The notes under the pieces are model-generated. The model had not been told where the DNA came from and ran no database searches. It was given only the letters and a program-made list of their open reading frames with translations. A program made the position numbers and the translations under genes. A stretch of DNA of 52,197 nt from a virus (lineage: Duplodnaviria > Caudoviricetes), in IMG/VR virus record IMGVR_UViG_3300028025_003950, positions 1 through 52,197 of that record; one strand, written 5' to 3'. Positions 1-52,197 of this stretch are shown one piece after another; the first letter of the stretch is position 1, and every line of letters begins with the position of its first letter.

Positions 1-203
1 GTAGGGGTTTGGGGCTTTCAATAAATGAAAGATAAGGGTTATTTAAGGAAAACTATATGATAGATTGAAATAACCTCCAGTTGAGTTGTGACTTGAATCA
101 CACTAAGCTGGAGGTTCATAACTGAATACAGCACCGATGAGAGAACCTCTCACTCAACACTCAACGACCGAGTACTAACTACCAAGGAAAGGTAGGTCGC
201 CAA

Positions 204-998
204 ATGGAAAGAAAAAGGTTCATTGCAATTAGTGCAATCGCACTAGTAATGACGGGCTCCACAGCAGCATATGGAGCTTTAACAGAAACTGGTGTATTTG
301 CAGCAAGCACCGAAGAAGTATCAGTACGAGTAGTAACAAAGCCAGCCGAGATAATCAACTCTCCTGTACAAAAGGAAGTTGTTTTCTCTGGGCCTGTAAC
401 AGCACCAGAATTAGCCGTAGGACCTGTCCTCAAGTCAGACGAGCCCATAGTTGGGTCTTATGACTGGATGGCTAAGGAAAAAGCTGCTAAAGACCAGCTC
501 AGGCTTGAGGCTGCAAAAACACAGTCTGCCCTTGAAGCAGAGGCTGCCAGGGTGCAGGCTGAACTAGAAGCAGAAATTGCACATCTAGAAAAAGTTGCTT
601 CCAACACCAAAACCCTTAATGAGACTCTTGTCTTGGTCAAAAACCAGATAGGTAAGACTCCTTGGGTTTTTAGTGGCTCCACGACTAGCGCTTGGGATTG
701 CTCAGGTCTTGTTCGCTGGACATACGCTCGCTTAGGTATTGACCTGCGCCATAGTGCTTCGTCACAAAGGGTTGCTGGCGAGTTTGTCACTAAACCTAAG
801 ATTGGAGACCTTGTGTCTTTCAATTACAGAAGCTATGGAAGTGCCTATCACATTGGAATCTACATAGGCCCAGACCAGATGATTCATGCTGGTGGTAAGC
901 CAGGAGACAGAACAGAAATACGTTCTATCAGTGGATGGGCTAAAGACAACGGAAACAGCGAGATTACATATACTCGTATTGTTGAAACAAACAACTAA
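204..998 (+). CDS. Secreted NlpC/P60 (C40) peptidoglycan endopeptidase with coiled-coil stalk
   Basis: N-terminal signal peptide; GKTPWVFSG..WDCSGLV..HIGIYIG..MIHA catalytic Cys-His-His pattern. Confidence 0.9.
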   Translation: MERKRFIAISAIALVMTGSTAAYGALTETGVFAASTEEVSVRVVTKPAEIINSPVQKEVVFSGPVTAPELAVGPVLKSDEPIVGSYDWMAKEKAAKDQLRLEAAKTQSALEAEAARVQAELEAEIAHLEKVASNTKTLNETLVLVKNQIGKTPWVFSGSTTSAWDCSGLVRWTYARLGIDLRHSASSQRVAGEFVTKPKIGDLVSFNYRSYGSAYHIGIYIGPDQMIHAGGKPGDRTEIRSISGWAKDNGNSEITYTRIVETNN

Positions 999-1013
999 AG
1001 AAGGAAAGACATA

Positions 1014-1271
1014 ATGAAAAACGTATACAAGAGCATTGTCGTCGCTGTGGTTTTTGGGAATGCTATTGCGTTCCCAGTGGTGGCGTACACCTTCCCTTGG
1101 AGCACCTACCTGATTGACCCAACTCCTTACTACATAGTGCAGTCCATATCTCTTGGGCTTCTTATTGCATTCTGTATCTTTGTGTATGAGTGGGCTAGGT
1201 ATGCAGAAAAGCCAAAGTTCTTGACATTTGAAAAGTCAAAACTTAAGGGACTAAAACCTCCAACAAACTAG
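1014..1271 (+). CDS. Two-TM membrane protein
   Basis: Two hydrophobic segments, AAGGA RBS, followed by terminator. Confidence 0.6.
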   Translation: MKNVYKSIVVAVVFGNAIAFPVVAYTFPWSTYLIDPTPYYIVQSISLGLLIAFCIFVYEWARYAEKPKFLTFEKSKLKGLKPPTN

Positions 1272-1278
1272 TCAAAAT

Positions 1279-1313
1279 GAGACCCGCTTCGAAAGAGGCG
1301 GGTTTCGTTTTTT
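1279..1313 (+). terminator. Intrinsic terminator
   Basis: GAGACCCGCTTC-GAAA-GAGGCGGGTTTC stem-loop plus T run. Confidence 0.85.
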
Positions 1314-1342
1314 CCGACTCCCTTTCCGCTATTATTAGAAGC

Positions 1343-1759
1343 ATGAGCGAACTAGGAGAGCATGCCCGCCACGAGTTGGAGTTGGTTGGGGAAGAACCAG
1401 AAGTTATTGACTGGTATGTAAAAGTTGTTGAGACCTTTGCTGAGTTTGGTCACTCTGGTGCAAGTGCTGAGTACACGACCCGTGTGCTTGAGCAACTACT
1501 TCGTTTTAAAAACTTGACCCCACTTACAGACAACCCTGAAGAGTGGATGGATATCTCAAGCTATACAGAGCAGGGAACTCCGCTATGGCAGAGCCTGCGT
1601 AACTCTGGGGCATTCTCTTCTAATGGTGGGAAGACGTATCACCTAATGGGAGAAGAAGAATACATCGAGCATAAGACAATGCCGAACCCTAAAGAGATGT
1701 TTCAGATTCCAAAGGGAAAAATTCCTATGGACAGACTTCCTAAGAAGAAGAAGAAGTAG
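1343..1759 (+). CDS. Conserved phage hypothetical protein (leaderless start)
   Basis: HARHELEL..GHSG.SA..L.PLTDNPEEW motif seen in phage proteins; TATTAT-7nt-ATG. Confidence 0.65.
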   Translation: MSELGEHARHELELVGEEPEVIDWYVKVVETFAEFGHSGASAEYTTRVLEQLLRFKNLTPLTDNPEEWMDISSYTEQGTPLWQSLRNSGAFSSNGGKTYHLMGEEEYIEHKTMPNPKEMFQIPKGKIPMDRLPKKKKK

Positions 1760-2150
1760 CTCGCTTAGCCCTTAGAGCATCAAAGTCTTTGACCTTAGTC
1801 TCGCCCATGTAACCCCAAGCGTAACCACCAGCGATAAGTGCTTCGTTGACGGAAGTCTCTGCTCCATCGAGGTAGAGCCAGCCAAGAATACGACCATACT
1901 TCTCTGAGGAGTCTGGCTTCTCTGTCTTAATAACAATTGTCTTAGCACTGGAGATTAGCTCACCAAGCTTTTTCTTGACTTCAAGACCTAGCGCCTTTTC
2001 CATCTTGTCAGTAGTGCGAGACTCTGGAGTATCGATACCTGCAAGGCGTACTCGCTGTGAGTAAGAGATGTTAAAGCCTAAGTCAATGTCGACATCAATG
2101 GTGTCACCATCAACAACTCTGGTTACTTTCTTAACGTAGTAAGTAAACAT
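1740..2150 (-). CDS. Thermonuclease (SNase-like) family nuclease
   Basis: RVVDGDTI..RVRLAGIDTPE..KYGRILG motifs. Confidence 0.9.
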   Translation of the reverse strand: MFTYYVKKVTRVVDGDTIDVDIDLGFNISYSQRVRLAGIDTPESRTTDKMEKALGLEVKKKLGELISSAKTIVIKTEKPDSSEKYGRILGWLYLDGAETSVNEALIAGGYAWGYMGETKVKDFDALRAKRATSSSS

Positions 2151-2425
2151 TACTTCTCTTCTTCCTCTTTAGCTACGCCAGCAGCCGAGGTGCCATTGAG
2201 CATAAAGCCTGAGATAACGCCAACAAGGAATGAAACAGTGGTGGAAAGCAAACCAAAGAATGCCTTGTCGTTCTCGGACTGAACCTCACCAAGAGGCTGA
2301 GTCACAAAAGTCACCGCGTAAATGATTGCCATTGTTGAGCCAAAAACTGTAAGAGCTAGCAAGATGCCAACAATAAAGCGAAGTCGAGAGTTGAGCTCGT
2401 CTGTGGTGTAGCGCTTTCTACTCAT
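2150..2425 (-). CDS. Two-TM membrane protein (holin-like)
   Basis: Two TM helices; overlaps both neighbouring genes. Confidence 0.6.
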   Translation of the reverse strand: MSRKRYTTDELNSRLRFIVGILLALTVFGSTMAIIYAVTFVTQPLGEVQSENDKAFFGLLSTTVSFLVGVISGFMLNGTSAAGVAKEEEEK

Positions 2426-2669
2426 TCTCGGTGACCTCTTCGGTAGTTGGGGCATTTTCATATTCTGAATCTTCATCGAAAAGTGGGGTTCCCTTCATTA
2501 CATCTTTGGTACAAACACCAAAGGCTTCGCAGTTAGGTGGTTGACAGTCTGGAGATTCCCAATTTGCTGGGTCTTGGCATGGGTAGCGGTAGACATCTTC
2601 AAATGTGTACTTACCGCAACCTGTCAAAGCAAGACAAAGTACGGCGGCAGCAATGACCTTACGAAACAT
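2418..2669 (-). CDS. Small Cys-rich lipoprotein
   Basis: Lipobox LTG-C; YRYPCQDP..C..P.C....C pattern. Confidence 0.7.
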   Translation of the reverse strand: MFRKVIAAAVLCLALTGCGKYTFEDVYRYPCQDPANWESPDCQPPNCEAFGVCTKDVMKGTPLFDEDSEYENAPTTEEVTENE

Positions 2670-2803
2670 AAATCCTCCAGAGCCTGTGTCCAATAGGCAG
2701 TTCTAGTATGACAGGAATTGCAAACCTTGATTTTTCGGACTCCCGTTCCGTTAAAAGAAAAACCCCCCGCATCCGAAGATGAGAGGGGTTTTAGGGGAAG
2801 GGG

Positions 2804-3862
2804 TTAGACTCCCCAAGTTCCAGCGTCCCAAGCGACACGCTTCCAGATGTGGGTAGTTCCGTTATAGGTTCCAGTGCAGTAATAGTGGTAGTTTGCATCG
2901 TCTGCAACAAGACCCACTTTATCTCCTGCTTGACCGAGAGAAGAAGTTGGCACTGCAGCAGCAATGTATGGCATAGCTCCAACTGTTACAACCTTGTTCG
3001 CTGGGAATTCGGTTCCAACATACACATGGTCTGCTGCTGGCTGAAGGAAGATTTTTCCGCCAGTGCCTGGGCTTAGGTAGATGTTGTGGTCGTTACCACT
3101 AGTGATATTAACGTTATCGTTTGACTGAAGATACAAATCACCTTGATAATTACCAATACCTGAAGTAAGCACAGTACCCATTCCTGGGCCAGATATATAA
3201 CCGTCGTTGGTAAATGTCCAAGTATTGTTATATGTTTCCTCGAAATAAAATGTGTATTCAGCGCCTTGTCCAAAGGTTAGCCCAGTTGCAGTAATAGTTA
3301 CGAAACCTTCACTAGGGGTACTTGCTGAAAATCCTGTTACGGTGTATTCAATACCTGCATTAAGAACTTTCCAGCCAATATCAACTAGTACGCCACCTTC
3401 TGGAACAGCTGTTACAAACTGTGGGCCATCTTCTGTCTGTAGATTTACAAGACTTTGAGTAGTTGCTGGTGGTCTTGTAGTGATGTAGACAGCCCTTGAT
3501 TCATCAGATATTACGACAGCGTTTCTTTCCGCACCAAGATAAAGAGTTGCATTAGACTCATCTTGCGTACCACCAGCACGAATGTGGATGTGGTCAGGCA
3601 GAGTTGGCTCGATGACTAGGTACTGGTCTGTATTAAGTTCTTGATTTGGAATGAGCTTGATTGTGTTAAGACCGCTTTCGTCTGCACTGTCTCCGTTAGC
3701 ACCATAGAGAACACCAGGGCCTACTACTGACTTAGCCTCGCGGTCGTTATCGTGCCGAGTGAGAACGCCATCATTATCATAGTAATAGATATTTGGCTCA
3801 CGCTTGTCAGAGGAGTCTCTACCTTCTACTTGACTAACTATAATCTTATTTATTCTTGCCAT
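2804..3862 (-). CDS. Tail fibre/virion-associated protein
   Basis: Beta-rich, G/T/S/N-rich; C-terminal P.SS.G..GD..G.VA.D.NY.YYC..WKRV motif typical of phage fibres. Confidence 0.65.
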   Translation of the reverse strand: MARINKIIVSQVEGRDSSDKREPNIYYYDNDGVLTRHDNDREAKSVVGPGVLYGANGDSADESGLNTIKLIPNQELNTDQYLVIEPTLPDHIHIRAGGTQDESNATLYLGAERNAVVISDESRAVYITTRPPATTQSLVNLQTEDGPQFVTAVPEGGVLVDIGWKVLNAGIEYTVTGFSASTPSEGFVTITATGLTFGQGAEYTFYFEETYNNTWTFTNDGYISGPGMGTVLTSGIGNYQGDLYLQSNDNVNITSGNDHNIYLSPGTGGKIFLQPAADHVYVGTEFPANKVVTVGAMPYIAAAVPTSSLGQAGDKVGLVADDANYHYYCTGTYNGTTHIWKRVAWDAGTWGV

Positions 3863-3872
3863 TTTCTATCTC

Positions 3873-5954
3873 CTAGTCGTCGTAGAACTCTGTTGCGTAA
3901 TACATTTGGGCTGTCCACTGTATCTTGTGAGTAACTGATTCACCATCAATTCTGTATAGAGAGAGCTGTTTTTCGTTGTTACTACTTCTATCCCAGAAAA
4001 CGGCAGTTCCAGTATCGCTTCCACCACTAGAGGTTTCTATGTGGGTAACGTTGTCGTCGCCAGAATCATCTGCTATGTAGATAGTTCCAATGACGGTTCC
4101 GCCGTCACTTACATAAGCGTGGTATTCAATCTTTGCTCCACGAAAGTTTCCGTTTGAGAAATCTTCATTTGTTGGGTTTTCATTATCTGCATTCCACCAA
4201 ACAATTGGTGCACCACCATGTTCAATGGTCATACTATAGGTAGTGGCGTCAAGAAGGTCAAGAGTTAGGTCGCATCCAAATCTCCACTCGTAACCACCTT
4301 CAGTAGTTCCTATATAAGTAGGGTTTCTTAAAAACCTTACAGTGCCAGATTCATCAGTTATGGTGATTCGTCTTATGTAAGGGTTTTGTCCATTAAGTAC
4401 GTTGTGTTGTGCTGCGCCTACACTAAAATTAACAAGGGTGTCGTTTGAAGCCCCTCCCAGTGTGTAAACATTATCACCTAAACCTGTGGACGCTTCAGTT
4501 GTTATTTCTGTAAAGCCATGTGCTTGGTAAGTTCCATACCGTGCTTCGTTATTAGCGGTGTATGTTTTTACAGCGTCTGGGATATCGCCAATGGTTGCAA
4601 CTCGGTTAGTTGCATCTGGGCTGATTGTTGCATCGCCCCAGCCGATGTAGACATTTCCTGGACCGCTATCTCCAGCAATCAGGGTGATATCTCTTGCAGA
4701 ACGAAGTGATAGGTCGTCCTGTGGAGTGCCAATACGAGCAGTGCCTGTAGAAGTTCTTGTGAAGGTGATGAAGTCATCTCCACTGCCATCCTTGATGGCT
4801 GTTGGGACAACGAGGTTTGCGGAACCTCCTCCAATTATTGTGGAGTCTCCATTCTTAAGACCGCTGTACTCGTCAATCACATTATCGGAGGTAACGATAC
4901 TTAGATTAGACATGTAGGTTCTTACACTTGGATTGTTCTGGTCTGCTGCAAAACCAATTCGGTAAGGACCAGAAGGTAGAGCCTCGTTGAGGCTAACTGA
5001 CGCAATAACCTCGTTAGAGCCTTCTTCCGTGTAGGAGACAGTTACCTTGTCAGTAGATGCTGTTGGGTTGTATGTAAAGGTAACGGTATAGATTCCGTTG
5101 CCTGGTAAACCCCCTTCAGCAGTTGCTGAAGTGGTGCGACCACTAAGTTCTAGGTTGACGCAATCAAACTGAGCAGCGATTCTTGTTGTGTCTGGGCTAT
5201 AGTTCCACACTGGGGTGGTTCCTGCGTTATAGATAGCAATGCCCATGTCAGCGCACTCGGAGTTGATGTCGACATCAAAGCTTACTGTGACACCTACATT
5301 TTGTGGAATAATGGAGTTTGTAAAGATTGGATAGGAACTTCCGCCCTCTGCAGCTCCTGTAAACCAAATACCATCAGAGTCCCAACCAAAGTGTGTGTTT
5401 AGGTATTGAAGATGACCACGCTGCTCTTCCCATGTTAGGAAGGGCTCAAGTGGGTCAAGGCTTTGACCAGCACTAATTTGCATGCTTCCGTCTGGGAAGG
5501 TAATTCTTCCGTTTTTATCAAAGACCCAGTCTCTTCTGCTTCCATAGAGTGGACCGCTGCCAGTTCCGTCTCCTCTGTAACTATTAGTCTGAATAGTTAC
5601 CTCATCGGCCGCGTAGATACCAATCTCATCTCCGTAGGCACGAATCCAAACATCGTCGGCTGCTTCGATGTTGATGTCGCAGTCTGAAGTGACAGGGTCA
5701 TTGTCACGAACAGCTTGAATAGTCATGTCGTGGTCGGTGACAGTCATAACGCTGCCCTCTTCACTGTCATAAGCAAAGACAAAGTCAGCAATGCTTGCGC
5801 TCTGGAACTGCAACGCATTCCATCTGCTTGTGCCATCACCAATCTTGAACTTGCCTAGTGTGGTGTCAACACCAATCTCTGCTTGGGCAAGAACTGGATT
5901 TGCATACTCCCAGCCAGCTGTTGTGTCGTTTCTTAATTGAATTTGCTGAGCCAT
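3873..5954 (-). CDS. Tail fibre/receptor-binding protein with Mtd_N/hyaluronidase-like N-terminus
   Basis: IQLRNDT...W...NPVL...EIG.DT..GKFKIGDG...W..L N-terminal anchor domain. Confidence 0.8.
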   Translation of the reverse strand: MAQQIQLRNDTTAGWEYANPVLAQAEIGVDTTLGKFKIGDGTSRWNALQFQSASIADFVFAYDSEEGSVMTVTDHDMTIQAVRDNDPVTSDCDINIEAADDVWIRAYGDEIGIYAADEVTIQTNSYRGDGTGSGPLYGSRRDWVFDKNGRITFPDGSMQISAGQSLDPLEPFLTWEEQRGHLQYLNTHFGWDSDGIWFTGAAEGGSSYPIFTNSIIPQNVGVTVSFDVDINSECADMGIAIYNAGTTPVWNYSPDTTRIAAQFDCVNLELSGRTTSATAEGGLPGNGIYTVTFTYNPTASTDKVTVSYTEEGSNEVIASVSLNEALPSGPYRIGFAADQNNPSVRTYMSNLSIVTSDNVIDEYSGLKNGDSTIIGGGSANLVVPTAIKDGSGDDFITFTRTSTGTARIGTPQDDLSLRSARDITLIAGDSGPGNVYIGWGDATISPDATNRVATIGDIPDAVKTYTANNEARYGTYQAHGFTEITTEASTGLGDNVYTLGGASNDTLVNFSVGAAQHNVLNGQNPYIRRITITDESGTVRFLRNPTYIGTTEGGYEWRFGCDLTLDLLDATTYSMTIEHGGAPIVWWNADNENPTNEDFSNGNFRGAKIEYHAYVSDGGTVIGTIYIADDSGDDNVTHIETSSGGSDTGTAVFWDRSSNNEKQLSLYRIDGESVTHKIQWTAQMYYATEFYDD

Positions 5955-6154
5955 TAGAAGCTACCTGCCGTTCCACCGTTGATTGATTGGGTTTGTGCGT
6001 AAATGCTACTTGCACTTCCGCCGTCTATGTTTCCTTCACTTAGACCACCTGCGGGACCTACTGGACCCTGAGGACCTTGCGGGCCCTGTTGATTTGATAC
6101 AACTACTTCAATAGAAGCGTTGTCGTTGACATAAACAAAACTATTGTCGGGCAT
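5954..6154 (-). CDS. Short collagen-repeat fibre accessory protein
   Basis: GPQGPQGPVGPAG and IDGG motifs; TAATG coupling. Confidence 0.6.
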   Translation of the reverse strand: MPDNSFVYVNDNASIEVVVSNQQGPQGPQGPVGPAGGLSEGNIDGGSASSIYAQTQSINGGTAGSF

Positions 6155-6507
6155 TACTTGGTTACCTCCGCTGATACGTCGAGTCTTCCTTGAACTAGTC
6201 TTTGAACGTAGTCATCAGTTGCAAGCTCTAGGTCATAGACATGACTTCCTGCTGGAAGCCTGGATGTGCTTAGTGCATTCATGCTTATGGTTATGGAGCC
6301 GTTTGGAGCATCTATAACAAGCCCGCCATTAGTAGAAGTGAGGTTGTCAAGCAACTTGGCTGGTTTTGCGTTTACTGGAAGTGTCCGTATTTGCATCCGA
6401 GCTGTATACCCTCTGAGGTCTACTGGCTCGCCGTCAATCTGCCATGTCAGGGTACGAGAAAACGTACTGCCTTGTAAAACAAGCAGATTAAGAACTCCAG
6501 CACGCAT
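6154..6507 (-). CDS. Fibre adaptor/baseplate upper (BppU-like) protein
   Basis: QGSTF..L.W..DL.GYTARMQIR..VYDLE..RL.QG pattern typical of genes preceding fibres. Confidence 0.65.
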   Translation of the reverse strand: MRAGVLNLLVLQGSTFSRTLTWQIDGEPVDLRGYTARMQIRTLPVNAKPAKLLDNLTSTNGGLVIDAPNGSITISMNALSTSRLPAGSHVYDLELATDDYVQRLVQGRLDVSAEVTK

Positions 6508-6844
6508 GGGTTACTCTCCAATGTAGGGTCTATTTATTATCTCCTACTTTGTAAAGTTCTATTTTCCAGACTCTCGTTCCGTTATGATACGGAGAAGGCG
6601 AAAGGAGGGGTAATGGAGCTATTGTTGATTGGTTTAGGGTGTGGGTTTGTAATTGGCTATGCATTCGGGCTGGGAATCCATAAACTAGATATGTGGGAAC
6701 GTACTCGTTCTAAGTTAGAGGATTAATGTCTTTATTCGGTTGGTGCAGTACTGGGCATCATAACAGTTGCATAGTTCAATTCGGTAGCGCTGAGAGTCAG
6801 CACAATTGCTCCTGTAAATGCCATAGTGAGGGTAAACTAGAAGA

Positions 6845-7558
6845 ATGATTTATGAGTGGAAGCTAGACGGAGAAGTCCGTAACTTTGGCGACGCTCTACC
6901 AGAAGTCCTTTACCCCACTGCAATGCTTGAAGAGTTATACGCAGACCCTGAGAATATGTACTTCCTTATCGGGTCAGTCATCTGCAATGAAATCATAGAT
7001 GAGACGCTTCGAGCTGGTTACACCCCAATCTTTATAAACTGCGGATGGCGGGGGGAAGAGTTAGATGATGACCTCCTTGCTCAATGTGAGTTTAGAGGCG
7101 CTAGAGGCCCTCACACGCAGGCGGAACTAGCAAAGCATGGCATTGATGTTGATGTAACCCATGACCCTGCCTACGAGCTTCCTAACCTTTTTGTAAGAGG
7201 TGCTCCTAATGGTCTGGCTATAGTGGTTAGACATATCAAAGACACTGCCGACTATGACCAAAACTCGATACATGAGCTAAAAGCTGACGCACTTTTTAGT
7301 CCTGTAGTTGAAGACTACAATGACATTATTGACTTCATTAATAAGCTATCTGGAGCCAGATTTGTTCTTGGTGGCTCTATGCATGCTTGCATGGTTGCAC
7401 ACGCTTACGGAGTGCCGTTTGCCCCGTTACTAAGCGACGTTGTGGACTGTCCGCCTAAGTGGTTTGACTGGTATGCAGCAGAAGGATTGGGTAATCCTAT
7501 CTTTGTAAATAACATTGTCGAAGGTCGCCAATGGTACAACTCTTTACCTAAAAAGTAG
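6845..7558 (+). CDS. Polysaccharide pyruvyl transferase family protein
   Basis: NFGD, RGP.T, HDPA, SMH..M.AHAYGVP motifs. Confidence 0.75.
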   Translation: MIYEWKLDGEVRNFGDALPEVLYPTAMLEELYADPENMYFLIGSVICNEIIDETLRAGYTPIFINCGWRGEELDDDLLAQCEFRGARGPHTQAELAKHGIDVDVTHDPAYELPNLFVRGAPNGLAIVVRHIKDTADYDQNSIHELKADALFSPVVEDYNDIIDFINKLSGARFVLGGSMHACMVAHAYGVPFAPLLSDVVDCPPKWFDWYAAEGLGNPIFVNNIVEGRQWYNSLPKK

Positions 7559-7592
7559 ATTCTTCGGACTCCCCTTCCGTTATCATTAGAAC

Positions 7593-7838
7593 ATGAGCGA
7601 GCAACTTCAGGAAACCGTTATCTGGGAAGGTAGCGTTGATAAGGGTAGGTTTACGGCAAAGGTCGTGTCTATCCCTAACAACTCATTCCGTGGGATTTTG
7701 AAGATTGTTGACCTAGATGATGTTGAAAGATATCAGGCTGAAGTTGGCGTTTCGTATGACGCCCCGTTTGGTGCAGCAATAAAAGATGTTCGTGAGTGGC
7801 ACAAACTGATTACAAATTGGATTGCTAACCAGTCTTAA
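7593..7838 (+). CDS. Hypothetical phage protein (leaderless)
   Basis: TATCAT-6nt-ATG; clean ORF. Confidence 0.6.
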   Translation: MSEQLQETVIWEGSVDKGRFTAKVVSIPNNSFRGILKIVDLDDVERYQAEVGVSYDAPFGAAIKDVREWHKLITNWIANQS

Positions 7839-8095
7839 ACAGTCCTGTTGTTTGGATAGTTGTTTGCATCATCTGCAATTAACTGGTCATAAATCTGACC
7901 TGGAACTGTGTCACCCTTGCGCTCGTGTGCTTTGAGGTGGTCAAGCATTTCTTGAGTGCTTTCTGCTCTAAAGAATGCTTCAAGCATGTCCCCGAAGGAA
8001 CATAGCGAGCACTGGACAGGTCCAGTCTCGGTGCGAAAGACGTAAACGTCGTACTCTGGGATGCGTGCGTAAATCATTTTTCTACCGCTTTCCAT
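7835..8095 (-). CDS. Hypothetical C2H2-like Zn-binding protein
   Basis: CSLC...HLKAH. Confidence 0.55.
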   Translation of the reverse strand: MESGRKMIYARIPEYDVYVFRTETGPVQCSLCSFGDMLEAFFRAESTQEMLDHLKAHERKGDTVPGQIYDQLIADDANNYPNNRTV

Positions 8096-8289
8096 AACTT
8101 ATAGGTTGGCATAAATGGATTGTCTTCATTACTTCCTTGATATACCTGACCTGTCTCTGTATCTATTAGTAAATACTTCTCTGGGCATTTTGTTATCACA
8201 GAGAGCTTTACAGCGTATTGTAAATCCTCAGCTTCACCGCTATCCCAACTGATAGGGGTGGTACTGGCTTTTGTCTTACGAACCCGCAT
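8074..8289 (-). CDS. Hypothetical phage protein
   Basis: TKCPEKY.L.D.ETGQVY.G motif; leaderless -10. Confidence 0.55.
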   Translation of the reverse strand: MRVRKTKASTTPISWDSGEAEDLQYAVKLSVITKCPEKYLLIDTETGQVYQGSNEDNPFMPTYKLWKAVEK

Positions 8290-8336
8290 AAGATGAGACT
8301 ATAGCAAAATACTAAAGTTTATGGAAGGATGGCTCT

Positions 8337-8678
8337 ATGAGAGAATTTATGAAGTTTGAGATTAGAGACCCTGAGTGGGCTCAAGACTTGCAGAATGGCC
8401 TAGAGGAGTACATGGGCAAGTTATATGAATCTGTAGACGCTGAAGAAGGAAGCCCTGAAGCTGACCCGTTTACTGAAAGTGGACTGCCGTTTTGTTCTTG
8501 CAATGTGTGCGAAAGCAGGGAAATTCTGTCCTTTATAGCCCCTCGAGTAATTAAGGGGTATATCGACGGAAAGATTGGCTACTTTGACGCTAGTGAAGAA
8601 GAAGTTGTTGAGTATCTTCTTAAAGACGGGGGTCAAGACCTTTCAGGTTTGAACCCACTACCGACTCAAGAAAATTAA
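8337..8678 (+). CDS. Hypothetical acidic protein with CxCxxC
   Basis: PFCSCNVC..RE. Confidence 0.55.
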   Translation: MREFMKFEIRDPEWAQDLQNGLEEYMGKLYESVDAEEGSPEADPFTESGLPFCSCNVCESREILSFIAPRVIKGYIDGKIGYFDASEEEVVEYLLKDGGQDLSGLNPLPTQEN

Positions 8679-8988
8679 TCTGGTCATCACTTAACTGGTC
8701 TTTAAGTTCTCTGTAGCGACTGTAGTTGTTGCTAGTGAAGCTAACTGAGTTTGAGCCATCTGCATTAAATAAAATCTCTACTACTCCCATCTGCCAAAGT
8801 TCGTTTGCCATCTGGCTAAGTTCTGCTCGATACATTTCGTAGAACTCGGGAAAAATATCTTTACAAAGTTGCGTCACTCGATAGATAGGTTCGCCCTCTT
8901 CGTTGACGCCTACCCACTCTAAGGCTCCTGATGTTGTGAGAATGGTGAAGATTTTGCTGACCTTCTCATCTTCTGAAGATGCGATTTT

Positions 8989-9243
8989 TCAGACTTCCGT
9001 TCCGTCATTATCAGGGTCATCATCCATCTCTTCGGGGTCAAGGGTGAAGGTAATTCCAGTGGAGTCATCCATGGATTCGTTGACAATCATTGCTACAAGG
9101 TAGAGGGCTGCTTTTTCACGAAAGCCTGCTCTAATGAGAGACTGATAAAGCTCATGCATCTGAACTGCATCTTGGTCCATGGGACTCATACGCATCTGGT
9201 CTTCTAATGCGTTGAAGTCTGGCTCTTCTGGCTTATCGCTCAT
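8989..9243 (-). CDS. Small acidic actinophage-type protein
   Basis: AVQMHELY.SL..AGF...AL.LV motif; leaderless -10. Confidence 0.6.
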   Translation of the reverse strand: MSDKPEEPDFNALEDQMRMSPMDQDAVQMHELYQSLIRAGFREKAALYLVAMIVNESMDDSTGITFTLDPEEMDDDPDNDGTEV

Positions 9244-9279
9244 TATTAAATCCTAACCCATTGTAATTGGTTTAAAAGG

Positions 9280-11280
9280 TTACTCGACTTCATAACTACC
9301 CGAGACAGCAATGTAGTCTCCTGTCAACATTGAGAATGGGTAAATGTTTGTAACTCCTTGAGAAGACGCCCCAGTTCCTGCGCTTATTGCTACAAACGCA
9401 AATTCTATTGTTGAACCAATATAAAGACCATTGGCAGTATATTCATACCAAGCATTGCCATTATCTAGACCAACTGCTGCAAACTGGTAATTAGCTGACT
9501 TGGCTGCTACAGGAAGACCCATTAGAATTGCACCACCGCCAATTGCAGTCGTTGAACCTACAACAAATTGTGCACGGAAAAAGCAGGTCTTGCCGATAAC
9601 TTTATAAGCAGCAGGGCGTGAACCATTACCTAAGGTTATTGTTCCAGACTCTGTTCTTAAAGTTGGAGTGTAGGAAGTCCATGCAGTTAAGTCTGATGCT
9701 CCTGCTCCTGTGGCCCCCGTCGGACCTGTTGGGCCTATAACTGTACTTGCAGCTCCTGTTGGACCAGTTGGACCTGTAGCTCCTGCGGGTCCAGTCGGTC
9801 CTGTAATACTTGCACCAGTTGGTCCTGTTGGTCCAGGGGCGTTAGAGAGTGGGCCTGTTGCGCCTGTAGCTCCCGTCGGTCCTGTAGAACCAGTCGGACC
9901 AGTACCACCTTGAACTCCAGTTGCTCCTGTTGCTCCAGTAGGACCAGTCACTGTAGAAGCAGCACCTGTTGCTCCTGTTGGACCAGTAGGTCCTCCGCTA
10001 GGACCAGTTGGGCCAGTTGGTCCTATTGGTCCTTGCACAAATGAATCTGCACCTTGTGCACCAGTTGGGCCCGCTGCGCCCGTTGCTCCAGTTGGTCCAG
10101 TAGCGCCTCTAGGTCCAGTTGGTCCTACTGCTCCGTCATAACCATTTTGACCATCATTACCAGGAAGACCTGCAGGGCCAGTAACACCCTGAATACCACG
10201 TTCTCCTTGTTCACCTTGCAAACCTTGTGGACCAGTTGGTCCTTGTGGTCCTGTGGGGCCAGTTCCACCATTTAAACCAGTCGAACCTGTAGGTCCAGTA
10301 TTTCCTCGAGGTCCTGTGGCTCCTGTTGGTCCAGTGCTTCCTTGCGGACCTGTAACAGTTGATGCTGCACCTTGTGGTCCTGTTGCTCCCGTTGGACCTG
10401 CTGGACCAATGTTGCTTGAAGCAGACTCAATCCAAAAATCGTCATAGTAAACATAGACAAGACCATTGGCAGAATTTAGCCATGCATCACCAACTGAAGG
10501 ATTAGATGGTGGAGTATCAGAAGTTGTTGCGAAGACGCCATCAGCACCCGTTGCACCTGTAGGTCCAGTATCACCTGTTAAACCTGTTGGTCCTGTTACA
10601 CCTTGCGAACCAGTTGGGCCTACTTCTCCTTGCGGTCCTGTGGCACCATCATTTCCATTAGCACCTGTGGCACCTTGCGGGCCAGTCGCTCCAGTAGCTC
10701 CAACATTTCCTGTATCTCCCTTTGCACCCGTTGGTCCTGTGATTGATAGACCTTGAAGACCTTGAGGGCCTGTAGGTCCTACTCCTCCAGTGGGTCCTGT
10801 TGCTCCAGTGCTTCCGCTAACTCCTTGAGGCCCAGTAGAGCCAACAGCCCCAGTAGGCCCAGTGCTGCCAACAGCACCAGTAGCACCTTGAATACCTTGT
10901 TCACCTTGGTCACCTTTCGCTCCTGTTGGTCCTGTTAATCCTTGTGGGCCAGTCGGACCACTAAGTCCAGTAGCTCCTGTAGCTCCAGTGGCTCCAGCAA
11001 CTCCTTGAGCTCCTGTGGGTCCTGTAGTGCCTGTAGCACCTGTTGCACCGATACTTCCTGTTGCACCTTGAGCTCCTGTCGGTCCCGTGTGACCATCAAC
11101 GCCATCTTTACCATCTTTGCCATCTTTGCCATCTGCACCTGCAAGACCACGGGGACCTGTTGGACCAGTAGCTCCTGGTAAACCTTGCTCACCTTGAGGA
11201 CCTGTGGGACCAGTTGCGGAAACGCCATTACCATCAACGATAACTACATCTTTGATGGGACGGAAATTTACTTTAGGCAT
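9280..11280 (-). CDS. Collagen-like fibre protein
   Basis: Long G-X-Y (GPT/GAT/GPQ) tracts, one internal non-collagen domain and a C-terminal globular domain (W.SYTP..G.YEVE). Confidence 0.9.
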
Positions 11281-11291
11281 CTATACCGTCC

Positions 11292-12518
11292 TTATAGAAG
11301 GTCGAACCAGCCAAGAGATGATTTGGCTGAAGAGGTACCATTTAAAACTCTGATAGCTAAGACAATAATGTCACTTACTGGAGTGTTTGCATTTGTTCTA
11401 CCTAACTGAAAAGCAAAGTTTTTGCTATCAGTGATTGTTGCTGATGCGCTGTTTTGATTGGTAGAAGCAAAGTACCCCTGAGAAATAATAGTTCCACCGC
11501 TCATAGCTGTTGCAGATGTGTTGTACTCGACGTTGTATTTTGGAGCATGTGTAGCCCAAGTTCCCCCCGTAATAGAGTCAGGGTTTCTAATCAAAGCAAA
11601 CTCAAAGTCACCAGCACCGTTAGGAGAGATGTCAACTACATCTGGAATAACTACAGCATCAGTTCGCCCTGAAGCTAGGCGTAAAGCAATAAGCGGATAA
11701 TAAGACTGGCTAAAAGACGCACTTTGTCTAACGGCGGTCCAAATCTCGGTTGGTTTGAAGTAGCCACCATTTGAGATAACAGTGGTACAAATCTGCTTCA
11801 TGGTTGAAGAACCTGAAGTTGTTCCTGTGTTTGTGATTTCATAACGAACTGGCAAAGAAGCCGTAGTCATATATACAGAATCAATACGGTTAGCGTGATT
11901 GAACTGATGAGCAAGAATAAAATAACCATCAATAGCAAAGCCCATGCGAGCAGAGCCAACACCAAGCCACTCAATCTCGGTAAAAAGAATTTGAGCCTTG
12001 CTTAAGTCGAGAACCACATCAGACGGACCAGAGCCATCAAGCTTGTCCATATTCCATTCAGACTGTGGAACTCGAGTTTCTACTACCGAACCAGAGATAG
12101 AAGTACGCTTTACAAAATAAACATTAGTTCCGTCTTGCTCCAGATAGAAACCGTTTTGTCGGGTGAAATACCCTGCTCTTTGTCGGAGGTTTGTCTTTGC
12201 TGGAGCGAAGACGAAAGTTTGAAGGACCTGAAGAGATTTGCCTGGTTGGTATGGGAAAACTCGACGAGACTCACGAGTGGTCTCTGAACCAGAAGCATTT
12301 GTGACATTGAGAAGAGCAGAACTTTGATTGATGTCGTAAGTAGTGGTTCCGTTGGTAGCGTGGGTATCGCTGTAATCGCCACTGTCTTGGTATCTATGGG
12401 CTGAATCGAATAGAGTAAAAGGCTCAGAAATCTTGGTTCGTCCGAACATGTCTGTGCGAAACGCGTTGATTTGGTCACGCGATGGCTTCGAAACATTGTT
12501 TAATGGTGAGGACGACAT
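11292..12518 (-). CDS. Conserved phage beta-sandwich (lectin-like) virion protein
   Basis: DMFGR..SEPFTLFDS, YQPGKS, EWLGVG motifs typical of aquatic phage structural proteins. Confidence 0.6.
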   Translation of the reverse strand: MSSSPLNNVSKPSRDQINAFRTDMFGRTKISEPFTLFDSAHRYQDSGDYSDTHATNGTTTYDINQSSALLNVTNASGSETTRESRRVFPYQPGKSLQVLQTFVFAPAKTNLRQRAGYFTRQNGFYLEQDGTNVYFVKRTSISGSVVETRVPQSEWNMDKLDGSGPSDVVLDLSKAQILFTEIEWLGVGSARMGFAIDGYFILAHQFNHANRIDSVYMTTASLPVRYEITNTGTTSGSSTMKQICTTVISNGGYFKPTEIWTAVRQSASFSQSYYPLIALRLASGRTDAVVIPDVVDISPNGAGDFEFALIRNPDSITGGTWATHAPKYNVEYNTSATAMSGGTIISQGYFASTNQNSASATITDSKNFAFQLGRTNANTPVSDIIVLAIRVLNGTSSAKSSLGWFDLL

Positions 12519-12581
12519 AGTTACTATTGTAAGTTGTAATAGACACACTGACTTTTAATAAAGAAAGAAGCATCATAGAGT

Positions 12582-12878
12582 ATGGGACGCAAGAAGAAAC
12601 CTTCAGTAATCTCTACACGGAATGACCCGTCAGCACACTGGGTAATAAGCGAGGAATGGGCAGCAAATGGAAGAAACCTGGTTAAAGGCACCGAACTCTC
12701 TATACGAGACGAGAGAGGACGGTTTCAGTTTGTTAGGCATGTCTACAACCCAAGGCTCGATGTGGAGTGGATTGACGTTGTTGGGGGGCCGAATGGCTCA
12801 AAGCAATACAGGTCCTTTAACCCCCAAAGAATTAAAAGGGTCCACTGGAAGAACAAGATAAGACCTAAGAAGGTTTAG
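12582..12878 (+). CDS. Hypothetical actinophage protein (SH3-like)
   Basis: GTELSI..ERGRF.F..HV..EWIDV.GG motif. Confidence 0.6.
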   Translation: MGRKKKPSVISTRNDPSAHWVISEEWAANGRNLVKGTELSIRDERGRFQFVRHVYNPRLDVEWIDVVGGPNGSKQYRSFNPQRIKRVHWKNKIRPKKV

Positions 12879-12907
12879 TAGACTTTTACTGTAATTTAGG
12901 AGGCATA

Positions 12908-13180
12908 ATGAAATCTGACTTTTCTAACTGGAGCCATACTCCAGAAAACCCTATTATCTTAAAAGCCTACGCAGAGAGCGCTATTGTCGAAGGTCTAACT
13001 GGAGGACAAATTCCAAAGGTGGTTTGGAGAGATGGAGAAGCAACCCTAACTCTTGCTCCAAAAGATGGCGAGCAAACCTATAACTTTAATATTGAAAACC
13101 CTCTGTTGATTGCAGAGATGGCTAAGAAAGATTTTATAGTTGAGCCTTCTGTAGAAGAAGAGACTTCTGAAGAGGAGTAA
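12908..13180 (+). CDS. Hypothetical protein
   Basis: AGGAGG RBS, clean ORF. Confidence 0.55.
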   Translation: MKSDFSNWSHTPENPIILKAYAESAIVEGLTGGQIPKVVWRDGEATLTLAPKDGEQTYNFNIENPLLIAEMAKKDFIVEPSVEEETSEEE

Positions 13181-13662
13181 TCCATCATGTCCTCGGGGAT
13201 ATCTGAGGATGGAGACCACGCTTTAAACTGACGTAGGTGGGATTGGTATTGACCAGTCCCGCCTATTTTCACTTGTACGACTACTGGATGTTTAGTACTA
13301 ATAGACCAGCACATTGAGCCATGAAAAGTCTTAGGAGCGTTCTTACCTAAGACCCAGGTGTTTGTGGCGGTGGTGTCTCTAGTTCCATCAGGAAGTAGCC
13401 GAGCAAACCTTAACTTAACATACTTAGGCTTTTTCTTATATTTAAGACCTACTTGAGCACAATAAAGTGCTCGATTCCTATCAAGTTTGGTGATGGCTTT
13501 CTTGTTATCAAAATCTAAAGTTGTCCACTTGTTTGCTTGAATCCATTGGGGATTGGTGGATTTCCATTGAACTTTCTCTTTAGAAGATGCAGAAAGTGGA
13601 AAAGTTGTTTGAAAGATGAAAAAGGCTGCAGCTACGGGGATTACTAAAAACTTCTTAGTCAT
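13078..13662 (-). CDS. Secreted basic hypothetical protein
   Basis: Signal peptide; C-terminus overlaps the convergent gene. Confidence 0.55.
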   Translation of the reverse strand: MTKKFLVIPVAAAFFIFQTTFPLSASSKEKVQWKSTNPQWIQANKWTTLDFDNKKAITKLDRNRALYCAQVGLKYKKKPKYVKLRFARLLPDGTRDTTATNTWVLGKNAPKTFHGSMCWSISTKHPVVVQVKIGGTGQYQSHLRQFKAWSPSSDIPEDMMDYSSSEVSSSTEGSTIKSFLAISAINRGFSILKL

Positions 13663-13671
13663 CCTTCCATT

Positions 13672-13905
13672 CTAAAGAAGGTCGGACTCGTCTACTACAT
13701 CTAAAGCAAGCTCAAAAATCTTTGCTTCATGCTTCATGTAATGATGACGGCACAAAAATAGGTAGCCTGATTCAAACTCAACTCGATAGAAAGATTGAGC
13801 CACTCCACATTGGTCGCAGAGTTCTAGGCGGGTAAAAGACTCTATTTCTACTTTTTGTTCCTCAGGGTTTGTTGGTTCAACCTCTACCACGGAAACTTCA
13901 CTCAC
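13672..13905 (-). CDS. Small actinobacterial-type Zn-binding protein (CxxC...CxHH)
   Basis: LELCDQCG..LFLCRHH..HE motif; GTG start overlaps the upstream stop. Confidence 0.65.
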   Translation of the reverse strand: MSEVSVVEVEPTNPEEQKVEIESFTRLELCDQCGVAQSFYRVEFESGYLFLCRHHYMKHEAKIFELALDVVDESDLL

Positions 13906-14134
13906 TCTGCATTTCCTCGTAAATCTCTTTACAAGTTGGGCAGATAGGGAACTTCTTTGGGTCGCGGTTAGGAATCCAGACCTTTCCACAAAGAGCCATA
14001 ATGGGGACGCCTTCAACGAGCGAATACATAACCTCGTCTTTAGGAGCATAGTGAGCGTGACGTTCGTGGTCACCGTCTTCGGTGTATGTTCGAGTGTCCT
14101 CTTGGTAAGAGGCTCCTGAGCCTAGAAGTGCCAT
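13898..14134 (-). CDS. DUF3039 family protein
   Basis: HY..K..S.V.G.P..ALCGKVW.P.RDP.KFP.CP.CKEIYE matches actinobacterial DUF3039. Confidence 0.85.
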   Translation of the reverse strand: MALLGSGASYQEDTRTYTEDGDHERHAHYAPKDEVMYSLVEGVPIMALCGKVWIPNRDPKKFPICPTCKEIYEEMQSE

Positions 14135-14143
14135 GCAGCCAGT

Positions 14144-15097
14144 TTAGTACTTGACTGGGAGTAGTGATTGGAGGATTGTCTCCATTGGCATGGTGGCAAT
14201 GTGACTAGAGATGTCTTCCCTACCAAAAGAGATAAGAGCATTCTTTCCCTTAACCACTAAACCAGCAGCAAATTCAACTCCTGGTTTATGGAAGTTAAAT
14301 CCTCGGGAGAGGGCAATAATCTTTCCCTTATTATCAAACTGTACGAAATAGTGGACATAGCTACGCAAATGTATTGAAGTTGTCCCAAAAGTGGTTGGTA
14401 CCCAGTTAGTTTGGAATTTAACAAAAGTACGATGCATAACCCCTAGATAAGTTCCATCTTCCATCAAGTGGAGGTTTGTATTGCCACGAAGCATAGAAAC
14501 AGCGGGATGGTCAGTCATAAGAGTTGTTAGTACGCCATCTTTAATGGTTGCGTTAGGTCCATAGATAAAGTCAAAGTTTCCGTTAGGTTCATAAGGAACC
14601 ATCCAGTTCTTTTCTGGACGTTCAGCATCAATGCCGTTAAACTTTTGAAATTCAGTAACTTTTGTACATTTAGCATCCAGTTTTGCTACAGCCATGCGAG
14701 CAACAGGAGTATGACCTTGCTCCATTGTCACACAAGTAAAGTGCCAAGCACCGTCACGCCAAAAAAGCTTTGGGTCTTCAAGACCTCTGTTTATATCAAT
14801 ACCAAGACCAGAAACATCAATCTTACGAAGGTTCTTACACTTAAGTTCTTGGTCTAACTCTGCAAACCAAACATGGGATTTGATAGTTGAACCTTCGGTA
14901 ACAGTGTAAGCACCATTTCCCATGATGACGTAGTTACTAGAACGGATTGCTAAAACGAACCCTTTCTTAGCATGGTAGCCAATTGAAGGGTTCGTTGCAC
15001 CCCAATTCTTGTTTGTAGGGTCTACAAGACGACGGACATCGGTAATAACTCCACCAAGTTGATGGATTGTTGGGTACTTTTCATCTTGTTTTGGCAT
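14144..15097 (-). CDS. Beta-propeller glycoside hydrolase/phosphorylase-like protein (GH130-like)
   Basis: NPSI, GLEDPKLF, EKNWM, VEFAAGL, SFG.ED motifs. Confidence 0.65.
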   Translation of the reverse strand: MPKQDEKYPTIHQLGGVITDVRRLVDPTNKNWGATNPSIGYHAKKGFVLAIRSSNYVIMGNGAYTVTEGSTIKSHVWFAELDQELKCKNLRKIDVSGLGIDINRGLEDPKLFWRDGAWHFTCVTMEQGHTPVARMAVAKLDAKCTKVTEFQKFNGIDAERPEKNWMVPYEPNGNFDFIYGPNATIKDGVLTTLMTDHPAVSMLRGNTNLHLMEDGTYLGVMHRTFVKFQTNWVPTTFGTTSIHLRSYVHYFVQFDNKGKIIALSRGFNFHKPGVEFAAGLVVKGKNALISFGREDISSHIATMPMETILQSLLPVKY

Positions 15098-15106
15098 TAT
15101 GCGTCC

Positions 15107-15895
15107 CTAGTCTGCGTAGATAACTGCTGGATGGCGGTTGATTACTTTGTTTACTTTCTTTGCTACTACAAAAATATTATCTCCCCTGTTAGACATAGGA
15201 TAGCCGATAGCTTTTAATCTCTCTATATCTTCTGTTAAACCGTCTTCAAAAGAGTCTTCAGTCCACACAGAACCATCAAAACCACCAGCTTTTAGAATCT
15301 GTGTAATAGCAATAGGGCTGTACTCATAGTTGTGGCGGTAGAGAGCTGGCTTATGGCGATACTGCATATAAAAATAAGGTTCGAACCCACGAAGTATCTT
15401 CCAAAGAGCCCGACTGCTTGTGATGTTGGGGGTAGTAAGAATCAAAATACCCTGAGGCTTTAGGACTCGATTAATCTCAGAAATCATAAACATAGGGTCT
15501 AGTTCCATATGTTCGATGACCTCGGCACATATAACCATGTCAAAAGTGTTGTCCTCTATTGGAAGCTTTTGAGTCTCGAGGTCTACTCGGTAGACAGGAA
15601 CCTCTCTCCTGTGCTGTCCTATTACTAAAGACATCTGCTCAGTTTGAGGTAGGTCTAAGTCAAAATCTGTAACGTGAACTTCAAGTTCAGGGACCAGCAG
15701 GTCTAGCGACAACGGAATAACTTTTGAAGTTCCAAGCTCCAGGAGCTTGCCTTTTGGCTTTTGGTCAATAATAGTTTTTATGGTTCTTGCCATACGACGC
15801 TTATGTACCTGATGATAAGAATCGTCAGGAAGAATGACTGCCTCTAGGGCATTAATGATGCTCTTAGGAATGTCCTTGTATGGCTCGCTTATCAT
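15107..15895 (-). CDS. Class I SAM-dependent methyltransferase
   Basis: LLELG, FD.V...EVIEH, RVLKP.G.L.LTTPN motifs. Confidence 0.85.
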   Translation of the reverse strand: MISEPYKDIPKSIINALEAVILPDDSYHQVHKRRMARTIKTIIDQKPKGKLLELGTSKVIPLSLDLLVPELEVHVTDFDLDLPQTEQMSLVIGQHRREVPVYRVDLETQKLPIEDNTFDMVICAEVIEHMELDPMFMISEINRVLKPQGILILTTPNITSSRALWKILRGFEPYFYMQYRHKPALYRHNYEYSPIAITQILKAGGFDGSVWTEDSFEDGLTEDIERLKAIGYPMSNRGDNIFVVAKKVNKVINRHPAVIYAD

Positions 15896-15917
15896 GTAAC
15901 GAGTCTAGTCTATTTAG

Positions 15918-15991
15918 AGCCCCGAATCGGATTCGAACCGATGACCCTCCGCTTACAAGGCGGATGCTCTGGCCAACTGAGCTATCAGGGC
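15918..15991 (-). tRNA. tRNA-Thr(UGU)
   Basis: Cloverleaf; anticodon arm TCCGC-CTTGTAA-GCGGA; GTTCGAAT T-loop. Confidence 0.92.
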
Positions 15992-16001
15992 GATGTTTTG
16001 A

Positions 16002-16568
16002 TTATAGACCACCTGGAACCCAGAGGTCGTCTCCATTCTCACGATTTTCATATCTAGCCAAAACAAATAGCAAATCACTAAGACGGTTCAGATACTTGGC
16101 AGTCAATGTATTGACACCTTCTCCAAACTGGTGAATTGCATGCCAAGTTGCTCTCTCTGCACGACGAACTATTGTTCTAGCCACATGGAGATGAGAAGAA
16201 GCTGGAGTCCCGCTAGGGAGAACAAAAGAACGTAAAGATTCAAGTCCAGAGTTGTAACTGTCTATTTCACTCTCAAGATAGTCAATCTGCTCTTGAGTTA
16301 CACGAAGTGGCTTTACTTTTGGTGACTCTACTACTGGAGTACATAAATCAGCTCCAACGTCAAACATATCGTTTTGAATCTTTACTAGCAAAGTCCTAAT
16401 GTTGTAGTTCTGCACATGCAACAGAGCAACACCAATGTATGAGTTAGCTTCATCAACAGTAGCGAACGCTTCAAGTCTTGGGTCATTCTTAGATGTGCGA
16501 GACATGTCACCAAGTGAAGTTGTTCCATCGTCACCAGTCTTGGTGTAAATGCGAGTTAAATTAACCAT
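16002..16568 (-). CDS. pduO: PduO-type ATP:cob(I)alamin adenosyltransferase
   Basis: RIYTKTGD.G.T, VDEANS, FVLP.G, H.ARTI.RRAER, YLNRLSD.LF..AR signatures; AAGGAG RBS. Confidence 0.93.
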   Translation of the reverse strand: MVNLTRIYTKTGDDGTTSLGDMSRTSKNDPRLEAFATVDEANSYIGVALLHVQNYNIRTLLVKIQNDMFDVGADLCTPVVESPKVKPLRVTQEQIDYLESEIDSYNSGLESLRSFVLPSGTPASSHLHVARTIVRRAERATWHAIHQFGEGVNTLTAKYLNRLSDLLFVLARYENRENGDDLWVPGGL

Positions 16569-16584
16569 TGTTCTCCTTAATGTG

Positions 16585-16655
16585 CTCCCTGCCAAGGACT
16601 CGAACCTCAATTGCTGGTGCCAGAAACCAGAGTCTTGCCATTAGACGAACAGGGA
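16585..16655 (-). tRNA. tRNA-Gln(CUG)
   Basis: Cloverleaf; CTGGT-TTCTGGC-ACCAG anticodon arm. Confidence 0.9.
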
Positions 16656-16664
16656 TAGTTTCCG

Positions 16665-16737
16665 TACCTCGGATGGGATTCGAACCCACGACCTTCTCCG
16701 TGAGAGGGAGATGTCCTAACCGCTAGACGACCGAGGC
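16665..16737 (-). tRNA. tRNA-Glu(CUC)
   Basis: Cloverleaf; TCTCC-CTCTCAC-GGAGA anticodon arm. Confidence 0.92.
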
Positions 16738-16902
16738 TTAGTGTCCTGTCATCATACGCCATACATGGATGTATAGCGAGTGAGCAGCGTAGAGAGCAGA
16801 GATAGTAAAGATTGTCTGAACAACTATTTGATGAACGCTAACCTTTTTAAAACCACGCTCTTCTTTTACTTTTACCTCTGAAGGGCGGGTTTTAGTAATC
16901 AT
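16738..16902 (-). CDS. 54-aa single-TM microprotein (below ORF-track cutoff)
   Basis: ATGA overlap with the upstream gene; MITKTRPSEVKVKEERGFKKVSVHQIVVQTIFTISALYAAHSLYIHVWRMMTGH. Confidence 0.6.
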   Translation of the reverse strand: MITKTRPSEVKVKEERGFKKVSVHQIVVQTIFTISALYAAHSLYIHVWRMMTGH

Positions 16903-17366
16903 GGGTAGCGGACCTTTCCATTTTCTATAAACACTAAGCCAAGTGAATCACCATTGTCGAGGTGCACTTCGTTAATGCCAGTCTGTGCCCATCCCCATTC
17001 TCCTGCAGTATTGAAAGGAATCGGGAAAGACTCATACTCTTTTACATAAACTGCCCAGTAGGCTTCTGCGGGTGGCATTTCTTCACAGCTTTCTACCGTG
17101 GCATCAGGCAATCCATTTACACGACAAACAACAGCGTTTCCGTATTTCAGGGTTCCCTCTATGTTAATTATAGCAATATCTAAAAGAGCAAGAGCATTGC
17201 CTCCATCAGAGGTAATGACGCATTTCTCGATAGGGGGGCTTGAATCAAGGGAGCCATAGTCAACATAAATGCTTACGCAATTAGTGGGATTTGCTGGAAA
17301 AGCGTAGGTAAGACCTAAAGCTAAAAAGCAAGCACAAACGATACCTATTATTGTTTTCTTAAACAT
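16899..17366 (-). CDS. Exported DUF4430/SCO2322-like (transcobalamin C-terminal-like) putative cobalamin-binding protein
   Basis: Signal/anchor helix; V.VDYG, .VCRVNGLP, YWA.Y, W.WA..G....L..GD.LG..F pattern; own leaderless -10 (TAGGCT-7nt-ATG). Confidence 0.6.
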   Translation of the reverse strand: MFKKTIIGIVCACFLALGLTYAFPANPTNCVSIYVDYGSLDSSPPIEKCVITSDGGNALALLDIAIINIEGTLKYGNAVVCRVNGLPDATVESCEEMPPAEAYWAVYVKEYESFPIPFNTAGEWGWAQTGINEVHLDNGDSLGLVFIENGKVRYP

Positions 17367-17384
17367 ATTTAAAAGCCTAATGCA

Positions 17385-17417
17385 AAACGGGACAGGTTTC
17401 AACAACCTATCCCGTTT
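17385..17417 (-). terminator. Intrinsic terminator after M23 gene
   Basis: AAACGGGACAGGTT/AACCTATCCCGTTT inverted repeat. Confidence 0.7.
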
Positions 17418-17428
17418 GCTTTGTGTAA

Positions 17429-17836
17429 CTACACAGCCAATAGACCTGCTGGGTCGATTCCTCCGCCCCTAGTCCATGTTGGCTTTGCTTGACACTCTAG
17501 GTGGAGATGAGGACCAGTTACGTTTCCCTCTGCTCCTGAGTCAAGAACATGCTGTCCTTTGACTACCTTGTCACCTTTTTTAACATGAAGCTTTTGTCCA
17601 TGTGCATACATTGTGAAGAGAGTTTGCTCTCCAACTTTATGCCTGATGACTAACGAGTGCTTTCCGTAAGCACCACCCCAGATACCTGTACCAACGACAG
17701 TGCCGTCTGCACAAGCAAGGACTGGTGTTCCTTTGGGGCAAGCGAAATCCACGCCTTCGTGTCTTCCTGTTGACCACATCTTTCCTGGCTTAGCGAAGGG
17801 TGTAGTTATCTTGCCACCAGCAATTGGAAGTGCCAT
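17429..17836 (-). CDS. M23 family metallopeptidase (stand-alone)
   Basis: HEGVD (HxxxD), YAH, GPHLHLE (HxH). Confidence 0.9.
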   Translation of the reverse strand: MALPIAGGKITTPFAKPGKMWSTGRHEGVDFACPKGTPVLACADGTVVGTGIWGGAYGKHSLVIRHKVGEQTLFTMYAHGQKLHVKKGDKVVKGQHVLDSGAEGNVTGPHLHLECQAKPTWTRGGGIDPAGLLAV

Positions 17837-17927
17837 ATGCTCACTCACAATTTCTGTGCTTGTCTTACTAGAGTGCTTTACTCTATATAAAGATTTTAAC
17901 CTCTGCGTTAGTGTGTGAGATTGAAAG

Positions 17928-18007
17928 TGCGGGTGGTTGGAATCGAACCAACATCCTCCCAGCCCATCCTATAAAGCTAGGTACACCTCCGAATGTGCGA
18001 CACCCGC
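17928..18007 (-). ncRNA. tRNA-like RNA with a 24-nt anticodon arm (no assignable anticodon)
   Basis: Perfect acceptor stem GCGGGTG/CACCCGC, D arm, T arm GTTGG-TTCGATT-CCAAC; anticodon loop 14 nt. Confidence 0.75.
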
Positions 18008-18008
18008 T

Positions 18009-18084
18009 TGGCTGGGATGGCAGGGCTCGAACCTGCGACCTAGGAGTTAACAGCTCCCCGCTCTGCCAGCTGAGCTACATCCCA
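18009..18084 (-). tRNA. tRNA-Asn(GUU), CCA encoded
   Basis: Cloverleaf; GGGAG-CTGTTAA-CTCCT anticodon arm. Confidence 0.93.
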
Positions 18085-18092
18085 ATGGCTAT

Positions 18093-18317
18093 TTATTTTT
18101 CTATTGCGTCAATCTCTGCAGGACGATAGCCACTCCAAATTGCATTATCAGTTACAACAATTGGAGCTGTCTTCAAACCTTGAGAAAGAAACATCTCAAG
18201 CTTGTCTGGATTTTCTGTCAAGTCAACAACACTATATTCAATCTCTCTGCGGTCTAGATGCTTCTTAGTTGCGTTGCACTGAACACAGTTTGGTGTGGTG
18301 TAAACGGTTACGCTCAT
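18093..18317 (-). CDS. nrdH: NrdH-like glutaredoxin
   Basis: VTVYT.P.CVQC.AT, AP.V, WSG.RP motifs. Confidence 0.9.
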   Translation of the reverse strand: MSVTVYTTPNCVQCNATKKHLDRREIEYSVVDLTENPDKLEMFLSQGLKTAPIVVTDNAIWSGYRPAEIDAIEK

Positions 18318-18694
18318 GCGTGGACAATCCTTTCAATTCCTGCCGAGTTAATTAGTTTAGAACATCCAGGACAAGGCTTACCTGTAATGTAAATAGTAGA
18401 GCCTGATAAGTCATTCCAGCTTGCTCTTAGAAGTGCGTTTGATTCTGCATGAGTTGCCCAGCAAAGGTCGTAATTTCCTTCTGCATGTTTAGCAGTTGAG
18501 TCAAGTGCACGAGGACATTGCCCTGTTGCGCCACAAGAACGGTCATCGCCTGACGGTGTTCCGTTATATCCAGTAGAAACAATCTTGTGGTCTTTAACAA
18601 TAATTGCTCCGTGTTGTGCACGAACACAATCTCCACGAGCAGACACTGCTTTAGCGATTGCTAGGTAGTAGTCGTCCCAACTAGGTCTAAGCAC
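18314..18694 (-). CDS. dCMP deaminase
   Basis: RPSWD.Y, TGYNG, HAE.NA, PC..C Zn motifs. Confidence 0.9.
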   Translation of the reverse strand: MLRPSWDDYYLAIAKAVSARGDCVRAQHGAIIVKDHKIVSTGYNGTPSGDDRSCGATGQCPRALDSTAKHAEGNYDLCWATHAESNALLRASWNDLSGSTIYITGKPCPGCSKLINSAGIERIVHA

Positions 18695-19019
18695 TAGTCA
18701 GCCGTCCAGTAATCATCTTCATCACTAGCAGTTGCATACTTTTGCTTCCACTTTTCAATGTCAGATAAAAGCGCTGTGGCTTTTGCATGTACTTCCTTTA
18801 TAGCCTCTTCAGCAAGGAGAATACGAAACTCGATATTAAGAAACTCGTGGTCTAGGTCATCTGACATCTTCGTCCTCTGTCTTTATGGTGTGTACAAGTA
18901 TCACATAATTTGTTGATTTTAAAAACAATAGCCGTGCAACAAACTTAAGAACTTTATGCTTCCACTCTGGGTAGTCATCAATAACCCCAAGAGTTATGGG
19001 GCTAGGAGGCTTTTTAGCT

Positions 19020-19244
19020 TTAGGCATTGTTCTGGGTGCGAATAAATTCGCTAAGAAGCTCTACATTGTCAAAGTCAATATCCATCTCTAGACCTTCTTC
19101 AAGAGGACGAAACTTTCCTTCTTCGCCTTCACCTTCAAGAACTTGTCCTTGACCTTTAGTTAGAGAGCCAAGCATGTCATCTGCAGAAGCCCACTTCTTT
19201 GTATCTACGTCATAGCAAAGTAGATAATAAATCTCGGTTTGCAT
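19020..19244 (-). CDS. Hypothetical acidic protein
   Basis: GGAGG RBS, coupled to the upstream gene. Confidence 0.5.
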   Translation of the reverse strand: MQTEIYYLLCYDVDTKKWASADDMLGSLTKGQGQVLEGEGEEGKFRPLEEGLEMDIDFDNVELLSEFIRTQNNA

Positions 19245-19418
19245 CTATCCTCCTGTTTTGTAAAAGCCACGCCCCTTGAACTGCACGGGGGCTGAATAAA
19301 ATATGCGTCTTAATTCTCCACCACACTCAGGGCATTCTGTGACCTTTTGGTCTTCAGTCATGCTTCTGATTTCAGTATAGATATGCTCTTTGTCGCATTT
19401 ATACTCATATGTTGCCAT
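19245..19418 (-). CDS. FmdB-family zinc-ribbon protein (57 aa, below ORF cutoff)
   Basis: MATYEYKC...H..CPECGG.L.R...FKG.GFY.T. Confidence 0.85.
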   Translation of the reverse strand: MATYEYKCDKEHIYTEIRSMTEDQKVTECPECGGELRRIFYSAPVQFKGRGFYKTGG

Positions 19419-19477
19419 AAACCCAGTCTAAAGGAAAACCCCCCTGTCCGTATAGACAGAGGGGAATCCAACAATAA

Positions 19478-20140
19478 CTATTTTGTTTTCTTTGCCTTAG
19501 GGGCAGCTCCAAAGCCAGGAACTGGGTTTACCAATTTCTTCTTAGACCCTGGTTTCTTTTTTGCAGAAAGACCTGACACATCTAGACTTGGTGGGGCGGT
19601 GGAGACTTGGTCCTCTGGTGAAAGTTCTTTAGCAGAAGCCTTTAACTTTTCGAAAGCCATTACAGACTCAACGAAAGCAATCGGACTAACAAAACCTTTT
19701 CCGTTTAGGTCCCAACGGTGACTCTTGCCTTCGACAATTTCAAAATGCAAATGTCTTCCAGCTGAAGCTCCAGTGTTTCCCATAATTCCAAGAATTGTTC
19801 CAGCTTCAACCTTCTGACCAGTCTTAACTTTGAGTGAGCCTTCAGCCATGTGACCAGAGCGAGTGGTGTACCACTTGCCATCAATCTTGCTGCGAATGTC
19901 AACGTAGTATCCAATGCCGCCTAGAGAGCCGTCAGCGTTTTTTAACTTTGACGGACCTGCATACACCACTGTTCCATCGTGCCATGCTTCAATGTAAATT
20001 TTTGGATTAGAGCCCCATATGTCATCGCCATTATGATGCTTCTTTGTTTTTTCAATGGGATGTATCCTCCATCCGAAGGGACTTGTAATTTTCCAAGCCT
20101 TACCTTTTTTCCCGTCTATAGGGTATTGCGCTTTTGCCAT
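19478..20140 (-). CDS. M23 peptidase (endolysin-like) with Lys/Pro-rich tail
   Basis: HNGDD, HLHFE motifs; paralog of the next gene. Confidence 0.9.
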   Translation of the reverse strand: MAKAQYPIDGKKGKAWKITSPFGWRIHPIEKTKKHHNGDDIWGSNPKIYIEAWHDGTVVYAGPSKLKNADGSLGGIGYYVDIRSKIDGKWYTTRSGHMAEGSLKVKTGQKVEAGTILGIMGNTGASAGRHLHFEIVEGKSHRWDLNGKGFVSPIAFVESVMAFEKLKASAKELSPEDQVSTAPPSLDVSGLSAKKKPGSKKKLVNPVPGFGAAPKAKKTK

Positions 20141-20279
20141 GATGTCCTTTCTAGACATAGATACTTCAATTGTAGAAAGATGGCTAAACAGAAACATTAG
20201 TGCAGATGTTCGAAGAATAGAAAAACTCCCGTACCTCTGCCGAAGTACAGGAGCTTCCTATGTAAAAAGTGTTTAGAAA

Positions 20280-21002
20280 CTACTTCAGTTTTATAACCTG
20301 ACCAACGTTGATTTTGTTTGCATCTTTGATTCCGTTTAGCTTTACCAAAGCTGCAACAGTTGTTCCGTTAGCCTTAGCGATTTTTGTTAGAGTGTCGCCA
20401 GATACGACTGTGTAGGTTTTTGCTCCTGAGGTAGCTGGTTTTGCAACTACTGGTTTAGGACCGTGAACGGGTGCTGGAAGAACTGGGTCGCTCTCCTTTG
20501 CCTCCACACTTGCAGTTCCCGCTGCATTCTCCACCGCAATTACAGCATTGAAGAATGTGAACGGTTCGATGTAGCCCTTGCCTGTGTTGTTCCATTCGTG
20601 GTTCTTTCCCTCTTTCAACTCCCAGTGGAGATGCTTGCCTGTAGACATTCCAGTTGAAGCCATCTTGCCAAGAATGGTTCCTGCTTCAATCTTCTGTCCC
20701 TCTTTTACTTTTAGCCCGTCAGCCATGTGTGCGTACAAAGTTGTGTACCACTTGCCGTTAATGTTGTGGAGTAGCTTTACAAAGTTACCAAAGCCACCAC
20801 CTGCAGCAGTTGACTTTCTTGCTTCGAGTACTTTGCCATCATATGGAGCTTCAATCCAACATGGCTCCTGTCCAGACCATACGTCCGAGCCATTGTGATG
20901 CTTCTTCTCTTTTGTCACTGGGTGAATACGATTACCCATCGGGGATGTGATTTTAAAATCTTTCCCTAGTTTGCCGTCAATAGGCAGTTGTGCTTTAGCC
21001 AA
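20280..21002 (-). CDS. M23 peptidase with C-terminal LysM
   Basis: HNGSD, YAHM, HLHWE; YTVVSGDTL..IA..LN.I....I.VGQ.I.L LysM. Confidence 0.92.
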   Translation of the reverse strand: MAKAQLPIDGKLGKDFKITSPMGNRIHPVTKEKKHHNGSDVWSGQEPCWIEAPYDGKVLEARKSTAAGGGFGNFVKLLHNINGKWYTTLYAHMADGLKVKEGQKIEAGTILGKMASTGMSTGKHLHWELKEGKNHEWNNTGKGYIEPFTFFNAVIAVENAAGTASVEAKESDPVLPAPVHGPKPVVAKPATSGAKTYTVVSGDTLTKIAKANGTTVAALVKLNGIKDANKINVGQVIKLK

Positions 21003-21078
21003 TTTGTCATCCTTAGTTTTCCGTAATTATTTGGAATGTGCGTTACTACCAAATAACGGTAACAATTAAGAAATTGGT

Positions 21079-21588
21079 CTATTCTGCTGTAAGAGTGTAC
21101 AAGCCCTGCCCTGTAGCCAAATCACTGGCGACATTTGAATCAGTAAGTGTTTTTAATTTTGTGAATTTTGCCTTCTCTGCAACCCTAATGCTAGACACAT
21201 TGTCATCGTGAATCATTGCTTCGATGGACTTAACAGCCAGCTCTTTAAATGCGTAAGTTGTTACTAAGTTGACAGCAGCAGTGGCCAATCCTCTTCCACA
21301 GAACTCTAAGCCAATCCAATAGCTAATAGAACACGACTTCGGATTATCTTTGAAACGCCAGAGAACAACTTGTCCAACTGTGACATGTTTGTATTTAATC
21401 GTAAAGAAATAGTTCTCGGGGGATTCGGTGGGGGTTTGCGTCGTTTTCCAAGGCTCTAGATGCGCCTTGTTTACTTCCATCAAATAGCTGATGTGTGCTG
21501 AATCTTGAAATGAAGTAGTAGAAACTGACACGAGGTCATCGGAAAGTTTGACGGTTTGCTTGGTCTCCCCGAAATCCTTAAACCTCAT
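21079..21588 (-). CDS. RimJ/RimL-type GNAT acetyltransferase
   Basis: ISYWI....GRGLAT.A, N.SS.RVAEK..F. Confidence 0.85.
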   Translation of the reverse strand: MRFKDFGETKQTVKLSDDLVSVSTTSFQDSAHISYLMEVNKAHLEPWKTTQTPTESPENYFFTIKYKHVTVGQVVLWRFKDNPKSCSISYWIGLEFCGRGLATAAVNLVTTYAFKELAVKSIEAMIHDDNVSSIRVAEKAKFTKLKTLTDSNVASDLATGQGLYTLTAE

Positions 21589-21609
21589 GTCAGCCTCTCT
21601 ACATCTAAT

Positions 21610-21801
21610 TTACTTCTTCTTTGGTGCTGCTGGTTTCTTTGCAGCTGGCTTTTTAGCTGGTGCTTTTTTCTTCGCGACTGGACGTTCACTTGGTGTGCCT
21701 TCTTGCACGATTCCGTCTTTGTCACGGTCAATAGCATTAGCTTTGTAGCCTTCAGATACTCCTAGGAAAACTCCTAGTCGCTTCAATGCGTTCTTCATCA
21801 T
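21610..21801 (-). CDS. Small protein with DxDxDG loop and PAAKK tail
   Basis: DRDKDGIVQEGTP.ERP plus histone-H1-like tail. Confidence 0.6.
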   Translation of the reverse strand: MMKNALKRLGVFLGVSEGYKANAIDRDKDGIVQEGTPSERPVAKKKAPAKKPAAKKPAAPKKK

Positions 21802-22625
21802 TTACCTCCTAACTTAACAATAGCAGCCCAAGTCTTTGGACCAACAGTTCCGTTGGCTTCAAGACCGTTTGCTTTTTGAAATGCAATGACTGCCTTTTCT
21901 GTACCTGGACCAAATTCTCCATCTGCCTTAAGTTTTAATGCAGTCTGCACTCTTTTAACTTTAGGACCTTTTGCACCTTTCTTAAATGGCGTAAAGGCTG
22001 CTGGAGCTTTAGCTGCAGGTGTAGAAGTTGTTGCTTTCTTAGGAGCTGCAGCTTTTGCTGCTGGTGCATCAGATGAACCAACCTTTGAAAGTAGTGGAAG
22101 ACTTTCTTCGCCAGCATAGACTGGTCGACCCCAGCCTACGATTGCGTTCATAAGTTTTAACTTATTATCTTTAACATATGCGCGAGTCTTCTCGACACAC
22201 ATTCCACCATTGCGCTGGTCTCCCTTTGCAGTTCCTGAAGTGTTGCCTTCAATAACTTGGATGGTTCCATTACCGTTGTTCTTGATACAGATACCAACGT
22301 GTGAAATTCGGTTGACGCCATCATCTGGGAAGTCGAAATAAATCCAGTCTCCAGGAGTTGGGTCATCATTACGGGCATCTGCCCAGCGGTCGTTCTTCTT
22401 AAAGAAGTCAGCTGCTGCAACTGTTGATGCAGACTTTGGATACTTCTTTGCGTCTAGTCCTGATGTGAATGCACACCAAGAAACAAATGATTGGCACCAT
22501 GGCTGAAAATTAACGCCAGTCCACTTGCCATACTTTGTCTCGTTATCTTTCGGTCCTTCGATTGTTCCTATCTCTGCTTTGGCAACTTCGATAATTCGAG
22601 CTGCCGTACCTTTAGCTTCAGGCAC
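21798..22625 (-). CDS. Endolysin: CHAP amidase plus peptidoglycan-binding domain
   Basis: PWC..FVSW, HVGI, IEGNT; DG.FGP.T..AV..FQ..NGL...G.VGP.TW. Confidence 0.9.
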   Translation of the reverse strand: MPEAKGTAARIIEVAKAEIGTIEGPKDNETKYGKWTGVNFQPWCQSFVSWCAFTSGLDAKKYPKSASTVAAADFFKKNDRWADARNDDPTPGDWIYFDFPDDGVNRISHVGICIKNNGNGTIQVIEGNTSGTAKGDQRNGGMCVEKTRAYVKDNKLKLMNAIVGWGRPVYAGEESLPLLSKVGSSDAPAAKAAAPKKATTSTPAAKAPAAFTPFKKGAKGPKVKRVQTALKLKADGEFGPGTEKAVIAFQKANGLEANGTVGPKTWAAIVKLGGK

Positions 22626-22835
22626 AGTATTACCTCTATTCGAATAGATTAGTCGCTCTTGTTTGAGCGGCCCTTAGTGTATCGAAGTAGTGACCGTTTT
22701 AGCTCTAGGTTCTCTCTTCGCAGGTGCCAGTTATCTCGAATAGTCCAGAGCATTAGCCCTGTAGATGAGATAAGGGCAATAATTACTGCCAGTATGTCTG
22801 TCGTTAGTAGTGTCATTGTAGGAGCGTACCAAAAG

Positions 22836-22863
22836 AAAAACCCCCCTGTAAAGGGGGGCTTTT
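22836..22863 (-). terminator. Terminator downstream of RNR
   Basis: A-run, C-rich/G-rich stem, T-run hairpin. Confidence 0.65.
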
Positions 22864-22912
22864 CCGTCGTCTGTCCCCACTGGTGGAGTGGGGGGCGAAC
22901 TCTTAAATATTA

Positions 22913-24955
22913 CTACTTATTGTTCTCGACTACAAGCTTAATCTCGCATGCGTCTGTGGTGCAGTACGCCTCACCAATTGCATCTGCAGCAAGCCCTGCG
23001 TATACGCCAGCAAAGTCAATAGGGAAAAGTTCGCTTGTGTAAGCCTCGTACTCTTCTTCTGTGATTTGGGTGTAAGGCATCTGTGGGTATGTGAAGTTTC
23101 CTGAAGGTAGGAATGAAACTGTCTTCAACTGTCCGTCATACATATGTAGGACTGTTGGGACATGCTCTGCTTCCTTCTCTGGGTCAAAGCTGATGGTTAC
23201 TGATACAGAGTTGTCTGACCAGTAACGCTGAGCAGTTGCAGCAAGTGACATCTTCTCGAAGATAGAAACATCTTTCTCTGCACGCTCTGCTAGTGACTTG
23301 ATTGGGAAGAACACTACTGATGTTGTATCAGGTGACTCTGATGCTGGTTCAATCTTGTAGTTAGCAAGTGTGAAGAGTGGAAGCATTGGGTCGTTGTTTC
23401 CAAAACGAATAGCACGCATGAAGTACTTACCGCCTGGAGTCCAGTGAACTCCTGGAGACTCACCTGCAAGAATAGAAACGGTTCCTGATGGCTTAACGGT
23501 TGTTGTCTTAATTGACTCACGAACACCAAGCCACTCGGAGTACACCTCGTCGTACTTTTTTACGGTAGCGTATCCCTCGTCCATCCATTCACGGAGGACG
23601 GGAAGTCCAACGCGGTCTGCAAAGTTTGCAACTCCAGACATCGACGTGCCGATTCTGCGATTACGCTGCATGATTGCGTTGGTCTCTTCCCAATGTGTTG
23701 GAAGAAGAGTTACAGTCTTAGCGTAAAGGTACGCAAACTTTAGAGTGCGTAGGTAATCTTCTTTTGTTTCGTGACGGTTGAGGTATGTCTCGACGAGCGT
23801 ACACATTTCGTACGATTCAAGGGACTGCTCTGCACAAGGGTTGTATCCCATGATTCGGTGGTCCTTGTTGTTGATGGGGTCTGCAAGACGACCGTACTTC
23901 TTTGATACGTCCATCCATAGAACTCCTGGTTCGCCGTTGCGAACGATTCCGTCAACGATTGGTGCGAAGTCAGTTCCAACTTCTGCGACGACAGAGTTAT
24001 TAGACATCCATCCCCAACCTGGATTCTCTGGGTCGTATGAGTTACGTTCAGGGAAAACTTCTGCATTCTTAAGGTTGAGGAAGTCTTCGTCGTCGATGCG
24101 ACCGATGAGCAACTCTGCGCTTCTGCGAACATTGCCCGATACTACACAACGTCCAATCAAATTACCAATGTCTGCAATGTCTGTGCGTGTTAGCTTCTGT
24201 CCAGCTCGTCCTGTAAACATCTTACGAATAACTTCGTGTAGAAGAACTAATGGTTCTGGACCTGATGCTGTTCCACCAAATGACTTAATAGGTGCGCCAT
24301 ACGGACGAATGTCTGCATAATCAAAAGCAAGTGACTTCTGATTCTCCTTCAAGAAAGAGTTGATAAGTGCAACGGTTGACTCCTGCCATCCTTCACGAGT
24401 GTCAGGAATTAGGTAGACATCTTCACCCTGTGGCTCATAGATAGTGAAGTCCTTGTCTGCGCCAAGCTGGTCAAAGCCAACACCAACGCCAAGCATTGAT
24501 GCTTCCATCAAGAAAGCAAAAGGCTTTCCTGGATTGTTCTTTGTCATCTCTTGAGTAGAAACAAATGCACAGTTCTGAAGTGCAGCAGAGTTCTTCTGGA
24601 CGTTAACAATGTCAGTTCCCATTACCCAGAGTCCACGACCTGGAGGTGTCCACTTCAAATCAAAGAGACGCTCGAAGAATTCTTTAGCAGATGACTGCGC
24701 CTTTGCATCAGACCATGGAAGACGCTGTTGCTTTGCATAATCTTTCTGAAGTGAGTATGTACCGTTGGTTACGCGCTCGCAGACTTCAGCCCAAGTTTCT
24801 TTAGTTCCATCCTCTTTCTTGCGTGAGTATGTGCGAAGAAATGTAATTTCTCCTACAGAGTTGCCGCCTGCATCTCGATAACCAAATGGTGCTGTCTTGT
24901 TTTTAAAACTTGAAACGAAGTCTTCTGAAAGACGAAATGAGAATGCAATAGCCAC
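22913..24955 (-). CDS. nrdJ: Class II (adenosylcobalamin-dependent) monomeric ribonucleotide reductase
   Basis: PPGRGLW, ALQNC, GNVRRSA, NPCAEQ, TVKPSGTVS, C-terminal YCTTDAC. Confidence 0.93.
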   Translation of the reverse strand: MAIAFSFRLSEDFVSSFKNKTAPFGYRDAGGNSVGEITFLRTYSRKKEDGTKETWAEVCERVTNGTYSLQKDYAKQQRLPWSDAKAQSSAKEFFERLFDLKWTPPGRGLWVMGTDIVNVQKNSAALQNCAFVSTQEMTKNNPGKPFAFLMEASMLGVGVGFDQLGADKDFTIYEPQGEDVYLIPDTREGWQESTVALINSFLKENQKSLAFDYADIRPYGAPIKSFGGTASGPEPLVLLHEVIRKMFTGRAGQKLTRTDIADIGNLIGRCVVSGNVRRSAELLIGRIDDEDFLNLKNAEVFPERNSYDPENPGWGWMSNNSVVAEVGTDFAPIVDGIVRNGEPGVLWMDVSKKYGRLADPINNKDHRIMGYNPCAEQSLESYEMCTLVETYLNRHETKEDYLRTLKFAYLYAKTVTLLPTHWEETNAIMQRNRRIGTSMSGVANFADRVGLPVLREWMDEGYATVKKYDEVYSEWLGVRESIKTTTVKPSGTVSILAGESPGVHWTPGGKYFMRAIRFGNNDPMLPLFTLANYKIEPASESPDTTSVVFFPIKSLAERAEKDVSIFEKMSLAATAQRYWSDNSVSVTISFDPEKEAEHVPTVLHMYDGQLKTVSFLPSGNFTYPQMPYTQITEEEYEAYTSELFPIDFAGVYAGLAADAIGEAYCTTDACEIKLVVENNK

Positions 24956-25034
24956 GTCTGCTCCAAACAGTTGTTGTTGTGTGTAATACGAAGGTTCCCT
25001 TAGGGAGAACTAGTTTAAGTCTTCCGCTATTCTT

Positions 25035-25268
25035 CTAGAAAAGCGTATCGCTGTCCAATCCTGGACTTTTAGTAGGGGTATGTGTGAGACCAAGCACTAT
25101 TCCTCGGGCTAACTCTAAACCTGAGATAAAGTGATTGTTTAGTCCACGTTCGGTAGAGCGGTCTACAACTGCTTGAATTTCTTCTGCAAGTTTGTTGCGA
25201 GTGTTGTACTCAGACTCACTTCTAATAGTTTCGTAACTGCTCCAAGTTGGTCCTGAGGATTCACTCAC
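25035..25268 (-). CDS. Hypothetical protein
   Basis: Coupled ORF in operon. Confidence 0.5.
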   Translation of the reverse strand: MSESSGPTWSSYETIRSESEYNTRNKLAEEIQAVVDRSTERGLNNHFISGLELARGIVLGLTHTPTKSPGLDSDTLF

Positions 25269-25702
25269 GTTTTCACTTCCTTTGCGTTAGGGGTGGTGGT
25301 AAAGATTATTGGGAGTTCTAACTCTTTAGCAATAGCGATTTCAAGCTTTGCTCCCTCTGACTCACCCCATCCTGGGAGGACATAAACGGAGTCAGATTTC
25401 ATAAGTGCTTCTAAATCTCTACGCATGTACCAAGCCCTAGGCATAATGTTTTCGGTTGGTCCAATTTCTCCAGGGTTAAAGACAGCCTTACCTTGAGCAC
25501 GAAGTTCTTCTGCAACTCTTGCAAATGCTGGACGGTTGTAATCAGGTAGTCCCGTCATGGGACCTGATAGGTAGATGTGGAAACGGTGACCGTTTTTATA
25601 TGACTCTCTTAAAAGATGATTTGCGAAGCGAGGACTTAACACGGTGTCTCTTCGCATGAGTGAACGGTAAGCAAGATGTCTTTTGTTCCGCACCCACCAC
25701 AT
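25265..25702 (-). CDS. DUF4406 / nucleoside deoxyribosyltransferase-like protein
   Basis: IYLSGPMTG..DYN..AF, NP, LPGW..S.GA.LE; start uncertain. Confidence 0.8.
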   Translation of the reverse strand: MWWVRNKRHLAYRSLMRRDTVLSPRFANHLLRESYKNGHRFHIYLSGPMTGLPDYNRPAFARVAEELRAQGKAVFNPGEIGPTENIMPRAWYMRRDLEALMKSDSVYVLPGWGESEGAKLEIAIAKELELPIIFTTTPNAKEVKT

Positions 25703-26163
25703 TCGATTCTTTCGATGTAAGGCTCATCAATGTCATAAGAAAGATAGAGAGTTCCTTCAATCTCTGTGTCATCTGGAACTTTCAAACTATCCACTCGCTT
25801 GAGCCACTCTCTTACATCTGAAACATAACGTGGCTTACCTGTGCCTGCATCCATAAAGATAAAGACACATGCTGAAGTTGTATTGGTCTGAGGGCGTCTG
25901 ATGTGACCATACTCGTCAAAGAGCGACTCTGGTTCTGTGGTCTCTTCCTCTTGCTCATCCATATACTCTGGTGGAATCTTTGCAAGCTCCTCCAAGAAGG
26001 AGTCAACAATATAGTCAGTCTCTTCAGCAACCATTCGATACTGAGAGTCTTCACGGGTGATATCCCATTCAATTGGGTTGCTGGTTTTAGACTCTTCATC
26101 CCAGCCGTTTCGCTTCATGATTGATTCGGCAATTACTTCTTTGATTTTTTCAATAGCGCTCAT
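25636..26163 (-). CDS. Hypothetical protein with C-terminal CxxC..HxC
   Basis: ORF in operon. Confidence 0.55.
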   Translation of the reverse strand: MSAIEKIKEVIAESIMKRNGWDEESKTSNPIEWDITREDSQYRMVAEETDYIVDSFLEELAKIPPEYMDEQEEETTEPESLFDEYGHIRRPQTNTTSACVFIFMDAGTGKPRYVSDVREWLKRVDSLKVPDDTEIEGTLYLSYDIDEPYIERIECGGCGTKDILLTVHSCEETPC

Positions 26164-26615
26164 GCGTCTGTCCCTTGGTGTGATGATTTTCTAATACTAC
26201 TTATAAGTCTTTCTAAATCCTCTAAAACTCCTGGTATTAGTTCAGGGGTCACATCTATACGAGTTCCTGTGGAAACTGGACCTATGGAGGTGGGGGTTAG
26301 GTAGTCAGGTTTTACATACTGCTTGGTTAACTCTCGAAGGTCTTTATTAAATTGCGAAGAGGGATTACAACATCCATCGCATGTGTGATTGAGTTGGTAC
26401 GAGTCCTTGGCTACGCCTTCTACTTCATCTGGGTCTAAATGACCAATACCGTGTCCACATATGCGCTCCATGATTTGACGGTCGCCACGCCAGTTCTGAT
26501 TCCACTTGACCATATGGTGGTCTGAAAACTTGTGAATAGTGCAGTACTCGCCCTTGCATGAGCCTTTATCGTGGGTATCAAGGCGCATTCCGCCTACCAA
26601 GACATTCTTTTCCAT
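26160..26615 (-). CDS. Actinophage-type Cys/His-rich hypothetical protein
   Basis: H....C.G..C.IH..SDHHM..W..MERIC.HG.GH.DPD..CDGCC. Confidence 0.65.
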   Translation of the reverse strand: MEKNVLVGGMRLDTHDKGSCKGEYCTIHKFSDHHMVKWNQNWRGDRQIMERICGHGIGHLDPDEVEGVAKDSYQLNHTCDGCCNPSSQFNKDLRELTKQYVKPDYLTPTSIGPVSTGTRIDVTPELIPGVLEDLERLISSIRKSSHQGTDA

Positions 26616-26677
26616 ACGTCAATGGTAACGAAAAACCCCCCTAGAAAACTAGAGGGGTTATAACGATTAGATAAAGT

Positions 26678-26809
26678 TTATTTAGTGTGCTGTCCTGGAC
26701 AACCCTGCTTAGGGCAACGTGGGTTGCCGTTATTGCCTTGAGTCTCTGTACGACGGGACCCGCAGTATTTACAGTTGTCTTGACGGTCTTCTGGAAGCTT
26801 GTCTGCCAT
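26678..26809 (-). CDS. 43-aa Zn-finger microprotein
   Basis: AAGGAG RBS; MADKLPEDRQDNCKYCGSRRTETQGNNGNPRCPKQGCPGQHTK; terminator at about 26630-26658. Confidence 0.6.
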   Translation of the reverse strand: MADKLPEDRQDNCKYCGSRRTETQGNNGNPRCPKQGCPGQHTK

Positions 26810-26887
26810 GGTAACTCCTTCGGGTTATGTAATAAGTTTACGCCTACTTCTATTTCTTGATTTCTGGTTTTAATGTAAGGTTGATTT

Positions 26888-27544
26888 ATGACTCCTCATT
26901 ACAACGTGGTGATTGCTACCCCTGGACACTCCATGCATAAGGAGTATGTCAAGTCTCTTATGGGGACAACGACTTATTTAAACTCTTTGGGGTTGTCCTA
27001 CCACTTCGTCAACCAATACTCTTCCTTTGTTCCTAGTGCTAGGGAAAACACTGCAACCGATTCCTATGGGGCAGATTGGGAAGCCGTGGGGTTCGGGGCT
27101 GGAAAGTTTACCTATGACCGAATTGTCTGGATTGACTCCGACATTAGTTGGACGGTGGAAGCCTTGCAGACTTTGCTTGATTCTGATTTAGATATTGTCT
27201 CTGGAATGGTTGCCGTAGATAGAACTGGTCGAATTTCTGCCATGCGCCTTAATCCTGCAGGAAATCCTGTATCCCTAAATAGCCGAGACTTTATTGTAGA
27301 GGGAGAGCCTCTGGAAGTAGATGGGGTGGGGTTTGGCTTCTTGGCTGTTAAGGCTGGTGTCTTTGAGAAGATGGAGCGCCCTTGGTTTCGGACAAGGCAG
27401 ATTGGGATTGAGACTGCCTCTTTCAAGGTGGACCTAGGTGAGGACTACTCTTGGTGCGTCGGGGCTAAGGAAGCTGGGTTCTCTATTTGGCTTCATCCTC
27501 TGGTAAGGGTTGAACATATGAAGGAAATGGTGCTGACAGTCTGA
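26888..27544 (+). CDS. GT-A fold glycosyltransferase
   Basis: WIDSDI (DxD), GFGF....GVFE, GEDYSWC, V.H.K. Confidence 0.8.
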   Translation: MTPHYNVVIATPGHSMHKEYVKSLMGTTTYLNSLGLSYHFVNQYSSFVPSARENTATDSYGADWEAVGFGAGKFTYDRIVWIDSDISWTVEALQTLLDSDLDIVSGMVAVDRTGRISAMRLNPAGNPVSLNSRDFIVEGEPLEVDGVGFGFLAVKAGVFEKMERPWFRTRQIGIETASFKVDLGEDYSWCVGAKEAGFSIWLHPLVRVEHMKEMVLTV

Positions 27545-27689
27545 TGGTGCGTCTTCCTAAGTGGGTCTGGTTTTTATGGTTTGGGGTATGTGTTGGGGTT
27601 ATCGCTTTGAGGTTTGCTCTTGGCGATTGGGCCCTTTAGCTGACAACTTATGAATAACTTTTGGACTGTTCCTGTGGATATCTGGTTAT

Positions 27690-28020
27690 ATCTTCCTGCA
27701 TTTTTGATTGAAATCTTCGCCCTCCGACTCCGTTAAGAGCATCATTCTGGGCAAACCTTCCTGCAAAAAAGGGTGAAAAAAGGTGGGAAAAAAGTGTTAG
27801 TATCTTTTTTGACTAAAAATGCAGGAAGGTTGAATTACTAACAAAGTTTTGTAAAAAAGCTGAAGAAATAAATGTTAGTGAAACTATAAAACTATGCTAT
27901 AAATACTTAATACTTAACTAATAATCTGGTAGTATCCGTTTCGAATTCCTTACGCGATAAGGGAATTAGGTTGAGAATTAAGAGATTATAATCTAGTGTT
28001 ATAGTGTAGACTTACATTAG
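27690..28020. other. AT-rich non-coding control region (candidate origin) with three CTTCCTGCA boxes
   Basis: No ORF; boxes at 27692, 27754-27765 and inverted 27820-27831; near the switch in coding strand. Confidence 0.4.
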
Positions 28021-28038
28021 GAAAGGGAGGGTCAGCAT

Positions 28039-28239
28039 ATGACTTGGATTCAATTTGGAATGTTGGTACTTGCCAACTTTGTTTCGGTGTTGGTTGCCAT
28101 TTGGATTTTCAGATGGACTGATTATCGAAAGAAGAAAAAGTTTGTTGAAGGAATTTTGGACCAGATGGAGGAAAAGATTTCAACGGAGATGAACTTCCAA
28201 GATTTGGTAAAACGGTTTGAAGAAGGAGATAACAAATGA
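28039..28239 (+). CDS. Single-TM membrane protein
   Basis: GGGAGG RBS, N-terminal TM helix. Confidence 0.6.
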   Translation: MTWIQFGMLVLANFVSVLVAIWIFRWTDYRKKKKFVEGILDQMEEKISTEMNFQDLVKRFEEGDNK

Positions 28240-28700
28240 TTAGCGCCAAAGATGCATTAGCTGCGATGGGGGTTTCTGTAGATGAAGCCATCGAAGCAGA
28301 CAAGAAACAGAAAGACAGAAAACCTAGAGACCCAAGAGTCTGTCTTTGTGGTCATGCAATCAATAGACACACAATTCCTGCTGGGGTTGTTTACTGTAAG
28401 CCATCTCAGTTGGACTGCGACTGCAAGAAGATTGAGCCTGTCATTGAGGTAGAAGACACACGGTTGTTCTTGAGAAAGACTAACGGTGCAGGACTTGAGC
28501 ACGCCTTGATTCGTGGAATGAGTGCTTTGGCTGATGCAGGTAAGGAAGCCAAGTGGCTGGTGCCTATTGAGTGCGCCAAGTGCAAAACTACTGAGGGCAG
28601 AATAATGCCTGCTCCAATCAACATCTCTTCATTGACTGTTGCTAACGAGTCAACTGGCTATAACGCATTGTTGTGCCAAGACTGTATTGCGGGGCTCTAA
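28236..28700 (+). CDS. Cys-rich Zn-binding hypothetical protein
   Basis: CLCGH..H..C..CDC; CAKC..CQDC. Confidence 0.65.
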   Translation: MISAKDALAAMGVSVDEAIEADKKQKDRKPRDPRVCLCGHAINRHTIPAGVVYCKPSQLDCDCKKIEPVIEVEDTRLFLRKTNGAGLEHALIRGMSALADAGKEAKWLVPIECAKCKTTEGRIMPAPINISSLTVANESTGYNALLCQDCIAGL

Positions 28701-28999
28701 TGAAGAACTCATTGACGACCAACATTACTGAGCAACTACAACAAGTTGTTCAACGTGGGGAAATGACCCCTGAAGCTTTCTTGGCTGTGACCCAAGTTGT
28801 GGAAGCAAATACCAATAACTGGATTGACGCCAAGATACAAAAGCTGGAAGAGATGATTCGTGAGTGGGAAGTAAGCATGGATGATTCTGACAAGACTCTC
28901 TACTCTCTAGGACTTCGTAGAGCTGTCGATGTTATTCGTGAGCAGACTGCCTATTCACAACTTCCGATTCTTGAAAAGCCAGATACACCAGATGCGTAA
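28700..28999 (+). CDS. Hypothetical protein
   Basis: TAATG coupling to the upstream gene. Confidence 0.55.
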   Translation: MKNSLTTNITEQLQQVVQRGEMTPEAFLAVTQVVEANTNNWIDAKIQKLEEMIREWEVSMDDSDKTLYSLGLRRAVDVIREQTAYSQLPILEKPDTPDA

Positions 29000-29118
29000 T
29001 CGAAAGATACCTGTTTTGACGAAAGAAGAGTGGGCTGTTCAGAAGGAGAGGCAGAGACTAATCATGGAGCGCAAGAAGAAATTCGAAGAAGCCAAACGAG
29101 CGAGTAAGGTTCAGATAA

Positions 29119-29313
29119 ATGCCGTACAACCTTAAGGGAGAGTTAGTCAATCGGTGCAACACCCATGGGAACAAGATGATTTACAAAAACCATGGGACGC
29201 TACTTTCGGTCATCTTGACGACCCAGCAAGAGCAGGGCATCAAGTTGACTTGGTACAAATGTGAAGTCCATGGTGGCTATCACCTGACCAAATGGGAAAA
29301 CAAGAAAGACTAA
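29119..29313 (+). CDS. Small phage protein with Y.C..H..YHLT motif
   Basis: Motif common in actinophage small proteins. Confidence 0.55.
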   Translation: MPYNLKGELVNRCNTHGNKMIYKNHGTLLSVILTTQQEQGIKLTWYKCEVHGGYHLTKWENKKD

Positions 29314-29314
29314 A

Positions 29315-29563
29315 ATGCAAGAGCCTAAACTTCATTTTGATGGAGATGTATCGTTCAATATCAGACAAGTCCATTGGGATGGGAAGTTCTCCCATTGGGA
29401 GGGTGAACTCGTCGTCAAAGGTGAAACCTACTGTGAAGCAACCGCTCCAACTTTTTGGGGAGTAAGTGATATCCTGACGGAGTACATCTTTGAGCAAACT
29501 GTAAAAGATGACCTTCCCGTTTTAGACCACAACTGGTTCAAGATGGATGCCAACGATAGATAA
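29315..29563 (+). CDS. Hypothetical protein
   Basis: ORF in operon. Confidence 0.5.
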   Translation: MQEPKLHFDGDVSFNIRQVHWDGKFSHWEGELVVKGETYCEATAPTFWGVSDILTEYIFEQTVKDDLPVLDHNWFKMDANDR

Positions 29564-29577
29564 GAAACAGGGTTCCA

Positions 29578-29799
29578 ATGTACGAATACTGGTCATGGTT
29601 ACTAGCTGTACTTGGCGTATCTGGAATGTACTTTGTTGGAAAGAAGACTGTTTGGGGATGGCTGGTTCTACTGGCTAACGAAGTTATTTGGGTTGTCTAT
29701 GCCCTAGTCACCAACCAATATGGATTCATTTTGATGGCTATCGCTTATGCCATTGTCTATATCAAAAGCTACCTTGAGTGGCGAAAAGCGGAAATCTAG
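29578..29799 (+). CDS. PnuC-like small membrane protein
   Basis: WSW.L...G..G.Y..GKK..WGW...NE..W..YA..T.QYGF pattern, 3 TM. Confidence 0.65.
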   Translation: MYEYWSWLLAVLGVSGMYFVGKKTVWGWLVLLANEVIWVVYALVTNQYGFILMAIAYAIVYIKSYLEWRKAEI

Positions 29800-30004
29800 A
29801 AACACTTTTTTGTTCATCTTTTTGATGTTCCGTCCGAAACTCTAGACCCCTGATTTCCACACGGAAATTGCCCTTTCCAGATTTTGTTGTTTATGAAAGG
29901 GGGTAAATATCACGCAACTTTTTCAAAAAATTCGTCCGACAATGCCTTACCCTAGTGGTACTAGGTAAAAACTATCTAGCCCTCGAAAGAAGGACGAAAA
30001 CCGA

Positions 30005-30310
30005 ATGAACAAAGCAATGCTCGAGTCGTACCTCCGCAACCTTGCGGGTCAGGTTATCGGCGCAGTAATGATTGTCAGCCAGACCTCTGGCATCTCATCC
30101 CCACTCGACTTCTCAGGAGCCGAATGGCTTCTAGTAGCCAACGCCCTCTGGGCCTCCCTTGTTCCTGTAGCCCTTCGCTACATCAACAAGCAGGACCCTG
30201 CGTTTGGGCGTGTCGCTGAAGTAGCGGCAAAGGAAGTTACCAAAAAGTTATCCACAGCTGCCGCGAGCGCGAAGAAGCCTGCAGCCAAGAAGACCGCAAC
30301 AAAGAAATAA
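30005..30310 (+). CDS. Putative holin
   Basis: AML.SY.R, two TM helices, LRY.N..D.AFG, basic tail. Confidence 0.65.
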   Translation: MNKAMLESYLRNLAGQVIGAVMIVSQTSGISSPLDFSGAEWLLVANALWASLVPVALRYINKQDPAFGRVAEVAAKEVTKKLSTAAASAKKPAAKKTATKK

Positions 30311-30381
30311 GTTATTTGGAAGTGGGGCCTTCGCGGGCCCCGCTCTCCATAATTTTTACCTCACCGACATAGGAGAAAAAG

Positions 30382-30576
30382 ATGGCAATGAGTATCGCAG
30401 AGGCCCGCGCCCACGCTGACAAAGAATTGGCACTGCGTGCCGAAATCAAAGAATTCACGGACATGCTCTCAAACCAGGACTACCGCACCAAGGTAGAGAA
30501 GGCGGCTATCAGTGCGGCCCTCCAGGAGAAGCGTCAAGAATTGAACGACCACCTCGCCCTTGCTGCTGAAGCTTAA
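30382..30576 (+). CDS. Hypothetical helical protein
   Basis: AGGAG RBS. Confidence 0.55.
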   Translation: MAMSIAEARAHADKELALRAEIKEFTDMLSNQDYRTKVEKAAISAALQEKRQELNDHLALAAEA

Positions 30577-30586
30577 GAGGTAAAAA

Positions 30587-31588
30587 ATGTCCGAGCTGAC
30601 TCCCTTCGATGAACCGAAGGAAGAGGAAGACCTCGAACCCGCACTTGATACTCCCTTAGACCTGCGCCCCGACCTAACGGCGATTGGCCTGGTCGAGATG
30701 GAGCGCGGCGTTGTCGAGGACACCTACGAGAACCGCCAAGTACTTCGCGGCGCGTTAATGAACTGGGACGCCGTCTATTCACAGACGGGTACCCCAACTG
30801 GACTTATTGCGGCTCGCTCGCAAGAACAATCTAAAGAACGGCGCGTTCTTTCCCTAACGGAAAAGAAGCCGCTGCTGACGGACCCACTTAACAACAACTC
30901 TGATTACATAACGGGCCTTGACCTGCTGGTCGACGAAACGGCGTGTCGTATTACACCACCTTGGGTAATCGGCGCGACTAAAGCGTGGCAAGCGGAACAA
31001 GCGGCTGGCGGCCCGAAGTCGGACAAGCGAGCGCCTGCCGCTCTGCCTCACCGTTGTCGGACGGTAAAAATTGACGGCTTGCGCTGCATGCTCTGGTCAT
31101 CGGGACGGTTGAAGGATGACGGCTTGTGCCGCGTCCACCTCCGCACCCAACGGAAGCCTGGCGAGGATGTCGAACGCGCTCGCAGGAAGTTAATGCAATC
31201 TGCACCTTACGCAGTTGATGTGATGGAAGAGCTTATGGAGAACGCGGTGTCAGAACCCGTGCGTCTCAAGGCGGCCTCCGAAATCCTTGACCGTGCTGGT
31301 GTGAAGGGCGGCTTCGAGTTCGATGTCAATGTAGAAGTGACGGATGGTCGTACCCCAGCTCAGATTGTGATGGAACGGCTTAACCGTTTGAAGCAAGGCG
31401 CGGAAAACACAGCTCAGCTCCTGGCGGCCACGACTTCCATACAAGATGCGGAAGTTATTGTTGACGCCGAGCTCCAGGAAGACGACGAACAAATTTTACC
31501 TGCGGCGAGCGCCGAGGTAAAAAATACAGGCGAAGACGAATCCGTCGAGTCCCAGGAGATAACAGCGGAGGAGCTCGAAGAGCTATGA
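30587..31588 (+). CDS. Putative terminase small subunit-like protein with CCCH Zn motif
   Basis: RC....DG.RC..GLCRVH followed by A..AV..M.EL..VRLKAASEILDRAG helical motif and acidic tail. Confidence 0.55.
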   Translation: MSELTPFDEPKEEEDLEPALDTPLDLRPDLTAIGLVEMERGVVEDTYENRQVLRGALMNWDAVYSQTGTPTGLIAARSQEQSKERRVLSLTEKKPLLTDPLNNNSDYITGLDLLVDETACRITPPWVIGATKAWQAEQAAGGPKSDKRAPAALPHRCRTVKIDGLRCMLWSSGRLKDDGLCRVHLRTQRKPGEDVERARRKLMQSAPYAVDVMEELMENAVSEPVRLKAASEILDRAGVKGGFEFDVNVEVTDGRTPAQIVMERLNRLKQGAENTAQLLAATTSIQDAEVIVDAELQEDDEQILPAASAEVKNTGEDESVESQEITAEELEEL

Positions 31589-31794
31589 TGACGGTAGAAC
31601 AACTTATCGAAGAGGCTGCACAACTTGCGGCGCGGTTGCAGTCGGACATCATTGAATGCCGAACCCGTGACGAACACATCCGCGTAACGGCACGGGCGAA
31701 TGAAGCGGCGAATCTGCTCAACGGCTTGAAGGTGTTGCAACTAGAGGCAACGGAACCAGTCCGCAACATAAGCGGCATGGGATTTATAGATTAA
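31585..31794 (+). CDS. Hypothetical protein
   Basis: ATGA coupling. Confidence 0.55.
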   Translation: MMTVEQLIEEAAQLAARLQSDIIECRTRDEHIRVTARANEAANLLNGLKVLQLEATEPVRNISGMGFID

Positions 31795-31833
31795 TTACAA
31801 ACTATGCTAATGCTTAGCATAGTTAGTAATTAA
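31791..31833. repeat. AT-rich 20-bp-arm palindrome
   Basis: TTAATTAC-A-AACTATGCTAA-TGC-TTAGCATAGTT-A-GTAATTAA. Confidence 0.85.
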
Positions 31834-31939
31834 TGGTTTGTCAAGCGGCAAGGAGATACGGCGTGCCTAAGTCAAACGGCAAGTGTGACCAAGAGGAAGA
31901 CCCAACGGATTGGGTAGACAGAATGGATGACATGCTCTG

Positions 31940-32068
31940 ATGGAACAAGTACTAACGGATTGCTTCTGGTGCGGCGAGTCCTACGAACTCGGCGTGCACC
32001 AACGGTGCCCGAAATGTTCAACGGACATCAACAGCAAGGCTGCCGCAGCTGACGGCACATCCAAATAA
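31940..32068 (+). CDS. 42-aa Zn-ribbon microprotein
   Basis: MEQVLTDCFWCGESYELGVHQRCPKCSTD... Confidence 0.55.
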   Translation: MEQVLTDCFWCGESYELGVHQRCPKCSTDINSKAAAADGTSK

Positions 32069-32549
32069 CTTTCCCTCAAGCGGCCTGGTCCCTAAAGTTC
32101 CTATCATAGAATCTGCCGTACAAGGTTAGAACTAAGTCTGTTCACTAACGGCCTGTGGATAACTCACGGCGGAGCGGCGAGCTCAGCTCGTTACCAAACA
32201 TCCAAATAACTTTTACCGCAGCGGCCAGCTCACCAGGTGGAACGGCCAGAGTTCAGAACACGTTCTGAAGTTGGCGGCCAGGTAGCCAGAAGCAAATAAC
32301 TTTAACGGCAAGCTCCAGAGCTACAGCTGTCTGGATGACGGTGAGTTGTTTGGATGTTGGACTCAGCGGCCCGCGTTTGCTGCTTGACAGGACTTGACAC
32401 GGTGAGTAGGATAGGTTTCTCAACACGGAGCGCCGAGAAACTGAAGAGCGGCTCGCCCGAGAAGCGAATAATTTTTAAATCACTGCAGCAGCTGGAAAGC
32501 TACCCGCCAGTAACTTGACAACGGGTACCCTTCGCTCTATGATAAAAAC

Positions 32550-32858
32550 ATGATTGAATTATTAATACTCTGGAACGTAGCGGCGGCTCGAGCTGACCAT
32601 GGGTCGGAAGACACTGACGCGACGACGGGTGTCATCGTTGTCTGGGCACTGCTACAGATTTTGCTGTGGCCGATATCGATGTGGCTTCTGTTGTGGAAAC
32701 GGTTCGGAGTTGAGTGGGGCTGGGCCCTGGGCATCACCAGTACATTCACATCCCTGGGAGTCTTCATAGCTCAAGACAGCTTCTACTTAGTTGTTGGGAT
32801 GTTGGCGTCAGTGGTGGCCTTTAGCCTCATCGCAAAAGAAGTCGTGTCGGATAGTTGA
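32550..32858 (+). CDS. Multi-TM membrane protein (leaderless)
   Basis: TTGACA..TATGAT-6nt-ATG; hydrophobic. Confidence 0.6.
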   Translation: MIELLILWNVAAARADHGSEDTDATTGVIVVWALLQILLWPISMWLLLWKRFGVEWGWALGITSTFTSLGVFIAQDSFYLVVGMLASVVAFSLIAKEVVSDS

Positions 32859-32883
32859 CATTCATACATAAAGGTAATACAAT
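32855..32883 (+). promoter_or_regulatory. Near-consensus sigma70/sigmaA promoter
   Basis: TTGACA-17nt-TACAAT. Confidence 0.85.
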
Positions 32884-32911
32884 AAAAAAATAATGACGAA
32901 AGGATTCCAAG

Positions 32912-33145
32912 ATGGAATTTAGAGAACTAATCCTTCTAGCAGGTGGCGTGAGCCTTGGCTTCGGACTCGGCCTGCTGGTATACGCAGTACACCGTATCCG
33001 TGAGACACGGCATGCACGCTGGTTCCGCAAGAGCGACAAGCGGTACGCAGACCTCATTGCAAAGATTAACCGTGATGAGAATGCAATGCGGGCACGGGTA
33101 GATGAGTTGACTTCACTTAAGGAGGAGTATTCAAATGTTAAGTAA
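32912..33145 (+). CDS. TM plus coiled-coil small protein
   Basis: GACGAAAGGA RBS. Confidence 0.6.
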   Translation: MEFRELILLAGGVSLGFGLGLLVYAVHRIRETRHARWFRKSDKRYADLIAKINRDENAMRARVDELTSLKEEYSNVK

Positions 33146-33326
33146 CGGCACGGTTGCTGAGATGGTAGCGCTACCCGACTGCGACTTCGGTTGCGGCGAG
33201 ACGGCACGCTATGACGCACAGACCAAGATGGGCCCGTGGGCCTATATGTGTCAGAGTTGTTTTGATGTCAACGGACCAGGCAAGCTTGGTATCGGCATCG
33301 GACAAGAGTTGAAGGTGGTGAAGTAA
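33135..33326 (+). CDS. Small Zn-binding phage protein
   Basis: CDFGC...YDA.T..GPWA.MC..C..G..LG.G.GQ motif. Confidence 0.7.
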   Translation: MLSNGTVAEMVALPDCDFGCGETARYDAQTKMGPWAYMCQSCFDVNGPGKLGIGIGQELKVVK

Positions 33327-33871
33327 AAATGCGTGGATACGTTGAGTGGCTGGAGGACACGGCTCGGGATAAGCCCGAAGACTGGGAACCAACCGCAGAG
33401 GAGTTCACGGAAGCGATGCTTGAGAAAGCTGACGCAGCCAGGGACTAAGTAAAAATTTAACGGCTCGCCAATAAGCACCTGCAGCGATGGGACTTGGCGG
33501 GTCGTTTTTCATTGACGGGGTAAAATTTTAAAATGGACGAGAAGAAGCGGGAACGCGAGCGCATCAAGCGGATGACTAAAGGCGTGCCTGGAAATTATGT
33601 GCAGAACCAGAAGTTCCAGGTATTTGAAGACCGCCGCACAAAGCGGATGCGAACCAGGGAAGTAAAAAATCGCACAGCCATTGAGGAACAAACTCCAGAG
33701 GAGTAGTTCGTTCAGGTCAGCAGGTTTCCTGCACTAACTTCACAATAACTTTTCTTCTTTAATTCCAGGGCCCCCTGGACATCAACGACACGCCGAATAA
33801 AACAAACTTGACTTGTTTGCAGGAAAATGTAATAATAGTTTCATCATCAACAAACGACGAAAGGATTCAAG

Positions 33872-33955
33872 ATGGATTGCAGTTGGTGCGGAGATGAAAT
33901 AGAACCAGGCATCTATGAGATTCATAAATGCTTAGAAGAAAACGACGAGGAGTAA
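33872..33955 (+). CDS. 27-aa CxxC/HxC microprotein
   Basis: Directly after AACGACGAAAGGA; MDCSWCGDEIEPGIYEIHKCLEENDEE. Confidence 0.5.
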   Translation: MDCSWCGDEIEPGIYEIHKCLEENDEE

Positions 33956-33957
33956 AA

Positions 33958-34296
33958 ATGAAAGAAGCACTAGAAGTAGTTGCAGAAAGCGACTTGGAGT
34001 TCTATCTTGAAACTGCAAGTGGTATCGCATTCGACACTTGCCACAAAATCTATGTTCTTATGGATGACGAGCAAATGGCACTAATGCGCCAGTATGGATA
34101 CGACTCACTAATCAGTTCAGATGAAATGTCTGCCGAGCAAATGTATGAAACAGTTTCGCAGTGGTATGAAGACTCTTGCGGACTTCGATTCATTCAGGCA
34201 GTAGAAACAAATCACGAAAACCCAAACGAAGGCTTCACAGACATTGTTGCTCAAGGCGCAGACTGGGAAGACGAAGACGAAGATGGGCAGGAGTAA
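33958..34296 (+). CDS. Acidic conserved phage protein
   Basis: IAFDTCHKIY.LMD..Q..YGY, W...SCGLRFI. Confidence 0.7.
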   Translation: MKEALEVVAESDLEFYLETASGIAFDTCHKIYVLMDDEQMALMRQYGYDSLISSDEMSAEQMYETVSQWYEDSCGLRFIQAVETNHENPNEGFTDIVAQGADWEDEDEDGQE

Positions 34297-34298
34297 AA

Positions 34299-34457
34299 AT
34301 GGAAAAGTTTATTGTGAGGGCAACCCTCACTAAAGATTATGAAATTGAAGTCGAAGCAGAAGATGCAATGAAAGCCATTGAGTCTTTAGATGAGTGGATT
34401 GCAGATGACTTCGAGGACTTCGAGGTCGGCGCTCGCTGGGACTTTGAGGCAAAGTAA
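34299..34457 (+). CDS. Small acidic protein (DpnD/PcfM-like pattern)
   Basis: F.V......YEIEVEAED...A. Confidence 0.55.
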   Translation: MEKFIVRATLTKDYEIEVEAEDAMKAIESLDEWIADDFEDFEVGARWDFEAK

Positions 34458-34577
34458 TGAGCAGACAATGTTGTGAGCACGACGCTCACGAAAACTATTG
34501 CGACTGCTGTATGAGTAGTTGCAATAACTGTTCAACTCTAGTATGATAAAAACACCCAAACGACGAAAGGAAAACAA

Positions 34578-35318
34578 ATGCCAAACTGGGTATTCAACAG
34601 TGTAACTGTTACTGGAAAAGAAGAAGACCTCCGTAAGTTTATGGAGAAGGCTGGAAAGTCTTACACGACTTACTACAAAGGCGTGCGGACACAGAAGGAA
34701 GATGGCACTTGGACTTATGATGCCGAGGCTGTTGATGAGAAACTTCACGAAGCCCCTATTTCATTTATGAACTTTCATTCACCTGAAGATGTAGATGCTT
34801 ACTTCAGTGCGAGTGATTACAAGCCTGAAGGCTACGACAAGATGAGCACCGAGGAACGAATGGCACACGCTATGAAGTTCTCTAGCGACGGATGGTATGA
34901 CTGGAATGTCCGTGAGTGGGGGACGAAGTGGGATGCTTGTAATCCTGAAGTGACCAATGGCGACCCATCATCAGGCTCTCTTGGTTACCGCTTTGATACG
35001 GCTTGGTCTCCTGCTGAAGGTGCGTATCGCAAGATGGTCGAGCAACACCCTGAACTTGAGTTCGAGTTCTACTGCGAAGAAGAACAAGGCTGGGGCGTGG
35101 AGTTTGCTGGCGAGAACGGCGAGTTCTCTATGACTAAGGAGTGGGACATACCGAACTCACATCAGGACTATTTAGACCTTGATTGGGAGTGCCGTGCTTG
35201 TGAATACTTCTCAGACTCAGGCGACCAAGACGACCTTTACGACGACTGCCCCGACAACAAGAAGGCAACGGAAGAAGCCGTCCAACAGATGGAGGACATC
35301 TCGGAGTTGATTGGGTAA
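34578..35318 (+). CDS. YubB/DUF1281 (Api92-like) ferredoxin-like fold protein
   Basis: MPNW..N, WYDWN...WGTKWD, FDTAWSP motifs. Confidence 0.85.
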   Translation: MPNWVFNSVTVTGKEEDLRKFMEKAGKSYTTYYKGVRTQKEDGTWTYDAEAVDEKLHEAPISFMNFHSPEDVDAYFSASDYKPEGYDKMSTEERMAHAMKFSSDGWYDWNVREWGTKWDACNPEVTNGDPSSGSLGYRFDTAWSPAEGAYRKMVEQHPELEFEFYCEEEQGWGVEFAGENGEFSMTKEWDIPNSHQDYLDLDWECRACEYFSDSGDQDDLYDDCPDNKKATEEAVQQMEDISELIG

Positions 35319-35320
35319 AA

Positions 35321-35458
35321 ATGAAATACCAAATGACCAAGACCGAAACTTATTACATTGAGGCAGGCTCGGAGCAGGAGGCATACGACCTCCTCAATGA
35401 ACTGGACAACGGCTCGGCAAGCCGAGTGGATGTGGAAGCCAAAGAACTAACGGAGTAA
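35321..35458 (+). CDS. Small acidic protein (DpnD/PcfM-like pattern)
   Basis: MKYQMTKTETYYIEAGSEQEAYDLL... Confidence 0.5.
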   Translation: MKYQMTKTETYYIEAGSEQEAYDLLNELDNGSASRVDVEAKELTE

Positions 35459-35549
35459 AACTCACGGTGTGGAGGAGGGGGCGAGAGCCCCCTTCTTTAC
35501 GGCGAGCGCAGGTAAAAAACAGATACACTAGGAACGGAAGGAGATTCAA

Positions 35550-35819
35550 ATGACCGAAGTAAAAAATACACAAGAGGTAGTCCGTAAGCTGAACTACTTT
35601 GCTGAAGACGGTAACTACGGTAACGCTGATGGCCTCACCATTATGGAGACCACACATTGGGACGACATCGACTGGGCAATCATTGAGAGCGCTTCGGATT
35701 GGGCACGTCCTGAGGTTGCTCGTGTTCTAACAGAGTCTTATGAACCTGGCGCAGATGAAGCTGCGCTTCGTGCCAAACTTGACGCCCTGGGTGTAGACCT
35801 GACAGAGTTCGAGAAGTAA
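35550..35819 (+). CDS. Acidic hypothetical protein
   Basis: YFA.DGNYG.A motif; AAGGAG RBS. Confidence 0.6.
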   Translation: MTEVKNTQEVVRKLNYFAEDGNYGNADGLTIMETTHWDDIDWAIIESASDWARPEVARVLTESYEPGADEAALRAKLDALGVDLTEFEK

Positions 35820-36011
35820 AAAACTTCGGTAGGTTTCTTCGTCGTTTCCTACCGAACACCGACCTGAGCATGTCGAGACAAAAAGGCTCACTTTTCATTT
35901 CTGCGACACGCCGAAAAAGATTTTTGCAAATGGACTTGACAAGTGCAGAAAGATGATGCAATACTTATCTCAATGCCAAGACAGGCAGAAACGACGAAAG
36001 GACAAACCCAA

Positions 36012-36464
36012 ATGGGAGATAGAGCAGTAGCAGGTTTCAAGGCAAAGTCTGAAACACCAACAATCTTTTTGTATCAGCATTGGTCTGGCGAAGGACAAAA
36101 TCGCTGGTTCGCTGAGGCACTAGAGGCAGCACGACCACGCTGGTCTGACGACTCTTATGCAACACGCATTATGATTTCGCAGTTAGTTGGAGACCAATGG
36201 AATAGCGAAACTGGATTTGGTTTGTATGTAGGTGGCACTTCACATGGTGCTGACTACCACTACATCTTGATTGCAGATTTCGAAAAGCAAATGGTTCTCA
36301 TCGCTGAGAACGATAACTCAGACAATGTAGTTGCAGAAATCAGCTTCGACGATTACATCTCTAACTATGAGGTGCTCGTGCCGAACTCAACAATGGAAAT
36401 AAATCAAAAGAAGCATGAGGAGTTCATCGCTAAGTATCCTGAACTTGCAGGTGCTTTCTCGTAA
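36012..36464 (+). CDS. Conserved actinophage hypothetical protein
   Basis: MGDRA, LY.HW.G, ARPRW.D.SYATRI motifs. Confidence 0.7.
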   Translation: MGDRAVAGFKAKSETPTIFLYQHWSGEGQNRWFAEALEAARPRWSDDSYATRIMISQLVGDQWNSETGFGLYVGGTSHGADYHYILIADFEKQMVLIAENDNSDNVVAEISFDDYISNYEVLVPNSTMEINQKKHEEFIAKYPELAGAFS

Positions 36465-36580
36465 TCAAATTGTTATCTAGAGGGGGGTGTTTGGATTTGA
36501 CATCTTCCTGCACTCTCCTCTATGATAAATCTATAACTAAATAAGTCCTAGCAGACACCCATAACCCGAAAGGAAACAAG

Positions 36581-37033
36581 ATGCTAGATGCAACAAAAGA
36601 TGTGCAAGGGATTGCACTTTATGCGGAGTTCCGCAAACCTGGGGCGATGATGCAAATCATCATCACACCTGATGGCTATGCAGTAGATGGCAAGGAAGTT
36701 CCTGCCTCTTTGTATCGTCGAGTCACTACCCCACTTACTCCAAAGAAACAATGGAGAAGTTCAAACCTTTCATGGCGTTCGATTACTGACCTAAATGGTG
36801 AGGCGCTCGCAAATGCTATGAAAGATAATTTCACAGAGAAAAGATTGAGTTTTGCAGTTCAGTTGTTCGATGGCATCAAAAATGGTGGCTGGCTAATGAC
36901 TAAAGAACCAATCCTCGTCGAGACTTCCAAAAAAGATTTGGACGATGTGAAACTTGGAAAGACACCCAACAAGATGCTTTATCGCATCAACCAAACTAAA
37001 ACAGCACTTGGCTTTCCTGCCGAGATTGCATAA
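36581..37033 (+). CDS. Hypothetical protein, co-transcribed with the MoxR ATPase
   Basis: First gene after promoter cassette. Confidence 0.65.
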   Translation: MLDATKDVQGIALYAEFRKPGAMMQIIITPDGYAVDGKEVPASLYRRVTTPLTPKKQWRSSNLSWRSITDLNGEALANAMKDNFTEKRLSFAVQLFDGIKNGGWLMTKEPILVETSKKDLDDVKLGKTPNKMLYRINQTKTALGFPAEIA

Positions 37034-37049
37034 CAGGGAGAAGTAAAAA

Positions 37050-38084
37050 ATGGAAACTCTAAAAGAACGCTACGCCGAGATTGGCGCAGGATTTTGGGAC
37101 ACAGTAATAGATGTTGTCTCGCAGGTTGCAAATGAAGATGCTTCGGTGCAACTCAATGCAAAGGTGACTCCAACTGGTCGCTATGTTGCTCGTGCATCAG
37201 GTGCAGAGCGTGCGCCTCGTAAGCGTGCAATAGATAACGCAGTTGCAGTTGAAAACATGGAAGGTGAAGAGGCTTACCTTCGTCCAAATGGCACTAAGTA
37301 TTTTGGTCGCAAGTGGGGCGTTCACTCAGATGTTCTGACTCTTCGCAAGGCTCGTGAAGCAACTGCAAAGGTGTTCGCAGGTTCTGCGGGCTCTCCAATG
37401 TTTGCACTTTTGTATGGCGCTCCAGGTTGCGGTAAAACTGCACTTGTAGAGGCTGCTTATTCAGATGTCTACACCTTGATGGGAACTGGCGATACAGAAG
37501 TTGCCGACATGATTGGTGGTTATGTTCAGACACCTGCTGGTGGTTTCGAGTGGGTTGATGGCGACTTGGTAAAAGCTGCCGAAACTGGTGGCGTGTATTT
37601 CATTGACGAGATTGGTTTGATTGACCCTAAGGTTCTTTCAATCGTCTACGGACTAATGGACGGACGCCGTGAACTTACAATCACAGCGAACCCTGAACGA
37701 GGAACTATCAAGGCTCACCCTGAGTTCTTTGTAGTCGCTGCAACTAACCCAAACGCACCTGGAGTTCGTTTGTCCGAGGCTCTGCTATCTCGTTTCACCT
37801 TGCAGGTTGAAATGACTACCGATTGGGCGCTCGCTCGAAAGATGGGCGTTCCTACTGCACTCGTCACAGTTGCTCAAAACTTGGCAAAGAAACAACTTGC
37901 AAGAGAAGTTTCTTGGTCTCCTCAGTTCCGTGAACTAATTGCTTTCCGTGACATCGCAGAAACTTTTGGAACTGACTTTGCTATTGCAAACCTTCTCGCT
38001 GCTTCGCCTGAGTTAGACCGCCCGATTGTGGCAGATGTCTTGACTCGTGCGTATGCCACCGAGTGCAAGCCAGCGAAAATCTAA
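37050..38084 (+). CDS. MoxR-type (CbbQ/NorQ/CobS-like) AAA+ ATPase
   Basis: GAPGCGKT Walker A, FIDEI Walker B, AATNP, LSEALLSRF. Confidence 0.92.
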   Translation: METLKERYAEIGAGFWDTVIDVVSQVANEDASVQLNAKVTPTGRYVARASGAERAPRKRAIDNAVAVENMEGEEAYLRPNGTKYFGRKWGVHSDVLTLRKAREATAKVFAGSAGSPMFALLYGAPGCGKTALVEAAYSDVYTLMGTGDTEVADMIGGYVQTPAGGFEWVDGDLVKAAETGGVYFIDEIGLIDPKVLSIVYGLMDGRRELTITANPERGTIKAHPEFFVVAATNPNAPGVRLSEALLSRFTLQVEMTTDWALARKMGVPTALVTVAQNLAKKQLAREVSWSPQFRELIAFRDIAETFGTDFAIANLLAASPELDRPIVADVLTRAYATECKPAKI

Positions 38085-38231
38085 CCTTCCCTGTTTAGGT
38101 TTTCGTTGAGGGGGAGGGGCTTCATGGGTGTCGCCCCTCTCCCACCCCTTACTTGACACCCAACAACTTTTCATTATAGAATTGCAATACTCGATTGGAC
38201 ACCGAGATACAAACTGGAAGGAAGTAAAGAC

Positions 38232-40043
38232 ATGGCACACATCAAGCACAGCGAGAACCGTGCAAGCAATACCCCCACCGAGTGGTTGGGAGTAGGGCGT
38301 GCGATTGGTGAACTTGCAAACAAGTGGAGCGAGCGCCACGACCTAATTGGTTATGTGGGAACTAATGCAGGACATGGAGCACCAGCGTGCTACAACCCTG
38401 CGCTCGCAGAGATTGAAGTAGACACAGCGATTGCTTTCGGCAAGATGATTTCACCTGAGATGGTTGGAGACCTTACCGAACGCTCAAAACAATTTGAGTT
38501 TCCTAAGGCAGTTGGTGCGATTATGCACGAAGCCTTCCACGCAAAGTTCTCACAATGGGATTTGGAAAAGGCATACAAAGATTTAGAAAAAGATGAGCAC
38601 CAAGCACTTATCCTTTTGGAGGAAAGTCGTATTGAAGCTCAGGGGCTTTTGGCTATGCCTGAGTCTCTAAACTTTCTACGAGCATGTGCGATGGACATTG
38701 TGATTGCAGATGCACAAGAAAAGTTTGAGACATCATCAAACACACAGAGTGCTGCTTTTCTTGTGGCAACAGTTCACGCAAGAATTGACGCAGGTATCCT
38801 CGACGAGTCTGAGGTAAAAGATTTGGTCGAGTTGGTAGACGCTTACATGAGTCCTGAAGTTATTGCGAAGTTGCGTGAGATTGCTGCAAAGTTTCAGGCA
38901 CACACAATGCACGCCAATGCGGAGTTGTTGTATCCACTTGCTAAAGAGTGGGCAAAAATTATTCGTGATGTTGCCGAAGAAAAAGGCGATGGTCAAGGAC
39001 AAGATGGAAAGCCTGAGTCAGGTGAAGCAGGTGAAGGCTCAGGTGGTATGTCTAAAGAGTTTGCAAAGATGTTGATGGACGCACTCGAAGAAGCAGGTGC
39101 GGTAATTTCTATTGGCAACGCCGATGCGCTCGCAGACCAAGAGCAAGCAGAGGAGTGGGAGCAAGAAGTAAAAGACAAGCAAGCAGATGCTAAAGAGCGT
39201 CAGAAAAATAAAGAGACAGCAAAGGAAGTGTTCGACAAGAGCACAGGTGTTGGCGTCTCAAAGACCTCATCTCGTTTGCGTGAAACTCGTAAGCCAACTC
39301 CCGAAGAAAGAATTGCTGCGGTTCAGATTGCACAGTTGTTAGAGAAAGCAAAATACCGTGAGCGTGATGCGATTGAGATTGCAAGCATTACACCTCCAGG
39401 AAGATTACGGACTCGACAGATGGTTCAGGCTAAGGCTCTCAAAGAGCGTGGCGTGATGAAGCAAGTAGAGCCGTTCCGTAGAACAGTTCGCAAGCACACC
39501 GACGACCCGACACTTACTGTTGGCGTAATGGTGGACATCTCAGGCTCTATGGGCTCTGCGATGAACCCAATGGCAACTACCGCTTGGGTTATGTCGGAAG
39601 CGGTGCGCCGAGTGCAGGGCAAGTGTGCGATGGTCTACTACGGCAACGATGTGTTCCCGACTCTAAAGGCTGGACAACACCTAGAAGATGTCAATGTTTA
39701 TACGGCAGAAGATGGCACGGAGAAGTTCGACAAGGCTTTTCGAGCACTTGACGGAAGCCTCAATCTTCTGAACGGTAGCGGTGCTAGACTATTGGTTGTC
39801 GTCTCAGATGGTCAATACACTCACGATGAGCGAGAGCACGCACGCAAGTGGCTGGCTCGATGCAACGATGCGGGTGTAGCGATTTTGTGGCTACCGTTTG
39901 ACGGTGGGCATTATGCTGAGAGACTAGCACGGCACTCTAGAGTTGCGGTTCTTAGTGGCGTGTTAGACCCTACTGGTGCAGCATCAGAGATTGGTAGAGC
40001 AGCAGCAGGGGAACTTACAAATGTGGGTAGGCTCAACGCCTAA
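38232..40043 (+). CDS. HExxH metallopeptidase-like plus vWA domain protein (MoxR partner)
   Basis: HEAFH + LLEE.RIE; acidic Gly linker; DISGSM MIDAS, VVSDG. Confidence 0.88.
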   Translation: MAHIKHSENRASNTPTEWLGVGRAIGELANKWSERHDLIGYVGTNAGHGAPACYNPALAEIEVDTAIAFGKMISPEMVGDLTERSKQFEFPKAVGAIMHEAFHAKFSQWDLEKAYKDLEKDEHQALILLEESRIEAQGLLAMPESLNFLRACAMDIVIADAQEKFETSSNTQSAAFLVATVHARIDAGILDESEVKDLVELVDAYMSPEVIAKLREIAAKFQAHTMHANAELLYPLAKEWAKIIRDVAEEKGDGQGQDGKPESGEAGEGSGGMSKEFAKMLMDALEEAGAVISIGNADALADQEQAEEWEQEVKDKQADAKERQKNKETAKEVFDKSTGVGVSKTSSRLRETRKPTPEERIAAVQIAQLLEKAKYRERDAIEIASITPPGRLRTRQMVQAKALKERGVMKQVEPFRRTVRKHTDDPTLTVGVMVDISGSMGSAMNPMATTAWVMSEAVRRVQGKCAMVYYGNDVFPTLKAGQHLEDVNVYTAEDGTEKFDKAFRALDGSLNLLNGSGARLLVVVSDGQYTHDEREHARKWLARCNDAGVAILWLPFDGGHYAERLARHSRVAVLSGVLDPTGAASEIGRAAAGELTNVGRLNA

Positions 40044-40186
40044 ACTCAATAGACCTCTCAAAGCGGGTATGCGTCCTTCCAGCGTGTGTCCAAACCTGCG
40101 GAGAGAGTTGTGGTAAAAAAGTGAGAGCCCGTCGTCCCTCAAAGAAAACGGCGGGTCTCTCCTCACCAAAACGACGGAGGTAAAAA

Positions 40187-40648
40187 ATGACGATACGACC
40201 AATTATGTTCCTGGTTGATACAACGGGCTTCGATGTTTCCTGGAGCTCTGGATTTCCGCTGCCTGGCGAACAGACAGCTTCAGAGTTCTACAAATACAGC
40301 AGCTCGTTCATCTGCGAGGTAAAAAAAGATGGATTTACGGTGGACATTTATCTTGATGGCGAGATGCGGTACAACCGTGAAGATGGGATTTGTATCTACG
40401 ATGGAGGCGACTTGGTTGCTGCGGGATACGACACAGATAAAAAATTCACAGATGCCATCGAGGCTGAAGAACTCCAGCACATCAACAACCCGTGGTTTGA
40501 TTTGTATGTGCGGGGTGAGCACCTTGATTGCATAACCCACGACATCAACGAGGCTTTACAGAGTGCAAAGGCTTGGCTTGAGGACGAAATCAACAACGCA
40601 AAAGAAATTGAAAATTTCGGCGTGTCGCCTCTTGACTTACCTGCATAA
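40187..40648 (+). CDS. Acidic hypothetical phage protein
   Basis: GEMR..NNPWF motif. Confidence 0.65.
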   Translation: MTIRPIMFLVDTTGFDVSWSSGFPLPGEQTASEFYKYSSSFICEVKKDGFTVDIYLDGEMRYNREDGICIYDGGDLVAAGYDTDKKFTDAIEAEELQHINNPWFDLYVRGEHLDCITHDINEALQSAKAWLEDEINNAKEIENFGVSPLDLPA

Positions 40649-40694
40649 AAGAGTATTATTTCTCTTGTAAGGCAAAACGACGAAAGGAAATGAA

Positions 40695-40829
40695 ATGGCG
40701 ACATACACAAAGGCACGCAAGCCAGTAATGATTTACATTGGTTGCTGGTTGTGCGGTGAGACATTTCAGATTGCAGAAAGAGACTATAACCACGGCGCAT
40801 CTTGCGACAAATGTATAAAGGGGAAATAA
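40695..40829 (+). CDS. 44-aa Zn-ribbon microprotein
   Basis: After AACGACGAAAGGA; CWLCG..CDKC. Confidence 0.55.
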   Translation: MATYTKARKPVMIYIGCWLCGETFQIAERDYNHGASCDKCIKGK

Positions 40830-40831
40830 AA

Positions 40832-41065
40832 ATGGCGATACAAGGTATTTCAGCAACAGACAGAACAGTATTTGTAGGAACACCAAAATGTTCTTGGTGC
40901 GGAGACATTGGCGAAGTAGAAGTTCCTACCGCTGGTTTCTTTGCTCGTGAACTTGGTGCACCAATTCAAGAAGCCTATCCAGAGTTGGACAAGGCTTTGC
41001 GGGAGCAAATAGTTTCAGGAACTCACCCAGAGTGCTGGACAGAAATGTTTGGAGGTTCTCACTAA
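40832..41065 (+). CDS. Small Zn-binding phage protein
   Basis: C..CG..IQ.A.P.L...REQ..SGTH..CW. Confidence 0.7.
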   Translation: MAIQGISATDRTVFVGTPKCSWCGDIGEVEVPTAGFFARELGAPIQEAYPELDKALREQIVSGTHPECWTEMFGGSH

Positions 41066-41220
41066 TGAAAAAGTATTCGGTTGTCGTGAAGGCAAGTGTT
41101 CACACCGTTTGGGAAGCAAATACCGAACAGGAGGCAATCCTTATGGCAGAGGCTTGGACAGCAGAGGAATACGGAAATCTGGTTCATAAAGCCAATTTCG
41201 AGGTTGCGGAAGTCTCCTAA
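41065..41220 (+). CDS. Small protein (DpnD/PcfM-like pattern)
   Basis: KYSV.V......EANTEQEA; TAATG coupling. Confidence 0.5.
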   Translation: MKKYSVVVKASVHTVWEANTEQEAILMAEAWTAEEYGNLVHKANFEVAEVS

Positions 41221-41368
41221 TTCCGTTACCAAAATGTTATAAAAAAGATGCGGTTTCGACTTGCATAGTGCAGGAAGGTCGTGTAATGTAGTTCTTGTTA
41301 GGGAAACCTAGCAAAAAGTCCCCAACAATGGGTTCGGGATAATGACAAAATGAAAAGGAGTCTTAGTT

Positions 41369-41704
41369 ATGTCTAAGGCAACAGTTGCAGTAAAGGTAGT
41401 AAAGGCAGTAGAAGTTGAGAACACAGCAGTAGAACTCAACGCAGACACCCAAGCAGTTATCAACGAGTTCGTGGCAACACGCACAATGATTACCGAGTTG
41501 GAAAAGACCAAGAAGGAACTTGAAGCAAAAATCAAGGAAGTTCTTGGAGATGCCGAAGTTGGTATCGTAAACGGCGAAATCCGAATTGAACAGAGCAAGC
41601 GTTCACGAACAGGTGTGGACTCAAAGAAGTTGGCACTTGCTTTCCCTGAGGCTTATGAAGCCACACAGACCACCACAGATTATGTGGTTCTGGTTGTGAA
41701 GTAA
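41369..41704 (+). CDS. Coiled-coil phage protein resembling the C-terminal region of YqaJ-type recombinases
   Basis: LE..KK.LE..IK..LG..D.K.L...P..Y. Confidence 0.55.
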   Translation: MSKATVAVKVVKAVEVENTAVELNADTQAVINEFVATRTMITELEKTKKELEAKIKEVLGDAEVGIVNGEIRIEQSKRSRTGVDSKKLALAFPEAYEATQTTTDYVVLVVK

Positions 41705-41841
41705 TCCCCCTTATTTCACACCGAAGCCCCTCGACTCTCCCCCAGAGTCGGGGGGTTTCTCTTTCCCCAAAGCGTGGAGGTAAAAAATGTTGCGGGTGAA
41801 AGTTGCAGGTCTGCGCTCGCCACACGCAGACCCGCCAGCAC

Positions 41842-42096
41842 TCACTTGGAGTTGTAAAAAATGTCGCGGATAAGCTGTGCAGCATCTTCCGCTGCGGTTA
41901 TACATGAAGAACAGAGTTCTTTGTATTTGTTTGGCAAGTGGTCATTATCAGAGATGATAAAAACCTTGTTGCACGATGCGGGCTCATCGCCACAGTAGTA
42001 GTTGAAACAGAAGCGTGCTTCTTGGTATGTGCCGTCAGCCAGCAAAGCCCAGAGCGTGCCGTGGTCGCCTTTTTCAAGGCGTTTGTATTTCGTCAT
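41842..42096 (-). CDS. Hypothetical Cys-containing protein, antisense within the early island
   Basis: GGAGG RBS; convergent terminator 41724-41765. Confidence 0.5.
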   Translation of the reverse strand: MTKYKRLEKGDHGTLWALLADGTYQEARFCFNYYCGDEPASCNKVFIISDNDHLPNKYKELCSSCITAAEDAAQLIRDIFYNSK

Positions 42097-42264
42097 TAGT
42101 TCCTCCCTTCACTTATATAACTCCGCCTTAGCAAAACTTTTGTTAATCAAAAATGGCGTTTTTTGGTGTGAGATGAGACACACGACACGCCGATAAAAAA
42201 GAACTTGCATAAAATGCATAAAGGTTATAGAATAACTACATAAGTTCAGAACAGGGAGAAAACG

Positions 42265-42396
42265 ATGAACGACATAATGAAAATGGTTTTTCAAGAGATG
42301 AACCAAATCTGTATTGAGTGCGGACGAAAGTTCGACATGTTTGATGAAGAGCAAGCAAGCGAGTGGCACGCAGGACACGATTGTGAGGTGGAGTAA
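42265..42396 (+). CDS. 43-aa CxxC/HxC microprotein
   Basis: CIECGRKFD..EW..GHDCE; GGGAG RBS. Confidence 0.6.
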   Translation: MNDIMKMVFQEMNQICIECGRKFDMFDEEQASEWHAGHDCEVE

Positions 42397-42650
42397 TGAA
42401 CGAAGACACAGTAACCCTAGAGGTCACAGGTAAAGAACTTGCAATCCTTACCGAAGGTGTAAGTGCAACTATGCAATTACTATCCAAGCATTTGGAAAAG
42501 CACCGCAACCACAAAGATTACTCAATGGAGAAGTTGTTTGTGATTATGGAGATGTATGCACATACGGGAGAACTTTGGGCAAAACTGCACAGAACCGCTG
42601 GCATTAGCCAAGAAGAGATTGCACAGTATCTAGAAGAACAGGAGAAGTAA
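42396..42650 (+). CDS. Hypothetical protein
   Basis: TAATG coupling. Confidence 0.55.
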   Translation: MNEDTVTLEVTGKELAILTEGVSATMQLLSKHLEKHRNHKDYSMEKLFVIMEMYAHTGELWAKLHRTAGISQEEIAQYLEEQEK

Positions 42651-42652
42651 AA

Positions 42653-42892
42653 ATGTTGGTGAAGGAACTGATAGAACAGTTGCAAAAGGATTACCAGCCA
42701 GAAGACACTTTGATTGTTGCCTACTGGGACAAGAGCACCGTTGAGGGCTACTCTTCAGAAGAAGAAGAAATGACTGAAGACGATTGGTCAGAAGTTGTTG
42801 CGAAGTATGAAGACGGGGAGTTCGGTTGGCAAAGCGATGCTGCCGATAGTTTCCTACAACTAGTGGAAGAGGTAAAAAATGTCGCTGCCTGA
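42653..42892 (+). CDS. Highly acidic small protein
   Basis: M.VKELIEQL N-terminus; D/E-rich. Confidence 0.6.
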   Translation: MLVKELIEQLQKDYQPEDTLIVAYWDKSTVEGYSSEEEEMTEDDWSEVVAKYEDGEFGWQSDAADSFLQLVEEVKNVAA

Positions 42893-43121
42893 GATTGACC
42901 ACATCAAGTTCACGAAGAACGTTGTCTTCGTTGGAGATTATTTCACTCTGATGACTACGGTTGTTCTTGATGAACAGTTCCGTGAAAAAGACGAAGACGA
43001 TTATGACTTTGCGGTAAGACTGGCGAGCATCTTCCTGAAGGAACATTATGGCTGGGACGTTGAAGCAGCAGCAAATGAAATTGGTGTGGACTTTGAGGAC
43101 GAGGAGGAAGACGAGGAGTAA
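42879..43121 (+). CDS. Highly acidic small protein
   Basis: GAGG RBS; D/E-rich. Confidence 0.6.
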   Translation: MSLPEIDHIKFTKNVVFVGDYFTLMTTVVLDEQFREKDEDDYDFAVRLASIFLKEHYGWDVEAAANEIGVDFEDEEEDEE

Positions 43122-43287
43122 GCGGCGCTCGCCGTGGAAATCACTAGGTAAAAAATCATTTATCCTAGAGTTCCACGGGAACTGCTGGAGCTCGTCTCGC
43201 ACCCGTGATGAGATGGGCTCTACCTCCCATCGCATCTATCTCCCTACTCCCTGAGGGAGATAGGTGTCTAAAGTCCAGTTCATTATA

Positions 43288-43320
43288 GAGAGCCCCTTTT
43301 CGGAGGGGCTTTCTTTTTCC
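43288..43320 (+). terminator. Intrinsic terminator
   Basis: GAGCCCCT stem, TTTCGG loop region, AGGGGCTTTC plus T run. Confidence 0.8.
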
Positions 43321-43340
43321 CCATCAAACCCTTTGCGCCG

Positions 43341-43607
43341 TTGTACAGTAGACCTATGTTGAAACCAAGCATTGTTGATAAATCGTTCCACTCAAATGGT
43401 GGGGCTTCGCCTTTTGTTGCAGCAATCATTGACGACCCAAATGATGGGGAAACAAAACTTGTTGTGATGTTTGAGGAGGAAGGCTGCATTGCGGTTCTTT
43501 CTTTAGACCGCATCATTGACGAAGAAGACATTTCAGCAAAACACAACTCACACCATCATGCGGACAAGCATGAAGATGAGCTGCGTGATTTGCTTTGGGA
43601 AGACTGA
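43341..43607 (+). CDS. Hypothetical protein
   Basis: H.NG....F motif; probable leaderless ATG near 43356. Confidence 0.55.
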   Translation: MYSRPMLKPSIVDKSFHSNGGASPFVAAIIDDPNDGETKLVVMFEEEGCIAVLSLDRIIDEEDISAKHNSHHHADKHEDELRDLLWED

Positions 43608-43659
43608 AGGTAAAAAATACACAACAGCTGCGCCGCAGCTCCAGGGAGATGAGAACAAC

Positions 43660-44223
43660 TTGACTACGCTTGCTGCCGTCCAGGGAGAAGGTTGGGCAGT
43701 CATCGGCTACGACAGCAGGGTGACTGAAGACAATCGCATCTTCGTGCTGCCGAAGGAAAGTGGCAAGGTGGTAAAAAATGGACACTACATCTTTGGTGCA
43801 GCAGGGGACATGCGTGCGGTCAATCTTCTTGCACATACTTTCAAACCTCCTGTCCCCGCAGCAACAGATTACGGCGTCAAGTTAGATAAGTTCATCTCCT
43901 CCAAGTTCGTTCCTGCTCTCAAACAATGTTTTGATGATGCTCAATACGGGGAGAAGGGCGAACAAGACTCCTCCGTGCTGGTAGTTGTGCACGGACGCAT
44001 CTACGAGATAGGAAATGGCTACGACTGGGCTCTTGACGAGTCAGGGCTATACGCAATGGGTTCTGGAGCTGAATACGCTCTGGGTTCGATGCATACAGCA
44101 TTTGAAGGTAAAAAACGCACCATTGGCACAGCAAGAAGCGTTGTCAAGAGTGCGGTAGGCATTTCTGCTCGCCTCGACCCCTCAACTGGTGAACCGATTT
44201 ATGTAATCTCCCAATCTGGATAA
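43660..44223 (+). CDS. Proteasome beta-subunit/HslV-like Ntn protease
   Basis: TTG start giving N-terminal T-T; DSR.T, K(33), G.AG, A.GSG..YA.G, D..TG motifs. Confidence 0.85.
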   Translation: MTTLAAVQGEGWAVIGYDSRVTEDNRIFVLPKESGKVVKNGHYIFGAAGDMRAVNLLAHTFKPPVPAATDYGVKLDKFISSKFVPALKQCFDDAQYGEKGEQDSSVLVVVHGRIYEIGNGYDWALDESGLYAMGSGAEYALGSMHTAFEGKKRTIGTARSVVKSAVGISARLDPSTGEPIYVISQSG

Positions 44224-44286
44224 ATAGACTTGACATCTTCCTGCACTTTATGATAGATTGACATCAACAAGGAAGGGAGGATAGAA

Positions 44287-44490
44287 ATGGCAAAGTTTCT
44301 ACCAGATAGTGCTATTTACGGCACATACAAGAAGTTCAAGAGAGTTGGCTCATCACGCCGTAGAACCACCGAAGTTGGTTGGGAGGATTTCTTCTTCCTA
44401 GTCAATGCGGTAAAGCGTTTTCGCTCTCGCCGTAAAAGACAAAAGGCTCGTGCTTTGTTTTACAAGAAGCATGGGTATTACAAGCAGTAA
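44287..44490 (+). CDS. Small highly basic protein
   Basis: Own promoter cassette and GGGAGG RBS. Confidence 0.55.
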   Translation: MAKFLPDSAIYGTYKKFKRVGSSRRRTTEVGWEDFFFLVNAVKRFRSRRKRQKARALFYKKHGYYKQ

Positions 44491-44554
44491 TCTGCACTTG
44501 ACAAAATGCAGGGAGGTGTGAAATAATAAAAACATCAACGACGAAAGGAAGAAA

Positions 44555-45190
44555 ATGAAGAAGGTGACAGAAATGACAGACAAAGAGTGGGAAGACCTAG
44601 AGGTTGCGTCAGCGCAAATTCTATGGGAGAACCTCAATGCGGAAGATGAAGCAGACTTAGTAAATCTGGAAAGACCAGATTACGGTCAGGCTGGACGACG
44701 CTACTACGACCCATTGTGGTCAGAAGTGTTGGACGGACTTTGGCAAGGTGGAACAGATGACCTTGATGTTGATAGACAACTAAAAGTTCCAATGATTACA
44801 ACCAAAAGCTTCGACACCGTTATCACAATGTATGCGGACGCTAATCCTGTTGATTGGTTCGTAAAAGAGTTTCGCTATGGTGTCTGGGATTCAGACATCA
44901 ACAAGATGGACACAACAGAATTGTTTGACATCGTGCGATTGGCTCATGCCGATTGGAAGCGTGGCAAGCGAGTTCTTATTCGTTGCCAAGCAGGTTGGAA
45001 TCGTTCAGGACTAATCACAGCGTTGGTTCTTATTCGTGAGGGCATGGGTGCTCGTGAAGCCATTGACCTTATTCGTGAGAAGCGAAGCGAGTGGGCACTT
45101 TGCAACAAGTCTTTTGAGAAGTTCTTGTTAGAACAAGACCCAAAGGTTTGGCAGGGCGACTCATACGGAAGCGACACGCCGAAGAACTAA
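44555..45190 (+). CDS. Dual-specificity/tyrosine (Cys-based) phosphatase
   Basis: VLIRCQAGWNRSG (CX5R) P-loop. Confidence 0.88.
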   Translation: MKKVTEMTDKEWEDLEVASAQILWENLNAEDEADLVNLERPDYGQAGRRYYDPLWSEVLDGLWQGGTDDLDVDRQLKVPMITTKSFDTVITMYADANPVDWFVKEFRYGVWDSDINKMDTTELFDIVRLAHADWKRGKRVLIRCQAGWNRSGLITALVLIREGMGAREAIDLIREKRSEWALCNKSFEKFLLEQDPKVWQGDSYGSDTPKN

Positions 45191-45260
45191 TTGTTTGACT
45201 TTTTGCAGGAAGGTTGCAATAATTATCCTGCAAAACAAAATGACGAAAGGACAAAAGCAA

Positions 45261-45449
45261 ATGGCAACATGGAAAATGGAACGAAAGTACATTATTCGTA
45301 GACGCTGGGCGTTTGTATTGGCTCTAGTGCTTGCGGTGCTTGTTCTCTATGGTTTGTATGAACTAGTGGGACGCATCTGGTGGGTAGAGGGCGAAGGCTA
45401 TTGCTTCAACACAATGGAAAAGTGTTTCCCAGAAATGTTTGGGAACTAA
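45261..45449 (+). CDS. Single-TM small protein
   Basis: After GACGAAAGGA; RRR followed by a TM helix. Confidence 0.55.
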   Translation: MATWKMERKYIIRRRWAFVLALVLAVLVLYGLYELVGRIWWVEGEGYCFNTMEKCFPEMFGN

Positions 45450-45468
45450 ACAATGACGAAAGGTAAAA

Positions 45469-45672
45469 ATGAAGAGCACTCGAATAGCCGAACAGGCTGC
45501 CGAGCTCTACAGCAAGGGCATGGCAATCGAAACGGTTGCATCTGAACTTGGTGTGGCGTATAGGACAGCAAGGAAAGCAATCAACTCGAAAGGAGTAACA
45601 CTTCGTGACCCAAGTGCGAGATTGGTTGGTAGAACTCGTCCAGACAAGCAAAGGACGACTCAAAATGCCTAA
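45469..45672 (+). CDS. Helix-turn-helix DNA-binding protein
   Basis: LY..G.AI..VA.ELGV.Y.T....GV.LR. Confidence 0.8.
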   Translation: MKSTRIAEQAAELYSKGMAIETVASELGVAYRTARKAINSKGVTLRDPSARLVGRTRPDKQRTTQNA

Positions 45673-45814
45673 AGGAATCGTTTGGACTGCGGTTATCTCT
45701 GCGGTTGCAGGAGCAGGGTGTCTTACCTTTGCTTTCTTAGATAACAACACATTGGCAAATGGTTTTGGCTTTGTGTCGGTGGCATCTGCTCTACTTGCAT
45801 CAAGAGAAAAGTAG
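45665..45814 (+). CDS. Two-TM microprotein
   Basis: Hydrophobic; overlaps the HTH gene stop. Confidence 0.5.
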   Translation: MPKGIVWTAVISAVAGAGCLTFAFLDNNTLANGFGFVSVASALLASREK

Positions 45815-45873
45815 GACTTGACTTTCCTGCAAAAGTCAGGTAAGTTATGTAATACAGATACGGAAGGACGAAA

Positions 45874-46482
45874 ATGACACAAGTATTAGAAGTTGCATCT
45901 GAGAAGCAGGTGAAGTTTCTTGATGACCTAATGGCTCAGAAGGAAATCCCTGCGGTTATTCTCAATGTGTTTCTTGAGCAGAAGACAGCCTTGACTAAGA
46001 AGCAGGCATCTGGGTACATCTCAATGTTCCTAGGGTTTCCTGATGCTGTTGAGGTAAAAAAGTCTGCTGCGGGGCTAACCCCTGAGCAGGAAGCTCGTCA
46101 GCGTCTATTTGCGGAACTAAATGAGGCACTTTCAACTGTGCCTAAATCTAAGTACGCAATCCCTGTTGATGAGTTGATGCTTGACTTTATGAAGCAACCT
46201 GTGCACGGGGACCTCGTGTTCCTTGAAATCAAGGAGTACATGAAGCGTCTGCAAATGAACAAGTTGTTTGGTTCAGTAGGAGCGTTCACTCGTGTACGAC
46301 CTGCTGTGGAGGACGCCCTCGCATTTGTACGGATAATCCAGAAAGACCCGTACATGTATGCACGCAAGTTTGCTGAACATTACAAGTGCTGTGGCAAGTG
46401 CGGTGCTGAACTAACAGACCCGCGCTCGCGAGAGTTGATGCTTGGACCTGACTGCCGAAGGGCATTTGGGTTCGTGAGATAA
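45874..46482 (+). CDS. DUF6011-like Zn-finger protein
   Basis: ASEKQ..F N-terminus; C..CG.ELTDP.SR...GP.C. Confidence 0.75.
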   Translation: MTQVLEVASEKQVKFLDDLMAQKEIPAVILNVFLEQKTALTKKQASGYISMFLGFPDAVEVKKSAAGLTPEQEARQRLFAELNEALSTVPKSKYAIPVDELMLDFMKQPVHGDLVFLEIKEYMKRLQMNKLFGSVGAFTRVRPAVEDALAFVRIIQKDPYMYARKFAEHYKCCGKCGAELTDPRSRELMLGPDCRRAFGFVR

Positions 46483-46656
46483 GTCACAAAAAAGACCCCC
46501 TTGACCTACGCTTAGAAGGTTCGGGGGGCTTTGTGACCCTCTGGTAAGGTTTATACATGAGCGACGTATTAGACAAATTGACATTCGGGCTTTCGGTAGC
46601 CCCAAAGGTTGCGTAGTACTGCGACCTGTCCCTGTCCCCTAAAGAAGGAGTACCGA

Positions 46657-47256
46657 ATGAAGTCATCTCGTTTTCACCCAGAAGCAATCGTGTTTGGAAT
46701 CTCTATTGCTCTACTAGCAACAACAGTAACAATCGCTGCGGCTCAGGCAACAGCAGTAACAGAAGCCAACCAGGCTGCTGCGGTAATCCAGGAAGAGAAA
46801 AGACTCGAAGCCCTGGCTGCATTAGCCGAGGTAAAAAAAGTTAGCCGCCTTGAAGAGCTCGCTGCAACAAGAGAACAACTTGACCCTCTGGAGCTGAAGG
46901 AACTACTCAGCCTCGTCGGGTTTGAAGGCAAAGCACTGAAGGAAGCATGGGCTATCGTGATGAAGGAATCCACTGGACGTCCTAAGTCTCACAATGGCAA
47001 CTCCAACACAGGCGACAACTCATACGGTCTATTCCAAATCAACATGATTGGTGGGCTTGGAGAAGACCGCCGTGAGAAGTTTGATTTGAAGCAGAACTCT
47101 GACCTCTGGAACCCAGTCCTTAATGCACAAATTGCTTATCACATGAGCAATGGCGGAGAAGATTGGGGCTCATGGGGTATAGGTCCTAACGCTTACAATG
47201 GTGGTAAGGCTGGCTCGTATTACAAGTGGCTTGACCAATACCCAGAAGGAAAGTAG
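46657..47256 (+). CDS. Secreted lytic transglycosylase (SLT/Rpf-like)
   Basis: TM/signal; AWAI...ES.G, SYGLFQIN, NP..NA..A, W..W. Confidence 0.85.
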   Translation: MKSSRFHPEAIVFGISIALLATTVTIAAAQATAVTEANQAAAVIQEEKRLEALAALAEVKKVSRLEELAATREQLDPLELKELLSLVGFEGKALKEAWAIVMKESTGRPKSHNGNSNTGDNSYGLFQINMIGGLGEDRREKFDLKQNSDLWNPVLNAQIAYHMSNGGEDWGSWGIGPNAYNGGKAGSYYKWLDQYPEGK

Positions 47257-47260
47257 AACT

Positions 47261-47710
47261 ATGGAAGAGAACAAGGAAGTAAAGGCTGAGCCAGTTGCGC
47301 TCGCCGTAGAACCAACAACTATCCCTGCGGTAGTTGTAGAAGCAAAGCCAGAAGTAAAGCCAGAACCAGAACTGGAACATGCCCACAAGAAGGAAGCTGC
47401 CGCTGCACCAACAGCAACAGCACCATCTGAAGGTAAAAAATTGGCAGGGGCTGGTGTATTCGTACAGCTCTCAGCTCTGAAGCACAACTCTCGTGCAAAG
47501 AACTCTCGTTCAGTTGCATCTGTCCAGTCTCGACTCATTGAACTTGGTTTCTCTGATGCGGGCGACGACAAGCGAGGAACTTTTGGTGATGCAACGCTCG
47601 TGGCTCTCACTGCGTTCCATAAAGACTCAAAAGTTAAAGCAGATGCTTGCACCGACGAACCAGTCATTGTTGCGCTATTTAAGGGCACTGCGGTAGAAGT
47701 TATCGCTTAA
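47261..47710 (+). CDS. Protein with C-terminal peptidoglycan-binding-like domain
   Basis: V..VQ.RL.ELGF..G.FG..T..AL..F. Confidence 0.65.
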   Translation: MEENKEVKAEPVALAVEPTTIPAVVVEAKPEVKPEPELEHAHKKEAAAAPTATAPSEGKKLAGAGVFVQLSALKHNSRAKNSRSVASVQSRLIELGFSDAGDDKRGTFGDATLVALTAFHKDSKVKADACTDEPVIVALFKGTAVEVIA

Positions 47711-47812
47711 TTCTTTCCAATCAACGCCCAGTACTTCTCTTACCATTAGAGGTGCTGGGCGTTGTTGCGTCCTTGCACAACGTCTAGGTGCGACCATGGA
47801 AGGACGGCACTT

Positions 47813-48091
47813 ATGGCAATAAATAAAGGAAAGACTGTTCAGATTCTCAATAGAGTCTTGGCAGTGTTTGCAGCATCAGGTCTGTCGGTAGTTGGTGCGG
47901 GCGCAATCGCTGGCGTCGAACTATGGCAGGCAGTACTGATGGCAGGTATCGGTGGAGTTGCGACTGTGGTTGAGGGGCTAAGTCGTGCTTATCTACAGGA
48001 CGGAAAGCTAACTTCGGAAGAAATTAACGAAGTGTTTAATGCCGTAGATAAGAAGAACTCAGCACGAAAAGCTGCGTCTTCAGGGAACTAG
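47813..48091 (+). CDS. Holin-like membrane protein
   Basis: R..AVF.ASGL..GAGA.AG..L.RA.L.DGKL..EIN..F. Confidence 0.6.
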   Translation: MAINKGKTVQILNRVLAVFAASGLSVVGAGAIAGVELWQAVLMAGIGGVATVVEGLSRAYLQDGKLTSEEINEVFNAVDKKNSARKAASSGN

Positions 48092-48199
48092 AACTGCAAA
48101 CGAGGAGGCTCTGAGGTATTTTTTACCTCGGAGTCTTCTCCATTTTTGGCGCAAAAGAAAACCCCCACATTTCTGCGGGGGCTTTCTTGTTTCTTCCTC

Positions 48200-48397
48200 T
48201 TACGGATAGAGGAGGTCTTTGCAGAACTGGCTCATCTGTTCGACGGGAACTTTGCAAGCCTCTGGAGTTGTTGCGTTGTCTAGGAACGCCCACACTGCTA
48301 GGAACGCTAGGAACAATGCGGTGCCTACTACATAACGCCCACGCTTTGTTAGGCGAACTCCCATTAGGTCTTCTATTAGGTTTATCATTTTTACCAC
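48200..48397 (-). CDS. Single-TM small protein
   Basis: RLT.RG followed by a TM helix; terminator at about 48155-48190. Confidence 0.55.
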   Translation of the reverse strand: MVKMINLIEDLMGVRLTKRGRYVVGTALFLAFLAVWAFLDNATTPEACKVPVEQMSQFCKDLLYP

Positions 48398-48627
48398 TCC
48401 TCCACATTTCTCTCAATGTCGCGAGTCTCGCCACATGTAGGGCATTTCCACTCGTAGTATTCGGTGTCGTGTGCTAATTCAATTTCAACCTCTGCCTCAA
48501 TGTCCTCGACTTCAAACATCTTGCAGTCTTCGTTGTAGCAAGCCTCTGCACGAACTGAGTCGAACGAACGTCCGCCTGCAATTGCGTATTCGTTTCCTGT
48601 TACGCCTTCTGGGTAGTAGCCTGACAT
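48391..48627 (-). CDS. Acidic Zn-ribbon protein
   Basis: YP.GV.G.E..IAG; C....C..CPTCG; cassette-driven. Confidence 0.65.
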   Translation of the reverse strand: MSGYYPEGVTGNEYAIAGGRSFDSVRAEACYNEDCKMFEVEDIEAEVEIELAHDTEYYEWKCPTCGETRDIERNVEEW

Positions 48628-48769
48628 TTTGTTTCCTTTCGTCGTTTCTTGCTTATGGGATAAGTATTTCAACCTTCCTGCACTTTGTCAAGTCTATTCT
48701 GCATTTATTTTTCTCGGCGTGTCGCAAAAGAAAAAGCCCCCCTTGCGGGAGGCTCTCTCTTTGTAAGTC

Positions 48770-49024
48770 TTAGGCTGAGGTAGTTGCTAGGACTGTGACC
48801 TCTTCCTGCTCTTCGTACTTGACCTCTGGGTGGTTCAGAACAATGTCAAGGATTTCCTGAGCACTCATCTCTCGGTGAGGCTCACCACGGGTTTCCTCCA
48901 TGATTACGACCTTCTCGATAGGTGCGGTAGCACCTAGGAGCAACTCACGAACCTGAGCCTTTGTGTCGATAATGTAGTAGTAAGTAGTGCCCTTGATAGT
49001 TACTGCGGTTCCGTATGCTGACAT
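48770..49024 (-). CDS. Hypothetical protein
   Basis: Cassette-driven ATG at 49024. Confidence 0.6.
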   Translation of the reverse strand: MSAYGTAVTIKGTTYYYIIDTKAQVRELLLGATAPIEKVVIMEETRGEPHREMSAQEILDIVLNHPEVKYEEQEEVTVLATTSA

Positions 49025-49177
49025 TTTGTTCCCCGTTTCGTCGTTATGTATAAGCCTTGTGCTTATGGGATAAAGGTAACTACCTTCCTGCACTTTGTCA
49101 AACTGATTTCCCTGCGTGTCGTGTAACAATTTGATAACGAAAAAGCCCCCCTTGCGGAGGGCTCTTCCCGTCAAGTC

Positions 49178-49549
49178 TTAGAAGACTACTTCGATTCGTG
49201 GCTCGATAATCTGCGCCACCTGTTGAACCATCATGCGGATTTGGTCTGCGGTGTCTTGGTCAAGCCCTAAGGTCATGCCCTCGTCATCTGTGCCCCCTGT
49301 GAAGACTACATCTCCGACTGTGTAGTCTGTATGAGCCCCAAACCTCTTGTCCCATGCAAACTGTGCATACGGGTTGTGCGGTAGTCCTATGAGCTTTCCT
49401 TCCTCGTTGAGCCACATAGTGAGAGACTCATCTAGGTCAATAGCCTGCACCCACCCACCTACGGCGGTCTGTAGAGTCTGAAGACTGTCTGCGGTTAGGT
49501 CTAGGTCAATGACCTCACCTGTTGTCTTTATCTGAATTGCTAGTGTCAT
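49178..49549 (-). CDS. DUF3846 family protein
   Basis: LQ.AVGG.., NEEGK...LP.N, D...GD.V..G..D.G. Confidence 0.85.
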   Translation of the reverse strand: MTLAIQIKTTGEVIDLDLTADSLQTLQTAVGGWVQAIDLDESLTMWLNEEGKLIGLPHNPYAQFAWDKRFGAHTDYTVGDVVFTGGTDDEGMTLGLDQDTADQIRMMVQQVAQIIEPRIEVVF

Positions 49550-49554
49550 GCGGA

Positions 49555-49788
49555 TTACCTTTCCTGCCAGTTGTCTTGTTCTATTGCTACTCCCATGCGG
49601 TTGAGGGCTTCGACTGCTTCATCTTCTAAAGCCTTATCTACTGATACATAGGCTTCCTCTTCGTCTGACCATGTATTAGTTTCTATCTCCATGGCTCTGC
49701 GTATCCATTCCCTTGACCCATCACCATCAAACCAAAAGGTCTTGGTTTCGTGGTTGTAGGCAACTACTAGGTGTGTGTGCTTAGGCAC
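49555..49788 (-). CDS. Hypothetical protein
   Basis: After the AACGACGAAGGG RBS cassette. Confidence 0.55.
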   Translation of the reverse strand: MPKHTHLVVAYNHETKTFWFDGDGSREWIRRAMEIETNTWSDEEEAYVSVDKALEDEAVEALNRMGVAIEQDNWQER

Positions 49789-50356
49789 CTTGTGTCCCTT
49801 CGTCGTTTTGTAGGCTTGTCCTACTAATCACAATCATAATACCTACCTGACATTTGTCAAGTCAAGTGACTAGGTGTGTCATCTCTGTGTCTGACTATCA
49901 CCCTAGGTGAGAGAGTGCTAACAACTAAACAACATGTAAAAGACACTAGACATCTTGGCAACTCATGACATCACAACAACCTAACAACATGACTAGTCAT
50001 CACAACATCTCATGCTTGTATAACTTTCTACCTCAATGATTACTTTTGTTTATGCACATAGATTTATTCTTGGCAATCGTCTTTGTTTTGCAGGATAAAA
50101 ACCAGCCAGCGCAACAAAAAACATCATGCAAACAAACACAACAGCAAAAATTACATGACCACGAGCACTTGCAGCAATCGCAGAAAAATCTAGAAAAATA
50201 ACTTGGAAACGATTTGAAAAAGTTTCAAAATATACGGAAGCCGTCTCACAGGCCAAAAGCATTTTAACGTAAAGGTTCAGTAATTCGCCTGCTTCGTACA
50301 ATGATTTAGCTCCTGTTTTCCCGTACGCTTCCGTAAAAACCCTGTACGATAAGTAA

Positions 50357-50854
50357 ATGGACCAGAGAACTCTATTACCGCAGGATGAAGTGGCTTTTAT
50401 TGCTGCTTTGCCGCGCCCCGAAGCTGAGTCCCGCCTACGCTCCCTCTGGGAAGCTGGCTGGTCTTTGCAAGTTCTTGGCAACTCCCTCAACCCTCAACGT
50501 CCGAAGACAACCATTCACTTTTGGGTAAAGCGAGCCACGCCTCTCGAGCAGCAGAGAGCAATCCCTGCTCCTCCACCCAAGTCATTGACGACTTCGGTTC
50601 CCACTAAGTCAGCACCCCGTTTGCGCTCAATCAGCCCAGGAGTCCCTGCAGATATGCGTCAACGCTTGAGGCAGCTAAGTGACCTAGCCAAGCGGTACAG
50701 GGCTAAGACAGCCCCTGACAGCCCATTGGCTCAGGCTAACGATGAGTTGACTTCTATTGCTCGCACACTTCGCTCTATGGGCGTCCCAACCGCTTCTATC
50801 GCTGAGGCCGCAGGAGTTTCCTACCGTGCCATGGCAAGACGGCTGAGCAAGTAA
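50357..50854 (+). CDS. Double helix-turn-helix DNA-binding protein
   Basis: GWSL..LG..TTIH.W and GV..A.IAEAAGVSYRAM.RRL; leaderless TACGAT. Confidence 0.75.
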   Translation: MDQRTLLPQDEVAFIAALPRPEAESRLRSLWEAGWSLQVLGNSLNPQRPKTTIHFWVKRATPLEQQRAIPAPPPKSLTTSVPTKSAPRLRSISPGVPADMRQRLRQLSDLAKRYRAKTAPDSPLAQANDELTSIARTLRSMGVPTASIAEAAGVSYRAMARRLSK

Positions 50855-51186
50855 TGGGCCGTCAATACAAAACACTTACAGGCACTTACAGCGAGGAAGA
50901 CCTTGCCATAGTTGTGTGGGTAAACCCAAAGTCTAAAAGCAATCGTCAGAGTCGCGCTCTTGAAACCATGACCTCTGAGACAAGCAGTTATCCAATGGCG
51001 TTTCCGATTAAGTCCTTGACCTCTAACCGTTCTTGGCGCAACGCAACCCTTGCCCACACAAAAGAGGAAGTCTTCGAGCTAATCCAAAAGACAGAACGCA
51101 CTCGTCCGCTACTCATTCCGCTGAGCGTCGCAAAAATCGCTTTAGGCTGGGAAGAGTTCTACATCCCTTCGGAGTACACCAGCTAA
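50854..51186 (+). CDS. Hypothetical protein
   Basis: TAATG coupling. Confidence 0.55.
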   Translation: MGRQYKTLTGTYSEEDLAIVVWVNPKSKSNRQSRALETMTSETSSYPMAFPIKSLTSNRSWRNATLAHTKEEVFELIQKTERTRPLLIPLSVAKIALGWEEFYIPSEYTS

Positions 51187-51551
51187 TGCGCAAAGCAATC
51201 GATGTCTTTCCAGCTCTTATCAAGCTTGCCCCTCCAGGCTCACTCGAGGACTTTACCCAACTACAGACAAAAGGCGACGCTCCTCAGGGGACACGCCGTG
51301 TAGATAGAAGCAGAGCTGTAGTTATTAATAACATTCTCATCATTGCTCAAGACGCTCCAGAAGGCCCTACAGTGGTTTTTAAAGAGCAGGTCGAGGATAT
51401 GAGCCAAGAAGGCAAAACAAGCCACATTTTGACTGTCTCAGGCAAAATCATTGCCATAACCAAAGACGACAACTGCGGGTGCGGCTCCAGGCTTAGAGGC
51501 TGGAATCCCTACGGTTCTGCCGTCGTAATGTCTAGCGAGGACCCTTCATGA
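51186..51551 (+). CDS. Hypothetical protein with CGCGS.L..W.P motif
   Basis: TAATG coupling. Confidence 0.6.
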   Translation: MRKAIDVFPALIKLAPPGSLEDFTQLQTKGDAPQGTRRVDRSRAVVINNILIIAQDAPEGPTVVFKEQVEDMSQEGKTSHILTVSGKIIAITKDDNCGCGSRLRGWNPYGSAVVMSSEDPS

Positions 51552-51835
51552 TTGGTTGGTTTGAGTTTGCAGTACTAGGACTGGCGACCTATCGCATTAC
51601 TAGACTAATAACGCGAGACGTTATTACTGAGGGCTTCCGTAATTGGTGGTGGAAGCACTTCCCGCCAGAGACAAAAAAGCTTGGGTACCTGCTAACCTGC
51701 GAGTGGTGTTTATCGCTTTGGATAGCATCAGTTCTTACAGTCTTTGCTATCATTACTACAGTAACTATTGCTGTGGCTTTGGTATTCGCCTTATCCGCAG
51801 TGGCAGGGCTGTTAACTGCGTATGAGGATAAGTAA
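51548..51835 (+). CDS. DUF1360 family membrane protein
   Basis: LA.YR.TRL...D.I...R, YL..C.WC.S.W. Confidence 0.85.
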   Translation: MIGWFEFAVLGLATYRITRLITRDVITEGFRNWWWKHFPPETKKLGYLLTCEWCLSLWIASVLTVFAIITTVTIAVALVFALSAVAGLLTAYEDK

Positions 51836-51874
51836 CTTCATGCTCCGTAACAAACATGACGAGGAGAATCGCCA

Positions 51875-52197
51875 ATGAGCGTATTCAAAAAAGAAGAGCC
51901 AGCAGTAGAGTCAGCGACTCCTGCTACTACGCCGAAGCCTCGTAAAAAGCGTTCAACTAATCGCTCCACTCAGGTAGTTATAAAGCAGCAGGCCCCAAAG
52001 CCATCTGGTCTTTCATCAATCTTTACTTCAAACTCAAACACTCCACAACCTCTTTCTTACAACACTCCACGCTCTATGACTGCTGCCGCTGCGCAGGTAA
52101 AGGTCAACGACAAGGGAGAATTTGAGCAGTTTAAGACTCGTCGTCACGCATCTTCATCAGCATGGCAGGCAGAGGCTTGGGAGTATTACGACGCAAT
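51875..52197 (+). CDS. Portal protein N-terminus (truncated by window end)
   Basis: RSMTAAAA..WQ.EAWEYYD motif of actinophage portals; follows the DUF1360 gene. Confidence 0.7.
   Translation, partial: MSVFKKEEPAVESATPATTPKPRKKRSTNRSTQVVIKQQAPKPSGLSSIFTSNSNTPQPLSYNTPRSMTAAAAQVKVNDKGEFEQFKTRRHASSSAWQAEAWEYYDA

Follow-up and report, generated by a model that had tools for sequence, protein, structure and literature searches.

A lake phage with probable actinobacterial hosts appears to carry a cobalamin supply line beside its B12-dependent reductase

A lake phage of actinobacteria appears to carry its own cofactor supply line beside a B12-dependent reductase. The minus strand of the window (i.e., the whole 52,197-nucleotide stretch analysed) holds a gene set comprising an RTPR-type class II reductase, NrdH, a 155-residue protein here termed X155, a 54-residue one-helix peptide, tRNA-Glu, tRNA-Gln and PduO. 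The best explanation of this set, to which a probability of about 0.6 is assigned, is a phage-borne cobalamin supply chain serving the phage's own B12-dependent reductase. A first-pass annotation had already read the region as supplying B12 to the phage reductase, and this interpretation is supported: profile, tRNA and sequence checks located each of the features it named, and both the relation of X155 to DUF4430 and the co-occurrence of the genes were found. The features are as follows.

16002 to 16568, minus strand: PduO-type ATP:cob(I)alamin adenosyltransferase, 188 aa (PF01923, TIGR00636)
16584 to 16655, minus strand: tRNA-Gln (CUG) (ARAGORN; Rfam, 43.8 bits)
16664 to 16737, minus strand: tRNA-Glu (CUC) (ARAGORN; Rfam, 64.5 bits)
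16738 to 16902, minus strand: ORF for the 54-aa peptide, its ATG overlapping the X155 stop codon as ATGA
16899 to 17366, minus strand: X155, exported or membrane-anchored, proposed cobalamin binder (DUF4430/SCO2322 profile-profile matches, synteny)
17374 to 17402, minus strand: possible promoter read from the sequence, with TTGAAA (17402-17397), a 17-nt spacer and TAGGCT (17379-17374)
17382 to 17419, minus strand: terminator-like hairpin (RNA fold) between the M23 peptidase stop codon and X155, then UUUUGCAUU
18093 to 18317, minus strand: NrdH-like glutaredoxin, 74 aa, CVQC motif (TIGR02194, PF00462)
22913 to 24955, minus strand: RTPR-type monomeric class II (adenosylcobalamin-dependent) ribonucleoside-triphosphate reductase (TIGR02505, PF17975, PF21995, phrog_367)

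The computed basis of this reading consists of the assignment of RTPR, PduO and NrdH to their families, the conserved linkage of X155 and the peptide to PduO and the reductase, the DUF4430/SCO2322 homology, the B12-related surroundings of cellular relatives and the lack of a phage riboswitch. The reductase (680 aa, with C-x4-C in its C-terminal tail) scored 361.2 bits against TIGR02505 (cut-off 340.05, quoted also as 340) and also matched PF21995, PF17975 and phrog_367 (E 3e-139). PduO scored 208.9 bits against PF01923 and 182.1 bits against the equivalog TIGR00636 (cut-off 108.45), and is preceded by an AAGGAG ribosome-binding site of its own. NrdH scored 88.1 bits against TIGR02194 (cut-off 85.75) and also matched PF00462. 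The identity and place of NrdH were borne out, but among 80 related loci, just two have NrdH less than 10 kb from X155. A likely source of electrons for the reductase in this phage is the NrdH-like redoxin.

RTPR was matched by 1178 phage records, the best being lake phage DSL-LC01 (77.7% identity), and PduO relatives were found in only 15 of 50,697 GenBank phage records, none of which reaches 60% identity or belongs to an actinophage. The phage shares a monomeric class II reductase with other RTPR-carrying virioplankton and actinophages. Here, however, the reductase is accompanied by an adenosyltransferase and by a candidate binder of B12, whereas searches of DSL-LC01 returned no match to either X155 or PduO despite the similarity of its RTPR; the cassette is dispensable in some relatives, such as DSL-LC01. 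That viruses with RTPR "regulate or enhance B12 uptake or production" is put forward, purely as a possibility, in the cited part of a study of them (PMC10547690).

The phage PduO shares 72-80% identity over its full length with PduO of Ca. Nanopelagicaceae/Planktophila (acI actinobacteria), the present copy being phage-encoded, and acI actinobacteria are the probable hosts. In a family-level sample of 21 genomes drawn around a 1.4-Mb genome with a PduO 76% identical to that of the phage, the B12-dependent NrdJ scored above cut-off in 18. For this probable host group, the cited portion of a published study of 72 isolates reports B12 uptake, and B12 salvage from cobinamide for only five Planktophila strains (PMC12817590). 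X155-type proteins were found in none of five acI-type genomes examined. Were the host acI, the native partner protein would be of the permuted SCO2322 type described below.

The X155 family comprises 144 protein clusters and was found on 186 viral contigs. Gene order around X155 was compared in 80 viral loci, corresponding to 31 lineages upon dereplication at 90% identity. A small ORF directly follows X155 in all 80. PduO directly adjoins X155 and the peptide in 63 (61 downstream, two upstream), and in 38, the end of a class II reductase gene lies immediately upstream of X155. Counted by lineage, 27 of the 31 have PduO next door, 16 have the reductase there and 30 have one or both, such that X155 accompanies pduO and the class II reductase across related phages, as predicted. 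All five contigs considered that lack an adjacent reductase encode a class II reductase elsewhere, and two of five without an adjacent PduO encode PduO elsewhere, the other three being fragments (22-55% complete). When PduO was instead taken as the starting point, X155 lay within 3.5 kb in 50 of the best 80 viral loci, with three gene orders being seen in the PduO/X155 neighbourhoods. Among the same best 80 loci, X155 was not within 3.5 kb in 27, and was encoded elsewhere on five of those contigs. Given the size of the X155 family and the invariable presence of the small ORF, the arrangement is not due to chance.

These loci also bear on whether X155 and the peptide instead serve as a surface decoy or superinfection-exclusion device, i.e., a copied host nutrient-binding protein that masks a receptor or transporter used by related phages, with their place beside pduO and the reductase reflecting merely a shared early or "moron" expression block. 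Phages that use nutrient receptors, and phage proteins that block such receptors, are known. Moreover, X155 is exported or membrane-anchored, is kin to host surface lipoproteins and, in the window, has cell-wall hydrolases as neighbours and is preceded by a hairpin and possible promoter of its own. Yet in most loci, the genes for X155, the peptide and PduO follow one another with overlapping or abutting start and stop codons, X155 matches no exclusion-type family in Pfam or PHROG, and PduO and/or the reductase adjoin it in nearly every lineage through all three gene orders. As such conserved adjacency would not be expected of a hitch-hiking exclusion gene, the decoy explanation is deemed improbable.

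The hairpin folds at -25.3 kcal/mol (z -5.07; none of 200 shuffles did as well) and is identical in a close relative (L002), although the terminator scan did not call it. As for the promoter assigned to X155 by the first-pass annotation, TAGGCT is indeed present 7 nt upstream of the X155 ATG (17366). Nonetheless, the consensus promoter scan made no call at 17374 to 17402, since the -10 hexamer matches the consensus at only three of six positions. If used, this putative promoter would plausibly yield a leaderless X155 mRNA.

X155 contains a hydrophobic N-terminal segment without a lipobox. Conserved columns of the family alignment (A1) include four cysteines and YWA and WGWAQ motifs. No match to X155 was obtained among Pfam, NCBIfam or PHROG models, nor did X155 profiles find a match among the sequences of solved structures. 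Four independent lines, namely, phage synteny, cellular relatives, DUF4430 and SCO2322, nevertheless point to a tie between X155 and cobalamin, and sequence comparison places X155 as a new family within the DUF4430/SCO2322 superfamily.

DUF4430 (PF14478) is the family to which the C-terminal (beta) domain found in transcobalamin, intrinsic factor and haptocorrin belongs, corresponding, in the cited part of the source, to the C-terminal region of transcobalamin-type proteins (PMC4350170). Profile-profile comparison of X155 with DUF4430 (hhalign) gave a probability of 93.2% (E 2.9e-7, 116 columns), and 89.8% (E 1.8e-6) when signal peptides were trimmed; one reversed and five shuffled controls all remained at or below 0.2%. 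By contrast, a search with the DUF4430 Pfam model did not match X155 even at E values up to 10. The label "DUF4430/SCO2322-like" given to this protein previously hence holds at the superfamily level, through profile-profile matches, but not through HMM search. The homology spans the whole domain, and both families are extracytoplasmic and share an aromatic W/Y-rich strand and a G-D-x-h-x-h end motif. X155 differs in having an extra insert with a C81-C94 pair and an M-P-P motif, in lacking the alpha-domain, in being phage-encoded and in always being paired with a small peptide. The DUF4430 profile itself weakly matches transcobalamin-1 residues 360-427 and chain 3u7z. Protein-language-model neighbours of X155 include DUF4430 clusters (scores 0.85-0.89), taken as leads only.

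The SCO2322 family (NF040672; PF28005 by Atlas label) comprises accessory proteins that serve ECF corrinoid transporters under riboswitch control in Actinomycetes. The two halves of X155 matched this family in swapped order (93.6%, E 2.1e-7, and 90.1%, E 1.6e-6; controls at or below 0.6%), and by this comparison, X155 is a circularly permuted relative. X155 itself did not match NF040672, and its cellular relatives scored only 19-23 bits (cut-off 85). Both families are exported with conserved cysteines, and both head or accompany ECF modules, in the X155 family through its cellular members. The phage copy, however, is permuted and has neither a riboswitch nor adjoining ECF genes. SCO2322 genes lead ECF operons, with CobU coming next in two. 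A cobalamin-clan riboswitch lies upstream on the same strand in six of 10 loci, and of 16 named Nanopelagicaceae-type loci, 12 have a cobalamin riboswitch ahead of SCO2322. For this family, these loci agree with the premise that such proteins accompany B12 ECF transporters. In the phage window, no Rfam riboswitch was detected; the proposed bypass of host-type B12 feedback fits with the riboswitch being present in the likely host lineage and absent here.

A profile search for cellular relatives of X155 (E down to 9e-25; 31-42% identity) yielded 203 loci. The closest collinear relatives are lipoproteins of Microbacteriaceae (Agromyces, Cryobacterium, Aurantimicrobium, Pontimonas, Aquiluna and others), which share the four cysteines and core motifs of X155, yet are anchored via a lipobox rather than presenting a plain hydrophobic N-terminus. 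Downstream of these are an EcfT-ATPase-ATPase fusion (68 of 71 loci) and an ECF S component (64 of 64), whereas the peptide and PduO follow X155. A convergent B12-dependent metH was seen in 51 of 58 loci, and MTHFR and a Cys/Met PLP enzyme are each near a single X155-type locus. No cobalamin riboswitch was found at 12 X155-type cellular loci at gathering score, nor at five at E values up to 1, and PduO, CobA, CobS and methylmalonyl-CoA mutase were each absent from all five genomes carrying an X155-type lipoprotein. In rare long relatives, the domain is fused to an alpha/alpha toroid (SCO2321-like); one such relative weakly matches PF01122.

Some of these contexts would also suit a different ligand, be it cobalt or some other metal ion, an incomplete corrinoid such as cobinamide, or a folate, with the terminal His or Cys-x-Cys of the peptide (see below) acting as metal ligand. 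The nearest solved DUF4430 chain, 3u7z, was entered under the name "putative metal binding protein", His and Cys at a chain end are both classical ligands of metals, the corrinoid-salvage enzyme CobU follows two SCO2322 operons, and the cellular loci have surroundings linked to methionine and folate. A CobS-like AAA+ ATPase in the window points the same way. Still, cobalamin is the sole cofactor common to the three independent contexts (phage PduO/RTPR, Microbacteriaceae metH and the AdoCbl riboswitches before SCO2322), no corrinoid-completing enzyme was found among the 78 ORFs scanned in the window, and free metal would be of use to neither PduO nor RTPR. Another ligand is accordingly considered unlikely.

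The same 78 ORFs include no genes for ECF T, A or S components; lacking transporter subunits, the phage must rely on the host for import. In the favoured supply chain, the hydrophobic N-terminal segment would anchor X155 on the outside of the host membrane, with the 54-residue peptide as its partner. There, X155 would bind external cobalamin or another corrinoid, a function proposed from homology and gene context, and may hand it to a host ECF-type importer, doing the job of the host SCO2322-type accessory protein minus the AdoCbl riboswitch of that operon. Host flavoproteins would reduce the imported cobalamin to cob(I)alamin, from which PduO would make adenosylcobalamin. With this cofactor, the monomeric RTPR would convert NTPs to dNTPs for phage DNA, probably with electrons from the NrdH-like redoxin.

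The peptide has a K/R-rich N-terminus, one transmembrane helix and a C-terminal W-R-M-M-T-G-H. Its family numbers 171 protein clusters. Across the 80 loci, the C-terminus reads W-R-x-x-T-G-H, with C-x-C instead in three; in the alignment (A4), W48 never varies, and conservation reaches at least 90% at R49, G53 and H54. The motif was not found in 106 cellular loci, and the peptide is phage-specific. Possibly, it provides an axial His or Cys ligand or docks to the host transporter. A functional analogy, with no homology claimed, is offered by BtuM, a solitary B12-binding membrane protein that, in the cited part of its description, uses Cys as axial ligand, binds B12 base-off and decyanates it (PMC6072759); BtuM, however, is an S-component-like protein with several helices, as against the single helix of the phage peptide. 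This precedent, together with the alternation of His and Cys-x-Cys at an otherwise preserved C-terminus, would be in keeping with X155 and the peptide performing a cobalamin-processing or chaperone step before transport, be it removal or exchange of the upper ligand or setting of the base-off state. Such a step overlaps with the supply chain favoured here, and no covariation between X155 and the two types of peptide end was visible in 32 sequences, so that as a separate explanation, it is given little credence. Finally, tRNA-Glu begins one base past the stop codon of the peptide.

The cassette lies in a 52,197-bp fragment from an uncultivated virus, estimated to be 39% complete and with a G+C content of 46%. 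The features found between 15.9 and 25 kb are listed below in the order in which they would be transcribed.

22913-24955, minus strand: RTPR-type class II ribonucleotide reductase, first in transcription order
Between the reductase and NrdH, minus strand: CHAP/PG-binding hydrolase, GNAT, two M23 peptidases, small ORFs and dCMP deaminase
18093-18317, minus strand: NrdH
17927-18084, minus strand: tRNA-Asn plus another tRNA (anticodon UAU)
17429-17848, minus strand: third M23 peptidase
16899-17366, minus strand: X155, a 155-residue product predicted to be exported or membrane-anchored
16738-16902, minus strand: 54-residue ORF (the peptide), its start overlapping the X155 stop as ATGA
16584-16737, minus strand: tRNA-Glu and tRNA-Gln
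16002-16568, minus strand: PduO, with its own AAGGAG site
15917-15991, minus strand: tRNA-Thr

The elements named in the first-pass annotation, namely, the reductase, NrdH, X155, the 54-residue ORF, the tRNAs and PduO, are all real and lie where they had been placed, given that RTPR, PduO and NrdH scored above curated cut-offs and that the coordinates, the ATGA overlap and the AAGGAG site could be read from the sequence. The PduO product matched PF01923 with 208.9 bits (cut-off 24) and TIGR00636 with 182.1 bits (cut-off 108.45). PduO-type adenosyltransferases present the N-terminal ATP-binding motif T-K-x-G-D-x-G-x-T; residues 9-17 of the window protein read T-K-T-G-D-D-G-T-T, with these columns being invariant across nine phage PduOs. 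Based on the family models and this motif, the gene is predicted to encode a PduO-type ATP:cob(I)alamin adenosyltransferase. The reductase matched TIGR02505 with 361.2 bits (cut-off 340.05) and the class II insertion domain PF21995 with 57.4 bits (cut-off 27). Monomeric RTPRs carry a redox-active cysteine pair at the C-terminus, and the sequence C-T-T-D-A-C is found close to the C-terminus of the window protein. NrdH matched TIGR02194 with 88.1 bits (cut-off 85.75), its CxxC motif being present as C-V-Q-C. Flanking the cassette are two further nucleotide-metabolism genes, encoding a DUF4406/nucleoside 2-deoxyribosyltransferase-like protein (25265-25702, minus strand) and the dCMP deaminase (18314-18694, minus strand).

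X155 was next to PduO in most of the viral loci considered. PduO was directly adjacent in 63 of 80 loci, with a class II reductase ending just upstream in 38. Across 31 dereplicated lineages, PduO was adjacent in 27 and the reductase in 16, with one or both being adjacent in 30, as such bearing out the earlier proposal that X155 co-occurs with pduO and a class II reductase. Each of five contigs with no nearby reductase carries one elsewhere, as do two of five contigs with no nearby PduO, the other three being fragments (22-55% complete). When PduO served as the starting point, 345 viral contigs were recovered; among the best 80 of these loci, X155 was found within 3.5 kb in 50 and was not found within that distance in 27, while three were cut. 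Five contigs from among those 27 present X155 beside a reductase elsewhere. Three gene orders were seen, in each of which the X155-peptide unit was intact. NrdH had likewise been placed beside the cassette. Although the gene is indeed present and scores above its cut-off, its linkage is not conserved, with NrdH lying within 10 kb of X155 in only two of the 80 loci. The tRNA-Glu/tRNA-Gln pair was found between the peptide and PduO in one (L002, a close relative) of eight related loci scanned. The conserved core of the cassette includes neither NrdH nor the tRNAs.

Such genes are rare in deposited phage genomes. X155 returned no match among 50,697 GenBank phage records, and relatives of PduO were found in only 15 of these, mostly short and unannotated, none of which comes from an actinophage or reaches 60% identity. 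A megablast search of the region against GenBank phages returned a tRNA as the only match, and the related lake phage DSL-LC01, the RTPR of which is 77.7% identical, lacks the cassette (no X155 or PduO match).

X155 itself matched no PHROG or NCBIfam model, nor any Pfam model at E up to 10. The family comprises 144 relatives at 90% clustering, found on 186 IMG/VR contigs, the alignment of which revealed an N-terminus rich in K and a stretch of some 19 hydrophobic residues with no lipobox, along with W/Y-rich motifs and four conserved cysteines, a pattern that would suit an exported, disulfide-bonded ligand binder. In all 80 viral loci, X155 is followed by an ORF of 41-62 residues, usually with overlap at the stop codon. 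The encoded peptide has a basic N-terminus and a single hydrophobic helix in which Q, N/H and D residues are conserved, and ends as W-R-x-x-T-G-H-stop in 77 loci and as C-x-C-stop in three. By the positive-inside rule, the last six residues are predicted to lie outside the membrane, on the side where X155 would be. Relatives of the peptide form 171 clusters, none of which is named. The terminal motif was found in 80/80 phage loci vs. 0/106 cellular loci (1.02 Mb); X155 and the peptide are a conserved, phage-specific pair. No fused X155-peptide or longer forms were found, which is weak evidence, and no covariation of X155 with His or Cys-x-Cys peptide ends was visible in 32 sequences. A likeness noted by eye between the peptide and the opening helix of the EcfT fusion in cells was not supported, its hhalign P of 0.41 being equal to that of reversed and shuffled controls.

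X155 had been described as DUF4430/SCO2322-like. In the case of DUF4430, the Pfam model (PF14478) did not detect X155 at E up to 10, returned nothing from the six frames of the window at E up to 1 and yielded no match at E 0.001 or better among 107 distant X155 relatives scanned. By contrast, when a DUF4430 profile built from 16 domains from actinobacterial genomes was compared with a profile of phage and cellular X155 sequences, the two aligned over the whole domain (93.2%, E 2.9e-7). After trimming of signal peptides, values of 89.8% and E 1.8e-6 were obtained, while no control (one reversed, five column-shuffled) exceeded 0.2%; the phage-only profile gave a weaker result (41-58%). As such, the DUF4430 likeness holds at the level of profile-profile homology but not as a direct match to the Pfam model. 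The DUF4430 profile also weakly detected residues 360-427 of transcobalamin-1, in agreement with the occurrence of DUF4430 in transcobalamin-type proteins, as described in a published report (PMC4350170). BtuH, considered as a possible fold relative, was rejected, since the relevant paper describes its structure as having little similarity to anything and, in the passages considered, transcobalamin goes unmentioned (PMC8941943). Searches of solved-structure sequences with profiles from two of the alignments (A1 and A2) returned chance-level rows only.

For SCO2322, model NF040672 did not match X155 at E up to 0.1, and cellular relatives of X155 reached only 19-23 bits where the cut-off is 85. 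At the profile level, two halves of the SCO2322 family matched X155 with their order exchanged (93.6 and 90.1%, vs. at most 0.6% for controls), which argues for a circular permutation. On the evidence of L255-L264 and alignment A2, the SCO2322 family (NF040672/PF28005) looks like a circularly permuted form of the X155/DUF4430-type domain. The SCO2322 likeness thus extends to both halves but not to a match with the curated model nor to a collinear order of domains. SCO2322 scored above cut-off in 76 of 201 Actinomycetes genomes, a tally that takes in one genome flagged as unpublished. Of ten fetched SCO2322 loci, six have a cobalamin-clan riboswitch upstream and on the same strand, as do 12 of the 16 named Nanopelagicaceae/Planktophila-type loci. 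SCO2322 genes head ECF operons, with CobU coming next in two cases. A literature search on SCO2322 found no paper.

Searching 1.84 billion representatives with the X155 profile returned 528 matches. The nearest cellular relatives are high-GC lipoproteins that present a lipobox and share the four cysteines of X155; these X-type proteins, collinear with X155, occur at 203 loci in species genomes, in Microbacteriaceae-type records. The X-type gene is followed by an EcfT-ATPase-ATPase fusion in 68 of the 71 loci with room, by an ECF S component in 64/64 and by a convergent B12-dependent metH in 51/58. No cobalamin riboswitch was found at X-type loci. Phage X155 differs in setting from accessory proteins of ECF corrinoid transporters, since an ECF operon surrounds the cellular relatives but not phage X155; no ECF components were detected among the 78 window ORFs scanned. 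Rare long relatives have the domain fused to an SCO2321-like alpha/alpha toroid, with one of these weakly matching a eukaryotic cobalamin-binder family. Neighbors in a protein Atlas again bore DUF4430 and SCO2322 names and serve as leads only. Cobalamin is the single cofactor common to PduO and RTPR in the phages, metH in the cells and the AdoCbl riboswitches that precede SCO2322.

The phage PduO shares 72-80% identity with its counterparts in Ca. Nanopelagicaceae and Planktophila (acI-type Actinobacteria), and 74-77% with those encoded by three out of five small genomes considered. All five of these genomes encode PduO and none encodes an X-type protein. In the three whose SCO2322 loci were fetched, an AdoCbl riboswitch lies directly upstream of SCO2322. 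NrdJ scored above cut-off in 18 of 21 genomes of a family-level sample drawn around one such small genome. The nearest GenBank phage in terms of RTPR is a metagenome-assembled lake actinophage. According to one report, Nanopelagicales take up most vitamins, with cobalamin salvage from cobinamide being limited to five strains (PMC12817590). Together, the PduO identities, NrdJ distribution, riboswitches, published B12 uptake and nearest RTPR phage point to the host as likely being an acI-type B12 scavenger, with its own dNTP supply needing AdoCbl and its importer operon being shut by AdoCbl. Isolated Planktophila phages have a G+C content slightly below that of their host, as given in another study (PMC10202952). 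The alternative rationale that the phage supplies a host lacking any adenosyltransferase holds for five Microbacteriaceae-type carriers of X-type proteins (0/5 with one) but fails in the likelier acI-type hosts and, given PduO in 5/5 acI-type genomes, was dropped as the main explanation. With the window RTPR as query, no RTPR-like genes were found in the five X-type carriers or the five acI-type genomes. The native ECF partner in acI is of the permuted SCO2322 family, not X-type. The absence of a B12 riboswitch from the phage, as previously proposed, was upheld, with none being found in the window. A phage contributing a reductase and an adenosyltransferase, together with a candidate capture protein free of riboswitch control, fits acI physiology.

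The comparative evidence supports the interpretation first advanced for this locus, namely, that the phage secures its own cobalamin supply by capturing, activating and using the vitamin, a mechanism to which a probability of roughly 0.6 is assigned. A more elaborate and rather doubtful version would have X155 and the peptide assemble outside the membrane into a two-chain corrinoid receptor specific to the phages, in which the free C-terminal His of the peptide (Cys-x-Cys in some lineages) would serve as axial cobalt ligand, and the complex would dock on the host ECF module in place of the riboswitch-repressed SCO2322 protein. Were this so, the infected acI cell would keep importing B12 while phage PduO raised AdoCbl levels, such that the phage would override host B12 homeostasis.

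B12-dependent RTPR is among the commonest reductases of aquatic viruses, and acI Actinobacteria are the most abundant freshwater bacteria. Because the likely acI hosts scavenge B12 and need it for dNTP synthesis, the cassette bears on vitamin traffic in lakes. One paper on RTPR viruses suggests, as a possibility only, that these might regulate or boost the uptake or production of B12 (PMC10547690). The cassette offers concrete candidates for virus-encoded B12 capture and activation, and is widespread (X155 on 186 and PduO on 345 IMG/VR contigs) yet nearly absent from deposited phage genomes. Viral auxiliary genes and DUF4430/SCO2322 accessory proteins are known kinds. What is new is the conserved micro-protein with its striking terminal His/Cys motif, together with, as judged from profile comparisons, a predicted branch of the DUF4430/SCO2322 superfamily (X155) and a putative circular permutation between branches. 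No paper describing the cassette was found; supplements, which lay outside that search, may list such genes.

A strong hairpin (-25.3 kcal/mol, z -5.07, equaled by 0/200 shuffles), followed by UUUUGCAUU, is located in the interval from the M23 stop codon to the start of X155. Overlapping the hairpin, TTGAAA, a 17-nt spacer, TAGGCT and 7 nt leading to the X155 ATG were identified by eye, as was the absence of a purine-rich ribosome-binding site upstream of this ATG. A consensus scan of the same region called neither a promoter nor a terminator, and the sequence is shared with one relative only, too close to be informative. The layout is plausibly compatible with a candidate leaderless actinobacterial start. 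Because X155 abuts the reductase stop in many related phages, such an arrangement would be local to the lineage of the window.

Several other features were observed. The tRNA at 17927-18007 (minus strand) reads as tRNA-Ile (UAU), while its counterpart in L002 (9362-9440) reads as tRNA-Tyr ('ata'); these long tRNAs span 79-81 nt, with an Rfam score of 45.3 bits. A 603-residue product (38232-40043, plus strand) with no family match follows an AAA_5 ATPase (37050-38084, plus strand) of the viral 'CobS-like' group (phrog_249, labeled porphyrin biosynthesis, E 3.5e-23; phrog_16448, E 1.9e-50); the related contig L034 presents a 634-residue vWA protein nearby. A 73-residue ORF (29578-29799, plus strand) shows a below-cut-off likeness (PF04973, E 6.2e-5) to the N-terminal portion of PnuC, a nicotinamide-riboside transporter. 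Cell-wall hydrolases are unusually numerous in the window (17429-22625, minus strand; 204-998 and 46609-47256, plus strand), comprising three M23 peptidases, one with LysM, CHAP with PG_binding_1, NlpC/P60 and SLT. Also encoded are a 160-residue match to Tad3, a type I Thoeris inhibitor and hence an anti-defense gene (1277-1759, plus strand; PF25185, E 5.3e-34), and a phage protein with a dual-specificity protein phosphatase domain (44555-45190, plus strand; PF00782, E 1.6e-10). In two related phage contigs, a tmRNA gene (L023, 4291-4624; tag peptide AESRSAFALAA) lies just upstream of X155, and a full-length cytochrome P450 (L054, 5276-6718, minus strand; PF00067, E 1.2e-72) is encoded near the reductase-X155 pair.

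What the first reader, a model, noticed from the sequence alone, without database searches (positions are those of the whole stretch)
17928..18007. tRNA-shaped RNA with intact body but a 14-nt anticodon loop
Acceptor (GCGGGTG/CACCCGC-A), D and T arms are well paired, but the anticodon arm is CCTAG-CTTTATAGGATGGG-CTGGG, 7 nt longer than normal and extendable by G-U pairs. Read canonically, positions 34-36 are UUA (ochre-reading) followed by a 7-nt insert at about the classic intron site. The acceptor stem is Gly-like but has A73. It lies 1 nt from tRNA-Asn, so it is probably co-processed. Preserved pairing argues against random decay. Possible roles: decoy for anticodon nucleases, synthetases or RelA; non-ribosomal aminoacyl donor; or a suppressor after processing.
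Basis: partly seen in the sequence, partly recalled or inferred. Interest (0 to 1): 0.72.

Follow-up and report, generated by a model that had tools for sequence, protein, structure and literature searches.

The report
Anticodon-less glycine-type tRNA look-alike, actinophage
An uncultured freshwater or subsurface phage of actinobacteria carries a well-folded tRNA-shaped gene whose codon-reading loop is replaced by a larger loop with a conserved sequence, so it probably acts as a tRNA mimic, not a translator, and its role is unknown.

Summary
On the minus strand, 18007..17928 is an 80-nt cloverleaf (Rfam tRNA 45.3 bits, cut-off 29). It has a 5-bp anticodon stem and a 14-nt loop, and lies 1 nt after tRNA-Asn.

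It is neither an assembly error nor a private insertion:
- One contig from another study is identical.
- Two related forms occur: a 78-nt form (L002/L003) and a divergent 76-nt form (L024).
- All three keep an enlarged loop with the shared string UAU(A)GGAUGG.

Across the three forms, 62 of 63 stem cells pair. Five pairs changed on both sides. U8:A14 became A8:U14. The acceptor stem is unchanged, so the fold is under selection.

No reading gives the same anticodon in all three. ARAGORN calls them Ile, Tyr and His, so the ochre (UUA) reading is not conserved. TAA is the commonest stop.

The acceptor stem is glycine-type: 109 of 110 cellular tRNAs sharing it are tRNA-Gly. However C35/C36, usually U73, and the G51:C63 pair are missing. 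In two relatives a normal tRNA-Gly(UCC) occupies the same slot.

Best reading: a conserved, non-decoding tRNA mimic, possibly a decoy for a host factor that handles tRNA-Gly. Expression and function are untested. It is a new variant of a known kind.

The parts
17928..18007 (-). tRNA-shaped RNA gene, 80 nt, no encoded CCA, discriminator A at 17928
   Evidence: Rfam RF00005 45.3 bits. ARAGORN calls it tRNA-Ile(tat). The cloverleaf is the MFE fold. Model R1 scores it 105.9 bits.
17958..17981 (-). Remodelled anticodon arm: 5-bp stem CCUAG/CUGGG around a 14-nt loop. It can extend by C-G and two U.G pairs to an 8-bp helix with the 8-nt loop UAUAGGAU.
   Evidence: The stem covaries in L002 and L024.
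17964..17973 (-). Conserved loop string UAUAGGAUGG (UAU-GGAUGG in L024)
   Evidence: Identical in L002/L003. Nine letters are shared with the divergent L024 copy, although the stems around it changed.
18001..18007 (-). Acceptor stem, 5' strand GCGGGUG. It pairs with 17929-17935 (CACCCGC).
   Evidence: All 7 pairs are invariant in the three forms. Glycine-type: 109 of 110 cellular tRNAs with this 3' strand and T-loop are tRNA-Gly.
17983..17998 (-). D arm (GCAC / AUUCGGAG / GUGU) with G18 G19
   Evidence: The 12:23 pair changes from A-U to G-C in L024. The D arm resembles no particular isotype.
17936..17952 (-). T arm GUUGG / UUCGAUU / CCAAC
   Evidence: Pairs 50:64 and 51:63 change from U-A to A-U in L024. 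Pair 51:63 is G-C in 106 of 109 cellular tRNA-Gly with the same acceptor.
18009..18084 (-). tRNA-Asn(GUU) with encoded CCA, 1 nt upstream of the odd RNA
   Evidence: It has diverged from the L003 copy with compensatory changes.
17429..17848 (-). M23 peptidase gene downstream. The space just upstream of it is a slot where tRNA genes turn over among relatives.
   Evidence: Pfam PF01551, E 2.8e-23. Slot occupants in relatives.
18093..18317 (-). Glutaredoxin gene upstream, same strand. A glutaredoxin-like ORF also lies upstream of the RNA in L003 and L024 (reading of the sequence; only the window's copy was scored against Pfam).
   Evidence: Pfam PF00462, E 9.1e-11. Sequence of L002 (= L003 contig) and L024 upstream regions.
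15917..16737 (-). Rest of the tRNA cluster: Thr(UGU) 15917-15991, Gln(CUG) 16584-16655, Glu(CUC) 16664-16737

Best explanation
This is a conserved tRNA-shaped RNA that does not read codons. It is transcribed with the neighbouring minus-strand genes and tRNAs. It would be cut out by RNase P and RNase Z and given CCA by the host, as for the other CCA-less tRNAs of the cluster. It folds into a normal L-shape. Its acceptor stem is that of bacterial tRNA-Gly(UCC/CCC). Its anticodon arm has been rebuilt into a longer helix with an enlarged loop showing UAU(A)GGAUGG. I propose that it works as a mimic: a decoy or competitive ligand for a host factor that recognises tRNA-Gly by its acceptor end and its far tip. 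Candidates are a tRNA-directed defence toxin or nuclease, or the glycyl-tRNA synthetase.

Shown: the fold, its conservation, the Gly-type acceptor stem, the lack of a conserved anticodon, and the loss of glycine identity marks.

Inferred: processing, expression, the absence of decoding, and above all the decoy role.
For: Real, and present in three forms across independent assemblies.

Selection on the fold:
- 62 of 63 stem cells are standard pairs.
- 9 of 21 pairs vary, 5 of them by changes on both sides.
- U8:A14 is swapped to A8:U14 in L024.
- G18 G19 and the T-loop are kept.

Local conservation against L003: 75 of 80 positions are identical, and all 5 differences lie in the anticodon stem or variable loop. 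The spacer downstream is only about two-thirds identical by my reading of the alignment. The adjacent tRNA-Asn changed at about 13 positions with compensation.

Sequence-level constraint at both ends of the L. The acceptor stem is 7 of 7 invariant and the loop string is kept, while the D, anticodon and T stems all changed.

No conserved anticodon.

Gly-type acceptor: 109 of 110.

Departures from working tRNA-Gly:
- No CC anywhere in the loop.
- A73 in two forms, where 108 of 109 tRNA-Gly have U73.
- 51:63 is U-A or A-U, where 106 of 109 have G-C.
- 49:65 is G-C, where 105 of 109 have G.U.
- The GlyRS determinants G1-C72, C2-G71 (which that paper prints as C2-G70), U73, C35 and C36 are as quoted in PMC7826273 (passages).

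Same slot as a normal tRNA-Gly(UCC) in relatives L004 and L025, at a like distance from the conserved spacer. G001 (90% complete) has the odd RNA and no tRNA-Gly. G002 has tRNA-Gly and no odd RNA.
Against: - No expression, processing or binding data exist, and no RNA run was available.
- Only three distinct sequences are known, two of them near-identical, so covariation rests largely on one divergent copy.
- No host factor or phage partner was identified.
- A decoy needs no conserved loop string unless the target reads that end, and I cannot name what reads UAU(A)GGAUGG.
- The discriminator differs between forms (A versus U), which is odd for a mimic of one tRNA.
- Whole-body ancestry from tRNA-Gly is unresolved. 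Model R1 ranks actinobacterial tRNA-Thr(UGU) highest among cellular tRNAs (58-62 bits), and the D arm matches no isotype.
- Most relatives lack the RNA (11 of 14 slots, counting the window), so it is dispensable.
Confidence: 0.4

Rival explanations
1. It is a working decoder. Either the extra 5-7 nt are removed by an unknown processing step, or the enlarged loop still presents a triplet. Candidates are UAU or GAU (isoleucine), or UUA (ochre suppressor).
For: - ARAGORN calls the window copy Ile(tat).
- The loop holds both UAU and GAU in all three forms.
- In L002 the first seven loop letters UUUAUAG look like a proper loop, with U33, UAU and A37.
- Phage tRNAs with unexplained conserved inserts are on record in Lak megaphages (PMC6784885, passages).
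Against: - The triplet at the canonical place differs in each form: UUA, UAU, AUG.
- The insert is too short for a bulge-helix-bulge or a group I intron, and Rfam finds nothing but tRNA here.
- No RtcB or RNA ligase (PF09414) was found in G000 or G001.
- The acceptor stem is Gly-type, not Ile-type.
- AUA is only 14% of Ile codons. All three stops are used, with TAA commonest (19 of 39), and ORFs are intact under code 11.
Confidence: 0.1
2. It is a glycine carrier for a non-ribosomal reaction such as cell-wall cross-bridge synthesis. It would be charged through its acceptor stem and kept off the ribosome by its loop and weak EF-Tu-binding T stem, like the staphylococcal non-proteogenic tRNA-Gly.
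For: - The acceptor stem is Gly-type, and L024 has U73.
- Pair 51:63 is U-A or A-U where tRNA-Gly has G-C. That pair is reported to set EF-Tu affinity (Sanderson and Uhlenbeck 2007; title seen only in a reference list).
- The gene sits among peptidoglycan hydrolases: three M23 peptidases and a CHAP protein.
- Precedent: PMC7826273 (abstract and passages).
Against: - C35 and C36, which PMC7826273 lists among the necessary glycylation determinants, are absent.
- Two of the three forms have A73.
- The staphylococcal tRNAs keep UCC and a normal loop.
- No FemAB (PF02388) or Acetyltransf_6 (PF13480) gene was found in G000, G001 or G002.
- The neighbouring hydrolases are also next to ordinary tRNAs in relatives.
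Confidence: 0.12
3. It is a processing or stability element. The tRNA shape serves only as an RNase P / RNase Z cutting signal that separates the upstream nucleotide-metabolism message from the M23 peptidase message.
For: - It is always on the same strand, between coding genes and directly upstream of the M23 gene.
- In 10 of 14 slots, counting the window, some tRNA occupies this place.
- The body needed by RNase P and RNase Z (acceptor and T arms) is the best-kept part.
Against: - This does not explain a conserved loop string or a maintained long anticodon helix.
- Four relatives (L026, L028, L032, L033) have no tRNA there.
- The window copy has tRNA-Asn 1 nt upstream, which would already give the cut.
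Confidence: 0.13
4. It is a dead tRNA gene, a decaying tRNA-Gly with no function, kept only by linkage and recent common descent.
For: - The family is small and patchy: 3 of 14 slots.
- No copies were found in 155 cellular genomes searched with R1.
- Pattern scans of IMG/VR gave only the one relative, L002.
- The window and L003 are close relatives: their M23 proteins are 98% identical.
Against: - Compensatory changes in the D, anticodon and T stems and at 8:14 arose after the shared loop string did.
- The RNA is an island of identity between a diverged tRNA-Asn and a diverged spacer.
- The Rfam score remains 44-47 bits in all three forms.
Confidence: 0.12

Closest known systems
Bacterial and phage elongator tRNA-Gly(UCC/CCC)
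   Same: The acceptor stem GCGGGUG/CACCCGC and the T-loop GGUUCGAUUCC match: 109 of 110 cellular tRNAs carrying them are tRNA-Gly. It occupies the same genomic slot as the normal tRNA-Gly(UCC) of relatives L004 and L025.
   Different: - The loop is 12-14 nt with no NCC anticodon.
- A73 in two of three forms.
- 51:63 is U-A or A-U, not G-C, and 49:65 is G-C, not G.U.
- Positions 8-9 are UC or AG, not UA.
- The D arm is idiosyncratic.
'Enigmatic' conserved introns in tRNA genes of Lak megaphages (Devoto et al. 2019, PMC6784885; passages read)
   Same: These are phage tRNA genes interrupted by extra sequence that is conserved among relatives, with no known removal machinery.
   Different: Those inserts were called with eukaryote settings as introns in otherwise assignable tRNAs, and one is large enough to hold a possible tRNA. 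Here the excess is only 5-7 nt and no consistent anticodon remains. Their Supplementary Table 6, with sizes and sequences, could not be seen.
tRNAs with 8-9-nt anticodon loops (frameshift suppressors; yeast mitochondrial tRNA-Thr with an 8-nt loop, PMC3113583, abstract in the listing)
   Same: The anticodon loop is enlarged in an otherwise normal cloverleaf.
   Different: Those loops gain 1-2 nt and still decode. This one has 12-14 nt. If the U.G pairs form it has 8 nt, but then lacks U33 in the window form.
Non-proteogenic tRNA-Gly of Staphylococcus aureus (PMC7826273; abstract and passages)
   Same: A tRNA-Gly relative with altered D and T arms that is diverted from the ribosome.
   Different: The staphylococcal species keep the UCC anticodon, U73 and full GlyRS determinants, and have a known Fem transferase partner. 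None of these is met here.
Phage tRNAs proposed to evade host tRNA-targeting nucleases through anticodon-loop changes (PMC10264068; abstract in the listing; a term search of its text found none of my six terms)
   Same: Phages of actinobacteria alter the anticodon loops of their own tRNAs in a conflict over tRNA.
   Different: Those tRNAs keep 7-nt loops and decode. This RNA has lost the decoding loop altogether.

Membership tests
Canonical tRNA (Rfam RF00005) | Four-arm cloverleaf scoring above the gathering cut-off | tested here: met
   45.3 bits against a cut-off of 29, full model 1-71. Homologues score 44.5 and 46.5 bits.
Canonical tRNA (Rfam RF00005) | Elbow elements: G18 G19, T-loop UUCGAUU, an 8:14 pair | tested here: met
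   Present in all three forms. U8:A14 is swapped to A8:U14 in L024.
Canonical tRNA (Rfam RF00005) | 7-nt anticodon loop with U33, a triplet at 34-36 and a purine at 37 | tested here: not met
   The loop is 14, 12 and 12 nt in the three forms. The window form has U37 under canonical numbering. The triplet is not conserved.
tRNA-Gly | Acceptor pairs G1:C72, C2:G71, G3:C70 | tested here: met
   The stem type is Gly in 109 of 110 cellular tRNAs.
tRNA-Gly | Discriminator U73 | tested here: not met
   A73 in the window and L002, U73 only in L024. 108 of 109 reference tRNA-Gly have U73.
tRNA-Gly | C35 and C36 in the anticodon | tested here: not met
   No CC occurs in any of the three loops. The determinants are as listed in PMC7826273.
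Ochre suppressor tRNA | UUA at 34-36, kept among homologues | tested here: not met
   UUA is obtained only in the window copy. L002 gives UAU and L024 gives AUG.
Ochre suppressor tRNA | Genes that need TAA read-through or a reassigned stop | tested here: not met
   39 long ORFs are intact under code 11. Their stops are TAA 19, TAG 13 and TGA 7.
Intron-containing tRNA (archaeal bulge-helix-bulge or bacterial group I) | A bulge-helix-bulge fold or a group I ribozyme in the insert | tested here: not met
   The excess is 5-7 nt, too short for either (sequence). Rfam at E up to 1 finds only tRNA on the RNA's own (minus) strand; the two other matches lie on the + strand and far below their gathering scores.
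Intron-containing tRNA (archaeal bulge-helix-bulge or bacterial group I) | A ligase to rejoin the halves | tested here: not met
   RtcB (PF01139) and RNA_ligase (PF09414) were found in 0 of 2 records, G000 and G001. A host enzyme cannot be excluded.
tRNA-Ile(UAU), the ARAGORN call | Same anticodon call in homologues, and an Ile-type acceptor | tested here: not met
   Calls are Ile(tat), Tyr(ata) and His(atg) for the three forms. The acceptor is Gly-type.
Expanded-loop frameshift suppressor tRNA | 8-9-nt loop with U33 and a 4-base anticodon | tested here: not met
   The loop is 12-14 nt. The 8-nt alternative (UAUAGGAU) has A at the 33-equivalent place.
Non-proteogenic tRNA-Gly (Fem-type cell-wall donor) | Chargeable by GlyRS, weak EF-Tu binding, a Fem transferase partner | tested here: inconclusive
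   Charging and EF-Tu binding cannot be tested here. Pair 51:63 departs from tRNA-Gly. No FemAB or Acetyltransf_6 was found in the 3 phage records. Host genes are unknown.
tRNA decoy or mimic against host tRNA-directed toxins | Binds or absorbs a defined host factor, and improves phage growth when that factor is present | not testable with these tools
   The phage and host are uncultured. No partner was identified.

The most novel reading that the evidence does not exclude
The RNA is an 'anti-tRNA'. It has a tRNA-Gly body whose far loop shows a codon-like GGA instead of an anticodon. The string UAGGAUG or AUGGAUG matches 5 of 7 letters of the exact complement of the tRNA-Gly(UCC) loop CUUCCAA. 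It may have arisen by flipping the loop between the two stem arms. It would pair loop-to-loop with tRNA-Gly(UCC), or it would trap an actinobacterial defence enzyme that recognises tRNA-Gly at both ends of the L. If so, it represents a wider, undescribed class of anticodon-less tRNA mimics in phage tRNA operons. Other windows of this scan have noted similar objects; those notes are unchecked.
Probability: 0.1. Interest if true: 0.85.

Novelty: new variant of a known kind. Interest (0 to 1): 0.6.

Why it matters
Phage tRNA genes are usually explained by codon supply or, more recently, by escape from host tRNA-cutting defences. This RNA keeps everything that makes a tRNA fold and be processed, under visible selection, but has given up the part that reads codons. 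In its place it has a conserved loop sequence, and the acceptor stem is frozen. That is what one expects of an RNA kept to be bound rather than to translate.

If it is shown to be stable and to bind a host factor, it would be a concrete case of tRNA mimicry used by a DNA phage of actinobacteria. It would also give a handle (acceptor stem plus loop string) for finding the host target.

There is a practical warning as well. tRNA finders gave it three different amino-acid names in three relatives, so such genes are being mis-annotated as ordinary tRNAs.

Tried and rejected
Exact-pattern scans for more members:
- Anticodon arm: 0 hits in IMG/VR.
- T arm plus acceptor: only L002.
- Loop plus T-loop: 11 stretches, of which 10 are not tRNA-like.
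- D arm plus T-loop: IMG/VR gave only L002, and metagenome contigs gave 0.
- GGAUGG plus T-loop plus acceptor: IMG/VR gave only L002, and genome contigs gave 0.
- UAUGGAUGG or UAUAGGAUGG plus T-loop: 7 and 2 stretches. Apart from L002, none is a family member; the best R1 score is 26.4 bits, and ARAGORN finds no tRNA at these places.

Model R1:
- Over 31 sources (the window and 30 loci) it found only the three known copies.
- Over 4 plus 151 genomes of the class of G004 it found no member. The best hits were normal-length tRNA-Thr(UGU) at 58-62 bits.
- The nearest named phage, DSL-LC01, has three ordinary tRNAs and no such RNA.

Antisense target of the loop in the window: 3 matches at up to 2 mismatches, including the site itself, against 3.33 expected by chance. 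Rejected.

Loop pairing with the neighbouring tRNA-Asn 3' strand (CCAUCC): present in the window but absent in L002. Rejected.

RNA evidence: no RNA holder was listed. The single read-laying run used DNA contigs only, and its table of differences was cut, so the X3 variant's letters inside the RNA were not seen.

Phage-encoded partners not found:
- RtcB, RNA_ligase and the CCA-adding enzyme family in G000 and G001 (L024's record was not held and not searched).
- FemAB and Acetyltransf_6 in G000, G001 and G002.

Isotype of the D arm: no isotype stands out.

Literature: seven full-text searches gave no description of a phage tRNA-like RNA with a 12-14-nt anticodon loop or this loop string. The review PMC7609411 (passages) lists 6-bp anticodon stems but no such loops. 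PMC1869040 is not held. Supplements were closed and not consulted.

Full report
**1. What is there**

The window is an IMG/VR virus record of 52,197 bases that CheckV rates 39% complete. The feature lies on the minus strand, 18007 down to 17928. Rfam's tRNA model matches it end to end at 45.3 bits (cut-off 29), with 10 letters where the model has 3 in the anticodon loop.
- acceptor GCGGGUG/CACCCGC with A73
- D stem GCAC/GUGU around AUUCGGAG
- T stem GUUGG/CCAAC around UUCGAUU
- anticodon stem CCUAG/CUGGG around the 14-nt loop CUUUAUAGGAUGGG

The minimum-energy fold is the cloverleaf. The anticodon helix is lengthened by one C-G and two U.G pairs to 8 bp with an 8-nt loop (z -2.45).

tRNA-Asn(GUU), with its CCA encoded, ends 1 nt upstream. 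Three more tRNAs, Glu(CUC), Gln(CUG) and Thr(UGU), lie downstream on the same strand. The odd RNA has no encoded CCA, like Glu, Gln and Thr (sequence).

**2. Not an error and not private**

- A 1069-nt contig from a different study is identical over 17733-18700 (X2).
- A freshwater contig spans the RNA without gaps, with 31 differences over 664 nt (X3). The table was cut, so I could not see which fall inside the RNA.
- A contig of a further study has 1-nt deletions at 17965 and 17980 (X5).
- That shorter form is also in IMG/VR contig L002/L003 (118 kb, 90% complete). It is 78 nt, with stem CUCAG/CUGGG around UUUAUAGGAUGG.
- A third, divergent form of 76 nt lies upstream of the same M23 peptidase gene in metagenome contig L024 (Rfam 46.5 bits). 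Its stem is ACUGG/UCAGA around CUAUGGAUGGGG.

**3. Selection on the fold**

A script laid the three forms arm by arm:
- Of 21 cloverleaf pairs in 3 sequences, 62 of 63 cells are standard pairs.
- Nine pairs vary, and five changed on both sides: 12:23 A-U to G-C, two anticodon-stem pairs, and 50:64 and 51:63 U-A to A-U.
- The single broken cell is A.A at the base of L024's anticodon stem.
- The tertiary pair U8:A14 is A8:U14 in L024.
- The acceptor stem is unchanged at all 7 pairs.
- The loop keeps UAU(A)GGAUGG although the helix around it changed.

Against L003 the RNA is 75 of 80 identical, with all five differences in the anticodon stem or variable loop. By my reading of the alignment, the spacer after it is only about two-thirds identical. 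The neighbouring tRNA-Asn has about 13 changes, which are compensated.

Because the stems diverged after the shared loop string arose, the fold has been kept by selection without a normal anticodon loop. The caveat is that there are only three forms, two of them close.

**4. Not a decoder by any simple reading**

- Canonical numbering gives UUA, UAU and AUG in the three forms.
- ARAGORN names them Ile(tat), Tyr(ata) and His(atg).
- The excess over a 7-nt loop is 7, 5 and 5 nt. That is too short for a bulge-helix-bulge or a group I intron, and on the RNA's own strand Rfam finds only tRNA here; its other two matches lie on the + strand, far below their cut-offs.
- The window record and the 90%-complete relative encode no RtcB, no RNA ligase of family PF09414 and no CCA-adding enzyme.
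- The 39 long ORFs are intact under code 11 and end in TAA 19, TAG 13 and TGA 7. AUA is 14% of Ile codons.
- Nothing calls for an ochre suppressor.

**5. What kind of tRNA body**

ARAGORN called 110 tRNAs carrying the pattern: 71 Gly(UCC), 38 Gly(CCC) and 1 Leu.

The RNA departs from those 109 tRNA-Gly at several places:

| Position | 109 reference tRNA-Gly | This RNA |
|---|---|---|
| 73 | U in 108 | A in the window and L002, U in L024 |
| 51:63 | G-C in 106, never U-A or A-U | U-A or A-U |
| 49:65 | G.U in 105 | G-C |
| 8-9 | UA in 104 | UC or AG |

It also has no C35 C36. PMC7826273 lists these two, with G1-C72, C2-G71 (which it prints as C2-G70) and U73, as the glycylation determinants (passages).

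Ancestry of the whole body is not settled. The D arm resembles no isotype. Model R1 scores actinobacterial tRNA-Thr(UGU) highest among cellular tRNAs, at 58-62 bits.

**6. Context**

The best match of the class II ribonucleotide reductase among named phages is Actinomycetia phage DSL-LC01 (77.7% amino-acid identity, 129 kb). Its authors consider it an actinobacteriophage (PMC10611076, passages). It has only ordinary tRNAs.

The window carries:
- a B12-dependent reductase, a cobalamin adenosyltransferase, a dCMP deaminase and a glutaredoxin
- three M23 peptidases, CHAP, NlpC/P60 and SLT hydrolases
- a GNAT acetyltransferase

The place just upstream of the M23 gene at 17429-17848 is a slot where tRNA genes turn over. 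Among the window and 13 related loci it holds:
- the odd RNA in 3 (window, L003, L024)
- tRNA-Gln plus a normal tRNA-Gly(UCC) in 2 (L004, L025)
- tRNA-Gln alone in 2
- tRNA-Thr in 3
- nothing in 4

In L024 and L004 the odd RNA and the tRNA-Gly end at like distances from the same conserved spacer. G001 has the odd RNA and no tRNA-Gly. G002 has tRNA-Gly and no odd RNA.

**7. How it most likely works**

Shown: a conserved L-shaped RNA with a frozen Gly-type acceptor stem, a conserved far-loop string, no conserved anticodon, and loss of the marks needed for glycylation and for tight EF-Tu binding.

Inferred: it is co-transcribed with its neighbours, cut out by RNase P and RNase Z, and given CCA by the host.

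My best reading (0.4) is a tRNA mimic kept to be bound, not to translate. It would be a decoy or competitor for a host factor that recognises tRNA-Gly at both ends of the L. Layered odds:
- that it is a selected, non-decoding tRNA-like RNA: about 0.75
- that the role is specifically a decoy: about 0.3

Rivals: a decoder after unknown processing (0.1), a non-ribosomal glycine carrier (0.12), a mere processing signal (0.13), and a dead gene (0.12).

**8. Comparison and novelty**

The RNA fails the membership tests for canonical decoding tRNA, tRNA-Gly, ochre suppressor, intron-bearing tRNA and expanded-loop frameshift suppressor. It works most like a tRNA mimic. The nearest published parallels are:
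- the unexplained conserved inserts in Lak megaphage tRNAs (PMC6784885, passages)
- the diverted tRNA-Gly species of staphylococci (PMC7826273)

Seven literature searches found no description of this kind of loop. Unchecked notes from other windows of this scan list further anticodon-less tRNA look-alikes in phages, which hints at a wider class.

I rate it a new variant of a known kind, interest 0.6.

Noticed in passing
window 16585-16780 (minus strand) versus L003: tRNA-Glu(CUC), tRNA-Gln(CUG) and their immediate flanks are 100% identical between the window and the relative. The genes on both sides differ at many synonymous sites, and tRNA-Asn and tRNA-Thr have diverged with compensation. This is either recent exchange of the block or very strong constraint.
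   Followed up: no
upstream of the M23 peptidase gene: window 17849-18092; L003, L004, L005, L024-L033: The slot upstream of this gene holds a different tRNA set in nearly every relative: Asn plus the odd RNA, the odd RNA alone, Gln plus Gly, Gln, Thr, Glu plus Thr, or none. This is rapid turnover of tRNA genes at one site. L011, a more distant relative, has tRNA-Met there.
   Followed up: partly
L038 5510-5581 (-) and L041 6913-6984 (+): An unrelated phage carries a 72-nt tRNA-like element with a GCGGCGA acceptor stem, a normal T arm, a 3-bp D stem, and an anticodon arm replaced by a bulged hairpin with a 4-nt loop. It also contains UAUGGAUGG. R1 scores it only 26.4 bits and ARAGORN does not call it. 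The shared string is probably chance, but it is another anticodon-less tRNA look-alike.
   Followed up: partly
L035 6418-6463 (-) and L040 824-869 (+); L036 1922-1975 (-): These are short T-arm-bearing elements of 46-54 nt. They seem to have an acceptor stem and T arm but lack one or two of the other arms, like mini tRNA-like helices. They were seen only as pattern hits.
   Followed up: no
window 3873-5954 (-): A 693-aa protein begins with the N-terminal domain of the major tropism determinant Mtd (PF18454, E 4.3e-13). This could mark a diversity-generating retroelement target. No reverse transcriptase or repeat pair was looked for.
   Followed up: no
window 17429-17848, 19478-20197, 20280-21002, 21798-22625, 204-998, 46609-47256: There is an unusually large set of cell-wall hydrolases in 52 kb: three M23 peptidases (one with LysM), CHAP with a PG-binding domain, NlpC/P60 and an SLT-like lysozyme.
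   Followed up: no
window 16002-16610 (-) and 17911-18129 (+): The mechanical ORF of the cobalamin adenosyltransferase starts at a TTG inside tRNA-Gln (16584-16655), so the true start must lie downstream. The 72-aa ORF on the plus strand lies across both tRNA genes and is surely spurious.
   Followed up: no
window 17855-18253, run X2 record 1: In the same sample set, a much more abundant relative (depth 61 against 9.5) has this stretch replaced by 465 other letters. The replaced stretch covers the odd RNA, tRNA-Asn and most of the glutaredoxin gene. So forms with and without the RNA coexist.
   Followed up: no
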